Origin: Lytechinus pictus
Taxonomy: Eukaryota
NCBI RefSeq assembly: GCF_037042905.1
Contig: NC_087251.1
Span: forward strand, 42,782,001 to 42,846,000
Length of the DNA stretch: 64,000 bases
Reading direction: 5' to 3'
The notes under the pieces are model-generated. The model was not told where the DNA came from and ran no database searches. It saw nothing but the letters and a program-made list of their open reading frames with translations. Numbering within the stretch: the first letter of the stretch is position 1; each line of letters begins with the position of its first letter. The position numbers were made by a program, and so were the translations under genes. Shown here one piece after another: positions 1-64,000 of the stretch.

Positions 1-726
1 ATCAAATACTGCGAGTGCGAAGCGCGAGCTGAAAATTTAGGAAATTCAGACCTGAAGAGGGACATTTTAAGGCTTGTTTGTAGGAATTCACTAAGACCAT
101 ACGTATTTCACTAACCAAATTATGCGAGCACGAAGCGCGAGCTGAAAATTTTTGATATTCAGACCAGAAAAAAAGGGACATTTTAAGGACTGATTTTAAG
201 AATTCATGAAGATCAGTCATACATGTATCTCACCAATCCACTATTGCGAACGTGAGCACGGACAGGAAATGTTTTACATGAAGGCCTTAGAATATGGGGC
301 AATCGCTTTAAGTTGTCATAAAAAAGAAGCATATGTCACTACATAAAACAATAACTCGAAGTGCGAGGAAATATATATGGTGTATATTGACTTGAAAACG
401 GAAGGTTTTAGCACAACAGGATTATATATCTCGTTAAACAGACAATACGAGCACCAGGAACAATGAAGACATAGGCCATGAGCAAATTATGTTTCATAAA
501 GATATGAAAATAAAAATGTTTCTTATGTAATATAACATAACATAGTTATTATAAAATATAAAATTATAATGAACAATAATGTCTTCTTTCCCACTACGTT
601 TCTCTTCCTTTCTCCCTCTTTTTCTCCTTTTCCCCGTTTTTTTTTTTTTTTTTTTTTTGGCCAGCCGATTGGGGGGGGGGGGAGGGGGCACGTGCCCCCC
701 TATGCCCTCCCGTAGTTACGCCACTG
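1..726. repeat. Partial non-autonomous DNA element with internal GCGAGCGCGAAGCGCGAGCTGAAA repeats
   Basis: The motif recurs at 11, 125 and about 360, and again at 11340-12540 and 13340-13635. The segment ends in TACGCCACTG at 717-726, a CAGTGGCGTA-type terminus. The left end is outside the window. Confidence 0.55.
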
Positions 727-1122
727 TCTACACAGTCATGTTCAGGGAGGAATTAATCATTGTTTCACTTGACAATGAGGAGACAGTTAGAATATTGATC
801 ATTATGTTCGACCTTTGGGCGGCTATTCATGGGGGGGGGGGGGACAAATTGACATTACTTATAGGGGGCATCGGAAAAAAGGGGGCATTGGAAAAAAAGT
901 GGGGGGCTGAAGCCCCCCCCCCCCCCAGCCCCCCCCCCCCCGCTTCCGCGGCCCCTGACACACACACACACATGTGTATATTTTATGACGACTCAAAATT
1001 ACTGGTCGTAGCTTCTTACGATCATCAGAGATTGGCGCAAAAAGAGAGATACTAAGCAGCTATACAAGTTTTGTATTGCCATTTTTTTTCCACTGATTAT
1101 TGAAGTATATATGGCACCGACG

Positions 1123-2451
1123 CACAGTGGGCCAGAATGAACCCAAAGTGCGCCAAAACCCATTATTCACACATTTGTATGATTAAATTTGGTAGATATG
1201 GGTAATTTCACCCGTAGAATTCAATAAAAGTATTTTCAAATATTGATGACGTCGTTAAAATACTGTTTTCTGATTGGCTGTTAATATTTGAGCAGAAATT
1301 ACATGTTTCTAATTCTACAATAAGTTTCAAATTTTCAGAAACTAGTTTTAGATACATTTCAGCAATAATTAAGCATATCAGCAAACAGCAAACACACAAA
1401 CAGGCAACCAAACCAGAAAAGTCTGTGCTCGGGGTACAAATAATTCAATTGGTGACCTGAGTATCGCTTAAAGAGGGCGTCCTACCATGAATCCGGAATT
1501 GTAAAATTCAAAGTGAAATTGTAAAAAAAAAAATGAAAAGGAGTATTTTTATTCCCTGTGTACAATGATTAACCACACCTACATGCATTAAAATGGATTG
1601 ATACCAGAAGTGGACAGTGAAATCTTTAAAATAATGATTCCAGTGATTAGAGGCCGGGTCCTCTGCAGGTTAATCAGTACAAGGCCCTACAAGCTAGGCC
1701 TACCAAGAACGGCGTATACAAAGTTATTCCGAATCAGAGTCTCTCTCTACTATCTCAACAACTATTATGTCTTTGGTGAGAAGATCTTTTTAGCATACAA
1801 CATCAGGGGGAAGAGGCTGTGATTGTTGTACTCTTAAAAACTTGCTCCTAATCACAATGTCACCTGTTACCATTAGCATGTGGAATACATATAAAGTCAA
1901 TGAGAATCATAAACCAAACAATCATTGAAATGATAATATACACTTCCTTCTTGATCGATACCAACAATTATAGCAAATTTAGAATGAGCCAAGAGATAAA
2001 CGAATTCATACGTGTATGTGAAGTTACAAACCCTTTTGGGGGATAAATACTAATAATGATAATGCAATTTATACATGTAATAGAGCCCACGTATATCCCA
2101 TATGTGTCCTATACACATTTTCATATTTTGTCAGAAAACTGCGAGAGACCTATCACATCCCTAGTCATGTGTTATAGCGATATACAGTAGCCTCTACTTG
2201 GTTTATGAACAACAAACCAAATATATAATCTTACCCGGGAATCTTATACCTTAAGAATTAATCTTCTCAGTATGACAGCATATCAGATATGGAACACGGG
2301 ATGGAACAGTTTGGCATCAAAATGAAGTTGCGTTACATGTATTATTATATAGTTAGTGGAATTGGAAATGAAAGCTTGCCTTTACGTATGTTTAACGAAA
2401 ATATTTTAAAGGCAGACACCAGTCACAAGAGCCACACACTTGAGCCAGTTA

Positions 2452-2491
<40 letters not shown>

Positions 2492-3137
2492 CCCAGAACG
2501 CGACGGGGAGTTTGATGTTTAATGTCACCCGCAACGTTCGGCATGCACGCGCATATAATGGGTCAGTAACTTGGACCGATTTTTGTGATAAATACGGCGA
2601 ACATGTGGTTGAAAAATTTGTTATATCTCCAGAAAATGCACGTATATGCAGCTAAATTTGGTATCAGTGTAAAGCATGAACTATAACAAAGACCGCCATG
2701 GTATTTACAGCGCAGCAATCGGCAGCAATTTGTAAAAGAAATGCTCATGAAAAAAAAAATGCTAAAACACCCCCATTGTCAAATGGTTTCGTCCAAAATT
2801 GCCTCTGAAGGGATTATCATTTTATCTTGAAAATCTTTGATCACTTAAAACAATTATTCATCAAAGAGCACCGTGAATTAGAAATAAATTAAGCAATCCG
2901 TTTTGTCAAAACAGTGAAATATCAAAAACGTGTCATTTACACATGCGGTAGCCGTAAAGAGTAATTTTCCGGTAACATTGAATAAAAATGGGCAACTAAT
3001 ATTCAATTTAATGGAGAAATATTGTACGGAGGCATTCTACAGGTTCTTATCTTTGCTTAGAACATGAAAAAAACAAAATTTGTTTCATGACCAAAAACCA
3101 GTTTTGGCGCACTTTTGCTCTCTCCTGGCCCACTGTG
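1123..3137 (-). mobile_element. Non-autonomous (internally deleted) Transib-superfamily transposon
   Basis: TIR CACAGTGGGCCAG-N9-AAAGTGCGCCAAAAC at both ends; perfect 5-bp TSD CGACG (1118-1122 and 3138-3142); transposase remnant inside. Confidence 0.9.
1724..1888 (-). pseudogene. C-terminal remnant of a Transib transposase
   Basis: Manual translation gives VFHMLMVTGDIVIRSKFLRVQQSQPLPPDVVC*KDLLTKDIIVVEIVERDSDSE*. This resembles, from memory, the Transib C-terminus (DVFxxLLxxSDPxIS...LPxEVxxLL plus acidic tail). One internal stop; lies inside the Transib TIRs. Confidence 0.65.
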
Positions 3138-3418
3138 CGACGTTCTGTCCGGGGGTCAATTCTCACGCTATATATTTCACCAAATGTATACATATGAAGA
3201 AAAAGGCGAATAATATAATCAGGGGTGGCGGAGCAAATTTAAAAGTGGGAGGGGCACGGAGAAAATGGGGGTACTTCCTCTTTTGAAAAGTAACAATTTA
3301 AAAAGAAAATAGTCTACTATCTACCCCAGTGGCATAATGAGGCAAAAGTTTTGAGGGGAGCAGACTTGGTGTACGAATTTTTCTAAGCTGCGAGCAAGCA
3401 AATGTTGGCATAATTGTA

Positions 3419-4800
3419 CTTGATGCCCCCAGGGGACATCAACGTTTTTACCTTTTGGTACTCCTTGATTTCCCGATGATTCTTCGTTACCAAAATGTAA
3501 ACATTTCTTTTCTCACTATAAAAAAAAATAGAAAGTAGTTCTGGTTTGCGCTAGCGCACCCCATATGAGATGCGAGTACAAATGCGCAAACAGGTGCATC
3601 TAGATGAGCGCGCATCCTTGCCTCCTCATCTATCCTCTTATATTACTTGCACTTGATGCCCCCAAAATTGATGAAAGCAGTGATCCGGCGAGTAATCCTA
3701 GAAGTGTTGACAAAATTAACCTTGATAGCTAGATAATAAACTCTCTATTATTACTTGTACTTGATGCCCCCAAATTTTCTTTTTCTATTTTCTAGCCGCG
3801 CAAGCCTTCATAACATCGTCGAAACGAATTAACCTTGTTGGCTAAATTAACCTTGATAGCTAGAGAATAATCTCTCTATTATTTGCACTTGATGCCCCCA
3901 AAAATTTCAACAAAATTAACATTGTAGCCAAAATTAACCTTGTTGGCAAAATTAACCTTGAGAGCTAATGTAACCTTGAGAGCTATAGCTCGTCTCTCTT
4001 ATATTACTTGCACTTGATGCCCCCCAAAATTTCAACAAAATTAACCTTGTAGCCAAAATTAACCTTGTTGGCAAAATTAACCTTGATAGCTAATGTAACC
4101 TTGAGTCGAGAGCTAAAGCTCGTCTCTCTTATATTACTTGTACTTGATGCCCCCAAAAATTTCAACAAAATTAACCTTGTAGCCAAAATTAACCTTGTTG
4201 GCAAAATTAACCTTGATAGCTAATGTAACCTTGAGAGCTAAAGCTCGTCTCTCTTATATTACTTGCACTTGATGCCCCCAAAAATTTCAACAAAATTAAC
4301 CTTGTAGCCAAAATTAACCTTGTTGGCAAAATTAACCTTGATAGCTAATGTAACCTTGAGAACTATAGCTCGTCTCTCTTATATTACTTGCACTTGATGC
4401 CCCCAAAAATTTCAACAAAATTAACCTTGTAGCCAAAATTAACCTTGTTGGCAAAATTAACCTTGATAGCTAATGTAACCTTGAGTCGAGAGCTAAAGCT
4501 CGTCTCTCTTATATTACTTGTACTTGATGCCCCCAAAAATTTCAACAAAATTAACCTTGTAGCCAAAATTAACCTTGTTGGCAAAATTAACCTTGATAGC
4601 TAATGTAACCTTGAGAGCTATAGCTCGTCTCTCTTATATTACTTGCACTTGATGCCCCCAATTACTTTATTTGTTGCGCGATCAACCAAACCACGCGCGG
4701 ATGGATATCAACTCGCCGATGATAAACAGGGTCGGGTACGTCGTCGGTCGAGGATCCACGAATCAAGGTAAAAAAGTTGATGTCCCCTGGGGGCATCAAG
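3419..4800. mobile_element. Nested TIR element with TA TSD carrying a 125-130-bp tandem array
   Basis: TIR CTTGATGCCCCCAGGGGACATCAAC..TTTTACCTT at both ends; TA at 3417-3418 and 4801-4802. Confidence 0.85.
3880..4660. repeat. Tandem array of 125/130-bp units with 380-bp higher-order period
   Basis: Unit TATTACTTGCACTTGATGCCCCC...GCTCGTCTCTCTTA with internal AAAATTAACCTTG subrepeats. The near-identical spurious ORFs at 4004 and 4384 are exactly 380 bp apart. Confidence 0.95.
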
Positions 4801-6306
4801 TATGGCAGTGTGTCCAAACTTCGCGCGTGTCCATACTTCGCGGACGGTCCTTATCTCAAAAACTAGCCAATATCCTTAAAATCTGACATCATCAACGTGA
4901 AAAGCGACCTACAATTACCGTTTAATGAAAATTTCTTTAGGATGAGTTCAGTATTCATGAAAATATTGGCAAAAGATCGGCAAATTTGCCACCGCTAGCG
5001 CCCGTTTTGAAGAAATCACAAGCATCACGATATCACCATTTTGCAAGCAGAAGTCATCAAAAATGTGAGTTAAATGTGGTACTAACCGATTCCATAGCAT
5101 TTTGCCATCAATCTGATTTAATTTTTCACTTTTTGAACTTGAGTTTTTGTTTAAATCTCCACAAAAGCTTTGGTGCGCGAAGTTAGGTCACACTTTTCAG
5201 AACGGTTTTCCAGCACAGCCCGCATTCGCCGATCGGAATAGAATTTTGAGATCGCGATACCGGCGAAACCCCTTGACCTACTTTACATTTTCGTCCATGA
5301 TTTTATAGTTTACGATCTTGCCGTCAATGTGGTAACTATTTCTTTAATTGGTTTTGTATAAATTATGAATATTTTGTGAACAAAATTAAGCCTGATGAAT
5401 ATTTTTGAAAAGTGCGCGAAGTTTGGACACCCCATCATACAATTATGCCCAAATGTTGACATATTTTAATAAAAAATATTATTTGTGATATAAAGATTTT
5501 GACACAATTTTCAGAGAATAATATATGTCAAAAGGGGATTGTGTGCAAACAGATAACCCCCATGCCTAAGGTAGTGCAAGATGTTCTCGCATTAGATAAA
5601 AAAAAATCACGGTCCATGTTTACAATCAAAAAGTAAAATGTTGTTTAAATGTGGAACCAAACGGCGGCTCTCCTATTGTTTCGGCAAAAATTTGAACCAG
5701 TCACTTGGATCTGGCGGGCCCTATCGACTAGCCCTTTTGTACTGGCGGTACTAATCAGCTAGCCGTTTTGGACCGCCGGTACCCGGGCCAATTCTGCTAT
5801 GACACCGGCCTAGTCTGCTGCTCTGAGCTGCATGTGCAAACTGAATGGCTCGTGATATGATATCGAGGTGGTATCTCCGCTGCTTGTCACTGGCACTGAA
5901 ATCTTCAAATTCAAAATGCTTGAAGCGGGAGGATCTGAGATTGAGATGGATATTGTCATGCCTGCCATTGATGCGGAGCGACCAAATGGAGTGAAAAAGG
6001 TGTGAGATCCAGAAAAAATATTTTTGTATTATTTTTACAAGTTGGTGATGCCTGGGCTTGGCCTTGCTGGCCTGGGCTTGGGCATCGCCATCGGATTTGC
6101 CGTGAGTCTGCGGCAGCTGGCAGCCGCACTTTTTCAGTTTGGCGGGGTCCCCAGCCGGCCGGGCTTTGGTGCGTAGCGTCGCCGTGGGACTGAGCTGAGC
6201 TGAGCCTGGCTCTGCCTGGGGCACTGCACTGGGTAGTAAGGGTAGGCCTAACCCAGGGAGCTCCCGCCCGCTGTGCGGGCGGGAGCCCAGGGGCCAGGGC
6301 TTACCG

Positions 6307-6477
6307 TGTATTTTACCATACTCACGGGACTAGGGTGATTTATGGTCTAAATATTTCTCCAAATGAATTGTGAAAACAGAAATTATGCACTTACCACAAT
6401 TATATGGATGAAGGTCTATCGAGTGGTAGAATCCTGGGAGTACCTTTAGAATCCAATGTCATGAATCGATTACAAAA
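6307..6477 (-). repeat. Copy A of a repeat module that is inverted at 15307-15650
   Basis: GCACTTACCACAATTATATGGATGAAGGTCTATCGAGTGGTAGAATCCTG and TACCTTTAGAATCCAATGTCATGAATCGATTACAAAA are reverse-complement matches to 15521-15570 and 15307-15343. Confidence 0.9.
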
Positions 6478-6847
6478 GAGCAATTACCTACTAATTGCTG
6501 CTGCCGGTGTGGTGCGATATCAGTTTTGTCGCCCTCTACGTTCGTGAGTGAATTAAGAGTCCCCGGCGACAAGCAGGAATCGGATCGGGAGATGGATAAA
6601 GGATGGGGGGAGGGGGCAGATGGGGGAGGGGGGATGGCCCCGTAGAGGGAGTACACGACTTGTCCAATGTGGTGGATGTAGTAGGAGAGAGTGAAGTAAT
6701 GGCAGGTGATATAATAATCAGAGGACTTAAAAAGGGATGATATATATGAAGGGATCAAAGAGGGGGCGCGTGATCGAGGACACGTGCAATGGTATATAAT
6801 TATGTTGATGATGTTGTTTAAGGAATGATATACGTTGATATCTATAT

Positions 6848-7632
6848 ATGGATACAGAATACTTGGATACTATTATATTAAAACATGTATGGATATGAAT
6901 ACATGGATACGTGGATACTTGGATACTATTGGATACTTGGATACTTGGATACGTGGATACGCGGATACGTGGATACTTGGATACTATTGGAGACTTGGAT
7001 ACGTGGATACGGGGATACTTGGATACTGTTGGATACTTGGATACGTGGATACGCGGATACGTGGATACGTGGATACTTGGATACTATTGGATACTTGGAT
7101 ACGTGGATACGCGGATACGTGGATACGTGGATACGCGGATACTATTGGATACTTGGATACGCGGATACGTGGATACGCGGATACGTGGATACGTGGATAC
7201 TTGGATACTATTGGAGACTTGGATACTTGGATACTTGGATACGTGGATACGTGGATACGCGGATACGCGGATACGTGGATACGTGGATACTTGGATACTG
7301 TTGGATACTTGGATACTTGGATACGTGGATACGCGGATACGTGGATACTTAGATACTATTGGATACTTGGATACGTGGATACGTGGATACGTGGATACGC
7401 GGATACGTGGATACGTGGATACTTTGATACTATTGGATACTTGGATACTTGGATACGTGGATACGTGGATACGTGGATACTTGGATACTATTGGAGACTT
7501 GGATACTTGGATACGTGGATACGCGGATACGTGGATACGGGGATCTTATATACCTTTGGTTACATGGATACTTGGATACGCGGCTACGGGCACATGCCTA
7601 CATGAAAACTTAGATACATAGATACTTGGATA
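6848..7632 (+). repeat. 8-bp-unit minisatellite (GGATACGT/GGATACTT/GGATACGC)
   Basis: Directly visible array; it explains the three overlapping DTWIRGY ORFs. Confidence 0.97.
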
Positions 7633-9844
7633 AGAACATCAAGGAGTTTTTGATACTCTGGAACATGGAAAACACATGAAGAAGTGCATGATACTAAGTG
7701 TACTTTTAGAACGAAGCATCACTCAGACCCTAATTACCTTATTTTCAGATAATTGACATCGTCACTTTTAATCTGTATTTTTCTTGAGAGAAAAGATAGA
7801 AAAGGCTACTTTCATCAGTGAATCGTTAAAAATTGGCTGCTCTCTTTATAATTATAACGAGACATATATCAATTCCCTAAGCCCATATGATTACAATTTG
7901 ACCAATTAATCTTAATCCTTTTTAGGATTGATTTTATTTAATTAAGTTGATATCAGTAAACAAAATATAAATAAACTATTTGGATTATTATAGATTTTTC
8001 AGTCAACATAAAAGAAGGCTAATATAATAACATGTACGAATATGCAGCTTAAAGGTCAAGTCTACCCAAAAAGTTATTGATTTGAATCAATAGAGAAATA
8101 AGAAACAAGCCAATTTCATAAAAAAACGTATGTAAAATAAGAAAGTTATGACATTTGGAAGTTTTTCGCTTATATTTCGCAAAACAATTACAATCATGTA
8201 CAACTCAGTGATAAGTAATAAGACACGAGCAACAGAGAACAACAAAATAGTTAAGTAAGGGGATAATAAGAACGATATACGTTTTGGTTATATTAAAATG
8301 ACCAATCAATTTCAAAACATTGGTTACAATTCGACAATTAATTTCACTCACTCCTGTTGGTAATTGCAACGAGACACATCATAGGGCCAATATCACAATC
8401 CTTTTTTTAAACAAATTAATTTCATTCCTATGTCTTGTTATGTGAATGTCTCGTTCTGATTATAAATTATCTCATATGACTCGTTCTATTTATAATTATT
8501 GGCATATAATTTACTTCTTTTCAAAAATTATAGAAAGAGTGAACTTGATGAAGAGAAATAGAAGAGGAATTACAGAAGGGGGAAAATAGGATAAAAGGAG
8601 AAGACGGAGGAGGAGAATGAAGAAAAATAGGAATATGAAGTAAGGGAGTGCAATACAAAGTTTTGTGAATGATATATTGCATTATTGGCATATAATTTAC
8701 TTCTTTTCAAAAATTATCTTCCTACTTATACATCCAGAAGACTATCAAGAGAGCATGGAGAACTGCAATTGTAACAGAACATCGGCATGCAATGACGCCT
8801 ATGATATAATATCTCGTTTTAAGCATAAATTGGATTAAACTTTAATTGGTGGGTTGTAATGTGAATGTCTCGTTCTGATTATAAATACGGATAAGTATTA
8901 GTCCTATATGATTCGTTCTATATCTTAATTTTTATCAAAAATGATTTTTTTTTAAATAAATATTTTATGAATTTAGACCTAGTTAAAAATTGAATAAGTT
9001 GACCGGTTTATGAAAAGACATGACTTTCTTAGCGTTTTTTGAAATGGTGAACAGGAATGTTATATCTGACTAAACAATATTACTGATTCGAGTGCGAAGC
9101 GCGATTTAAAATATGTTATAGGGCCTATTGCGATCGGAAACTTCATATTTTAAGTACGTTTTGTACATAAATTTAGACCTAAAAACGGACATTCCTTGCT
9201 TTTTTTTTTTGGGGGGGGGGTCTTGTTGTATGCATTAAAAATTCTTTAGTAATTTACGTTAAATAATGTGTTTAATTGCCAATATTTATTATCATCTACG
9301 ATTATGCTGTAACGAAAAATGCATACACGACATACCTACAGTTACAACATCACCTTATTAATAAACTGGTAATTAGATACTGTCTTGCTCGAATGCAGTA
9401 TACTGAAAATTTATCAAAATCGAATATAAAATAAGAAAGTTATGACATTTAAAGATACGCTTATTTTCAACAATTGGAAATTTTGAAATATGACGTGCTT
9501 GCACAACACATGTAATTCGATTTAATTATGTTAAAAAATGTCACTTCAGAATTCCTTCAGTTCATTGATAAAGAACCACCTGTGAATGCCTTTGAGACTA
9601 TAGGGATACCGTGTAAGATTAATACCCCAAATTCTTGAAAGGAGGGATTAAGATTTAATAGTGATTACGTAATCTATTGAAGTTAATGACCGGCATGAAC
9701 GTGAGACCGGCATGAGACGAGGAAAGAAAGATGAAATAAAAAAAAAATGTGAAAAAGGAATATAAGAAAAAACATAAATTCAAGTTTATATTCCTAATGC
9801 ATTTTAAGCACTTTGTTTGATCGTGAATGATATTTTATTAATAA

Positions 9845-10200
9845 GAAATAATAATAAATGATAGCATGTTCATAAATATCGCTTTTCTCAGAACGGCTCA
9901 AAACGATTTACAGCATATTATTGTCCCATGATTCATTTCAATCCCGCATGAAAAGTGCACAATTTCCACATCTTGGGAAGCATTCCTTGCATTCATCGCA
10001 GCCTCGAAATGGCGCTTGCAAATTCAAGCATACAATAACTTTCGCATCCAACCGGGTACCCATTTAGCACCTGGGTCGAGAGTGGCAAGGTGTGCCGGCA
10101 ATACGTCTTACCAAAGGACGGTATATAGACCGCGGTGAGAATCGAACACACGACTCTCCGTTTACAAGGCGGGAGTCAGAACCACTATACGCCACGACTC
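9845..10200 (-). mobile_element. tRNA-derived SINE
   Basis: Minus strand shows box A TGGCGTATAGTGG, box B GTTCGATTC, central CTCGACCCAGGTGCTAAATGGGTACC block (shared with the SINE at 52.9 kb) and a TAT-rich tail. Confidence 0.8.
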
Positions 10201-11334
10201 TTAAAAAAAAGGCCTTCCTGAAAAAGTCGTGCACAGAACATGTTTCTCATAAACATAAAATATGAGCGCGAACTTCTTTCAAACATCAAGGACGAAAAGA
10301 CCTAAGTATTTTTCGTAAAAATGAATAGCGTGCACAATCTTCTTAATTAAAGTATTAAAAGCATGAAGAGCGAAATGAACCAATAATTTTAACAAATTGA
10401 CCTAGCTGAAACACTGATATCTTCCCGTCTGTAAATTTCTTCACTCTTTTTCTTCTTTTCCACTCTTCTTTGCATTTATTCCATTTTTCCTTCTTACGCA
10501 GCCAATAGGGCGTAGAGATCGCATTCGGCCTCCTGGAATTGCCCATTTACATTTTCTTTTTTAGTCTATATTTTAATTGGTACAAGAGGAGGCAAAGGCG
10601 ATTAGACACTGGATTCACAAGTTCGTCCAAAAATTAAAACTGATATTTCTAATCTTACACATTCACAATCTTGGCCAATTATTTTCTGTTCATTATCGCG
10701 ATTTTTTTTCCTACTTGATTCTATTTCACCTCATTTCATTCATCTCCTTTATTTATCCAGGGGCCGCGGAACGGTTTTCAAAGTGGGGGGGGGGGGGCTG
10801 AAGCCCCCCAGCCCCCCCCCCCCCCCCCCCCCCGGTTCCGCGGCCCCTGTAATTCCTATTTCTTTTGTGCTGTTTGTATATCTCTTTAATACTGGGAGGG
10901 ATAAGCCAGCAGCAGGGAGAGGAGGGCCGTATTAGCACGACATTCCCCCTTTGTTTTTCTTTTCCACCATATCATTTTTTAAGTTTCCCTTTCCATTTTA
11001 CTTATATTTCTTCTGTTTGTACTTTTTTTAAAGGGGTAAGCAAGACCACCTCGCCCCTTGGTCTGCATGTGCCTGTCGAATGCAATTTGCATCCTAACTT
11101 CCCGTTTTCTTCCTCTTTTGTAATATATGTATTAATTTGTGGAAAAAAACTATTAGAAAGTAATGTTATAAAGGGAGCCTCGACTTTGCTATTAACATAT
11201 GCAGTCTTTTAAAAGTTACCTTAGATCCGAGATAATTTATTGTCATGTATAAAATGCACAAAATCTGCTTTCAAAAAGTGAATACTATTACACCGACAAA
11301 CACAATTGTTTTTAGCCTACATATTTCAACAATC

Positions 11335-12750
11335 AAATAATGTGAGCGCAAAGCGCGAGCTGAATATTTCTTACATTCCCAGCTATATACAGGGCATTCT
11401 AAGCACCTTTTAAAATCACGAACAGGATAGGGGTATGACTATACACTTGATGTGATCGCGAAGCGCGAGCCGAAACGAAATTCGACATCTCACGTTTTGT
11501 AAATCATGAAAAGGATGGATAAGTGGATAAATGGATAACATTCCTACATTAATAATTTGATAATCTGATCTGAAACTGGAACAAGATTCGTATCTAAATA
11601 AATATGCGTGCGTGTGTTTAGATTCAAACCTAGAATCTGGACATTCTAATTACATTCTTTATCATAATATCAATAATAAGAGCGCGATCCGCGAGCTAAA
11701 GATATTTGATTTTCCGATCCCAAAAAAAAAGTTAATTTAAGCGCAATTACGAATTGGATATGGATCGTGCTTAATAAATGATGCGAGTCAAAGCGCAAGT
11801 TGATATTTTTATCAATACATATATTTCCAGTTGCGACCGGGAAATTTTAAGGACATTTTTGTTTTTGTCGAGAGATGAAACTTGTCGATATTCCGTTCTG
11901 AAAAAAAAAACCGGACAATGATTATTAGGAAATAATGAAAATATTATTATCTTACTTATTAATCTAATAAGCCCAATGAGGTCGCGAAATTAATATCAAG
12001 GTAAAAAAACTGGATATTTTGTAATCATGAAAAGGATGCATGGGTTAATATACTTTAAAGAATACTTTAAAAATAATGCGAGCGCAAATTGCAAGCCGAA
12101 AATTTTGATAAACTGTCAAGAAAGAGGAATTTAAAATAATTTGTTACAATTGATATAGGTATACATTACTCCCCAATGAAAATGCAAGTGCGCAGCTTTA
12201 GCTGATACTATTCAGAATCAGATAAGCCTAAAAAGGGATATTTTTCAAAAAAATATGGAATACACGAAGAGAATAGTTACTTGACGAATTAAATAATGCT
12301 AGTGCGCAGCGCGAGCGGAAAATGTCGATATTTAGACCATAAAATATAGTCATTTTACAGAAAACTATAAAATATATTTGTAAATCAAACAAATTGAAAA
12401 CTCAGTGTCCGAGAAATATTTCATATATTTACTTCAAAACTTGATATTTTAAGCTCAATATAAGCCTATTGAGCAAGTTATGTATATCATAGATTAGGCA
12501 ATGTGAGCACAAAGCGAGCGAAAATTTAAAATAGTGACATGAAATCCCCCCCCCCCCCTCATCTTATTTTATTCACTCGTCTTACTCCTCTTATTTTCCC
12601 TCTTCATTTTCTATTCTCTTTTCTCTTCTTTTTCCTCTCTTTCCATTTTTTCCTGTTTGCTCGTTCCAAAAAGTGGGGGGGGGGGGGCATTTGATATCAA
12701 ATTCCAAAAAGTGAGGGGAAGCGTCTCCCTGTCCCCCAGGGATTTCCACC
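11335..12750. repeat. Degenerate GCGAGCGCGAAGCGCGAGC-repeat element
   Basis: About ten decayed copies of the motif seen at 1-360. Confidence 0.6.
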
Positions 12751-13633
12751 AATGTATGCAATTTGATTTGAAATAAAAGAAAACCCTACATCGTCTTTGT
12801 AGTCGATTTTTTTTTTAATAGCGTACTTTCATGACGAATTACTTCATTCTCGCCTGCTCCTAAATCGGATTTAATAAGAAAATCAATGTTTCTTTAAAAA
12901 AAAACCGCACCCCAAACCCCAAATAACACCCCTAAATTCATTTAAAAAAAATATATGAACGATAATTTTCTTGGAGTATTCGCAATTTGTCCGAAAATTA
13001 TTCTTATTGTCCTCGTCCTTAAATTTACCACTCGTGACGTTGTCCTAAATGTCTCCGGTTCTGTCCTAATACGATCTGCATGCTGTCCGCGCCGAACGCC
13101 GACAAATTGATTTAGATAATCTTGTCCCAGGACAGTTCCAGGAATGTCCTACGACAATACGCAGACAGTCCTGGTCGTGTCCTAGGACAAGATCATTTGC
13201 ATAATCTTTTACGGAATTTGGTTGCGGACAGCATGCCGAAATGACAAAAGTAGCTTCCGCAACCCTTCCTGGTCTTGTCCGCGCCCAAGTGGAAAACCGC
13301 CTTAAAAAAACAAGCTGTGTGTTTCAAACAATTAAATGTGAGCGCGAAGCACGAGCTTAATTTTTTGTATATTGACATGATAAAGGAGCATTTTGACAAA
13401 TTTTGGAAAGAATATCCAAAGAGGATAGGTATCTCACAAATCAAACAATGCGAGTGCGCAGCGCGAGCTGGAAACTTTTATATAACAATTTGTGTAAATC
13501 AAACAAAATAATGAAAGCTTGAGGTGCGAGCTAAAACATTGTGTGCAAATTGATTTCAGAACTGGATATATGAAATGTCATTTAATTCTCTTGAATGGGA
13601 ATCATTACAAAGGCAATGCGAGCGCGAAGCGCG

Positions 13634-14186
13634 TGCCACTTCCATTCAAGAGTGGATACCATGCGCGACCATGGGGTCTCGAAAAGCACCCTAAACACGT
13701 AATTTCCATATTCTGAAAATGCGCCCCTTAACAAGTATTGGCGCGTGAAACCCTACCCTTAACAAGAATTGGTAACAAAACGATACTCTTGGCAAATGTT
13801 CCCTGAAATGAACCCCTAAACAAGTACAGGAATGTTTTATTGTTACGGGTCCTTCGGTCGTCGGCTTTACCTTATTTGGTTTAGTACGACCCCACCTTCT
13901 ACACCTCGCGCAAATCGTGACTCTAAATACGAAGTGTTGGGGCAAAAAGGACATCCTTTATAAAACATTTTAATTTTGTTTTATCATCCCCGCGAATTCG
14001 ACCCTAAACACGTAATTTTCCTAGCGAAATAGATACCCTTTTTTCATTATTTTTGTGTTTTTGACACCCTTATCACGTTACGTACATAACGTGCCCTATC
14101 GTGAAAAAGACATCCTTTTTACGTGTTTTTTTTTTTTGTCGCGCATGGTATCCACTCGTCAATGTAAGTGCCCCCCCCCCCCGCGG
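13634..14186. mobile_element. MITE-like element
   Basis: GAGTGGATACCATGCGCGAC (13649-13668) is inverted as GTCGCGCATGGTATCCACTC (14138-14157); internal ACCCTAAACA repeats; TSD not resolved. Confidence 0.65.
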
Positions 14187-14914
14187 GGTTCAAACAAGGA
14201 CAGAAAATGAGCTATGCCTATATTATACGAATCGCTTCATATTTATCCTCCTAAACATTCAGAATCCATGTCATATTCATCATAATCTCTAGATTTATAG
14301 AGAAAAAAACAGCAAAAATATTGCTCTACAATTCTAAAAAGAAGGGTATATACATGTATATATTATTTTAATTATACGAACCAAAAGTCCAGTTTTCTGT
14401 CTTATAATTTACTGTGAAAATCACAAGAATTTGATTTAAAAAAAAATAGGTAGGCCTGTACAATTTTTCTTTTAATTAAAAAAGAAACAAAAATAGAATG
14501 GACAAGAAAGGAAGAATATAAAAGAGAAAAGAAAAATATATTTTAAAAAAAAGAAGAAAAGAAAGGAGAAAAACAACGTAAAGGAAAAGGAAAAGTGTTT
14601 AAACAAGGACAAAAAAATGAGCTATATGCCTGTATTGTCTTGAAAATGATTTTTTTTAAATAAGATGACTGAGACACGTACTGCACTGGGCCATGTTAAA
14701 CCAAGAAAAGAATATAAACCAACAAAATTCTACTTTTAGTTAACGACAGATCGACCGACTGAAATGTGGATGAAAATATTTTCTGATTCTCCCTTCTTTT
14801 CCCCCTTTTCGCGAAAGGTGCATGGATCCTCCCCTGTATAACATACCCCCACGACTCTCCCTCCTTCCACCCCCCCCCCTTTGGCGAAAGCTGGATACTC
14901 CCCTGTACCCCCTC

Positions 14915-15220
14915 TCCCGTATCCACAAACATTATCCCAGCTGCCCGTATCCTCGTATCCACGCATGGTATCCACGTATCCGCGTATCTTCGTATCCATG
15001 TATCCAGTTATCAGTACGGTAGTAGTATCCACGTATCCGCGTATCCACGTATCCTCGTATCCATGTATCCAGTTATCAGTACGGTAGTAGTATCCACGTA
15101 TCCACGTATCTTCGTATCCATGTATCCATTTATCAGTACGGTAGTAGTATCCACGTATCCCAGTATCCACGTATCCTCGTATCCATGTGTATCCACGTAT
15201 CTTAGTATCCATGTATCCGC
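14915..15220 (-). repeat. GGATAC minisatellite in inverted orientation (GTATCCAC)
   Basis: Same core unit as 6848-7632 on the opposite strand, with ~57-65-bp higher-order units containing TCAGTACGGTAGTA. Confidence 0.95.
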
Positions 15221-15348
15221 TTTTATCTCAAAAACGTAATTTCTAAAAAAGTTAACAAGTACCGGTACGTCGTATCCGTTGTTTTCTCGTTTTAAAATCT
15301 AGAGATTTTTGTAATCGATTCATGACATTGGATTCTAAAGGTAAGCCA

Positions 15349-15527
15349 AATCCTGACATCGAGGCACAGACTGGAACCTCAAAAAAACGAAAAGTTCTCT
15401 CCTTCTAACCCAGTCGCGATCAGCCATTTTGTTATGATTCATAACAAAAATGGCCGATTGCGACTGGGGTCGAAGGAGAGAACTTTTTGTTTTTTGAGGT
15501 TCCAGTCTGTGCCTCGATGTCAGGATT
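15349..15527. repeat. 179-bp near-perfect palindrome
   Basis: AATCCTGACATCGAGGCACAGACTGGAACCTCAAAAAA...GTTATGA-T-TCATAAC...TTTTTTGAGGTTCCAGTCTGTGCCTCGATGTCAGGATT; centre at 15438. Confidence 0.97.
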
Positions 15528-15830
15528 CTACCACTCGATAGACCTTCATCCATATAATCGTGGTAAGTGCATAATTTCTGTTTTCACAATTTATCTTGCT
15601 AGATATTTTGACCATAATCTACCCTTGTCCCGTGAGTATGGGTAAATACATTGTTTTCAGCCTGGAGTACCCCTTGAACTTTTCATTAGAAATGTTATGT
15701 ACTTCCTAAAATTTTCTCAATGTTTTTTTTTCTTTCCCAGTAAATGTAAGAAATTTGCCCACTCTCTCACATATAGCCTCAATTTTGCAATGATAATGAT
15801 ATATGGTTCTCTTGTCTGCTTCCTTTCTAG

Positions 15831-16979
15831 GTGAAGACGTACGCCTGTCCAACATGTGGAAAAACATTTTCATTTTCATGCAATCTGTTCCGACATGAAA
15901 AAAACATTCACAAGAAGTTTGTGAACTGCCAGGTTCCTGGTTGCCTTTTCAAGTGCAGCAGCAAACGAAAGTTGATTGGGCACATGGAATTATTGCATTT
16001 TAAAACTCTGGAAAAGGAGACATTGACATTTGCAAATCTGGAGGAGTTCTATAAGTGGAAACTTAGGGAAGAAGTCCAGAACTTTGTGTGCTTCACCAAG
16101 AAAAGAGGCGACATTAAAATGGCACGTTCTACCCATAGACACTATGTCTGTGCTCTCTCAAGAAGACTTGGATTTCAGAAAAATACAGACGGTAAGAAGG
16201 AGGTGTACTGCCCAGCTCGATTACTTTTGAAAGAGTCTCATGGTAATGGAACTGTAGAGGTCACTTATTATAAATCGCATTCCCATCCTTTATCCTACTC
16301 TGGGTCAAAGAATCTTCCCATGCCAGAGACCCTCCGTCACGAAATCAAAGAGAGGTTGAAAGCTGGTATGAACCCTGATAACATTATCTCCGAACTCCGG
16401 AAGATGCACAAATCCGAGCTTGCAGTAGCAATTGGGATATACAATCGTCTGCAGTCTGTAACAGCATCTCACATATCCAAAATACAGCGTATGATGATCA
16501 AGAAGGGCATGTTGGAAGAGGCAATCCCCCAAAACAAGCCTGGAGAGATGGGAGTACTGAGGATGATGGCAGAGGCAGACAAGGAAGGTGCAAGTCTCGT
16601 CGACGACATCAAACAAATGAATGATGGATTTGTTGTCTTTGATTGCGTGGTACAGGAGCAGATGGATGTTGTAAATCTTCCTGAAGAATCAACTACTATT
16701 CCTGGTGCAAACATCCTCATTCCTGATCCTGTGCTCCCAAAACCTAAAACGAAGCGGAAAAAGGTCAGACGGGGGAAGAATCCACCAGATGTAATAACTC
16801 CGTTCATTGTGAATCCAGAAGGTACTCAAAAGGGTGAATTGGACAGTGTACATGATTCACTCGATAAGGTCAAACTCTTACTCTCCAGTGGGCAAGTAAG
16901 AGAAACAGATCTAACAGGTATTCAGGAAAATCTACAAGGTATAATGAAAATCATAAACGGCAAACATAGGATTATGTAA
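15831..16979 (+). CDS. Terminal coding exon: two C2H2 zinc fingers plus Mutator/WRKY-GCM1-like DNA-binding domain (transposase-derived protein without DDE domain)
   Basis: 382 open codons directly after the acceptor TCCTTTCTAG. Fingers CPTC..HEKNIH and CQVPGC..HMELLH; FxNLEEFYKWK..YVC..CPARL..VEVTYYKSHSH module; LPMPETLRHEIKERLKAGM helix. AATAAA at 16978-16983. The upstream ATG exon was not identified. Confidence 0.8.
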   Translation: MKTYACPTCGKTFSFSCNLFRHEKNIHKKFVNCQVPGCLFKCSSKRKLIGHMELLHFKTLEKETLTFANLEEFYKWKLREEVQNFVCFTKKRGDIKMARSTHRHYVCALSRRLGFQKNTDGKKEVYCPARLLLKESHGNGTVEVTYYKSHSHPLSYSGSKNLPMPETLRHEIKERLKAGMNPDNIISELRKMHKSELAVAIGIYNRLQSVTASHISKIQRMMIKKGMLEEAIPQNKPGEMGVLRMMAEADKEGASLVDDIKQMNDGFVVFDCVVQEQMDVVNLPEESTTIPGANILIPDPVLPKPKTKRKKVRRGKNPPDVITPFIVNPEGTQKGELDSVHDSLDKVKLLLSSGQVRETDLTGIQENLQGIMKIINGKHRIM

Positions 16980-18346
16980 TAAATGATAATGCGATTTCTT
17001 TCCTTTCTTGGTTTCTGTGAAACGTTTCTTTGTTTCTAAAACTTCATAAATTTTCCTGTGAAATCTATTGGACTTTTGCGTTGAACGTCAAAATTTATTA
17101 CAAACATTTTAAATTTTATCAAGGTTTGCATTTAAAGATAACGACCATTATTCAGTCGACTTTGATGTGCTGTCATAAATGAAGTAGCAAAAGTTAGTAC
17201 TTTGGGTCTTTCAACATTTTTGTCTCACCTGGAAGCGAGATGTGCATGTATGTGCAACTTTTTCGGAAGTGGCATTGTCAGCACCGCATAACTATCAAAG
17301 AAAGCATCTGAAACGTACTCATATCTCCAAACTTAAAATTACAAGGACCTACCACATCAAACTTGGATGACATGTAAGGGTGATCAAGTATTGGAAAATA
17401 GGTGTACCGTACATGAAATTTCAGGTCACTGCGTCTAAGTCAAAGGTCATTTGGGGGTTACTAAACTGATATTACCTTAAAAAACCTAACCCAAGGCTAT
17501 GATTCTTAATTTTTAAGATAATGTTGAAATGATATTAATCTAGGCTGGTCAAGCAAAGTACATGTATATCAGAAAATATACACTTTTCAATCTTAATTCC
17601 ATAATTATTTCACAATTAAGTGTACAGTTTATATTTACAGTTTGATGGTCTGATATCAATCTTGATATACACGTACATGTATCATTGACTCAAGTTTTTA
17701 TCTTTGTTTAGGGGCAAATAAATGCTCATGCTTATTGTCGTAAAATCATAATTGGCTCATATCATTCACATTATCAAGCCACATTTCAATTTGAGCATTT
17801 AGCCTGACTCCCAACTCAAATATCTAATTGTTTTTCAATATCTGACTATTAATTTGTTTTCGATACTTGGGGAAAGTAATCATGCAAGTAGGCCAACATA
17901 TATCATGTGACTTCAAATTAATGCAGTGTCAGATAAATACAATTGTAGCTGTGTATGATTTAAAGTCAGTTTAAGCATAACATGTTTATACAGTATGTAG
18001 CACAGCTGCAGGCCTGCAGCTGTCCTGTTCAGAGCTATAAAACAATTTTCACAACTGAATATTAATTAAAAAATATTTGTATACATCGTAGAACCATAAA
18101 TGAATACATGTGGGCATGTTGATTTATTAAATTATGAAAGGTTTTGAAAATTTTGGAAGTGAAGTGTTGAAAATAATTTGAGAAATGACAAAATTGCAGA
18201 TGCATGAAATATTCCCAGTTTAGATTGAGAATCCATAGTTCTTTTTATTGCTTTGACAAAGTGAACAAAGGAGAATGTATCTAACTTCGAATTGACTTGA
18301 TTAAGAGTAACATAATATGTACCGTAAAATAAGAAAGTTATGTCAT

Positions 18347-19380
18347 TTTTGTCTCGCCTGCATAGTAGTGGGAGACTATAGGTGTCGCTTTTCCGACGGC
18401 GGCATCGTCAACATTGAAATCTTAACCAAGGTTAAGTTTTTGAAATGTCCTCATAACCTAGAAATTATATGGAACTAATTCATGAAACTTGGACATAAGG
18501 GTAATCAAGTATTACTAAATATCCTGCCTGAGTTTCAGGTCACATGACTAAGGTCAACGGTCATTTAGGGTCAATGAACTTGGACCATGTTGGGGGAATC
18601 AATATCGAAGTCTTAACCAAGGTTAAGTTTTTAAAATGTTGTCATAACTTGGAAAGTATATGAACCTAGTTCATGAAACTTAGACATAAGGGTAATAGTG
18701 TATCACTTAACATCCTACCCGTGTTTCAGGTCACATTACCAAGGTCAAAGGTCACTTAGGGTCAACAAACTTTGACCATTTTGGGGGTATTTGTGGAATT
18801 GTCATAACTTTTAAAATATATGGATCTAGTTCATGAAACTTAGACATGAGAGCAATTAAGTATTCCTGAAAATCCTTTGCAAATTTCAGGTCACATGATC
18901 AAGGTCAAAGGTCATTCAGGGTCAACAAACTTTGATAATGCTGGGGGTAATTGTGGAATTGCCATCATAACTTTAAAAGTTATAGAGCTACTTCATGAAA
19001 CTTGGACATAAATAGTATGCATCCCTGAATATCATGTGCGCGTTTCAGGTCACATGACCGAGATCAAAGGTCATTTAAGGTCAATGAACTGTGGCCGTTT
19101 TGGGGGTATTTGTTGAATTGACATTATAATTTAGAAAGTTTATGGATCTACACATGTAGTTCATGAAACATAAGGGTAATCAAGTACCCGGTATGTTTTG
19201 CACATGTCTTAGGTCACATGATCATGGTCAAAGGTCATGTTGGGTCAATGGATATAGTATTTTATTATCATATTAGTGTTTTCTTTTGTGAATAATTATT
19301 CAATAGCTGTTTTCAAAGTCGGCATTGCTGCTATATCGAATCGCGTAATGCAGGCGAGACTGCCAGAGGCGTTCCACTTG
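18347..19380 (+). mobile_element. Helentron/HINE-like non-autonomous element with ~145-bp internal tandem repeats
   Basis: 5' TTTTGTCTCGCCTGCAT, (GGC)n, core repeats containing CAGGTCACATGACCAAGGTCAAAGGTCA, 3' ATGCAGGCGAGAC inverted repeat, TGCCAGAGGC and CTTG/TT end. Confidence 0.8.
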
Positions 19381-19756
19381 TTAATTTTATAATTATTTTC
19401 TTCATTCTTAAATGAACTATATATGCATTGTGCTAAATGATTTTAATATAGATGAAAAAGCTTATTTTGTTACACTGTCACAGTCACTATTCTTGTTCTC
19501 GTAGAATATGCAGTGTTGTAAATTGATTATTTGGACAGTGAAGAAGATCCCCAGTAATAAATCACAATCATAGATTGAAATGTATTTGAAACAATGAAAC
19601 AGACACTGACATTGACTCATTCATTTTCATATAGACTCTGCATTTACTTGTGTATCACTGTTGTATAAATTTCTTAGGGGCCATGGGGGGGGGGGGGGGG
19701 ACTCCAGCCCCCACTTATTTTTCCAAAACCGTGTACAAAAAACAAACTGATTGTGA

Positions 19757-20294
19757 TTTTTGTCTCTCCTGCATAGCAGTGCGAGACCATAGGGGCCGCT
19801 TTCCTGACGGAGGCGGCAGCATCAACATTGAAATCTTAACCTAAGGCTTAGATAAAGTTTTTTAGTCATCATAACTTAGAAAGTATAGGAACCTAGTTCA
19901 TAAAACTTGGACATAAGAGTAGTCAAGTATCACTTAACATCCCGTGCGAGTTTCAGGTCACATGATCAATAGTCATTTAAGGTCAATGAACTTTGGCCAT
20001 GTTGGGGGTAATTGTTGAATTGCCATCATAACTTTGAAAGTTTGCGGATATAGTTCATGAAAGATGGACATACATGTAACATTACATACATGTAGGGGTA
20101 TTCAGGTATTACTGATAAACTTGCACAATATTTAGGTCACATGATCAAGGTCAAATGTCATTTAGGGTCAATGAACGTAGTATTCAATGTTATTTGTGTG
20201 TGAATAATTGGTTTATAATAGTTTCCAAAGTCAGCACTGCTGCTATATTGAATTGCTTATAATGCAGGCGAGACTGCCAGAGGCACTTCACTTG
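19757..20294 (+). mobile_element. Same Helentron/HINE-like family, two core units
   Basis: Same 5' and 3' modules as 18347-19380. Confidence 0.8.
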
Positions 20295-20424
20295 TTTGCA
20301 TGGTCACCCCCCCACTTTCAAACGGTTCTGTGGCCCCCGTCTATAATAATTTACTTTTTTTTGGGGGGGGGTGCTTGTTTGCTGTTTTTTATATATCATT
20401 TTGAGGTTCTCATTTCAATAAAGT

Positions 20425-20738
20425 GGATTCCAAAAGAAACTGATCAAACTTTACAAGGGCACTGTACAAATTCCACTCTGTCAAAATGAACAATCATTTT
20501 ACACAAGCTAGCTTCAATAATCTTTACTCAGCACATTTTGCTATTTTGCGATTTTGGATTCTAAAACCAATAGATGTGAGGGGCTATAGCCTCTCTGTGA
20601 TTGAACCAATCTGTTATTTATTCCCATGTGCTTAGTAAAGATTATTGAAGCGAGCTTGTGTAAAATAATTGTTCCTTTTTGACCAAGTGGAATTTGTGCA
20701 GTGACCTTGTCAAGTTTGGTCAGTTTCTTTTGGAACCC
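20425..20738. mobile_element. Hairpin MITE-like element with ~110-bp imperfect arms
   Basis: GGATTCCAAAAGAAACTGATCAAACTT...CTTCAATAATCTTTACT pairs with AGTAAAGATTATTGAAG...AAGTTTGGTCAGTTTCTTTTGGAACC. Confidence 0.8.
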
Positions 20739-21129
20739 AGTTTAGATCAAAAAAGAAAACAGCCTGCCTTCAAGGAAGTCCACTATGTTCCATAGAAGAA
20801 ATGAATTGACAACTGCAGGTTAACACGCGTAATGAAACCTTCCATTCCGTAAGTAAAATATTTGCGTATAAATCAGAGCAAATTGTGCAATACACTGTAC
20901 ATGTGAAACATCCAGTGTACCCCTTCTTAGCTAGATTTCTCTTAAGTCAAAGAAATTTATTTTGACCCAATAAATTTAATTTGGAAAAGTTACCTGTATT
21001 CACAAAATGTTTTTAGTATATATATAGTCAAACATTTATTTTTTCTAAAACAAAATATTGATTTATAGTCTCAAATCTGCATCTGTCTTTTTAACTACTA
21101 TTTACTATACTATTTTTTTTTCTTTTTAA

Positions 21130-21607
21130 AGGGCAAGTTCACCCTGAATAAAAGTTTGTTGTGAAAATAGCAGAAAAATAATAACATATATTGAAGGTTT
21201 GAGGAAAATCCATTAAAGATTAAGAAAGTTATTAGAATTTTAAGTTTTGGATTTGTGACATCATAAACGAGCAGCTGCCCCATATGTTATGTGATATAAA
21301 ATGCATATGTTTCAATTTTCAACTGTTCGCGATAACTTATTTTCGTTTTATTTTTCGTGAAATGATTTGTCTATTAATATACTGAAGGTACAGAAAAAAA
21401 CCATTTTCAATTTTCTGAGAAAATTACATTTTATTGATTTTGTTACCATACGATATGTAGGAAAGTTGCTCGCATATGACGTCACAAATCAAATAATTCA
21501 AATTCTACTAATACTACTTTAATGGATTTTGTCAAACCCATGGCAACATTTTTTCCATTTATTCTTCCATTTTTACAACAAACTTTTTGTCATTGTGAAC
21601 TTCCCCT
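21130..21607. mobile_element. Kolobok-like MITE
   Basis: TTAA|AGGGCAAGTTCAC ... GTGAACTTCCCCT|TTAA; TTAA TSD with purine-purine termini. Confidence 0.75.
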
Positions 21608-21638
21608 TTAATTACTATTGATGAGGAATATATAACAA

Positions 21639-22123
21639 AGGATATGTCCACTCCAACAAAATGTTGATAATAAAAAGATAAAAATTCAAAGAGCATAACA
21701 CTGAAAACAAAATCGGATGTAATATAAAAAAGTTGTTATATGAAATATTCTAATTTTTTCATCATTGTGCTGTGAACCAAAGCTTTATTCCTCCCTGAAA
21801 ATGTGTTATTACCATTGTTATAACATTTTGGTCCAGTCAAGTTGGCCCTCATTGTCAAATCTAAAAAAAAATGTATCATTCAAACAATAAAAAAAACAAA
21901 AGAAATAGTGAGTGAGGGACATCATCAACTGTCTCATTTGCATGTCACTGAGTCATGTATATCACTGTTTTGTGAAAAATAACTGAAACCTTAAAATGTT
22001 GTATATAAACTTTCCTATTTTACATCTGAAATTGTCTGATTTTGATGACATTTTCACCGTTGTGCTAGTTTGATTTTTCTCTATCTATTCAAATTAACAT
22101 TTTTCTGGGGTGGACTTAACCTT
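21639..22123. mobile_element. Kolobok-like MITE, second family
   Basis: AAAGGATATGTCCACTCCA ... GGGGTGGACTTAACCTTTTAA; related fragments at about 8049, 9410 and 28901. Confidence 0.6.
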
Positions 22124-22595
22124 TTAAAGTATAGGCCTACGGTATAACGAGGGCAACACTAAACAAAGTCAACAGGACGAAACTAATAAAAACAGTGATC
22201 ACAAAGTAAAAGGACTGAGGGGGGGGCTGTGCAGGTGAGTGAGATTGAGATAGAGAGGGAAGGGGGCGATTAGGGAGACAGATTTGAGAGAAGAGAGAGG
22301 GGTAGGGGGATGAAAATGAAGAAAAGAAGTCCCCTTTTACCACTGGTCAATGGAAAACCGCCCTGTGGTACCCTTCAAAGCCGCGGATCCAGGATTGACT
22401 TTGTGCCTTTATTTAAAAATCGACAGATTGAGAAGAAAAAAGAAAAAAAAATCACTCCTAAATGGGCTCCCAAATAAATTAAAGTGATTTTCCAGACTGG
22501 GAATATTTATATCTCAATAATAGAGTAAAATTCACAGAGCAAGATGCTGAAAATTTGATCAAAATCAGATAAAAACTTAAGTTATTGAAGTTTAA

Positions 22596-23180
22596 AGGGG
22601 AATCCAGCCTTGGCCATAGAATGTTGTGTTGGGAAGGAGAAAAATCAATTAAAAAGTGGTGAAAGTTTGAAAGAAATCAGACAAGCAATAAGAAAGGTAT
22701 AGCTGCTTTAAAAGTGAGATCACTAATAGTACGTAGATTTCAAATTGGCAACTGGGTAAGTAAATTATGACAAGGGGCAAGGACAACTTTCCTATAGGCC
22801 ATGTACTTTATTATCAGGGATTTGTGGTTTTCTCCTAAGTACCCATTCCCCTGGGGCAGTATCTAAATATAACCCAGGTAGTATATTATTTAATGTCCTC
22901 ATGAAAGAAAAATATAATTTGAAATAAAACTTTTGGGAAAAATGACATTTTTAGCCGTATTGGAGTACATGGAAGAGTAGTCCTTGCCTTACATCACTAT
23001 GACATCCCATATGCGGCCAATTTGATGTCTCTTTGAGTATAGTGATTACCAATATTTACAATTTAAAAAATTCACAACTTTCTTGTTGTTTGTCCAATAT
23101 TGTTCAAACTTTCACCTATCAACTTGTCTGATTTTTCGTTTTCTTATAAAAACAAGTTTTTATTAGGGTTGGATTCCCCT
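22596..23180. mobile_element. Kolobok-like MITE nested in another repeat
   Basis: TTAA|AGGGGAATCCAGCC ... GGTTGGATTCCCCT|TTAA; a related fragment lies at about 45640-45850. Confidence 0.8.
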
Positions 23181-24256
23181 TTAAAGATTTGCATTATTCC
23201 GGTGAAACAGTTCTAGGTATGTCTTTATGAATATTCATTAGGTGGGCTGATAATGTCATATCCACACTTGTTCTTTTATATTTTATTATATGAAACTACG
23301 TTTATTCAAAAAATTTCTACCAAGAACAATTGGATTGACGACTGATGAAGTGCATTAGTTATTTAATGCCGCAACTTATTTCATCATGATGGAGACACAT
23401 CACTTACACGTGTATGAAAAAAATGAAACATGATTTCATGTATAACAAGAAAAAGGAAAGTGGGGATGTGACATCAGCCCACCTAATGAATATTCATGAT
23501 AATGTGCATATAACTTTTTTTTTTTTTTTTTTGGGGGGGGGTGGGTATAATTTTACGGTGGGACCGTGGGAGTCCACACCTCCTCCTCCCCCCCCCCTAG
23601 CCATGCATTCTTTGTTTTTATATATATTTTTTTTTCATTGGAATACTTCCATCGTTTGATTCTATAGATATAAAACGAAAAGTGGGAAGATCAGTAGTTG
23701 ATTCTCTTTAACAATAATGATGGCGCTCTTCAATTTAATTTCGCTGAACTGTAATTTGTGTGATACAAACGGTAGGCACTTATGATCCAAGTTTGAAAGG
23801 AGACTCGTAAAATGACGTCACTCTCGCCGATGAATATTCATTAGATCGTGGTCGTGCGTGTTCAATACACACTGCGTGCAGGCATGCAGATAGTTATATG
23901 CGAGGAACTTTGGCTCCAGAGACAAGTTGTCAAATAACGTGTGTGTGTGTGCGTGTGTGTATCATCGGCTGGTAGTATTCCATGCTGTCTAAGACTTCAA
24001 ACGCGTCGGAGAGAGTGCATGGCAATTCGGTAAAACGAAGTTTCCCATATAAAGAGATAATAAAATAACACTATGTACAGTACGTTGAGACGCATTAAAT
24101 GTCAGATCAGGGGAGGCAGGAGTACAATCAGGTTTTTTTTTAAAGGGAAGAATAGTGTAGAATAAAAGGTATTATATATATAGCCAAATGATCTATAGGT
24201 GAGGGAAGTGAACAATGATGTTTTTAAAAAAAGAATGAATATACCTTACCTGAATA

Positions 24257-27200
24257 TTATGGTGAAGCCAATTTAAAAGGAGGTGAGACAAGTTTCAATG
24301 GAGGTTTTAAAAAATAATAAACTGTATTATGGTGAAGCCAATTTAAAAGGAGGTGAGGCAAGATTCAATGGAGGTTTAAAAAAAAAAAAAAAAACTATAC
24401 TAAGAATTATGGTGAAGCCAATTTAAAAGGAGGTGAGGCAAGTTTCAATGGAGGTTTTTAAGAAGAATAAACTGTACTACAAATTATGGTGAAGCCAATT
24501 TAAAAGGAGGTGAGGCAAGTTTCAATTGAGGTTTTTAAAAAGAATAAACTGTACTACAAATTTAAAAGGAGGCGAGGCAAGTTTCAATGGAGGTTTTTAA
24601 AAAAGAATAAACTGTACTACAAATTATGGTGAAGCCAATTCAAAAGGAGGTGAGGCAAGTTTCAATGGAGGTTTTTAAAAAGAATAAACTGTACTACAAA
24701 TTATGGTGAAGCCAATTTAAAAGCCCAGGACCAAAATCCAGTTAAAAGCAATTAGGGCAAAACCAATTGAAAGCAGTTGGCCAACTGGTTTCAATAGGGA
24801 AATTGGAACAACTGGTTCCAATTGAAAACCAGTTGCCAATTGGTTCCAGTTAAAACCAATTGGTTCCAATTGAAAACCAGTTGCCAATTGGTTCCAGTTA
24901 AAACCAATTGGGCAACTGGAACCAGTTGGCAATTTGTGTCAATTGGTTCCAGTTGTTCCAATTTCCCTATTAAAACCAGTTGAATCCAATTGGAGGCAAC
25001 TGGTTTCAATTGGTTCCAGTTGAAACCAATTGAAGGCAACTGGTTTCAACTGGAACCAGTTGAAACCAATTGGTTTCCAACTGGATCCAATTGGAACTTC
25101 CAGTTGGAATGAACTTAATTAGTTACAAATTAATTAGCATTTGCACTAACTATTGCTCATGCCAACATAGAAGCAGTGTTATATGTCTATTAAAACCAAT
25201 GTAAAGGGCATTGATAGAATACAGACTTTCATATATATATAATTTATATGGAAGATCTTCAGATATATGTATTTTTATTTGATGCAATTTGGTAACAGTT
25301 AGTGGTGAACTAATTATCCTTTAATCTGTTTTAATTATAATCTATAACATTTATGAACATGGTTTTCACTGCAAAGTATTTTAAATACTTATCTTTAAAA
25401 AGTGTGGTACTTGAAATTGAAAAGAGAAAAATAGATACATTGTTAATGATGATGAATCTCATAAAACATTAATCTGTGCACACTGGTAGATGATATGCAA
25501 ATTAACTGGTTTCAATTGGATCCAGTTGGGTAACTGGAAAATTTCCAATTGGAAACCAATTGGAAATCATTTCCAGTTGCCCAACTGGTTCCAGTTTTAT
25601 TTCCAGTTACCCAACTGGTTCCAATTAGAATTCATTTCCAGTTACCCATCTTTCCAGTCAGAAGTCATCTCCAGTTACCCAATTGGTACCAGTTAGGATT
25701 TCCAGTTACACAACTACATGGTTCAAGTTAAGATTTCCAGTTACCCAACTGGTTCCAGTTAGAAATTATTTCCAGTTGGAAGTCATTTCCAGTTACCCAA
25801 CTGGTTCCAGTTAGGATTTCCAGTTACCCAACTGGTTCCAGTTAGGATTTCCAGTTGCCCAACTGGTTCCAGTTGGGATTTCCAGTTACTCAACTGGTTC
25901 CAGTTAGAAATCATTTCCAATTGGAAGTCATTTCCAGTTACCCAACTGGTTCCAGTTAGGATTTCCAGTTGCCCAACTGGTTCCAGTTGGGATTTCCAGT
26001 TACTCAACTGGTTCCAGTTAGAAATCATTTCCAATTGGAAGTCATTTCCAGTTACCCAACTGGTTCCAGTTAGGATTTCCAGTTGCCCAACTGGTTCCAG
26101 TTGGGATTTCCAGTTACTCAACTGGTTCCAGTTAGAAATCATTTCCAATTGGAAGTCATTTCCAGTTACCCAACTGGTTCCAGTTAGGATTTCCAGTTAC
26201 CCAACTGGTTCCAGTTAGGATTTCCAGTTGCCCAACTGGTTCCAGTTAGGATTTCCAGTTGCCCAACTGGTTCCAGTTGGGATTTCCAGTTACTCAACTG
26301 GTTCCAGTTAGAAATCATTTCCAATTGGAAGTCATTCCCAGTTACCCAACTGGTTGTAGTTAGGATTTCCGGTTGCCCAACTGGTTTCAATTGGTTTCAA
26401 ATGGAAATTGTTAAATTCAAGTTAAAACCAATTGAAACCAGTTAAAACCAATTGAAACCAATTGAAACCAGTTGGAAATCCAACTGGTTTCAATTGGATT
26501 TTGGTCCTGGGAGGAGGTGAGGCAAGTTTCAATTGAGGTTTTTAAAAAGAATAAACTGTACTACAAATTTAAAAGGAGGCGAGGCAAGTTTCAATGGAGG
26601 TTTTTTAAAAAGAATAAACTGTACTACAAATTATGGTGAAGCCAATTCAAAAGGATGTGAGGCAAGTTTCAATGGAGGTTTTTAAAAAAGAATAAACTGT
26701 ACTACAAATTATGGTGAAGCCAATTTAAAAGGAGGTGAGGCAAGTTTCAATGGAAGTTTTTAAAAAAGAATAAACTGTACTACAAATTTAAAAGAAGGCG
26801 ACGCAAGTGTCAATGGAGGTTTTTAAAAAGAATAAACTGTACTACAAATTTAAAAGGAGGCGAGGCAAGTTTCAATGGAGGTTTTTAAAAAGAAAAAACT
26901 GTACTACAAATTATGAAGCCAATTTAAAAGGAGGTGAGACAAGTTTCAATGGAGGTTTTTAAAAAGAATAAACTGTATTATGGTGAAGCCAATTTAAAAG
27001 GAGGCGACGCAAGTTTCAATAGAGGTTTTAAAAAAGAATAAACTGTACTACAAATTTAAAAGGAGGCGAGGCAAGTTTCAATGGAGGTTTTTAAAAAGAA
27101 TAAACTGTATTATGGTGAAGCCAGTTTAAAAGGAGGTGAGGCAAGTTTCAATGGAAGTTTTTAAAAAGAATAAACTGTATTATGGTGAAGCCAATTTAAA

Positions 27201-28850
27201 AGGAGGTGAGGCAAGATTCAATGGAGGTTTAAAAAAAAAAAAAAAACTATACTAAGAATTATGGTGAAGCCAATTTAAAAGGAGGTGAGGCAAGTTTCAA
27301 TTGAGGTTTTTAAAAAGAATAAACTGTACTACAAATTTAAAAGGAGGCGAGGCAAGTTTCAATGGAGGTTTTTAAAAAAGAATAAACTGTACTACAAATT
27401 ATGGTGAAGCCAATTCAAAAGGAGGTGAGGCAAGTTTCAATGGAGGTTTTTAAAAAAGAATAAACTGTACTACAAATTATGGTGAAGCCAATTCAAAAGG
27501 AGGTGAGGCAAGTTTCAATGGAGGTTGAAAAAAAAAACCGTATTATGGTGAAGCCAATTTAAAAGGAGGTGAGGCAAGTTTCAATGGAGGTTTTTAAAAA
27601 GAATAAACTGTACTACAAATTTAAAAGGAGGCGACGCAAGTTTCAATAGAGGTTTTTAAAAAGAATAAACTGTACTACAACTTATGGTGAAGCCAATTTA
27701 AAAGGAGGTGAGGCAAGTTTTAATGGAGGTTTTTAAAAAGAATAAACTGTACTAAGAATTGTGGTGAAGCCAATTTAAAAGGAGGTGAGGCAAGTTTCAA
27801 TGGAGGTTTTTAAAAAGAATAAACTGTATATGGTGAAGCCAATTTAAAAGGAGGTGAGGCAAGTTTCAATGGAGGTTTTTAAAAAGAATAAACTGTACTA
27901 CAAATTATGGTGAAGCCAATTTAAAAGGAGGTGAGGCAAGTTTCAATGGAAGTTTTTAAAAAAGAATAAACTGTACTACAAATTTAAAAGGAGGCGACGC
28001 AAGTGTCAATGGAGGTTTTTAAAAAGAATAAACTGTACTACAAATTTAAAAGGAGGCGAGGCAAGTTTCAATGGAGGTTTTTAAAAAGAAAAAACTGTAC
28101 TACAAATTATGAAGCCAATTTAAAAGGAGGTGAGACAAGTTTCAATGGAGGTTTTTAAAAAGAATAAACTGTATTATGGTGAAGCCAATTTAAAAGGAGG
28201 CGACGCAAGTTTCAATAGAGGTTTTAAAAAAGAATAAACTGTACTACAAATTTAAAAGGAGGCGAGGCAAGTTTCAATGGAGGTTTTTAAAAAGAAAAAA
28301 CTGTACTACAAATTATGAAGCCAATTTAAAAGGAGGTGAGGCAAGTTTCAATGGAGGTTTTTAAAAAGAATAAACTGTATTATGGTGAAGCCAATTTAAA
28401 AGGAGGTGAGGCAAGTTTCAATGGAGGTTTTTAAAAAGAATAAACTGTATTATGGTGAAGCCAGTTTAAAAGGAGGTGAGGCAAGTTTCAATGGAAGTTT
28501 TTAAAAAAGAATAAACTGTACTACAAATTTAAAAGGAGGCGACGCAAGTGACAATGGAGGTTTTTAAAAAGAAGAAACCGTACTACAAATTTAAAAGGAG
28601 GCGAGGCAAGTTTCAATGGAGGTTCTTAAAAAGAATAAACTGTACTACAAATTATGGTGAAGCCAATTTAAAAGGAGGTGAGGCAAGTTTCAATGGAGGT
28701 TTTTAAAAAGAATAAACTGTATTACAAATTATGGTGAAGCCAATTTAAAAGGAGGTGAGGCAATTAGTTAATGGAGGTTTTTTAAAAGAATAAACTGTAT
28801 TACAAGTTATGGTGAAGGCAATTTGAGAGGAGGTGAGGCATGTCTACAAT
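24257..28850 (+). repeat. Tandem array of ~60-77-bp units (left arm)
   Basis: Unit TATGGTGAAGCCAATTTAAAAGGAGGTGAGGCAAGTTTCAATGGAGGTTTTTAAAAAGAATAAACTGTACTACAAAT and its deletion variants; interrupted at 24724-26511. Confidence 0.97.
24724..26511. mobile_element. CACTA/EnSpm-like non-autonomous element inserted in the foldback array
   Basis: TIR CCCAGGACCAAAATCCA / TGGATTTTGGTCCTGGG; 2-bp AG duplication reconstructed from the host unit AAAAGGAGGTG; subterminal CAATTG/CCAGTT repeats; 31-bp units in 114-bp higher-order repeats. Confidence 0.85.
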
Positions 28851-30369
28851 GATTTTTTTTAAAGAATGATAAGTGTAGAATATAATTCAAATGATGAAGC
28901 AAGTTATGACATTTTAAAGTTTTGCTTAATTAAAAAAAACAGTTATATGCACATCCTGGTCTGTATGCACCTGAGGAGACTGATGACGTCATCCTCTCAC
29001 TATTTCTTTTGTATTTTATTATAGGAAATAAGAAATATTCTAAGTTTCTCCTTAATGTCAAGTGATACAACGATTAATTCCTCCCTGAACATGTGGAATT
29101 AGCTTTGTTTAATACTATATGGTTCAGTCAAGTAGTGGGATGATAATGATGATGAGGAACAGGGCGGGTATTCAATGCTACTCTTAAAGCCACAATTTCA
29201 AGTATATTTTACTCAGTATTTTGCAAAAGTAAAATACTTATCCATCTTTGGTATTCAATTGCATTTTTTTTTGGCTAAATATTTTGCTTAAATGTAAGTC
29301 AGCCATCTACTAGACTTAAGTCTACATATACAAAAATGATACGCACAGAAATACATTCACACATTTGGCACTATTTGGCTCAAAATTTATAACATCACAA
29401 TGGGTATTAGTATTTAGTTCAATTTGGATAAGGTAAATTCTGAGATCTGATCTGCATACAAGTTTAAGCATTTTGATAAGCCAGCCAAATTGCTAAGTAA
29501 AATACTTACAAAATCAAAACTTAGAATTTAATAGGCGGCCGAGGTATTATTTTCTTCCAGAGGACATGTACAGATTTCTTGTTGACAAAGGATGACATGA
29601 TGATTATTTTGCAAAACATGGCTTATTAAAAAATATATTATGTATATTCCATTTCAGTGACAATTGCATTTTTGGGGAGGGGATATTACGTATTTGGGAA
29701 TGGAAAAGTTCAAAATTAATGCAAACTTAACCTATTTACGCAGGGGGGGGGGGGGGGGGCTCTGAGCTCTGCGATTTAAAAAAAAAAGTCTTTTGCATGT
29801 TTTGAGACCAGTTTTGCGAAGCCCGGGTACTGGGTTCTGAAAATTACCAAACAATTTGTAAGTGCATATCAGACAAAAATGGCTCAAAATTGTGATATTT
29901 GTGTACCACGTCAATGGAATATGCGTTTTCAACCAAAATTCATGAATGCCTAATTGTTTTTAGTTTTGTTGAACTAAACTGATTTATTTTATGCTGTTAC
30001 GAGAGTCCGAGCATCGTTGAAAAAAAACAATGCAATACAAAGGTAAAAACACAAGAAATACACTATCGAAGAACACCACAAAGAGTTTCTAAACCAAAAA
30101 TTAGAACATTTGGAGCTTTATTTAGGGAGTTAGAGGAATAGGTATAGTATACTAATTATGCACAAATGAGCATAATCAATTAATAGCAATTTGCATGAAA
30201 TAAATAACTACACAATTTTGTGGATTATTAAAAGCAATTGCGATCTTTTTCTTCACTATTCATTGTTTTTAGAAACCTCATTGTAGACTTGCCTCATGCA
30301 CCTCTCAAGATGGCTTCATCATTTGAATTATATTCTACACTTATCATTCTTTAAAAAAAAATCATTGTA

Positions 30370-32200
30370 GACATGCCTCACCTCCTCTCAAATTGCCTTC
30401 ACCATAACTTGTAATACAGTTTATTCTTTTTAAAAACCTCCATTAACTAATTGCCTCACCTCCTTTTAAATTGGCTTCACCATAATTTGTAATACAGTTT
30501 ATTCTTTTTAAAAACCTCCATTGAAACTTGCCTCACCTCCTTTTAAATTGGCTTCACCATAATTTGTAGTACAGTTTATTCTTTTTAAAAACCTCCATTG
30601 AAACTTGCCTCGCCTCCTTTTAAATTTGTAGTACAGTTTATTCTTTTTAAAACCCTCCATTGACACTTGCGTCGCCTCCTTTTAAATTTGTAGTACAGTT
30701 TATTCTTTTTTAAAAACTTCCATTGAAACTTGCCTCACCTCCTTTTAAACTGGCTTCACCATAATACAGTTTATTCTTTTTAAAAACCTCCATTGAAACT
30801 TGCCTCACCTCCTTTTAAATTGGCTTCACCATAATACAGTTTATTCTTTTTAAAAACCTGCATTGAAACTTGCCTCACCTCCTTTTAAATTGGCTTCACC
30901 ATAATTTGTAGTACAGTTTATTCTTTTTAAAAACCTCCATTGAAACATGCCTCACCTCCTTTTAAATTGGCTTCACCATATACAGTTTATTCTTTTTAAA
31001 AACCTCCATTGAAACTTGCCTCACCTCCTTTTAAATTGGCTTCACCACAATTCTTAGTACAGTTTATTCTTTTTAAAAACCTCCATTAAAACTAATTGCC
31101 TCACCTCCTTTTAAATTGGCTTCACCATAATTTGTAGTACAGTTTATTAATTCTTTTTAAAAACCTCTATTGAAACTTGCGTCGCCTCCTTTTAAATTTG
31201 TAGTACAGTTTATTCTTTTTAAAAACCTCCATTGAAACTTGCCTCACCTCCTTTTAAACTGGCTTCACCATAATACAGTTTATTCTTTTTAAAAACCTCA
31301 ATTGAAACTTGCCTCACCTCCTTTTAAATTGGCTTCACCATAATACAGTTTATTTTTTTAAACCTCCATTGAAACTTGCCTCACCTCCTTTTGAATTGGC
31401 TTCACCATAATTTGTAGTACAGTTTATTCTTTTTTAAAAACCTCCATTGAAACTTGCCTCACCTCCTTTTAAATTGGCTTCACCATAATTTGTAGTACAG
31501 TTTATTCTTTTTAAAAACCTCTATTGAAACTTGCGTCGCCTCCTTTTAAATTTGTAGTACAGTTTATTCTTTTTAAAAACCTCCATTGAAACTTGCCTCA
31601 CCTCCTTTTAAACTGGCTTCACCATAATAGTTTATTCTTTTTAAAAACCTCAATTGAAACTTGCCTCACCTCCTTTTAAATTGGCTTCACCATAATACAG
31701 TTCATTTTTTTAAACCTCCATTGAAACTTGCCTCACCTCCTTTTGAATTGGCTTCACCATAATTTGTACTTATTCTTTTTTAAAAACCTCCATTGAAACT
31801 TGCCTCACCTCCTTTTGAATTGGCTTCACCATAATTTGTAGTACAGTTTATTCTTTTTTAAAAACCTCCATTGAAACTTGCCTCGCCTCCTTTTAAATTT
31901 GTAGTACAGTTTATTCTTTTTAAAAACCTCAATTGAAACTTGCCTCACCTCCTTTTAAATTGGCTTCACCATAATTTGTAGTACATGTATTCTTTTTAAA
32001 AACCTCCATTGAAACTTGCCTCACCTCCTTTTAAATTGGCTTCACCATAATTCTTAGTATAGTTTTTTTTTTTTTTTTAAACCTCAATTGAAACTTGCCT
32101 CACCTCCTTTTAAATTGGCTTCACCATAATACAGTTTATTATTTTTTTAAACCTCCATTGAAACTTGTCTCACCTCCTTTTAAATTGGCTTCACCATAAT
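30370..32200 (-). repeat. Tandem array of ~60-77-bp units (right arm)
   Basis: Reverse complement of the left-arm array. Confidence 0.97.
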
Positions 32201-33141
32201 ATTCAGGTAAGGTATATTCATTCTTTTTTTAAAAACATAATTGTTCACTTCCCTCATCTAGATCATTTGGCTATATATATATAATACCTTTTATTCTACA
32301 TTATTCTTCCCTTTAAAAAAAAACCTGATTGTACTCCTGCCTCCCCTGATCTGACATTTAATGCGTCTCAACGTACTGTACATAGTGTTATTTTATTATC
32401 TCTTTATATCGGAAACTTCGTTTTACCGAATTGCCATGCACTATCTCCGACGCGTTTGAAGTCTTAGACAGCATGGAATACTACCAGCCGATGGTACACA
32501 CACGCACACACACACACGTTATTTGACAACTTGTCTCTGGAGCTGGAGCCAAAGTTCCTCGCATATAACCAACTATCTGCATGCCTGCACGCAGTGTGTA
32601 TTGAACACGCACGACCACGATCTAATGAATATTCATCGGCGAGAGTGACGTCATTTTACGAGTCTCCTTTCAAACTTGGATCATAAGTGCCTATACCGAT
32701 ACAAACGCGTTGTATATCGCAGCGAAGACCCCATGCTTTCATGTCAGTCGTAACTGCACTACGTGTACGAGTACGCGTGTGTGATATGCATACAGCATGC
32801 AGGGAAGTGTTACAGATAGGTACAGATAATAATGCGGCGCGTTTGCGTGATCGAGTTTCAATGCAATGCAAGCCAATGCCATGGGATAGAGACGTGTCGT
32901 GGTTGGGAGATGACCTAGGCCCTAATTGGGTTTTTTATTAGCAGTTTCGAGCCTCAAGAGATTAGAAAGAGACCTTGCCAATCCAAGAGACAGAGGGCCC
33001 GTCAGGATTTAACGTTAACTTAAATTAAAGTTAATTTTAGCTTTGAACTGAATGAAGGCGAACTGCCGCTGCTGCGCTACTGAGGTCTGAGCCTCATTTC
33101 ACTTCTTCTCATGCATTTTTTGTGATCAGTGACCAGTCGTC

Positions 33142-33651
33142 ATGTTTAACAACTGGGAAAGGCCTCGGGGACCCGGCTTTGGTGGGCCTGGCGGTGGAGG
33201 CCCCGGCGGGCCAGGGAATATGCGGATGCAACACCAACGGATGCCGAACCGCCCTCCATTTCATGGACCAAGATCAGGACCCGGACCAATGTTTATGCGA
33301 GGGCCGTCTGGAAATGGGCCAGGCCCGCGCCCACATTCCATGGGAATGAGAATGCAAATGGACAACATGGGACCTCAAGGACAAGGACTGATGCCGGGGC
33401 CACGGAATTGGCACGGACCACCAGGTCCAGAACCTGGCATGCGCATGAGGATGAGGGGACCAGGACCAAGGCCACCTGGACCAAGAGGACCACCAATGAT
33501 GTCTGGCCCACATCATGGTCAAGGGCAAGGGCCTACAATTCCAGGACCAAGTCCCACAAGGCCAACACATATGTTGCCGGAGCCTGTTCAGGTGTTGGTC
33601 AAGCAAGCTGAAGCTGCTGAAGCCGCAGTTGGTATGCCGCAGACAACAGAG
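33142..33651 (+). CDS. YLPM1: YLPM1-like gene, coding exon 1 (G/P/M/R-rich)
   Basis: ATG, MFNNWERPRGPG...; donor GAG|GTCAGT, phase 0, joins in frame to exon 2. Confidence 0.8.
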
Positions 33652-34214
33652 GTCAGTTCTTTGTTTTCCCCACTCACATTTTAATTTCCTAAGAACTCAG
33701 ATAAATTAAGAGAAGATGTTATATATTTTTCAGTTCAGGGGTGGGGGAATAATAAGCATGAGTAGAATGGGGGGTCGGGTGTCCGGACACTTTATATTTT
33801 TGAAGCCTTATTTTTTGTCTTTGGATTACACTAAAAATATGAATTCAATACTTGTAATCATCTTCTATTTTGTTCTTTATAATATTTCCTAACATTTTGT
33901 ACTAAAAATTGATGAAACTTCGCTTGTAATTTTTTCCAAATGACTTTCTAAAATTGATCGTCCGGACACAACCTGTCCGGACACACAACAACTGGGTATA
34001 CATGTACTATTAGTACTGTAACTTGTGTGTCGAGATCGTAAGCCATGCCAGTAGACCCTGGGCTGAGAGAATAGAGGTAGATCCCACTACAGAGTAAGTC
34101 AGGGTGACCATATTTCACAAAATGAAATACTGGACAATCGACAAAGCACGCTGCATGAGCAGATCGACCGAGCCAGGTCTTAAAAGCTAGCCAAAGAAGG
34201 CTAGCTACACAATG

Positions 34215-34930
34215 TTAGACAAGAAAAGGAAGGGAGGGTGAATGAAAGAATGAAGGAAGGAAAGAAAGGAGATTAATTGAGAGGAAAGAAAGAAAAAATG
34301 AAGTAAAGAAAATTAATGGAAAAAAATAAAAGAAAGTTCGAATAAATAAAAAAGGTTTTCGTCATTCTTTGAAATGAATACGGAGAGAAAGAAAAAGAAA
34401 GGAAGGGAAGAGGAATAATTGTGTGAAAGAGAGAATAAAGGAGAGAAAGGAAAAAAGAGAAAGAGGGAAAAAAGAAAGAATGAAGGAAAATAAAAATGTT
34501 CCTTCATTCTTTGAAAGAAAGAAACGAAAGAAAACAGGAAGGAAGGAAGGGAAAGAAAGAATAAGGTAAAGAATTAGAAGGAAAAAAAAAGAATGAAAGA
34601 AAGAGAGGGAGGAAAGAATGAAGGAAGAATGAAAAAAAAGAAAATAATGGAAGGAGAGAAAGAACGAAAAAAAAAAGAGATGAAGGGAGCAGGAAGCAAA
34701 GAAAAGCTTAAGGAAAGAAAGAATGAAGGAAATAAAAAATGAAAATTTTTAAAAGAAGGAAAGTAAGAGAAAGAAGGAAAGAAAGAAAAATTAACGAGAG
34801 AGAGAGAAATGATCAGGAAAGAAAGCTAGGAAAGATTGGAAATAAAGATGAAACAACAAAAAAAGCAAGCAGGAAGGATAGAAGGATGAAGAAAAAAGGA
34901 TTGAAAAAAAAAGAAAGAGGAAAAAAGTTC
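34215..34930. repeat. Polypurine (GAAA/GGAA) low-complexity tract
   Basis: Almost exclusively A/G on the + strand. Confidence 0.9.
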
Positions 34931-36620
34931 AAACTTCAAGCAAACAAACAAAAATCCAATCATCTAACAAAAATCTTAATGATATTTGGTTTTTTTTTAA
35001 TATATTGAAAAAAAAAAAAAAAACTAAACTGTTTAGCACCACACACAGGCAATGGCATCTCTCATCCCATGACAAGTTCGCACCGATCACAACAAGACTC
35101 AAAACGGAAGCTGAAACATCTACAGTAGATCTAGTTTAATATGAAAACTCAATAATAGGCTTGCTCCTCCAATTACATCACCAAATCAGTAATCTGAGAA
35201 TCCATAATAAAACATAAAAATTTCCCTCCGATTTTGTGATTATTTTGATGGAAAAACTGTTGAGATTGTTTGCACCATTGAGAATCTGCTCCGATCCTAC
35301 CACACACATGCAGGAGGCCAGTGCAGGCCACGTGCATGCTGCAGCATGTTGCAGCAATAAATAATGCACTAAATCACTTGTCAATCCAAGGTTTCTAGTT
35401 CTTGGAGGAACAAAATTGAATAAACCCAATTTCATATAATAAAATACAAACGAACAAGTGGGGGTGTGACATCATCAGCCCACCTAATGAATATTCATGA
35501 TTTTTTCACAAAATATTGCTAAACTTAAAAATTCAATAACTTTGTTGTTTGTTATCCAATTTTGATGAAATTTTGGCATTTTGCTCAGTGAATTCTACTC
35601 TATTTATTAAGCTATAAATACTTTCAGCCCGGACCATCCCTTTAACTCCTCAAAACAGACAGCTGCCAGCTGTCTAAGCTCTGTAATGTACACATCATGT
35701 AAATTGTGATTGCTGCTTCTGTACATTTATTTTAATGGAGCTATTTTAGAATCTCTTTGTTATGGATTGGGTATTCCCATGCTGGCGGCATCTCTCCCAT
35801 CAGCAAAATTATATGAATTTTAGATTGTGTTCAAATTCGATTTTCAAATTTAAACAGCAACATAAAACGTGATTCAAAACTAAGAAATTTCATCAATAGG
35901 TAGAACAATTACACGGTCAGTGGTGCACTTTTCACGGTCAGAAAATGAAAGCCGAGTAATACTAGTAAAAGTTGTCTTTGAAATTCCCCATGCTCTTCAG
36001 TGCAGCTTACTGCGCACTTTCTGTTTGACCCATCACAAGAAAGATCAACTCGGCAGTGCGCATTTCAAAGTGTAAGCTCCCACTGCAATAAAGCACATTT
36101 AAAGACATTTGAAACCTCAAGTGTGTTCAACGTCACCTTTCGTTTCCGTGAAATTGTGAGTGCTTGGGGCAATTTCGGAAGAGTGCATTGTAAAATAGTA
36201 AATATTAATTATACTGGTACTAAATATTATGATGATGCACATTTTTTCGTTTATACATTTTTTTCCAAATACTCTCTTAAAGACATTGACTCTTTCAGTT
36301 TCAAGTAGGAATGGGGGACATTGCAAACACCCTTTGTTTCTGTGCATTTTGAATCATGATTAATCTTGACGTAAATTGCTTCAGCTCAGTGTTCCTGAAT
36401 GAAACATGTCAGACAGCACTGAAGCGCAAGTTCATGTAGCATTCAATTGACAGCCATGACTCTGCTTAAATTGTCTCCCCTACATAGCAAAAGCAAGACA
36501 TATGTACAGTGTACATGTATGTTTGTAGTAGTGCTGTTATCGTTAAGAAAATTCTCTGTCGATATATCGCTAAAAATATTTTACCGATAACTATCAGCAA
36601 AAGAACATAATCAATACTCA

Positions 36621-37356
36621 TTTTTGTCTCACCTGCGTAGCAGAGTGAGACTATAGGCGCTGCTTTTCCGACGGCGGCAGCGCGTCAACACCAAATCTTA
36701 ACCGAAGGTTAAGTTGTTTTAATGACAGCGTAACTTAGAAAGTATATGGACCTAGTTCATGAGTCTTGGACTGTGGACATAAGGTTAATCAAGTATTACT
36801 GAACATCCTGCCTGAGTTTCAGGTCACATGACCAAGGTCATTTATGGTCAATGAACTTTGGCCAAGTTGGAGGTATTTGTTGAATTACCATCATAACTTT
36901 GAAAGTTTTGGATCGTATTTATGAAACTTGGACCTAAGAGTAATCATGTACATGTATTACTGAACATCCTGTGCGAGTTTCAGGTCACATGATCAAGGTC
37001 AAATGTCATTTAAGGTCAATGAACTTTGGCCAAGTTGGGGATAATTGTTGAATTACCATCATAACTTTGATAGTTATTTGGTCTAGTCAAAAAAACTTAG
37101 ACATGTATCACTGAACATCCTGTGCAAGTTACAGGTCACATGACCAAGGTCAAAGGTCAAAGAACTTTGGCCATTTTGGGGTATCTGTTGAATTACCATC
37201 ATAACTTTGAAAGTTTATGGATCTGATTCATGAAACTTAGTCATTAGAGTAATCAAGTATCACTGCAAATCCTGTGTGAGTTTCAGGTCACATGACCAAG
37301 GTCAAAGGTCATTATGGTCAATGAACTTTGGCCCTGTTGGGGGTATTTGGTCAATT
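36621..37356 (+). mobile_element. Helentron/HINE-like family copy, 3' truncated
   Basis: 5' module plus about four core units, then an abrupt switch to a GCGTAACGGACATGACA-repeat sequence. Confidence 0.8.
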
Positions 37357-37806
37357 CCAGCGTAACGGACATGACAGGACTTCAGACAAATTTTTGTAAT
37401 TCAACGTTTCATACAGTAGAATTGGCAGTCTTTGAATCATTGTTAGTGAGCTTATCAGACACATTCAAGTATCAGTTACATACACATGAAATTTCAAATC
37501 GTTTTGTTGAACAGTTGTGGAGAAAATGCGATCTTTGTGAGCGTAACGGACATGACACGGAATGGACGAAGCATTTTTACCTCCTACATGTATTGTTTAT
37601 CAAAATTCCTGTGAATTCTTAGACTGCATGCACCTGATAATGGTTTTAATTACTCCTTAAAATCATGTTCTATTCATAAAATGAAGTTCAACAATCAGTT
37701 TTTCAGTGCATTCTGTATTCGTAGCTAAAAATGTAGCATAATGGACATGACACACGTAGCGTAACGGACATGACAGTTTTGTCCACTTTTTGTAAGCGAA
37801 TATGTA

Positions 37807-38713
37807 GGGGAAGGCGGGGTAAGTTGTGACACTTTTTGCATTTTGCATGTTAGAATTGATATGACTAATAATATTGAAGAAATAAGTACCTGGGGCGGTA
37901 TTCTGAGGTCATTTTATCTTTAAAATATTTTATTTTATGATCTCTTAAAATGAAATTGGTATTCTGAGATGACATTTTAAAATTTAAAATTTTTCTTGCA
38001 TAAAAATGTTATCTTCTGTATCTATAGATTATACGCAACAGAGCAGTGCCTGCGTAGACATACCAATTGTGTATCTGGCCATTGCAACGCAGCTGATGTG
38101 CTTGCGCCTTGAAGTCTTGAAGAAAAAATAAAATAAACTTAAAAGAGGGTAGGGGCTATGTTGATTTCAGCATTATTTCTTGGTGAATTAAATACAAATG
38201 TTGACATGAAAATGAAGAAAAATTATATATTTATTGAGAATAACACCATAACGTTATTCCTGTACAATCAGGAAGTATTTAATAAGACCTTTCTTGACTA
38301 ATATTGTCTTTGAAATGATGCTTGAAAAGATGCGATATAAACTTCGAAAAAAGATTAGAGTATTTTCATTTTTTTTAAAGAAATATCTGTAAAGACGCTC
38401 AAGCGTATTTGAAGTCAATAAAAGTCAATACCTGGATTAACAATATTGTTCTTATTTCTTTATTATATTTAAAGACGTGTGCAGGTAAGAAGCACTTATC
38501 TATTTCACACCCCTTTTTACTTTTTTGGCTGAAATTTGTATTTTCCCTCTAATAAAATACTTTTTGTTTCAAAGTTGAAAACAATGTGGTGGGATTAAGG
38601 GTTATGTAATGGGTCATCAATACATGACACCACCACAATGTCTGACTCATTCATTATTGGTCTGAGGGTGGTGGCTCAACTTGCCCCTATGCTCAACTTA
38701 CCCCGCCTTCCCC
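37807..38713. mobile_element. TIR element flanked by TA
   Basis: TA|GGGGAAGGCGGGGTAAGTTG ... CAACTTACCCCGCCTTCCCC|TA. Confidence 0.8.
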
Positions 38714-39716
38714 TACATGTAATTCTTCATTACAAGATATGGTAGAAGTCTAATTGTTTACATATTAAGGTTAGAAGTTAGAGACACATATCATAACTGG
38801 TATTATATCTCTTATAATTTTGTAATTTCAGAGGGGGCTTTTCTTTTACACCAAGTAATATAACAATTAATTTTTTCCAGTTACTACAGTACCACCCACC
38901 ACATCTAATCAAACAAAAATAAGTTGATAATAAAGGTTATTTTATTCATGGCTTTAGTATTACACTAGCATAACTGACATGACACCCTTAATATGAAGCA
39001 CTGTAGTCTAATGGACAAACCCTTCACCCGACTTAAGGGTCTGAATGTGCAGCCTACTCATGCCTTGTGTACTGAAGGCCCAATTGAAACAGCAAGTTTT
39101 GTATGTGCTAGTCTTTGGTGGAGGCACACTTGCTGATCAAAGTTTCAATCAGGGTCTGTGCCTGCAGACTATATGAAGTGAACGACATTGGCACTTCTTA
39201 GTTTCAAAATGAAAGAAATATGAATGATGAATGTAACAGCAAAGTGCTAACATTCTTAAGAAAAACATGCAGATCTTATCGGCAGGTTTTATAGCTACGG
39301 GGGAATGTGATATTTTATATAAACTCCTCAAAAAAAGTCTGGAAATCTGCCTTTGATCGATAATTTCTCCTCGGTTTTAGTGAATATTAATGTGTAATTG
39401 ATACCAATTAATCTATCATTTAATTCTCTTTAAAATTATGCCCTACATGATATGATTATGGTTCACATGGAGGTGCAGTGCCTTCAAATATGGGGCAATG
39501 TCAAAATTCAAAAGTTGCAAAATGATACAATATTGAAAGTCACTGTTCTTTTTTTCTGTGGTGATGAGTGAGTTTCTCAATGGTTTTTGTTTTCATGCAC
39601 CTTAAAGATAAATGCCAGTTGTGGTAACGATATCAAAATGAGTTCATACAGAATCTGATGAAATGACCACTAAAGTGTCTGTTTGTATAAATAAAAAATA
39701 TGTGCCAAAGGATACA

Positions 39717-40913
39717 GGGGCCCATTTCTCAACACCAGGGGCCCGTTGCAGAAAGAGTTGCAATCAATCGCAACTCTAAAAATCATGCGCAACTTGATTT
39801 TCAACCAATCAACAGCGCGCAATTGGGACTTGCGATTGATTTTTTAACTTGCGTTTAAACGCAACTCTTTCTGCAACGGACCCCTGGACAAGTTTAATAG
39901 TCATACCTTTATCCACCAACCACGGAGTTAGTTCCAATCTTACTAAACCCGTTTCACGAAAGGCTTCCTAAGTAGCATCCCTTGATATCGATACTATCGG
40001 AAAAAACAACAGACGGGACGTAGCCTTAGTCACAAAATAGCATAATTTTCAAAAAGAAAAATTATGATAAAATTGCAATTATCGTGATGAATTGGGAAAT
40101 ACATCATTTCAAAATAATATCAGATGCAAAATATGGACCATGCATACATGAACTCAAACCATGAAGACTGGAGCATTCAATTTCTGAGAAAATGAAATTA
40201 TGAATAATTCATTTAATGACTAAAAAATCACATGTGGACATTGAGATGGGTATCCCCGGGATAGTAAATTTTGATAGTTTACGGAAGTAAACCACAATGG
40301 TTTTCTTTGTAGAATAATGATAATTATACGTTTATTTATGATTCCAAACATCAAAATATAGCTTAACATAAATATTTTCAATCTTTTGATACCGAAACTC
40401 ACGGTTTGACAAATTCTTGGCATAAATTAAAGATAGAATTTATCAACATGTTGATAAGAAGGGTCTGATAACAACGAATACGAGTCAAGTTATGGATGAC
40501 CTGACGTGGTAGAATCTTTATCGATTCAATTATTTTACTATTTCAAAATAAATGGTTTTGTTGCGTTTTATCAACAGTTTTTATAGTTTCTGTGCATTAC
40601 AATTATTATTGAATGTTTCTATCACACCTGTTTTGCAATGTAATTTCCACCTATATATGATTGATTACATAAGATTACATGTATAATAGTCAAATTTCAA
40701 GGCACGTTTGCTTGTCATAGAGTACCCACGTGATGCCACTACGTCATTGCGAAAGAAGTTATGACAGGTTCGGAGGTGTCATAAATATTTAGTCAGGTTG
40801 TTGTCCCCGATCTTGGCAAAGAGGGCTTCATGAAACGGTTAGCTGACAAGTAGCTCACTATCTCCGATTTAGTCAAGAAGTTAGACTTATGACGGTGTTG
40901 AGAAACAGGCCCC
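39717..40913. mobile_element. Harbinger-like element with a nested hairpin MITE (39738-39884), inside a Kolobok-like host starting near 39602
   Basis: Outer pair GGGGCCCATTTCTCAACACC / GGTGTTGAGAAACAGGCCC; inner pair GGGGCCCGTTGCAGAAAGAGTTGC / GCAACTCTTTCTGCAACGGACCCC. Confidence 0.7.
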
Positions 40914-43430
40914 GGGAAGAAATGTGTAATTGCTGAGAAATTAGCAAATAAGCACGGGATTCGGGTCAAGCGCCAACATTCAAAGCAATAATAATACACT
41001 GTCCCACGTGCGCGTATCTGTGTTGGTGATCTTCAGTGGGAACATTTTACAGCGTAGATTTCAAGATTTCACAAAGTTCAGTTTATGTAACTGTACCAGA
41101 TCTAGATCCTCGATGATATACTGACAATTAAACCTGATTTAACAGACTTTCTCGTGAAATCAGTGTTTACAGCAACTACTTTCAAATAACATCAAAATTA
41201 ACATGGAATCAAACACACCTCTGCACAAGCAAACACATAACAAACAAACATGCATGGGTATTTCAAACCACGCCTCAAACCATGTTATCTCACAGAACCA
41301 TCACTACATAAACCACAACAAAACATAAAAAATGAAGAAGCAGGGGCTTGATTTGAATGGATTTTCATCTCTATTGACACAGACAAAAGAATCATGTTCT
41401 GTATTGATCCTTTATGACTATTTGTGCTCGTTTTGCAGCTTTTCAATACAGACCTCATCCAACACTTTTGAAACCTGCTCTTTTTGTGATGGCCTGATCA
41501 TATTCCAAGCATGGTATCATTTTAAAGAAAATTAAATGATCTTTTGAATGATATCAAATATGCATTGTGTAAAATTGGGAGTTGGGAGAAATTAATGGCC
41601 AAACTCAGATTTCCAAACTTTTTTTGAGGGGTTTAGAATACAATGCTTATAAGTACCACTATGGCACACTGAGATTGAGAAGACCGAATCTCGTTTTTAG
41701 TGAAGAAAACAAAATGTACAAAACATGAACACTGTATAAATCCATGTTGAACACATACAATCATATATTTTATGATAAAGAATATACTAGTATGTCAGTT
41801 GAGTTTTTTTTTAATTCAATAATGATATTAAAATGCACTTTAAAGTTTAAAAGGCAGTACCTGGAAACCAGTCTTTCATTAGAGTTGAAAGGAATTTGGA
41901 ATGTTTGTAAATCACTTCTGAAAATTTCTTTTAAGAATTATATCATCCTGACTAGCAGCCCTATCAGAAACCAATACACATGTATCTATTTTTTCCCTTA
42001 CAAATTAGTCTTATGATCATAATGACAATAGACCATGGTCCAAATGGTGATTTTTGATTAATGGATTCATTGATTGCATTGGAGATAATCACAATCATGA
42101 GAATCGAGAACAGGCTTCTACTCCTTCTAGTAGGCCAACCTAAATTGTCATATTTATTTTGTGTGTGTCTTGCGTGCATTGCGACTCAGCTAAGTGATAT
42201 ATTGGCACCTTGAAAAATTAGTATGTTGGTCTGAAAAATTTGTCATTAATAAGTCAAAACCATCCCAGCAAAAAGTACAGTACGGTATGTTTGAATAAAC
42301 TGAAAATTCAGTCAAGCATTTTATTAAACAAATTTCTTTAAAATTTGATGTATTATCATAACAGATTATGACAAAAACTTTGCTTATTTTCACAAAAAAA
42401 TTATACAGTGTATGCACAACACTGGTAACTTGCAACAACAAAAAAACTAGACCATGGAAATCGATTTCGTTTTTTTTTAATGAATTGTAGAAAATTGCAA
42501 TTTTTCAGATTTAAGCTGCACAAAGAATTTTGCAATGTTGCACATTAAAACACGAAAGAATTCTATTTCAGATTTGATATAAGAAATATGTGTAGAAATT
42601 CAAAAATAGTGAGTAGTTGATTATGTGTTCTCTCATTTGTATGCTGACCAGAATGTTCAACTTTTTGTGAAATTGACAAGAATTTTAAAATGTTAATTAC
42701 TTACATATTTTACATCGGGTTTTGATGAAGATTTCAAAATAAACTTGTATCCTTTCATGTATTTGATCTTTCTCTTTTTATTTAATTTCTTTGTTGGGAG
42801 TGGACTTTACTTAGCCTTTATGTCATTATTGTAGTCACACAGTCACAGTTTGAGACATGTCTCAAACCATTTACATGTAGTGGTGCTTTTCTGTTTGGAA
42901 TTACCCGTGATTTTAAAAGGTGTTTTTTCCCCTCCTTACAGCATGCAAAGTTAGAGTTTATCGCAGTCCTAGCCTCTAACATCCTGTACATACATGTAGA
43001 TAAATTATTGCATTTAATGCATTAAGATCAGCTTTAAAATGATACCAATTTCATGATAATATCTCTCTGTTCAACTGAGATATCACATGTAAAACCGAAT
43101 GAAAATTGAAAAAGCCAAACAACACCACTTTTTTTTCAAGACGCATGGCTTTATTGCAGTTATGCAGTAACTGTAATGTTAGTCTGTTTAGTCGCATACA
43201 TGTACATAATTTTAGCAATTTACATGTACATGTCAAAAGACTGTTGTTTGGGCCAACATTAGCATACAACATTACGAATTAGTTGTTAACCCAATTTTAC
43301 GAGGAAAATGATATTTGTAAGTTCTCCACTACATGTAATTTTTGGTGATGTGCTGCAAGCCTTGCAATACTAATGAAAAGGATTGATGATGGTTTGTGTT
43401 TTATTCCCCTTTTCATTTTCAATATAACAG

Positions 43431-43637
43431 AACGAAGAGGTGAAACTGAGAGGTCTTCAGGATCAGGCATTACAGTGGCAAGCAACGGCTCCCATAAGAA
43501 AACAGGTGGAAAATGTACAGCACCAGGCAGCTGCTCAAGACCAGTGGCAGAATTACCAGAGTCAGATGCAAGCATATCAACAACAGTACCAACAGTGGTA
43601 CCAAAGTCAAGAAGCTGCCTTGGTTAACGTTAAATTG
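43431..43637 (+). CDS. YLPM1: YLPM1-like exon 2
   Basis: Acceptor AACAG|, NEEVKLRGLQDQALQWQ...QQYQQW, donor TTG|GTATGT, 207 bp, phase 0/0. Resembles the EEDARLKQLQAAAAHWQ region of vertebrate YLPM1 (from memory). Confidence 0.85.
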
Positions 43638-44095
43638 GTATGTTCTCGCTTCCAAGCACCAGTAGGCTCAATGATTTTCTGTTTGCCGGTGAATCCAAAC
43701 TGAATTTTTTAATTTTTCATGAGAAAAATCATTGAATTTACCTTTGTAAAAGAGAATTTAGATGTTTGATGCACAAAGTACATTTTACTATGACAAAATG
43801 GAATTTTCATTTAAGATCAACTTTGAAACTGGGTTACAGGTTCCCAGAAATGCCAGGAACTGTTAAATGAAACAGAAAATTACTGTCCCTACACGAAATA
43901 GATGCTCATAATTTATTCTGGAATTATGAACCATATGAAAACTACTCTCAGGCATGTTGAAATAGGACAAAGTAAAAAAATGTAAATTCAAATGAAAAAA
44001 AGCATAAACATTCTCCTATTTTGTAAACCGTCGGGCTAAGGAAAGAAGAAATAGCTGCTGAAATTCGAAATTTCACGTCTTTACATCCATTAGGC

Positions 44096-44347
44096 CACTG
44101 GCGGATCCAGGGGGGGTGTTGGGCAAAGCCAGCTTGTGCCCCCCCCCCCCTTTGAGAGGCAAAATTAAGATTTGCTATGTAAAAATGCAGTTAAAAGACA
44201 AGTGTGCCTCCCCCCCCTTTTAAAAGTTTTTTTTTTTGGTGGACATACTTAATTTTTGGTTGAAAATCTTTTTGGGGGGGGCTTGTCAAATTTTTCCTCG
44301 GGGAAATATGCCCCCCCCCCCTTTGGCAAATCCTGGATCCGCCCCTG
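44096..44347. mobile_element. hAT-like MITE
   Basis: TIR CACTGGCGGATCCAGG / CCTGGATCCGCCCCTG; perfect 8-bp TSD CATTAGGC (44088-44095 and 44348-44355). Confidence 0.9.
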
Positions 44348-45941
44348 CATTAGGCCATCTATTTTCCTTAATGCCATTATTGTCAATTATTGCCAATAGT
44401 CCAACATCTAGAATTACATGTTGTTTGATTGAGTGTGAGCTCAACTGAAAACGATCTTTCAGAGCCAAGAAAGAATGGAATTCATTTTCTTGGTAGTTTC
44501 CTACTAAATCAAATCAATTTCAAGTAAACGTAGGAAAAAGATGGTTGTTTCGTGTATTTAAAGATGTGAAATGTGAAATTTCGGCAACTTTTGGTGATTT
44601 TTTTTTGGGGGGGTTTGTATTAAACCCCTGCCAGATAAACCTAACCGTTATTTATTAATTGCTTTTAAACACTTTTCAAATATACTTGTACGTAATGACT
44701 CAGGCCTAATTTGAAATTATAGATATTGAACCATCAGAACTAGGACCAAGTCATTAACATTTCTATTTTTCTACTGGTGTCTGCCAGGGATTTTCATTAA
44801 AAGACAAGTCCTCAGGTGAAATAAAGATATTAAAAAAAATCACAAAAGACTGTAAAATTACCAATTTAAGAAATTAATTTCTCTTTTCTTAATTTTCACA
44901 TGATATTAGATTTCAAACCTATAATCAACTAATTGGAACTATAGAAAATGTACAAATGGGCTATTAAACCAAGCAGGATTCATGATTTGATTTATTGGCT
45001 CATAGATTCTGTGGATTGCAAAATCCTTAAAAAAAAGTGTTTGCAGACTTGTTGTGGGTATTTTTTGGATATGTCATCATACAGTGTACATGTAGCTCTA
45101 AGAGTTTATGGATCTAGATCATGAAACAAAGACCTAAGGGTAATCAATCACTGATTGTCTTGCAAGAGTTACTGGTCACATGATCAAAGTCAAAGGTCAT
45201 TTAGATTCATTGAACGTAGTATTTTATTATTATATGAATGGTGTTTTTTGTGAATAATCGATTATTCATCTTACACTGTAGTTCTTTTTAGTGTCAGCAC
45301 TGCGTCTCCTTTGAATCAAGTAATGCAGGCGAGACCGCCAGAATCGTTTTATTTATTATTACTCTAACCTATTAGATTATCAATTCACTCAAAATCATTT
45401 TAATGCCTACATTATGAGAATGACTATTTTACTGTTTACTTTTTCAGTCCCATATGAACAGTATCATCAACTGACATTACAGAATTAGATCTTTCAGAGT
45501 CGAGAAAGAAGAGATTATTCCTCATTTTCTTGTTAGTCCCCAACTATTAAGCAAAGTGCTTTGAAGGAAATATTACAGAATTTAGATACAGGATTTCTTT
45601 TGGGAAAGGTACCCCCCCCCCCCCACCACCACCTGTCCCTAACTGCCCATTTACAAAAGCAGGAAAACCATACCACTTGTCATAAATTACTTACCCAGTT
45701 GCCAATTTGAATTTAGTCTTAGGGATCTTAATTTTAATACAGCCATAACTTTCTGATCGCTTGTCCAATTACTTTCAAACTATCACCATTCTGTTTTTCT
45801 TATTATCTTTCTCATACAAATTTTTATGACCAAAGTTTGATTTTCCTTTAATAATACACATAGCTTTATCAACCAAGATGTGGAAAGAGATGATAAAAAC
45901 AGTAAAATTTAATTGTTTATTCCTTTGTTTACTTATTTCAG

Positions 45942-48900
45942 GAAACCTTACAAGAAAAGAAGGCTACGTGCGTAAAACAGCTCACAGACTGGAAAACTCA
46001 GTTCGATCAGTGGGTAGAACAGCACAAGAAACATCCAAACAAGGACCAGTTTGATCAATATCAAAATCAATGGAAAACATGGCAGACACAGATGGAGGGT
46101 ATGGTGAATTCATTGGATATGCAGATTAAAATAAAAGAGGCATCACTTCAAAAAAATTCTCAAGCACCTGTTTCTGTGAGTGGTGTAGGACCAGTTACCA
46201 CACAGAATGCAAATGTGGCATTACCAACAAGCGGACATGGAATGGTTCCATCTAGTGGTCCTGGAATGGGACAAATACTGCCAACTAGTTCTGTTCCAAG
46301 CAGTCAGGCTGTAGTCAAAGTCTCAAGTAGTTCTGGGACTGGAACAGGTCCAGGGAGTGGAGCGGGTCCAGGAATTGAAGTGGGACCGAAGCCAACTGAG
46401 AGTGGAATGGGAACAGGGCCTGGAATAAGTCATGGAACAACTCCTGCATTGCCTAAAACAACTGATCAAGGATCAAGAATGGAAAGTGGAAACAAGTCCA
46501 ATTCTGGACCAGGTCTCCCAGGCCCCAAAAGTAAGGTACCCGGCAAAGACAGTTTTCCGTTTCCATTTCCTGATGATCTTCCATTTCCAGGAGATATTGA
46601 TAATTTCCCCTTTCCTGATATGAAAAAATTAGATGCAATGTTTTCAGGTGATATGAAATCAGATGAATTTCCATTTCCTTTCCCTGATTTTCCAATGCCA
46701 GGTGGCATGATGGGGCCAGACTTTCCATTACCTGAAGGACTGAAGCCAGATGACATGAAGAAAGATATGGAAGAATTCATGAAGCAAATGGAATCAGAAC
46801 TAGGTCGTGTCGCATCTTCAAACTTTCCATCTACCCAGAGGGGAAGCAACATCCTTGATAAGGAAAATCAACGCGGTTTGGATGCTGGGAGGGTGAGAGG
46901 ACCAAACGTTGATTCTACCTTGAGAGAGAGACACATGATGGGTACAGGGGGTGGAGTGTCAGTACAACGAATGGAAAGAGGTCCACCACCAGCAGTTGAT
47001 TCTAGAATGGAGATGGGAATGGATCAAGGTCCAAAAGGTATGATGAGACATTCCCAAGATAGAGAGCCATCAGTAATGGACAGAGGCCCAAGAGAAATGG
47101 ATGCCGGCCCACACGGAAGGCATAGGATCTCACCAGGAATAGAAAGAAGACAACCAGGAATGGATAGAACTCCTCTTGAAATGGATAGAGGTCCTTATAT
47201 AATGGACAGAGGTCCTTCTAGAATGGATAGGAACATTCCTGGAATGGACAGAGGTCCATCTGGAATGGATAGGAACCTTCCTGTAATGGACAGAGGTCCA
47301 TCTGGAATGGATAGGAACCTTCCTGAAATGGACAGAGGTCCATCTCGAATGGATAGGAACATTCCTGGAATGGACAGAGGTCCATCTGGAATGGATAGGA
47401 ACATTCCTGGAATGGACAGAGGTCCATCTCGAATGGATAGGAACATTCCTGGAATGGACAGAGGTCCATCTGGAATGGATAGGAACCTTCCTGGAATGGA
47501 TAGAGGCTCTTCTGGCATGGATAGAAGTCCTATGGGCGTGGATAGAGGACATCCAGGCATGGATAGAGGGCAACCAGGCATGGATAGATCGCACTCAGGC
47601 ATGGATAACAGACAACTAGGAATTGACCGAGGTCATGCAGGAATGGATAGAGGCCCACCAGGCATTGATAGAGGCCATCCTGGAATGGATAGAGGTACTC
47701 CTGGAATGGATAGAGGCTCTTCTGGAATGGATAGAGGCACTCCTAGAATGGATAGAGAATACGCTTCTGCAATGGATAGAGGCTATCCCGGTGTTGATAG
47801 AGGACCAACTGGAATTGATAGAGGACAATCAGGCATGGAAAAAGGCCCTCTCGGAATGGAAAAAGGACCACCAGGAAATTACAGAGGTCTTCCTGACATG
47901 GATAGACGCCAATCAGAAATGAATAGCGGCCCACCAGGTTTAGAAAAAGACCAGTCAGGAAAAGATAGAAGTCAACAAGGAAAGGATAAACCACGGATGT
48001 CGGCTAGAGACTCAAGTTCATCCCGTAGGAACAGTGATCAAGGAAAGATTGACAGTGGGCCACCAAGACAAGGTAGTGATGCACCAGTATCTGATAGAAG
48101 TAAACTGGGTGTAGCAAGCCTTCTCGCCGGATTGAAAGGAGATTCATCCAGCATGGACATTCACCAATCAAGAATTGATAGTGGCCCACCTGGCATCGAT
48201 AGTGGCCCTCCAGGAATAGAGAAAGTTATAGCAGGTACCAATAAACGGCAACTAGGTGTAGGGGACATACTTGCTGGACTTAAGTCTGGTCCACCTGGAA
48301 TGGATGCTGGACCTCCTGGAGTAGATGCGGGTCCACCTGGTGTAGATGCGGGTCCACCTGGTGTAGATGCGGGTCCACCTGGTGTAGATATGGGACCTAG
48401 CTTTGTGGAAAAGGAAGCTCCAGGAATAGACATAGCACCTCCAGTTATGGTTCCTCCAGGTGTTGGCAGAGGACTGCGAGGAAGTGACATGAGACCTCCA
48501 GGAATAGAAAACACATATCCAATGAGGGGATCATTACCCATAAGTTTGACCAGGGGGCCTCCTGGTCCTCCTGGTCCTATTGGTTTTCCTGGTCTTCGTC
48601 CTCCTGGAGTTGATGTAGGACCACCTGGTGTAGATTTTGATGCAAATAGTATGTATAACCAACCTCTGGGAATTAGGAAACCTCCCCCACCATTTGAACA
48701 AAGGCCGGTAGAAGTTGGTCCACCCGGAGAAGATACCTTTCCAACAGGACTTCCTCCGAACCCTCCTGGTTCTGAAATAGTTCCACCTGGATTTGAAGAG
48801 CCAGTGCCTCCAGGAATGGAGCCAATCAGTAAACCAATGTCTTCTTTCAAAGATCCTGCACCTCCTGGAATGGAGGAGACATATCCACCAGGGATGGAAC

Positions 48901-49601
48901 CCGAACCTGAAACTCAGCCAAGCACTGAAAATAAAGAGCAGCAACCACCTGTAGACAACCAAAGTGAATTTGAAAATCGTCAAAACCAGCCTCTATTCCC
49001 CCCACCATCAAAGGGTTTGACACGGCATTCATATCAAATTGGACAACCTATACCAATTACAGGTATGGTGAAAGACGCTGGTGGTGCTAGTTCATTTGTA
49101 TCGGCTAAGCAGACATTAACTCCCAGCCCACTTGCTGGATATGACTCGTTAGTATCTGTTAAGGCAAAGAAGGAAGACAAGAAGAAAGAAGAATCAAAGT
49201 CGGAGGAAAAAAAGAAAGGAAAGGGGAAAAAGGGTAACATGAATATGCCTGCAACCATCAAATTTGACAGTGCAAAAGTTGATGAATCAATCAAAAAAGA
49301 GCCTAACAAAGTGGAAAAGGAAGAGTCAAAGTCAACTGAAAATGGGGCAAGGGAGGATGCAAAAAAGGCTAAAGAGAGTTTACCTCCTCAGGAGATTTCA
49401 CAAAGGGCAGTTGTAAGAAGCACCCTACCATTACTGACTGACTCTGAATCTAAGATGGTCACACCTTCATCTATTGGTGAGCTATTCAAAAAGAACTCTT
49501 CCACACCTTCATCTTTCAGTAAAGACGGAAAGAGCTCACTAAGGAGTTACAGGAAAGCAGCAGAAGAAGATGATGAAGAAGAAGCTCCTAGATCTAAGAA
49601 G
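45942..49601 (+). CDS. YLPM1: YLPM1-like exon 3 (3660 bp)
   Basis: Acceptor TTTCAG|. WKTQFDQWVEQHKKHPNKDQFDQYQNQWKTWQTQM resembles the YLPM1 motif WEREFQLWEEQLHSYPHKDQLQEYEKQWKTWQGHM (from memory). Donor AAG|GTAATG, phase 0/0. Confidence 0.9.
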
Positions 49602-50120
49602 GTAATGAAAGTTGTTTTTCTTTGATGAAATTTTATTACCTGCAGAAATAAAAACAATAATATTTGTGATAATGCATTTGATTAGCTTTAGAATATGGAT
49701 GAATTAAGTTTTGTGATTCTATGGACATAGGTTTTCAGGTTCATTTTTTTTCCTTTTTTTAAATCTCCAATTTTAAGCTCAGTGCACACTATGCGATGCG
49801 ATGCAACACAATTTTTTAATAAATCGCAATTTGCATTAAATGTGAAAGTTCCAAGAATTTTGGCATGTTTTTAGGAATAGTAAAATCATAATTTGCTTTG
49901 CAGCAAGCCCTGTGGTCGGAGTAATGTCGAGTCGCAGGCGATGATGACATCATTACTATTTGGATTTTAAGATTTTATTGGCTGGAATGTTAATATCACA
50001 TGTCACAATTTCTTTGAAATTTGGAACGCAACACATTACATAGCGTGCACTGGGCTTTAGCCATGAATTTAGTGATAAAAATCACTTTTTTTCTTCATAA
50101 CTATTATTTTTTGCTCATAG

Positions 50121-50914
50121 GAAAGTAAGAAGGATGCAAGCAGAAAAGATGATAGGGGACGGGATGATTCTCTCCGCAACAAGGCCCAATCGCCCCCGCG
50201 GTCATATCGGTCACCAGATCGTAGGTCCAAGAGATCTCATTCACCAGACAGAAGGAAGCGCCGGTCTCGCTCTAGATCACGCTCACCAGATCGCAGAAAA
50301 AGAAAGCGGGAGTCTCCGTCTCGCAGGAGAACTTCGTATTCACCGCCCAAAAGAAGGTCACCACAAAAAAGTAAGAATTCGCGCTCCCCAAGCAGAGACA
50401 AAGGCAATAGGTCTCCAGATCGTAGAGATCGTAGAGACCAGAGGGACCAAAGAGATCGGAAAGATGACCGATATCGAGAAAGGGATAGGAAGGACAGGTT
50501 TCCAGACAAAGACTATGATAAAGAATCTGATAGGAGAGGTGGTAAGCCAAGTACCGAGGCATTTGACAAGCTTCGAGAGCTGCTCTATGATACTTTGGTG
50601 CGTCAGCCTGATGACAGGCCAAGAGACTCTCCACATGGTGATAGGCGGCACCCTGACAATAGAGACCGCATGGAGCGATCCAAGTCACCCTACAGCAAAG
50701 AAAGGCCTCGATCTCCTATACGTTCCCGAAGAGAGAACTATTACCCAGAAGCTGAGAGACCAAGAATGAGATACCCTCCCCCAAGAAGGGACTATGAAAG
50801 AGATCCTTTAAGGGATCAATTAAGAAGCCTTCCAAGAGAGGTACCTAGGGACCTGCCAGTGCCAGCTCAAAGGGAACCTCCTCGGGACTTTGCCAGAGAC
50901 TCTTCTCAAGACAG
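50121..50914 (+). CDS. YLPM1: YLPM1-like exon 4 (RS/RD-rich)
   Basis: Acceptor CTCATAG|, ESKKDASRKDD..RSRSRSRSPD.., in frame with ORF 50595; donor AG|GTGTGA, phase 2. Confidence 0.85.
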
Positions 50915-51228
50915 GTGTGATGAAAAATCAATATTTCAGACAAATCACAAAATATATGTTTAGTCTTCATGAATATTAATCCCCCCCAAAAAAATCACAC
51001 ATTAAATTATGTGTAATACCATTTTTACTCCATTCAGTTATTTAGGAGAGGAAAGTGCAATCTTTCTCTTGTAGATGCTGTAGTTTGTATTGAATGTTTA
51101 AATTTCACATGGTTGCAGCTGTGGGGAAGGCCATTGCATATTTTTACTTCATTATTGCAGAAATGTCAACATTCAAGTTCATGTCATGATTAAAAGTTTA
51201 ATGATGTATTATTGATTCATCTCTATAG

Positions 51229-51338
51229 ACCTGTTGAGAGGGCGCGTTCTCCACCAGTGTCAGATATGTCTGCACCTATCGTCTTTGACTATGAGCATTC
51301 CGAGAACGCCAGGCCAGCTTATGACATAGGGACGAGAG
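51229..51338 (+). CDS. YLPM1: YLPM1-like exon 5
   Basis: Acceptor CTATAG|, PVERARSPPVSDMSAPIVFDYEHSENARPAYDIGTR, donor G|GTAAGT; phases 2/1 fit the neighbours. Confidence 0.8.
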
Positions 51339-51557
51339 GTAAGTACCCATGTTTAGAATGATTCATGTTGGATTTTGATAAATGTATATTGTTATGTTTA
51401 TTTTAACTGTATCAGTTTTGTATGAATAACTTGATGTTGGGGGTAGACTTGGCCTTTTAATAAAGCTAAAGGATAGAAGTAGCAGGCAGCAAACAAGGAT
51501 TTCATGAGAAAACTAAAATCAAGCTTAATAGTCACAATATCAGGTAAATGTAGATAT

Positions 51558-51828
51558 GGGCCCCGTCTTACAAAGAGTTACGATTGATCCAATCAATCCT
51601 AACTCTGGAAATCCATCAGTGTCATAATTTTTTCTACAGGAAATTTGCAAAATGTCCTCTGTAAACAAAGGAGAACACACAAAATTGTCAAGAAATCAAT
51701 GAATGCATGGATATACATTCATATCTAGAAATTTTGTTGAACAAACATGCATTTTACATGTTGACTTTGCTGGCTTTCCATAGTTGCGATTGATCAGATC
51801 AATTGTAACTCTTTGTAAGATGGGGCCC
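51558..51828. mobile_element. Harbinger-like hairpin MITE
   Basis: GGGCCCCGTCTTACAAAGAGTTACGATTGATC / GATCAATTGTAACTCTTTGTAAGATGGGGCCC. Related MITEs at about 51927-52100, 53264-53437, 53521-53693 and 54117-54291. Confidence 0.75.
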
Positions 51829-52670
51829 TGGTTTTTATCGACAATCGTGATATCTAAGGAGAAAACTGACAGCACTGAAGATCACCAATAACAGATAAGC
51901 ATGTGGGACAGTGTATGATGATTACCAGATGGGTGTCTCATAAAGCTGTTCGTAGAGTTACGCACGACTTTATGCAGGATTTTAACATGTTCTTAGGTGC
52001 AAAGTCAGCTACACAGGGATATGTCATCTAGCCCAAGAAAGGATCACCAGTCCTGTGTAAAGTCATAAGTAACTTACAAACAGATTTATGAAACACCCAC
52101 CAGACCTCCGGCTGAAATGCCATGCTTGTGTTGTCGATTTCTAGGCAATTACACATTTCAGGCATGATATTCTCCCAATTAAAATCAGAATTCCTACTTT
52201 TTTTTTTCAGATTTAAATTTTTTATTTATATATTTATTTATTTTATATATTTTTTTAAATCCTTAGCCCAAGAACATTCTCATGCTGTTTTTTACTGCTT
52301 TTTAAAGTCAAATTATAAAACTATAATGCAGACTCGCCTTGGAAAATCACTTTCGTTTTTTTTTTTACTATACAAGAGCTTGTAACTCTGACAGGGTCGC
52401 CTCGGACTTCAGCAGTGACTTAGCGACCTTTGGCTGTTTTTCAGGTTTTTTTCAGAGGGGAATATCATGCCTGACATTTATACCAGAATCATTTGGCACA
52501 TATTAGCTATATAGTCATAGAAACATTCTGGGTGTCATTATATTTGTTTTCTGTCCATTCTCATTGTCGAATTGTTACCACAACTGGTGTTTATATTCAA
52601 CAGACTTTCCATTCATATAGAAATCAACTGTTAATTGATTGTTGTTTTTATTTTTACTGTCATATTGTAG

Positions 52671-52847
52671 AGCCAATAGGGAGTCTACTGAGCAATGCAG
52701 TTGTTGTAGATGTCGTTGATTACAGTCATGGTCAGATGACGGTTCCAACTGCTAAAGTCATTACTGGATCAGAACTTCTTCGAGAACGGGAGTCCACGTT
52801 TCCTTCAGAGATTCAAACATCTAAAGAGAATATTCATGGTGATAAAG
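52671..52847 (+). CDS. YLPM1: YLPM1-like exon 6
   Basis: Acceptor TTGTAG|, EPIGSLLSNAVVVDVVDYSHGQ..GDK, donor G|GTTTGT; phases 1/1. Confidence 0.75.
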
Positions 52848-52898
52848 GTTTGTTATTAATAATGCAGTTTTTCTTCCAAATGTTGTTATCTTGTTGTA

Positions 52899-53180
52899 GA
52901 GCGTTGTGGCCCAGTGGATTAGTCTTCTGACTTTGAAACAGAGGTTCGTGGGTTCGAATCCCAGCCATGATGTAATATCCTTCAGCAAGAAATGTATCAA
53001 TATTGTGCTGCACTCAACCCAGGTGAGGTGAATGGTTACCCGGCAGGATGAATTCCTTGAATGCATGAGCACTGAAAGGCAGCTCAAGCTAAAGCCAGGG
53101 TAATAATAATAACAACGCGCCTCGGAATAGAATAATTCTAGATAGATGGTGCTATGTCAATGCCTATTATTATTATTATC
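52899..53180 (+). mobile_element. tRNA-derived SINE
   Basis: Box A TGGCCCAGTGG, TTG anticodon-like loop, box B GGTTCGAATCC, CACTCAACCCAGGTG core and (TAT)n tail. Confidence 0.85.
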
Positions 53181-54371
53181 TTTCAGTGAATATATGAGTT
53201 ATTCATTTAGCTTGATACCTTAGTGATATTTTTATGCATCTCCACTCAATGAAAATAGTGTCCAGGTGGGTGTTTCATAAAGCTGTTCGTAAGTTAAGAG
53301 CGACTTTAAGAACGACTGGTGAACCTTTCTTACGCGCGTAACAATCGCCAATGAATATACCATTTACCACAATAAAGGATCACCAGTCGTTCTTAAAGTC
53401 GCTCTTAACTTACGAACAGCTTTATGAAACGGCCCCCGGAGGTGTTAGATATTTCTCCCCCCCCCCCCTCTCTCTCTATCTCTGTTCATCATTTGTGACG
53501 AGCCACCCAAAATCCAGTAACAGGGGACCGTTTCATGAAAGTTGTCAGCATGATAAGTTGTCTTTCTCCGACAGTTACCATAGTAACAGTCAGAGACCAG
53601 TGTCTCTCAGCCAATCAAAACCAAGGATTTCACTAAAATAGTCAGCGCTGACTATTTAGTCAGTGCTGACAACTTTCATGAAACACCCACCAGGTCACCC
53701 AGAATGAATTTTCAGATTTATATTGAGTTTGAGAAAGCACATCCTAAGCATGAAATGATATATAGCTTGTCAAAATTGATCAGTAATAACCCACACAAGC
53801 ACTCAATTCAATGCAGAAGAAACTAAGCTAGAGCTTTGAAAAATATGGAGAAAAGAACATTTCAAGTTCTGGGTTTACTCAAGCATGAGATAAATGTATG
53901 CAGACTGCTATCTTGGTGAAACTTCCAAACAGTCCACAAAAAATCATGTAAAGGAAACTGTTGTATTTTGTTTCCTATTCATCTTTACAACTTAAACTTT
54001 TGATAGTATAAAGTAGAATTGTTCATTCTGGTAATTAAAATCCAACAAATCAACTTCAAAGGTAGCTCTGTTTGCTTACAATGGTTGGGTCGCTTTGTAA
54101 TCAAACTTCTAACTGCAGGTGGGTGTTTCATAAAGCTGTTGGTAAGTTCAGAGCGACTGGTGATCCTTTCGTACGCACTTAATGATCACCAATGAATATT
54201 TAATGGTGAATATCATTTACCATGAGAAAGGATCACCAGTCATTCATAAAGTCACTCTTAACTTACGAACAGGTTTGTGAAACGGCCCCTGGATGGGGAA
54301 GAGGATTTGGGACGTGAGGCATGCCTAAGAAAGCACTGGCACCTTGACACACCCGTAGTTGCTGAACAGCA

Positions 54372-54497
54372 ACCTTCATGAAGTTCATGAACTCTACTCA
54401 GTTGGCAAAGCAGGATGGATGTGGTTTCATAACATTATGAAACCACATCCATCCTGCTTTGCCAACTGAGTACAGAGTTCAGGAACTTCATGAAGGT
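54372..54497. repeat. 126-bp near-perfect intronic palindrome
   Basis: ACCTTCATGAAGTTC..TACTCAGTTGGCAAAGCAGGATGGATGTGGTTTCATAA-CA-TTATGAAACCACATCCATCCTGCTTTGCCAACTGAGTA..GAACTTCATGAAGGT. Confidence 0.95.
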
Positions 54498-54775
54498 CAA
54501 AGTGACGTAAAGTAATGACTTTGAGATATCAAGGTCAGGCCTGCACAAAAAGAAATGTAACTTATTGTAACAAATGTTTAATTCCTGTTGATACTGCTCT
54601 GTCAAATGAGCTATGATCTGATTATTTTGGGTAATCTTGGTCAGTGGTCATTAAGTTCATGTATGGTACATAAAACTGGCTAAAACAAATTGGTACTTTG
54701 AAGGAAGGGGATGTGGTTACATTTTGTTGTGTAAACTTTGCTATTAACTCGATTTTAAATGATTTTTATATGAAG

Positions 54776-55436
54776 ATGATGTGCGTATACAACAAGCGCC
54801 ACCTCAACCACAACGTGAACAACATCGTGAACAACATCGTGAACCACAGCGTGAACCTTCACCGCAGCCCCCACCTCAGCCCCCGCCTCAACCTTCACCA
54901 CCAAAGCAGCCGATGCTTCCCCAGCAAACTCCGCAACAAGAAATGCCGTACACAGAACAGCCATACACAGAACAGCGTGAGCAGTTCTCTCAACACTACC
55001 ACTCCGGGGACCAAACACAGTTTGATCCTTACAGCATGCAACAACAGATGGATTATTACCAGCAGCAGGACATGCATATGTCATTCCAGCAACAACAACA
55101 ACAACGGCCATTCCAGGAAATGGGCCAGCTTCACCCGCAAGATCAATACAGCACCCAGCAACAGCAGCAACATTATGCAGAACACTTTCAGGAGGAGCAG
55201 CAGCCACCGCCACCTCCACCGCCCGAAGAACCTCGGTCGGGTGGCTACCGCAAGTCTCCACCTCCCCCACCACCACCACCTCCTGCTCCATCAAAGGAGG
55301 ATTCCTTCAAGCAGTCCTGGGCAGCCACGCCTCCCCCACCTCCATCTGATTCCTACAGTAACACCAGACAATCAGGAAGCCAGGATCTTCAGAGATCCAG
55401 GGATAGGGATGACAGACAACGTGGTAGGGGTGACAA
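54776..55436 (+). CDS. YLPM1: YLPM1-like exon 7 (P/Q-rich); gene continues beyond the window
   Basis: Phase-1 acceptor TGAAG| in frame with ORF 54781; donor AA|GTAAGT. The AAG acceptor is weak, so the start is less certain. Confidence 0.7.
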
Positions 55437-55620
55437 GTAAGTATCTTGTTATCAAACAACAGATCATCTTATCTTGTTTATTTATTATAATGTTATATTT
55501 ATTTTCCAAGGAATGACCTCTTGGGCAGTATTCCTTAATCCATTTTATATTCAGGGGGGGGTCTTTAAGATGGAATAGGTATTTTGAGATCACCTTTTAA
55601 CTTTCAGAAAAAAAAATCAT

Positions 55621-57586
55621 TTTTGTCTCGCCTGCATAGCAGAGCGAGACTATAGGCGCCACTTTTCCGACAGCGGCTTCGTCAACATTGAAATCTTTAA
55701 TAATCAATGTTAAGTTTTTGTCTCACCTGCATAGCAGAGTGAGACTATAGGCGCCGCTTTTCCGACAGCGGCGGCGGCGTCAACACCAAATCTTAACCTG
55801 AGGTTAAGTTTTTGAAATGACAGCATAACTTAGAAAGTATATGGACCTAGTTCATGAAACTTGGCCATAAGGTTAATCAAGTATTACTGAACATCCTGCC
55901 TGAGTTTCATGTCACATGACCAAGGTCAAAGGTCATTTAGGGTCAATGAACTTAGACCATGTTGGGGGAATCAACATCAAAATCTTAACCTAAGGTTAAG
56001 TTTTTGAAATGTCATCATAACTTAGAAAATATATGGACCTAGTTCATGAAACTTATACATAAGGTTAATCAAGTATCACTGAACATCCTGCATGAGTTTC
56101 ACGTCACATGACCAAGGTCAAAGGTCATTTAGGGTCAATGAACTTTGGCCGAATTGGGGGTATCTGTTGAATTACCATCATAACTTTGAAAGTTTATGGA
56201 TCTGATTCATGAAACTTGGACATAATAGTAATCAAGTATTACTGAACATCCTGTGCAAGTTTCAGGTCACATGATCAAGGTCAAAGGTCATTTAGGGTCA
56301 ATGAACTTTGGCCAAATTGGGGTATTTGTTGAATTACAGCCATAAATTTGAAAGTGTGTTGGTCTAGTTCATAAAACTTGGACATAATAGTAATCAAGTA
56401 TCACTGAACATCCTGTGCGAGTTTCAGGTCACATGATCAAGGTCAAAGGTCATGTAAGGTCAAAGAACTTTGGCCACGTTGGGGGTATTTGTTGAATTGC
56501 CATCATATCTCTATAAGTGTATTGGTCTAGTTCATAAAACGTGGAAATAAGAGTAACCAAGTATCACTGAACATCTTGTGCGAGTTATAGTAGTTTTCAA
56601 AATCAGCACTGCTGCTATATTGAATCGCGTGATGCAGGTGAGACGGCCAGAGGCATTCCACTTGTTTTAAATGTCATCATAACTTAGAAAGTATATGGGC
56701 CTAGTTCATGAAACTTGGACATAAGAGTAATCAAGTAGTACTGAACATCTTGCCTGAGTTTCAGGTCACATGACCAAGGTCAAAGGTCATTTAGGGTCAA
56801 TGAACTAAGACCATGTTGGGGGACTCGATATCGGAATCTTAACCAAGGTTTAGTTTTTGAAATGCCATCATAACTTAGAAAGTGTATGGACCTAGTTCAT
56901 AAAACTTAGACATAAGGGTAATAGTGTATCACTGAAGATTCTGCCTTAGTTTCAAGTCACATGATTAAGGTTAAAGGTCAGTTATGGTCAACGAACTTTG
57001 GCCATGTTGGGGTTATTTGAGGAATCATCATCATAACTTTTAAAAGTTTATGGATCTAGTTCATGAAACTTGGACATAAGGCAACCATGTATCCCTGAAT
57101 ATCATGTGCGAGTTTCAGGTCGCATGACCAAGGTCAAAGGTCACTTAGGGTCAATGAACTTTGGCCATGTTGGGGATATTTGAGGAATTGTCATCATAAA
57201 TTTAAAAGTTTATGGATCTAGTTCATGAAACTTGGACATAAAAGCAACAATGTATCCCTGAATACCCTGTGCGCATTTCAGGAACATGGCCAAGATCAAA
57301 GGTCATTTAAAGGTCAATGATCCCTGGCCGTGTTGGGAGTATGTGTTGAATTGGCATCATAACTTAGAAAGTTTATGGATCTAGCTCATGGAGCATCGAC
57401 ATAAGAGTAATCAAGTATAAATATGTCACATTGTCATGGTCAAAGGTCATTTTGGGTCAATAGACATAATATTTTATTATCATATTAGTGTTTTCTTCTG
57501 TGAATAATTATTCATTAGCTGTTTTTCAAAGGCAGCACTGCTGCTATATCGAAATGCAGGCGAGACTGCCAGAGGCATTCCACTTG
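55621..57586 (+). mobile_element. Helentron/HINE-like element with a same-family copy nested at ~55715-56664
   Basis: Two 5' modules (55621, 55715) and two 3' modules (ending 56664, 57586); the inner copy splits AAGTTTTT|AAATGTCATCATAAC of the outer copy. Confidence 0.85.
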
Positions 57587-58592
57587 TTTTATATTGCAGA
57601 TGATATGCCGCAGAGCAGTGCCTGCATAGACATGTCCAATTAAAAATATGGTGAAGGCTGTTTTATTCATTTGTGAATTTCAGCAATACCGGTATATCTA
57701 GGTGAATTTGCTCGAAATTGTGAAATGAACAAAGGTTATATAATCATTGACTGTAATAGTCGAATGATTAAACATTTCAAAAGACTTTGTTGACTAATAC
57801 TGTCTTTAATAAAATGATGCATGATGTGATGTGATATTGAAAAGAAATGATAAATGTATGGTATATTTTTTTCAAAATGAATTTTGTAGAACTGTTCCCC
57901 TTGGAAATTTCAGATACTGCTTGCCAAACAAATTTTTTATATGCTTTCTTCATAGTATTTTTACTGGCTCATACATGAAATTATAATATCTTGAGCTGCA
58001 GAAAATGAAGGAGGAGGGCCCAAACCTATCATTTGATAATTATAAATCAAGACTATGATCATTATCCTGATTATTAGTCATACTATTATGTTAGGTTTGA
58101 CGTGATATGTTTTATTGTCGCAAGTTTGGTTTTTAAATTTTTATTACACAGTTAAAACTATGTTAAAATTATCTACAAATGCTGTTCACTATATGAACCT
58201 TACAGTAGTTATTTAGTAATCATGTTTAATTTCTTGAAAATCAAATTAAAGTTTGTTGTTTCAGATTTTAAACTTTGTTCATATAGTAAGCAGCATTGTA
58301 TAAAAGTTTTAAGCGTTTTTAATGTGTAAATCAGAACACTAACCATTTTATTGATCTATATTGACTGTAATACCAGACATTTTATGGAGGTCATTTTACT
58401 TATTTTTGTGTGCAAATATTCTTCATCGCCCGTTAATAATTGTATTAGATAATCTTTATTTTGTTAACTATTACAACTGTAGTATTTTCCGAACTCGAAT
58501 TTTGGGTCATGATGGTATCAAATCTAAAAAATGCTTTATATGCTTAGCTTACAAAGATTTTGTTTTAAAATGGCAATATATTATATTTCATA

Positions 58593-59442
58593 ATGGTGGA
58601 TAATATGCGTGATTTCCCCTTTTATCATCTGAATAATGATGATTTCTTATTACTAAATCATCAAGATAAAAGCAATGTTATCTCAAATCATCATACTCCA
58701 TTTGATAGATTTTCTACTGATATTCTTACAAATAGTTTTGATGAACTTCAAGTTGAATTCGATATTCATGATAAAGCATACAATCTTTCCTCTTCTCCAT
58801 ATTATACAGAAAATTCATTCAAAGACTATGCTAAATTGATTGGAGAAGATGATGTTTTTATTTTGCATTTGAATATAAGAAGCGCTAACCAAAACTTCGA
58901 GAAATTACGATTATTATTAGAAAATACACAGTTTGCCAATCCCCCAATTATTGCTCTTACTGAAACTTGGTTCACGGAAACCCCGAATTCCTTATGCACC
59001 CTCCCGAATTATGATATTGTTATAAACAATAGGAAAAATAAAATTGGAGGTGGACTAGCATTATATATTCCGTCTTCATTTGATTATGCAATTAGACATG
59101 AATTTGAATATATGAATGAAATCATCGAATCCTTATTTGTAGAAGTAAAAATTCAAAAAGATAAGAAAACTATAATAGGTGTCATCTACAGACCTCCTCA
59201 AACTTCTTGTATAGAAGATTTTTTACTTGCTACTAATGAACTTTTGCAAAACGGAGAATTGATAAATAACAATTGTATCATCACTGGTGATTTCAATATT
59301 AATCTCTTGACCAGTAATCACTCTTTAACAAATGATTTCCTTGAATTAATGTTATCTTCTACTTTTTTGCCTATTATTTCTAGACCAACCCGTATTACTG
59401 ATCATTCTGCTACGCTTATAGATAATATATTCTGTAACTCTC
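58593..59442 (+). mobile_element. CR1/L2-group LINE ORF2, APE endonuclease part
   Basis: Motifs HLNIRS, IALTETW, GGGLALYI, GVIYRPP, IITGDFN, PTRITDHSATLIDNIF. Confidence 0.92.
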
Positions 59443-59444
59443 TT

Positions 59445-61520
59445 TTTGGCAGGTTCATAGTTAAAGAGTGGAAGGACATATTTTTCTTTGCTTGTTTTTC
59501 CACCCATTCTGATACCTCTATGTGTGGGGGACTGTGCCACACACTAGGTAAAGATCATCTTCTCTTTTGGTAGCGGACAGTCGGAAATTGCTCTGCAAGC
59601 AGCATTCAGGATTGGGTTAAACTTGAAGCATACAGCAGAGCTTTTGAACGGATGGTTTGGCATCTGTTCCCCATATCGTGTTAGCAAGCCTCTTTTTGAT
59701 GTTGTTCCTTTCTTCAGCTTTTGCCTTTGTCTCGGCAATATGTTCTTTGTACGCAATAGTGACGTCAAGGTAGGCAGACTTGCTGGCATGTTTCATTCAC
59801 TTTCAAGTTTCAACACCATCTGACCAGCAGTTTCCGGTCTGCATCTCTATTGTTAAGGTGGAAGACGCTAAGTTGGGTTTTCTCTGGATAGTAAAGAGTC
59901 AGATATGCCAGAGCATCACTGAATGTTTTTTCCACCTCTTCTGCTTTTATGAGGCACTGCACAGTTCATCAGCATAGGTAGCTCTTGGTGTTTGGGTGGA
60001 TTAGTTGGTCGTTTGTGTATTTGGACAAGGACACTTCTTTGTGGGGGACCATTTTTCTGCCTCCACCATTTGCTGCTGGAACCACTGAGATTCACAAACA
60101 ACCGGTTTGGGGGCATGTTCTGAATTAGCCTTGTCAACTTGACGTCCTTTGTCATCACAATGACTTTCCTCGTAAGTAGGCCTACCCTATGATTAACTGG
60201 TTCATAAGCTGCAGAGAAGTCAACAAAGGCTGATCCAGTTTTCAGACCTTCCTCAAACCATCTGATGTACTGAGTCAGATTCAGTACTTGATAAGTAAAG
60301 GACTTTCCTGGCCTGAATCTTGCCTACTTGAATGAGGAACTCAGTCACAAAAGGGAGCAATGCGGTTAAGCAGGAGCCTTTCAAAGGGATTGTGTGTGTA
60401 ACAGAGTAGAGAGATAGTTCTGTAACTCCTTGGGCTGATTGGGTCTTTGCCTAGCTCGAGTTAGGCAACTACCCTCAATTTCCTCTTGCCATATTTTTTT
60501 CATGCAAACAGTCGATTAATATGTCAGCAGCCATTGGGCTGCAACAGGTCCAAGAAGTGTGATCTGCTCACAGAGGACATCTAATCCAGGTTCCTTGTTG
60601 CTCTTCATTATAATAGCATAGCACAAGCAGACAAGATTGTCTTGTGTTTTCAAATGACTCTTCAGTTGGGACGCTGTCTCTGCTCTTTTAGGGAGGTTGG
60701 CCCTTCGCGGGCAATAAATAGGGTGACCATGACTGTACACAAGAGGATAGTGGGTCACTTGGTCGGTGGTCACTAGGGGTATAGTTTGAGACTTGCATAG
60801 TCGTTTTCAACGATCCAAATTGTTTTCCTGGCTTTTCTGCTGTAGTGAGTCATATCCATTGATTTGTTAAATCACTGTCACTTTCTTTTGTTACTATCCA
60901 TAATGGCAGTTGTCTATTTCCCCCCACATTCAAGTGTATCGGCACCAAAGGGGTAATTCTCAAAGCTCCTGAAAATTTTATTGTACAGCAGCTTCGTCAT
61001 CCGTCAAGCCAGGAGAATAGTTTGTACGGCCTCCTCGTGGAATATTTTTATGTGATGATTTCTTCAACAGCTTTCCAAATGTGTCGTAATGAGTACGGAG
61101 TGCTGGAAGATCCTGTGGGTAGGTATTCGGATCTATGACAAACTGCTCCCAGATTGCTTTCTTCAGGGTGAAACGTCTGTGAAAGGGAACTGTGCGTGGA
61201 GTGATGTCTGCATTCACCTTCAGCCCAATCGGTCGATGTTGAGTGTGCGGGAGAGGGTCAAGCACAACCTTCTCACATTTTGTTCGGTGATGCAATCTGA
61301 TTTGCATCTGACCAGTTCTCCTCAAGTTTTCCATTTCGTTGGTTTATCCATACCCCCAGATAATGCTGTGACTGTTTAAATCCCCAATAATTGCATTTCC
61401 TCGATCGGAGGTGGCTTTTCGGGGAAGGGAGGAAGATTGGTTAGGAGGTTTATAGAAAGAACTTAAAGAAATACTCATAAGTTCAATGGTTAGGACTTTG
61501 CCCGTTAGCTTGATGAGAGG
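59445..61520 (-). pseudogene. Decayed RTE-like LINE fragment
   Basis: Frameshifted minus-strand motifs FYKPPN, IGDLNSH, PHTQHRP, RQKNGPPQRSVL (LPQGSVL-like) and LNAACRAI. Confidence 0.75.
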
Positions 61521-63230
61521 CCTACTCCTAATTAATTCTACTTAAACAGATATTTGACCTGCTAATTAACTGCTGAAATCAGTAATGCCCATAAAGAATG
61601 TATAGGGACTAACCGGTTTTAGTGAGCAACAGGCTCAGATTAGAGTAATTTTTGTTGTCTACTTGATAGATTTACGACATACTGAAGATCTCTTGATCTG
61701 TGTTTAAATCAGGGCAGGTGATCATTGGAAAGCTTTTTTCACCAGGTTGTGCAGATAAACCAGCAATACAGCTTGAAGGTCTGCAAGTAGTCTATTGTGT
61801 TAACTGTCCCATTGCCCATGCATTGGTATGGTAAAAAAAAGGGGGGGGGACCTTGCAACACAGGAAAATTGCCAGAATTGCAGATAAAAACTTTGATAGA
61901 GCATTGTGATTTACACATTTTAGTAGGTACCCCCAAAAGTAATTAGCTTTTGAGTTCACAATCACTACAGTTTAGTAATTATATTTGCCATACTGATAAA
62001 TAATTTTGTTTTCCCATTGCAGACACTTTAAGACTTATTGAATGGTCTTGGATATGTATTTCCCTTCCTAACATGTACGATAAAAAGTTCCAAATAACAA
62101 ACTACCCATTTCCTCTCTCATTGCCGTATGCTGTGAAAAGTTACATTTTGAAACTGAAAATTTTCACAAAATTCACAAAAATTGTGCAAGATATCCTTCA
62201 ATTTACTATGAAAAAGCGCCCCTTGCCAAACTCAGTAGCTTCGCTCCCTCGCTTTGTTTCTTGGAATTTTTTTAAATCGTTTTGCCACCCCAAGGAAAAA
62301 ATGTCTGCATACAGCCATGCCCTCTCTAAATATGCCGACTGCCTGACCAGATGGGTGAAACTAATTGTCATAAATGCTTAGAATAATATAAGATGCATTT
62401 TGAGGACCAAAAAGGGAATTTTTTGGGAGGTTACAGGCTTGAAATATCACCAAAAAGTGATGGTTGCTAGGGAAAATGCTGTTGCTAGGCAACACAATGG
62501 TTTCCATAGGTAACGGAAAAATCTATGAAGTACTCTATTATTTAGATTAGAACAGATAACATGATACAGCAGGGTATCTAAGAATGATTTATAACAATAT
62601 CATAAAATCCATAAAATGATGCCGATATAGTCGTAAATACACACAAACATATTAGTGATATCCGTCACATGCAGGGGTTAATCAAACATGGCAATAATGT
62701 AATTTTTCATGATCATTAATGCATTATACATCCTAGTCTTCCTCTTTTATCCCTTTTTCATCAAAATTCACCTTCTTCATTAGTTTTTACAAATAAAAAA
62801 CTAAAAAAAATGATAAAATGAATTAATCTGGTCAAAAAATAAGAGAATATTGAAAAATGATTATGGTTGCTAGGGAAAAAATGTTGCTAGGCAACAGTTT
62901 TGAAATAAAATGTAGATGAAATATATATCTGGTTGCTAGCCGTTATCATATCATTCAATCTGTAGTGATTTTATCCTCGTAAAGTCTATATTCATATATA
63001 AATTAGTGTAATTAATTAACAAATATAAATGATAAGTTACTGCTTTGCATTTATCACAAAAATGGGCGTGGCCTATTCAAGGCTGGTTTCCATGGTGAAG
63101 CTACATTGTGCGACACTTTTAATTCTCAGTTCTAAAAAATTCAGAAAATTTCCTTCAAAATGATGCATGTTTTTGCTTTGATCCAGTCGGGGGGATTAAA
63201 GTCCCAAATTTTGGCCTCTCGCTGCTCGCC

Positions 63231-64000
63231 TACATCCTCTTCCGAAAGCTGGCATTGTAACGACAGACATATCCGATCATTTTCTTATTTTTACCCATAT
63301 CCAAACAATACAATCACTCGCAAAAATGGAAAAGAAATATAGGATCTGTCGCAACTTTAGTGATAAAAATATTGAACGCCTTCAAGAAGATTTAAGCTCT
63401 GTTGATTGGTCTGACGTTTATAACTCGAATGTGAATGTCGATGACTCATTTGACATATTTTTGAAATCTTTCAATGACTGCTTAGATTCTTGTGTTCCTT
63501 TAAAGAAATACCGAAATTACGATTATAAACGTGTTCCAAAGCTCCCATGGGTTTCAAAATTGATATTAAGGTCTATAAATCGGAAAAATAATCTGTATGT
63601 TTCTTATATATCAAATCCAAATGATATTTCAAGGAATAGATACACGTCTTATAAAAATACCTTAACAACTACTCTCCGAATAGCAAAAAAGAGGTTTTAT
63701 TCAGAAAAATTAAATTCATATAAAAACGACCTTAAAAATACATGGAAAACAATAAATGGGGCCCTAAACAAAATTAACAAATCTAGTGCTGTTCATAAAT
63801 TATGTGTAGATGGAAATATGGTTGAAGATACTCATTCTATAGCAAATGAATTTAATACATATTTCTCTCAAATTGGACCAAAGTTAGCTGGAAATATTAT
63901 GCCTGTAGAAAATTCGTTTAAGGACTTTATGGATAAACAAAATGAAAGTTCAATATTTCTTACTCCAGTTCATAAAGAAGAATTACTTGAGATTGTATTT
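63231..64000 (+). mobile_element. Continuation of the CR1/L2-group LINE ORF2
   Basis: Open frame HPLPKAGIVTTDISDHFLIF...VDWSDVY...PKLPWVS...NTWKTIN...IANEFNTYFSQIG to the window end; it completes the endonuclease SDH motif. Confidence 0.9.

Follow-up and report, generated by a model that had tools for sequence, protein, structure and literature searches.

A Non-Autonomous Transib Transposon with RSS-Like Ends and Its Copy Family in the Sea Urchin Lytechinus pictus

Introduction

Two Transib elements of another sea urchin, Strongylocentrotus purpuratus, are described in PMC1131882 (Kapitonov and Jurka 2005). Transib1_SP is autonomous, with a length of 4132 bp, a 676-aa transposase encoded in two exons and a CGGCG duplication. 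Transib-N1_SP has no gene; its consensus ends read CACAGTGGGCCAG GGAGGAACC AAAGTGCGCCAAAA and its duplications CGGCG and CGACG according to supplementary Figure S4g of that paper, and its published copies are about 0.56-0.91 kb long, with the spacer GGAGGAACC at both ends. Symmetric spacing of the two ends is presented as the norm for Transib in section 9 of the same paper and in the legend of Figure 2B of PMC8355894.

In the insect lineage, Hztransib of Helicoverpa zea is represented by structures 6pqn, 6pqr, 6pqu, 6pqx, 6pqy and 6pr5. As described in PMC4840297, its target duplications are invariably 5 bp and slightly GC-enriched, its cleavage follows a nick-hairpin route, and its ends resemble the heptamer of the V(D)J recombination signal sequence (RSS) and hardly the nonamer. 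The 23-RSS itself, used with RAG1/RAG2, has the consensus heptamer CACAGTG and an A-rich block about 22-23 bp away, and transposition in that system yields 5-bp duplications.

Here, we analyzed a 64,000-nucleotide stretch of the Lytechinus pictus genome (the window; C7:42782001-42846000 of an 812-Mb assembly), near the start of which an original prediction had placed a Transib element with RSS-like ends. We conclude with high confidence that window positions 1123-3137 hold a non-autonomous copy of a Transib DNA transposon, derived by internal deletion from an autonomous Transib of ~4 kb and likely moved in trans and by cut-and-paste by the RAG1-related transposase of its family.

Results

Structure of the element ends

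The element lies between two copies of a perfect 5-bp target-site duplication, CGACG, read at 1118-1122 on the left and 3138-3142 on the right. On the plus strand, the left inverted repeat opens with a terminal 13-bp block, CACAGTGGGCCAG (1123-1135), which begins with the exact V(D)J heptamer CACAGTG (1123-1129). It continues with a 9-bp variable spacer, AATGAACCC (1136-1144), constant in length but different in letters between ends and between families, and with an inner conserved block, AAAGTGCGCCAAAAC (1145-1159), that contains an A-rich nonamer-like part. The right inverted repeat (3101-3137, minus strand) consists of the inner block at 3101-3115, the spacer at 3116-3124 (GAGAGAGCA on the complement) and the terminal 13 bp at 3125-3137, where the complement of the heptamer, CACTGTG, occupies 3131-3137. 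Both sequence reading and a repeat finder returned the predicted arms of 13 shared, 9 differing (AATGAACCC versus GAGAGAGCA) and 15 shared positions, and the predicted heptamers and CGACG duplication were likewise in place.

The nonamer-like strings proposed for the two ends are GCCAAAACC (1152-1160) and AGTTTTGGC (equal to GCCAAAACT; 3100-3108), and 22 nt separate each of them from its heptamer. For the left end, a 22-nt and a 23-nt spacer are indistinguishable because the reading with 23 nt (CCAAAACCC) likewise gives a 7/9 nonamer match. The symmetric 22/22 spacing of the original prediction was confirmed for both ends and recurred in a second family of 1.2 kb; it is not a new feature. The two ends do not form a 12/23 RSS-like pair, both having the same 9-bp variable length and the same 22-nt distance between heptamer and nonamer.

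The 37-bp terminal inverted repeat starts with CAC and combines a heptamer-like end with a second conserved, A-rich block, in line with the repeats of about 38 bp described for Transib in section 9 of PMC1131882. The longest frame inside the 2-kb element has 86 aa, and no intact transposase gene lies between the ends, so this copy is not an autonomous Transib. No Rfam match was found in window positions 900-3400.

Comparison of ends gave a parse that differs from heptamer plus nonamer. Among five kinds of end, positions 1-13 and 23-36 were invariant, and positions 14-22 and those from 37 onward varied. The same two blocks were invariant across three families, with the 9 bp between them varying freely: CACAGTGGGCCAG stands unchanged at either end of the 2-kb family as well as in the 1.2-kb family and in Transib-N1_SP as published, and the latter two also have the first 14 bp of AAAGTGCGCCAAAAC. 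The data therefore suggest an arrangement of 13 + 9 + 14, with the originally predicted heptamer and nonamer falling inside the blocks. Seven ends with other spacers belonged to the 1.2-kb family, which is non-coding (L064, L065 and L069), or to variants; this family has the end blocks in common with the 2-kb family and nothing further in.

Likened by its ends as described in PMC1131882, Transib-N1_SP agrees with the 2-kb family in CACAGTGGGCCAG, AAAGTGCGCCAAAA, the 9-bp spacer, 5-bp CGGCG/CGACG duplications and the lack of a gene. However, the 2-kb family differs in its length of 2.0 kb, in having two different spacers and in keeping 55 transposase codons. An exact end of the Transib-N1_SP type was not found in this genome.

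A family of copies and their target sites

The pattern CAGTGGGCCAG-N9-AAAGTGCGCCAAAAC had 219 exact matches genome-wide versus 0 for a reversed control; therefore, the end pattern is not a product of chance. Exact 35-nt end patterns in the 812-Mb genome numbered 96 for the left end and 91 for the right, and the family amounts to roughly a hundred copies of this gene-less Transib element. A search with the 2025-bp element as query (40 of 248 candidates scored) gave 49 matches, most of them full-length and 92-98% identical.

Both ends were present in 27 of the 30 loci fetched. Mean pairwise identity among these 27 copies was 0.965; conservation of the ends in their alignment is inflated, because the copies were picked by their ends. 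Target-site duplications in other copies, which the original prediction implied, were evident: 24 of the 27 had a perfect 5-bp duplication, two had one with a single mismatch, and one had unrelated flanks. The perfect duplications followed CGNCG in 20 of 24 cases, within flanks that were GC-rich and often (CGG)n. Certain copies shared flanks (L007/L016/L019 and L011/L017), and the 24 perfect duplications therefore represent about 21 separate insertion sites; of these, several fall within (CGG)n tracts of a single host repeat.

The left flank of the window copy is part of a repeat for which 23 matches, its own copy counted, were found at 72-100% identity. Among five paralogues of this flank, three (L086, L084 and L085) had no interruption and carried one CGACG or CGGCG precisely where the window copy has its element; of the remaining two, one had extra letters at the site and the other an unrelated insertion. 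The window element was inserted into another repeat at a CGACG that became duplicated. In addition, contigs of runs X2 and X3 link position 1090 to 3138 via 19 letters similar to those of the left flank. Given the empty sites in paralogues, from which these bridging contigs may come, they are not evidence of polymorphism.

The coding remnant and the sea urchin Transib transposase

According to the original prediction, 55 codons on the minus strand at 1724-1888 resemble a Transib C-terminus. This stretch, which has one internal stop and ends in the original stop codon, aligned to residues 441-495 of an open reading frame (ORF) on C15 with 43 of 55 residues identical (E 3e-19) and the stop codon at the same place. 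When the remnant alone was compared with Pfam and PDB, nothing was found at E <= 10, and tblastn of RAG1-like ORFs gave no match within 1724-1888. The identification as a transposase end rests on a relative from the same genome.

That relative was reached from C7:375118-393610, a copy of the 2-kb family enlarged by nested insertions and not autonomous. A 115-aa ORF in this copy matched Helicoverpa Transib (6pqn) at E 4e-08 and, as a genome query, led to a stop-free ORF of 495 codons at C15:7470347-7471831. The protein encoded by this ORF is homologous to the Hztransib transposase, with E 3.8e-83 against 6pqn over 412 residues (44-455 versus 69-459 of 497), whereas its match to amphioxus RAG1L reached only E 5.8e-05. 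Relatives in public databases are 697-707 aa long and end in the same motif; identity to the C15 ORF is 69% for P0151 and 65% for P0153, and 63% for P0163, a protein predicted in S. purpuratus. The annotated protein P0152 (321 aa) shares 97% identity with the C15 ORF.

With 86 of 173 candidates scored, 67 of the 87 genome matches of the C15 ORF covered just its last 48-69 residues, a pattern that is the signature of this deletion family. Taken together, GC-rich 5-bp duplications, CAC-initiated RSS-like ends and the coding remnant place the element in the Transib superfamily.

RAG1-like and RAG2-like loci

In a genome search with the Pfam RAG1 model (PF12940), 17 matches reached E <= 0.001 and 22 reached E <= 10; each was of the RAG1L type, and even the weakest were RAG1L-like. 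No Pfam model detects the sea urchin Transib transposase proteins, which is why RAG1-family searches returned nothing but RAG1L genes. When a RAG1L ORF was compared by phmmer with 1.84 billion proteins, the best 150 matches all had E <= 7.5e-18. The three least identical of these that were checked were closest to amphioxus RAG1L and not to Transib.

These loci bear on a different reading of the family, namely that it is moved by the sea urchin RAG1-like and RAG2-like proteins and that its exact V(D)J heptamer ends are their natural substrates. The genome does contain two convergent RAG1L-RAG2L pairs with long open frames, one on C182 (duplicated on C233) and one on C4, and an intact gene for a canonical Transib transposase was not found among the candidates scored. 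As reported in PMC4840297, spRAG1L together with mouse RAG2 cuts an RSS precisely at the heptamer in mouse cells; however, the same source describes no recombination when spRAG1L and spRAG2L were co-expressed. More directly, the element retains the end of a canonical Transib transposase gene, and this tail, together with the gap between the E values of its C15 relative for HzTransib and RAG1L, argues that the parent encoded its own enzyme. In addition, the ends of the family occurred near none of 12 RAG1-like loci, and neither these ends nor a CAC/GTG pair with a 5-bp duplication was present at any PF12940 locus. Mobilization by RAG1-like/RAG2-like proteins is thus very improbable.

The relation to ProtoRAG and RAG1L drawn in the original prediction did not hold up, as the RAG1L-RAG2L loci carry none of these ends in the stretches read. 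We found no RAG-like transposon in the sense of RAG1L and RAG2L genes between such ends; the enzyme of the family itself is of the Transib type.

Derivation from a larger parent

The favored reading, a deletion derivative of an autonomous Transib, can be followed in a decayed full-length copy at about C8:38975668-39008137, which has been enlarged to about 32.5 kb. At 38975668-38976849, this copy matches element positions 1987-766, upstream of the transposase gene. Transposase residues 28-435 follow 8 kb further on (38984980-38986169), residues 392-594 are found at 38999349-38999957 in a piece with 3 stops, and residues 594-697 are at 39007225-39007545. Element positions 759-4 (39007393-39008137) overlap the last ~50 codons and then cover the 3′ arm as far as the left end, which lies at 39008137 and is flanked by CGGCG. 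A right end of the C8 copy was not recognisable.

Set against this copy, the 2-kb element resolves into three parts, in agreement with the prediction of an internally deleted copy. Read on the minus strand, these are the 5′ arm (1889-3137 with the terminal repeat), the last 55 codons (1724-1888) and the 3′ arm (1123-1723 with the terminal repeat). Within the terminal repeats, the 5′ arm proper (1889-3100) corresponds to ancestral sequence that preceded the transposase gene, and the 3′ arm proper (1160-1723) is untranslated and downstream of the ancestral stop codon. Sequence reading also places a poly-C and (CT)n tract at about 2456-2492 in the 5′ arm.

By this alignment, about 640 codons were lost between the parent and the 2-kb element, and a parent free of nested insertions would measure about 4 kb. 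C17 and C7 hold further deletion forms, which keep longer coding pieces. The inferred parent, in which arms of 1.26 kb (5′) and 0.6 kb (3′) flank the gene for a transposase of about 700 aa, resembles Transib1_SP in layout and size when set beside the description in PMC1131882. Unlike Transib1_SP, it is represented here by the decayed C8 copy and the shortened, end-less C15 ORF.

That the element is instead a MITE-like sequence with acquired Transib-type ends, its 55 codons a chance open frame and its ancestry never autonomous, would fit the silence of Pfam and PDB on these codons and the restriction of the likeness with the 1.2-kb family to the end blocks, but it is contradicted by the close match of the remnant to the end of the C15 ORF with its stop codon in register and by the collinearity of both arms with the regions flanking the transposase gene on C8. 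The intermediate forms on C17 and C7 also speak against this reading, which is even less probable than mobilization by RAG1-like proteins.

Search for an autonomous partner

The original prediction also suggested that an autonomous partner may survive in this genome. Relatives that code for transposase do exist; none was found intact in searches that scored part of the candidates (86 of 173 with the C15 ORF). The only stop-free transposase ORF detected was that on C15, and the only copy with both arms was that on C8, which insertions and stops have disrupted. The C15 ORF spans the equivalent of residues 251-681 of the 697-aa P0151, the N-terminal 250 residues being missing, and its similarity to the element stops 14 bp past the stop codon. 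No end of the family was found within about 16 kb to its left or 12.7 kb to its right, and this ORF could be either a dead fragment or a piece of a host gene.

Widely separated end pairs were considered as candidates for autonomous copies. All 15 that were fetched (L043-L051 and L070-L075) proved to be the 2-kb element with nested insertions. Several of the long ORFs in these pairs looked reverse transcriptase- or endonuclease-like by eye.

A head-to-tail array on C13

Three copies of the family stand head to tail on C13 (13881552-13892374). Both junctions of this array read CTGGCCCACTGTG|CACAGTGGGCCAG, with the heptamers CACTGTG|CACAGTG and 0 bp between them, and the whole array lies inside a single CGGCG duplication, one copy on each side. 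Its members are 98.4-99.8% identical to each other. Two further junctions, 70 and 137 kb from the array, are truncated inverted duplicates, and the genome total is exactly these four end-to-end junctions. A pattern for two copies 5 bp apart had 0 matches in the genome. One contig of run X2, one of four runs, spans such a junction with one letter fewer.

Nested insertion was rejected as an origin of the C13 junctions, as it would leave a 5-bp duplication and the junctions have 0 bp. Instead, blunt ends cut by the transposase might have been joined precisely, either through recombination of an excised circle with a copy already in place or by joining between sister chromatids. Circular end-to-end forms have been documented for hAT elements, as described in PMC2803484; a limited literature search turned up no account of such joints for Transib in a genome. 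We tentatively consider the C13 array a possible germline fossil of a Transib 'signal joint', an interpretation toward which we lean slightly less than away from it.

Discussion

Transib elements with RSS-like ends and 5-bp duplications have been in print since 2005, and the same end blocks occur in another sea urchin. In this sense, the element described here is real but ordinary. Its family shares with the V(D)J 23-RSS the consensus heptamer, the position of the A-rich block and the 5-bp duplications. However, the family has the same spacing at both ends and no 12/23 pair, and its ends parse as 13 + 9 + 14 and not as 7 + 23 + 9. The enzymes differ as well, that of the family being a Transib transposase with no RAG2-like gene involved. 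Compared with Hztransib, which is of insect origin, the sea urchin ends belong to a different lineage.

Movement of the family can be outlined by analogy with work on Helicoverpa Transib and RAG. The RAG1-related Transib transposase of the parent would act in trans on the non-autonomous element, by cut-and-paste. It would bind the two end blocks and nick at the CAC end; hairpins would then form on the flanking DNA and a blunt-ended element would be released, as in the reactions described in PMC4840297. Insertion with a 5-bp stagger into GC-rich DNA, for which the same source provides the model, would complete the cycle.

For genome annotation, our analysis provides a worked derivation of the 2-kb family from its parent, including arms, breakpoints and the 55-codon tail. 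It also indicates that a RAG1-family Pfam search misses the sea urchin Transib transposase. In addition, the cross-family footprint of 13 bp, 9 variable bp and 14 bp predicts the end positions that are read by the transposase. The C13 array is the one item possibly of interest to students of the origin of V(D)J recombination: if the interpretation offered above is true, it would provide naturally occurring in vivo evidence for a processing of Transib ends similar to that of V(D)J signal ends.

Transib transposases in the genome

A stop-free 495-codon fragment of a Transib transposase, whose last 55 residues match the remnant in the window element, lies on the minus strand at C15:7470347-7471831 (L107:5848-7332). 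It is strongly similar to HzTransib, the Helicoverpa transposase of solved structure (E 3.8e-83), and lacks the N-terminal 250 residues. No transposon ends were detected within about 16 kb to its left or 12.7 kb to its right. A polypyrimidine-like stretch is present immediately upstream of the homologous part, and a 321-aa annotated protein is 97% identical to this ORF. This ORF may represent a dead fragment, or else an exon that has been domesticated.

A second Transib lineage is represented by decayed transposase copies at C11:207313-208526, 432528-433757, 956800-958029 and 1177672-1188420 (L109, L113-L115, L119), which contain numerous stops and show only 47-61% identity to the C15 ORF. One of them adjoins an end (L109, position 4992) similar to the left end of the 1.2-kb family, a second Transib family of this genome that is non-coding. 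In a search of the Pfam library, no model matched the sea urchin Transib transposases, and therefore family-based scans miss them; the RAG1 model reached 22.5 bits, under its cut-off, in only one relative.

RAG1-like and RAG2-like loci

Two convergent RAG1-like/RAG2-like gene pairs were identified, at C182:16498-18156 (duplicated at C233:18651-20309) and C4:15674907-15676589 (L052, L053). Their open frames span 612 and 624 aa, and in each pair the opposite strand carries a kelch-like frame some 1.7 to 3 kb downstream. RAG1-like fragments were also arrayed at C9:18143020-18173215. Within the stretches read, neither the pairs nor this array had Transib-type ends.

Insertion sites and head-to-tail array

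The window element is hosted by another repeat (990-1122 and 3138-3330), which had 23 genome matches, including the window's own copy, at 72-100% identity. In a paralogue at C4:9785552 (L083), an unrelated 1.1-kb insertion occupies nearly the same point. Elsewhere in the window, two apparent tandem-repeat tracts (3600-4600 and 6830-7620) show up as open frames that recur periodically in every reading frame.

Family copies L007, L016, L019, L015, L011, L017 and L078, along with an array on C13, occupy the (CGG)n tract of a single host repeat ('...gcttttccga CGGCG gcggcg...gtcaacat'), in both orientations and at both tract edges. This tract would be a hot spot for the family's CGNCG target preference, and some of the copies in it probably arose by duplication of a single insertion.

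The C13 array is a head-to-tail trimer of the 2-kb family (C13:13881552-13892374; L079, L080), whose members are 98.4-99.8% identical and which is enclosed as a whole by one CGGCG duplication. Both internal junctions are perfect, heptamer to heptamer (CACTGTG|CACAGTG), with 0 bp between. Genome-wide, only four such junctions were found, all on C13; the other two, at 13956303-13956328 (L076) and 14023749-14023774 (L077), are truncated inverted duplicates near the trimer. Tentatively, the array resembles a fossil signal joint.

Follow-up and report, generated by a model that had tools for sequence, protein, structure and literature searches.

The TU elements of Strongylocentrotus purpuratus, credited to Liebermann et al. 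1983, reportedly carry their tandem domain outermost, built of ~15-bp units. Our literature search on the TU domain order returned nothing. The Tetris element of Drosophila virilis is composed of a flanking domain, a tandem domain, and an inner domain, is bordered by target-site duplications (TSDs) of 8-10 bp, and was assigned to Mutator by the size of its TSD (PMC4079207). Its array was proposed to be a multiplied site, and the unit has 37 bp in common with the flanking domain (PMC4079207). Meanwhile, Rehavkus elements of Tribolium display TIRs together with subterminal tandem repeats (PMC12581902), and the TSD given for Rehavkus is 9 bp (PMC6446971). The end motifs described for Tm1 are CGGTTAA and CCTACCC (PMC3169594), and change of the arms by block duplication has been reported in both Galileo and Tetris (PMC3573991, PMC4079207).

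Sequence analysis of the window, a 64-kb stretch of DNA from Lytechinus pictus, revealed an element of ~8.9 kb at 23771-32697 that contains no genes. This mirror-armed element is a genuine foldback transposon. An exact direct repeat, mirror arrays with ordered units, a family boundary, the lack of coding capacity, and an empty-site signal all support a single foldback insertion. We consider it likely that this is a single copy of a foldback that is non-autonomous, Tetris-like in build, and mobilised by cut-and-paste, most likely from the Mutator (MuDR/Rehavkus/Phantom) superfamily. Membership in Mutator is likely, with a TSD length that is ambiguous.

Features of the foldback element and its surroundings in the window
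Feature	Position	Strand	Description
TSD, left copy	23762..23770		GATACAAAC; or 7-bp ATACAAA at 23763-23769 if the ends are CGG
Left outer (flanking) domain	23771..24255	+	CpG-rich; family-type terminus GGTAGGCAC
Terminal ~110 bp	23771..23880	+	Mirror at 32580-32693; ends common to a far more abundant family
16-bp subterminal motif	23787..23802	+	CCAAGTTTGAAAGGAG; echoed in array units; putative transposase-binding site
Left tandem array	24256..28900	+	39 complete units, then a decayed one; split by the nested element
Nested TIR element	24724..26511		1788 bp; 17-bp perfect TIR CCCAGGACCAAAATCCA; 2-bp TSD AG
Loop	28901..30312		1412 bp, non-coding
Right tandem array, inverted	30313..32200	-	25 complete units and a decayed inner unit
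Right outer domain	32201..32697	-	Private 2-, 4-, and 6-bp insertions near 32694, 32567, and 32537
TSD, right copy	32698..32706		GATACAAAC; adjoins the right terminus
YLPM1-like first exon	32732..33651	+	5'-most coverage 32732-32850; ATG 33142; donor 33651 spliced to 43431

The element displayed the features of the foldback class, namely long inverted repeats, modular domains, and internal tandem repeats. Its TIRs exceed the 100 bp typical of long TIRs in the Mutator superfamily. An earlier note on this DNA had proposed a foldback at 23762..32706 with near-identical outer arms of ~490 bp, and the alignment of these arms bears this out, with 477 matches, 6 mismatches, and 16 gap columns (arm-to-arm divergence ~1.2%). 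The outermost ~490 bp are non-tandem except for two decayed array units, which fill the innermost ~170 bp of this domain (local score 114, against a maximum of 63 in 300 shuffles). Folding of the terminal 130 nt was no better than that of shuffled sequence (z 0.71), and no second copy of the outer domain or of the terminal 130 bp was found within the 64-kb window. The loop was likewise described correctly as 1.4 kb of non-coding DNA: its stop-to-stop frames reach 75 aa at most, and no Rfam family matched within 22500-34000. It contains a fragment of a dispersed repeat at 28980-29133, and a decayed array unit lies at its edge at 30249-30308 (score 70, shuffle maximum 50). No transposase was found within the element. 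A C2H2/MULE-like gene at 15831-16979 was considered as a transposase source and rejected: it encodes 410 aa and has a 409-aa S. purpuratus orthologue at 58%, it had no match to a MULE Pfam family, and no TIRs of the element family surround it.

The 9-mer GATACAAAC occurs exactly twice in the window, counting both strands. The two copies abut both ends of the element and enclose both arms, and an exact 9-mer match at a given place is expected by chance with a probability of 7e-6. Because the first letter of this 9-mer is G and its last is C, the TSD is readable as 9, 8, or 7 bp. The partitions that fit the copy are 9 bp with GG...CC ends, 7 bp (ATACAAA) with CGG...CCG ends, and 8 bp with unequal ends, and the empty allele is predicted to be identical under all three. 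Hence, the 9-bp TSD of the earlier note holds as an exact 9-mer at both ends, but in this single copy 7 bp reads equally well. TSD length, resting on one copy, is the chief uncertainty for the classification.

Other copies of the family bear on where the element ends. Reads or contigs of four runs (X21, X9, X1, and X2) out of 23 were compared with positions 32202-33800 only. Twelve raw RNA reads of organism A (X21) pass 32693 into mixed sequence starting with CC (agreement 0.6), and the alignment of contigs 18 and 21 of organism B DNA (X9) stops at 32693. The X21 reads leaving and the X9 contigs stopping at the same position therefore identify the left-arm form, GGTAGGCAC, as the family end. 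The loose-end consensus of the 12 reads starts with CCG, as the 7-bp reading predicts, and record 21 of X9 extends three letters beyond 32693 without branching. Together, these two observations lean towards CGG ends, with the qualification that a single locus may dominate them and that a target preference would mimic them.

The same foldback may thus have true ends CGG...CCG and a 7-bp ATACAAA TSD, and would then have been moved by a non-Mutator enzyme, either Galileo-like from the P superfamily or from a hAT with 7-bp TSDs. The ends of P-type elements start with CA and those of hAT elements with YA, which counts against this alternative. In its favour, the 7-bp partition fits the copy exactly as well as the 9-bp one, the third letter of the X21 consensus is G, the foldback Galileo combines TSDs of 7 bp with internal tandem repeats (PMC3573991), and Repbase includes hAT families annotated with a 7-bp TSD (PMC4455052). 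However, the consensus of 12 reads is perhaps dominated by one locus, a G..C target preference would give an equal signal, and most foldbacks are of Mutator type (PMC4079207). We regard the 7-bp alternative as possible and rather unlikely, and Mutator membership stays our preferred reading. More generally, the ambiguity between 9 and 7 bp is a practical caution against classing non-coding elements by one copy.

The coverage of organism B shows that an abundant family has the same ends as the element. Summed contig depth over the terminal ~110 bp reached 129258-161060, a depth that is not a copy number, whereas most of the inner part of the outer domain had 300-2300 and the adjacent exon ~33. 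The X1 and X2 contigs show a relative whose sequence departs at 32359, and the interiors of the family therefore vary. The earlier note had placed the element in a recent, non-autonomous family that was possibly undescribed. The other copies and the terminus shared with mixed flanks (12 reads) strengthen the family claim; among the reads and contigs examined, none represented a second copy of full length. The element's family may indeed be undescribed: no paper on it was among those listed in our literature searches. The exact 21-base terminal pattern gave 0 matches in JGI metagenomes, from which host DNA seems to be absent.

One contig suggests that organism B, a related organism, has an empty orthologous site. 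Record 22 of X9 aligns rightwards, starting precisely at 32698 where the TSD begins, and 7 letters beyond this point, themselves unseen, are unaligned. An occupied site would add at least TACC to this match, and the orthologous site in organism B is therefore suggested to be empty. Among the reads and contigs listed for organism A, none bridged the junction between the element and its flank.

A zinc-finger protein encoded upstream is 100% identical to one recorded for Lytechinus pictus. On its right, the insertion lies next to a conserved gene. This YLPM1-like gene matches the YLP motif-containing protein 1-like of L. variegatus over seven exons, from its ATG at 33142. A motif scan of the 64-kb window detected no C-terminal YLPM1 exons, which lie beyond the window. 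Stranded RNA reads of X21 span about 32800-33651 and splice to 43431, and contigs start at 32732 in X1 and at 32842 in X2. From these 5'-most positions of RNA coverage, the element ends 26-140 bp upstream of the coverage of the gene. The observed/expected CpG ratio is 1.42 at 32700-32899, compared with 0.59 for the whole window. The X21 depth was none at 32742-32795, and with this gap and no bridging read listed, the reads give no sign of co-transcription of the element with the gene. The copy would have entered this gene's CpG-rich promoter region once the lineage had separated from that of organism B, a step that the data show in part. The right arm contains TGACGTCA at 32646-32653, which we take to be a CRE-like word.

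A bolder reading would combine these observations. The element would represent an echinoid transposon lineage, abundant and undescribed, that has CGG ends and a 7-bp TSD and falls outside Mutator. It would have severed the YLPM1-like gene from its old upstream DNA, and its CpG-rich right arm, with TGACGTCA, would act as proximal promoter and segregate against an empty allele. We hold this combination to be doubtful. Because a conserved gene starts within ~140 bp of the element and the host is a laboratory sea urchin, allele-specific expression would be straightforward to assay, provided that an empty allele segregates.

The tandem arrays hold a record of how the two arms changed. Splitting by anchor gave 40 units on the left and 26 on the right, and the complete ones measure 62-81 bp, a slightly wider range than the ~60-77 bp given earlier for what are confirmed as tandem units. 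Left and right arrays differ in length about as first described (~2.8 and 1.8 kb), at 2818 bp (nested insert excluded) and 1850 bp. A poly-A variant occurs twice on the left, at 24378 (17 A) and 27231 (16 A), and once on the right, as poly-T at 32063 (16), again as had been noticed. The mirrored order of variants at the array edges withstood shuffling: the first 5 unit pairs display 7 difference events (shuffled orders average 28.3, and 1 of 100000 came down to 7), and the last 7 pairs also display 7 (shuffle mean 36.8; 0 of 100000 as low). The mirror continues through the arrays, with 22 of the 25 right units pairing with left units in an order-preserving alignment, and 15 of these pairs show no more than one difference. 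The score of this alignment was reached by 0 of 300 shuffles and not by the reversed order either. Units 8-18 and 27-32 are found on the left only, among them a 374-bp block that recurs with 1 mismatch, while units 6, 7, and 13 are found on the right only. From the ordered pairing, set against these left-only blocks and three right-only units, both arms therefore derive from one ordered array, altered by block duplication.

The decayed units in the outer domain and at the loop edge indicate, in turn, that the array grew in place. As the sequence shows, a unit of ~70 bp akin to the outer domain at its inner end was amplified into an array, and both arms once had one ordered array. They later drifted apart by block duplications, with slippage or unequal exchange as the putative mechanism. 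The ordered unit variants thus record which arm duplicated what, and offer a readable case of a transposon that carries and reshapes a would-be satellite.

These arrays also bear on the question of whether the element is one unit at all. It might be a single-armed repeat whose second arm arose locally, through inverted duplication or by conversion, or else the outcome of two head-to-head insertions. The inner 548 bp of the right array are 99% complementary to 28316-28863 while the middles of the arrays differ, the relative that diverges at 32359 points to variable interiors, and the TIRs of Galileo grow by recruiting internal sequence (PMC3573991), all of which would fit an origin from one arm. 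Against it, the exact duplication encloses both arms, so the ends were cut together, and two insertions would give duplications of their own, none of which is present at the loop edges; we consider this origin very unlikely. Least probable of all is an assembly artefact, be it a fold-back chimera or a collapsed or expanded satellite, since the arms, whose array lengths are those of the assembly, have private substitutions, indels, and unit orders, a 1.4-kb loop separates them, the nested element with its TSD is one-sided, and the whole is enclosed by the outer TSD, features that no chimera would produce. We hence retain a single foldback insertion.

The subterminal motif CCAAGTTTGAAAGGAG recurs in the array unit as the degenerate copies GCAAGTTTCAATGGAG and GCCAATTTAAAAGGAG. 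The motif match between the terminal 110 bp and the unit was equalled by 0 of 1000 shuffles and by 5 of 497 real background windows (p ~0.01). At up to 3 mismatches, there were 57 matches in the arrays, all in the orientation of their own arm, and 0 in the 55055 bp outside; at up to 4 mismatches, there were 116 in the arrays and 6 outside. The 16-bp motif was picked post hoc and its array copies are not independent, and these counts therefore lend modest support to a role of the arrays in multiplying a candidate transposase site. We propose that a transposase supplied in trans would bind the terminal ~110 bp, aided by dozens of further, degenerate motif copies in the arrays. It would then cut both ends and insert the element by a staggered cut, leading to the target-site duplication.

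The left array was later interrupted. CMC/EnSpm elements have a 2-bp TSD and CCC or CAC ends, and the nested element, whose TIR starts with CCC, is presumably CMC/EnSpm-like, as suggested by its CCC ends and 2-bp duplication. A literature search on CCC elements with 2-bp TSDs gave no paper confirming the CMC/EnSpm class. Its TSD AG lies at 24722-24723 and 26512-26513, duplicated out of the array unit that it entered. The nested element carries internal CAACTGG/CCAATTGG arrays and is non-coding except for frames derived from repeats, the longest of 151 aa, and no second copy of its ends was found within the 64-kb window. This putative CMC-type element inserted in left unit 7.

The right terminus has also changed. 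The two ends differ at positions 3-4, with GG-TAGGCAC on the left and GGTATAGGCAC on the right, where a private 2-bp duplication is present, and the 4- and 6-base insertions of the right arm are absent from the X1 and X2 contigs. To call the element intact, as in the earlier note, was too strong, with three short insertions at the right end that other copies lack, and its recency is relative, as a nested insertion, block duplications, and the arm divergence have already accumulated. One of the three private insertions lies within the terminal motif. In Muta1, mutations of the terminal motif lower excision, and more subterminal repeats lead to more binding and excision (PMC5499845). By this comparison, the copy is probably impaired in its remobilisation by the short duplications at its right end.

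Like TU, the element is a sea-urchin foldback with modular, long inverted repeats; unlike the layout reported for TU, it has no tandem domain at the very end. We take the terminal letters of the element to differ from those of Galileo. This member of the P superfamily resembles it in its long TIRs, whose internal tandem repeats lie some hundreds of bp away from the end, in arms that change independently, and in a 7-bp TSD, which is one of the readings here, yet the THAP transposase of Galileo is without a counterpart found at this locus (PMC3573991). The ends of Tm1 resemble the (C)GGTAGG and CCTACC(G) of our element (PMC3169594). The foldback MULEs Tm1/Phantom and Muta1 also share composite TIRs, unequal arm repeats, and, on the 9-bp reading here, 8-10-bp TSDs, whereas their repeats, 12-15 bp in size, begin no more than ~10 bp from the end, compared with ~490 bp in here (PMC3169594, PMC5499845). 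Tribolium Rehavkus matches it in inverted termini composed of a TIR and variable subterminal tandem repeats, in unequal arms, and in a 9-bp TSD, which is one reading here, but is defined by a PHD-finger transposase and was listed from arthropods and annelids (PMC12581902, PMC6446971). As in Tetris, a unique flanking domain lies outermost, followed by a variable array and a non-coding middle, there is no ORF, the TSD falls among lengths of 8-10 bp if read as 9 bp, and the unit sequence is partly found in the flanking domain; in contrast to Tetris, and in a comparison made by layout, the unit is 62-81 bp instead of ~220, the inner domain is just a decayed unit, and the host is a sea urchin (PMC4079207). 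The earlier note had contrasted this layout with that of TU; the contrast is no novelty, since the same non-TU layout has already been described in Tetris (PMC4079207) and in Tribolium Rehavkus (PMC12581902). The element is thus a further example of a known foldback kind, to which it adds a promoter-proximal position, a damaged right end, the echo of a subterminal motif in its arrays, and a TSD that reads as 9 or 7 bp.

Three short insertions were detected in the promoter-side (right) arm of the 8.9-kb foldback element, all within its outer 160 bp. Those of 6 bp and 2 bp are exact tandem duplications, and that of 4 bp is a near-duplication. The left arm carries none. The insertions resemble excision footprints in open chromatin, but such a one-sidedness (3 vs 0) is not beyond chance. 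The terminal segment of the element also has a palindrome-cored word, ATGAATATTCATTAG, in common with an unrelated dispersed repeat on its flanks.

A very abundant repeat begins in intron 1 of the neighbouring YLPM1-like gene. Contigs from a related organism gave it a summed depth of 112482, which is not a copy number, and it occurs with many flanks. Its common form starts with GTAGG, as does the foldback element; its second end was sought and not found.

Additional features of the window
Feature	Position	Strand or location
2043-bp stretch, inverted ends of 13 bp (GGCATAATTGTA..)	3407-5449	
LOC129264384, two-exon gene, 410 aa	5916-6002 and 15831-16979	+
Two inverted arrays, 8-bp unit (ATACGTGG / CGTATCCA)	6899-7632 and 14946-15218	intron of zinc-finger gene
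Dispersed tandem repeat family, ~160-190 bp, with CAAGGTCAAAGGTCA	18408-19150, 36793-37356, 55780-57405 (three places)	
Palindrome-cored word ATGAATATTCATTAG	23227-23241, 23483-23497, 35484-35498, 23830-23844	
Short insertions	32537, 32567, 32694	promoter-side arm of foldback element
Very abundant repeat, start	33761-33800	intron 1 of YLPM1-like gene
LINE-type retrotransposon, endonuclease-domain ORF; later frame	58569-59573; 63200-64000	

The 2043-bp stretch is probably another non-autonomous DNA transposon: an 8-bp direct repeat, CAAATGTT, lies outside its inverted ends, and it contains a tandem array of a 125-bp unit (3827-4661). The two inverted 8-bp-unit arrays, spaced ~7 kb apart, are possibly another foldback-like element. 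The later frame looks like a continuation of the endonuclease ORF, and a second decayed RT element is inserted between them near 59900-61400.

The gene hosting the inverted arrays, LOC129264384, encodes C2H2 fingers. By language-model features, the part after the fingers lies close to the N-termini of MULE/ZSWIM transposases (0.89, a lead only). The protein is too short for a full transposase. It is possibly a domesticated Mutator DNA-binding protein; its S. purpuratus counterpart is of equal length and 58% conserved.
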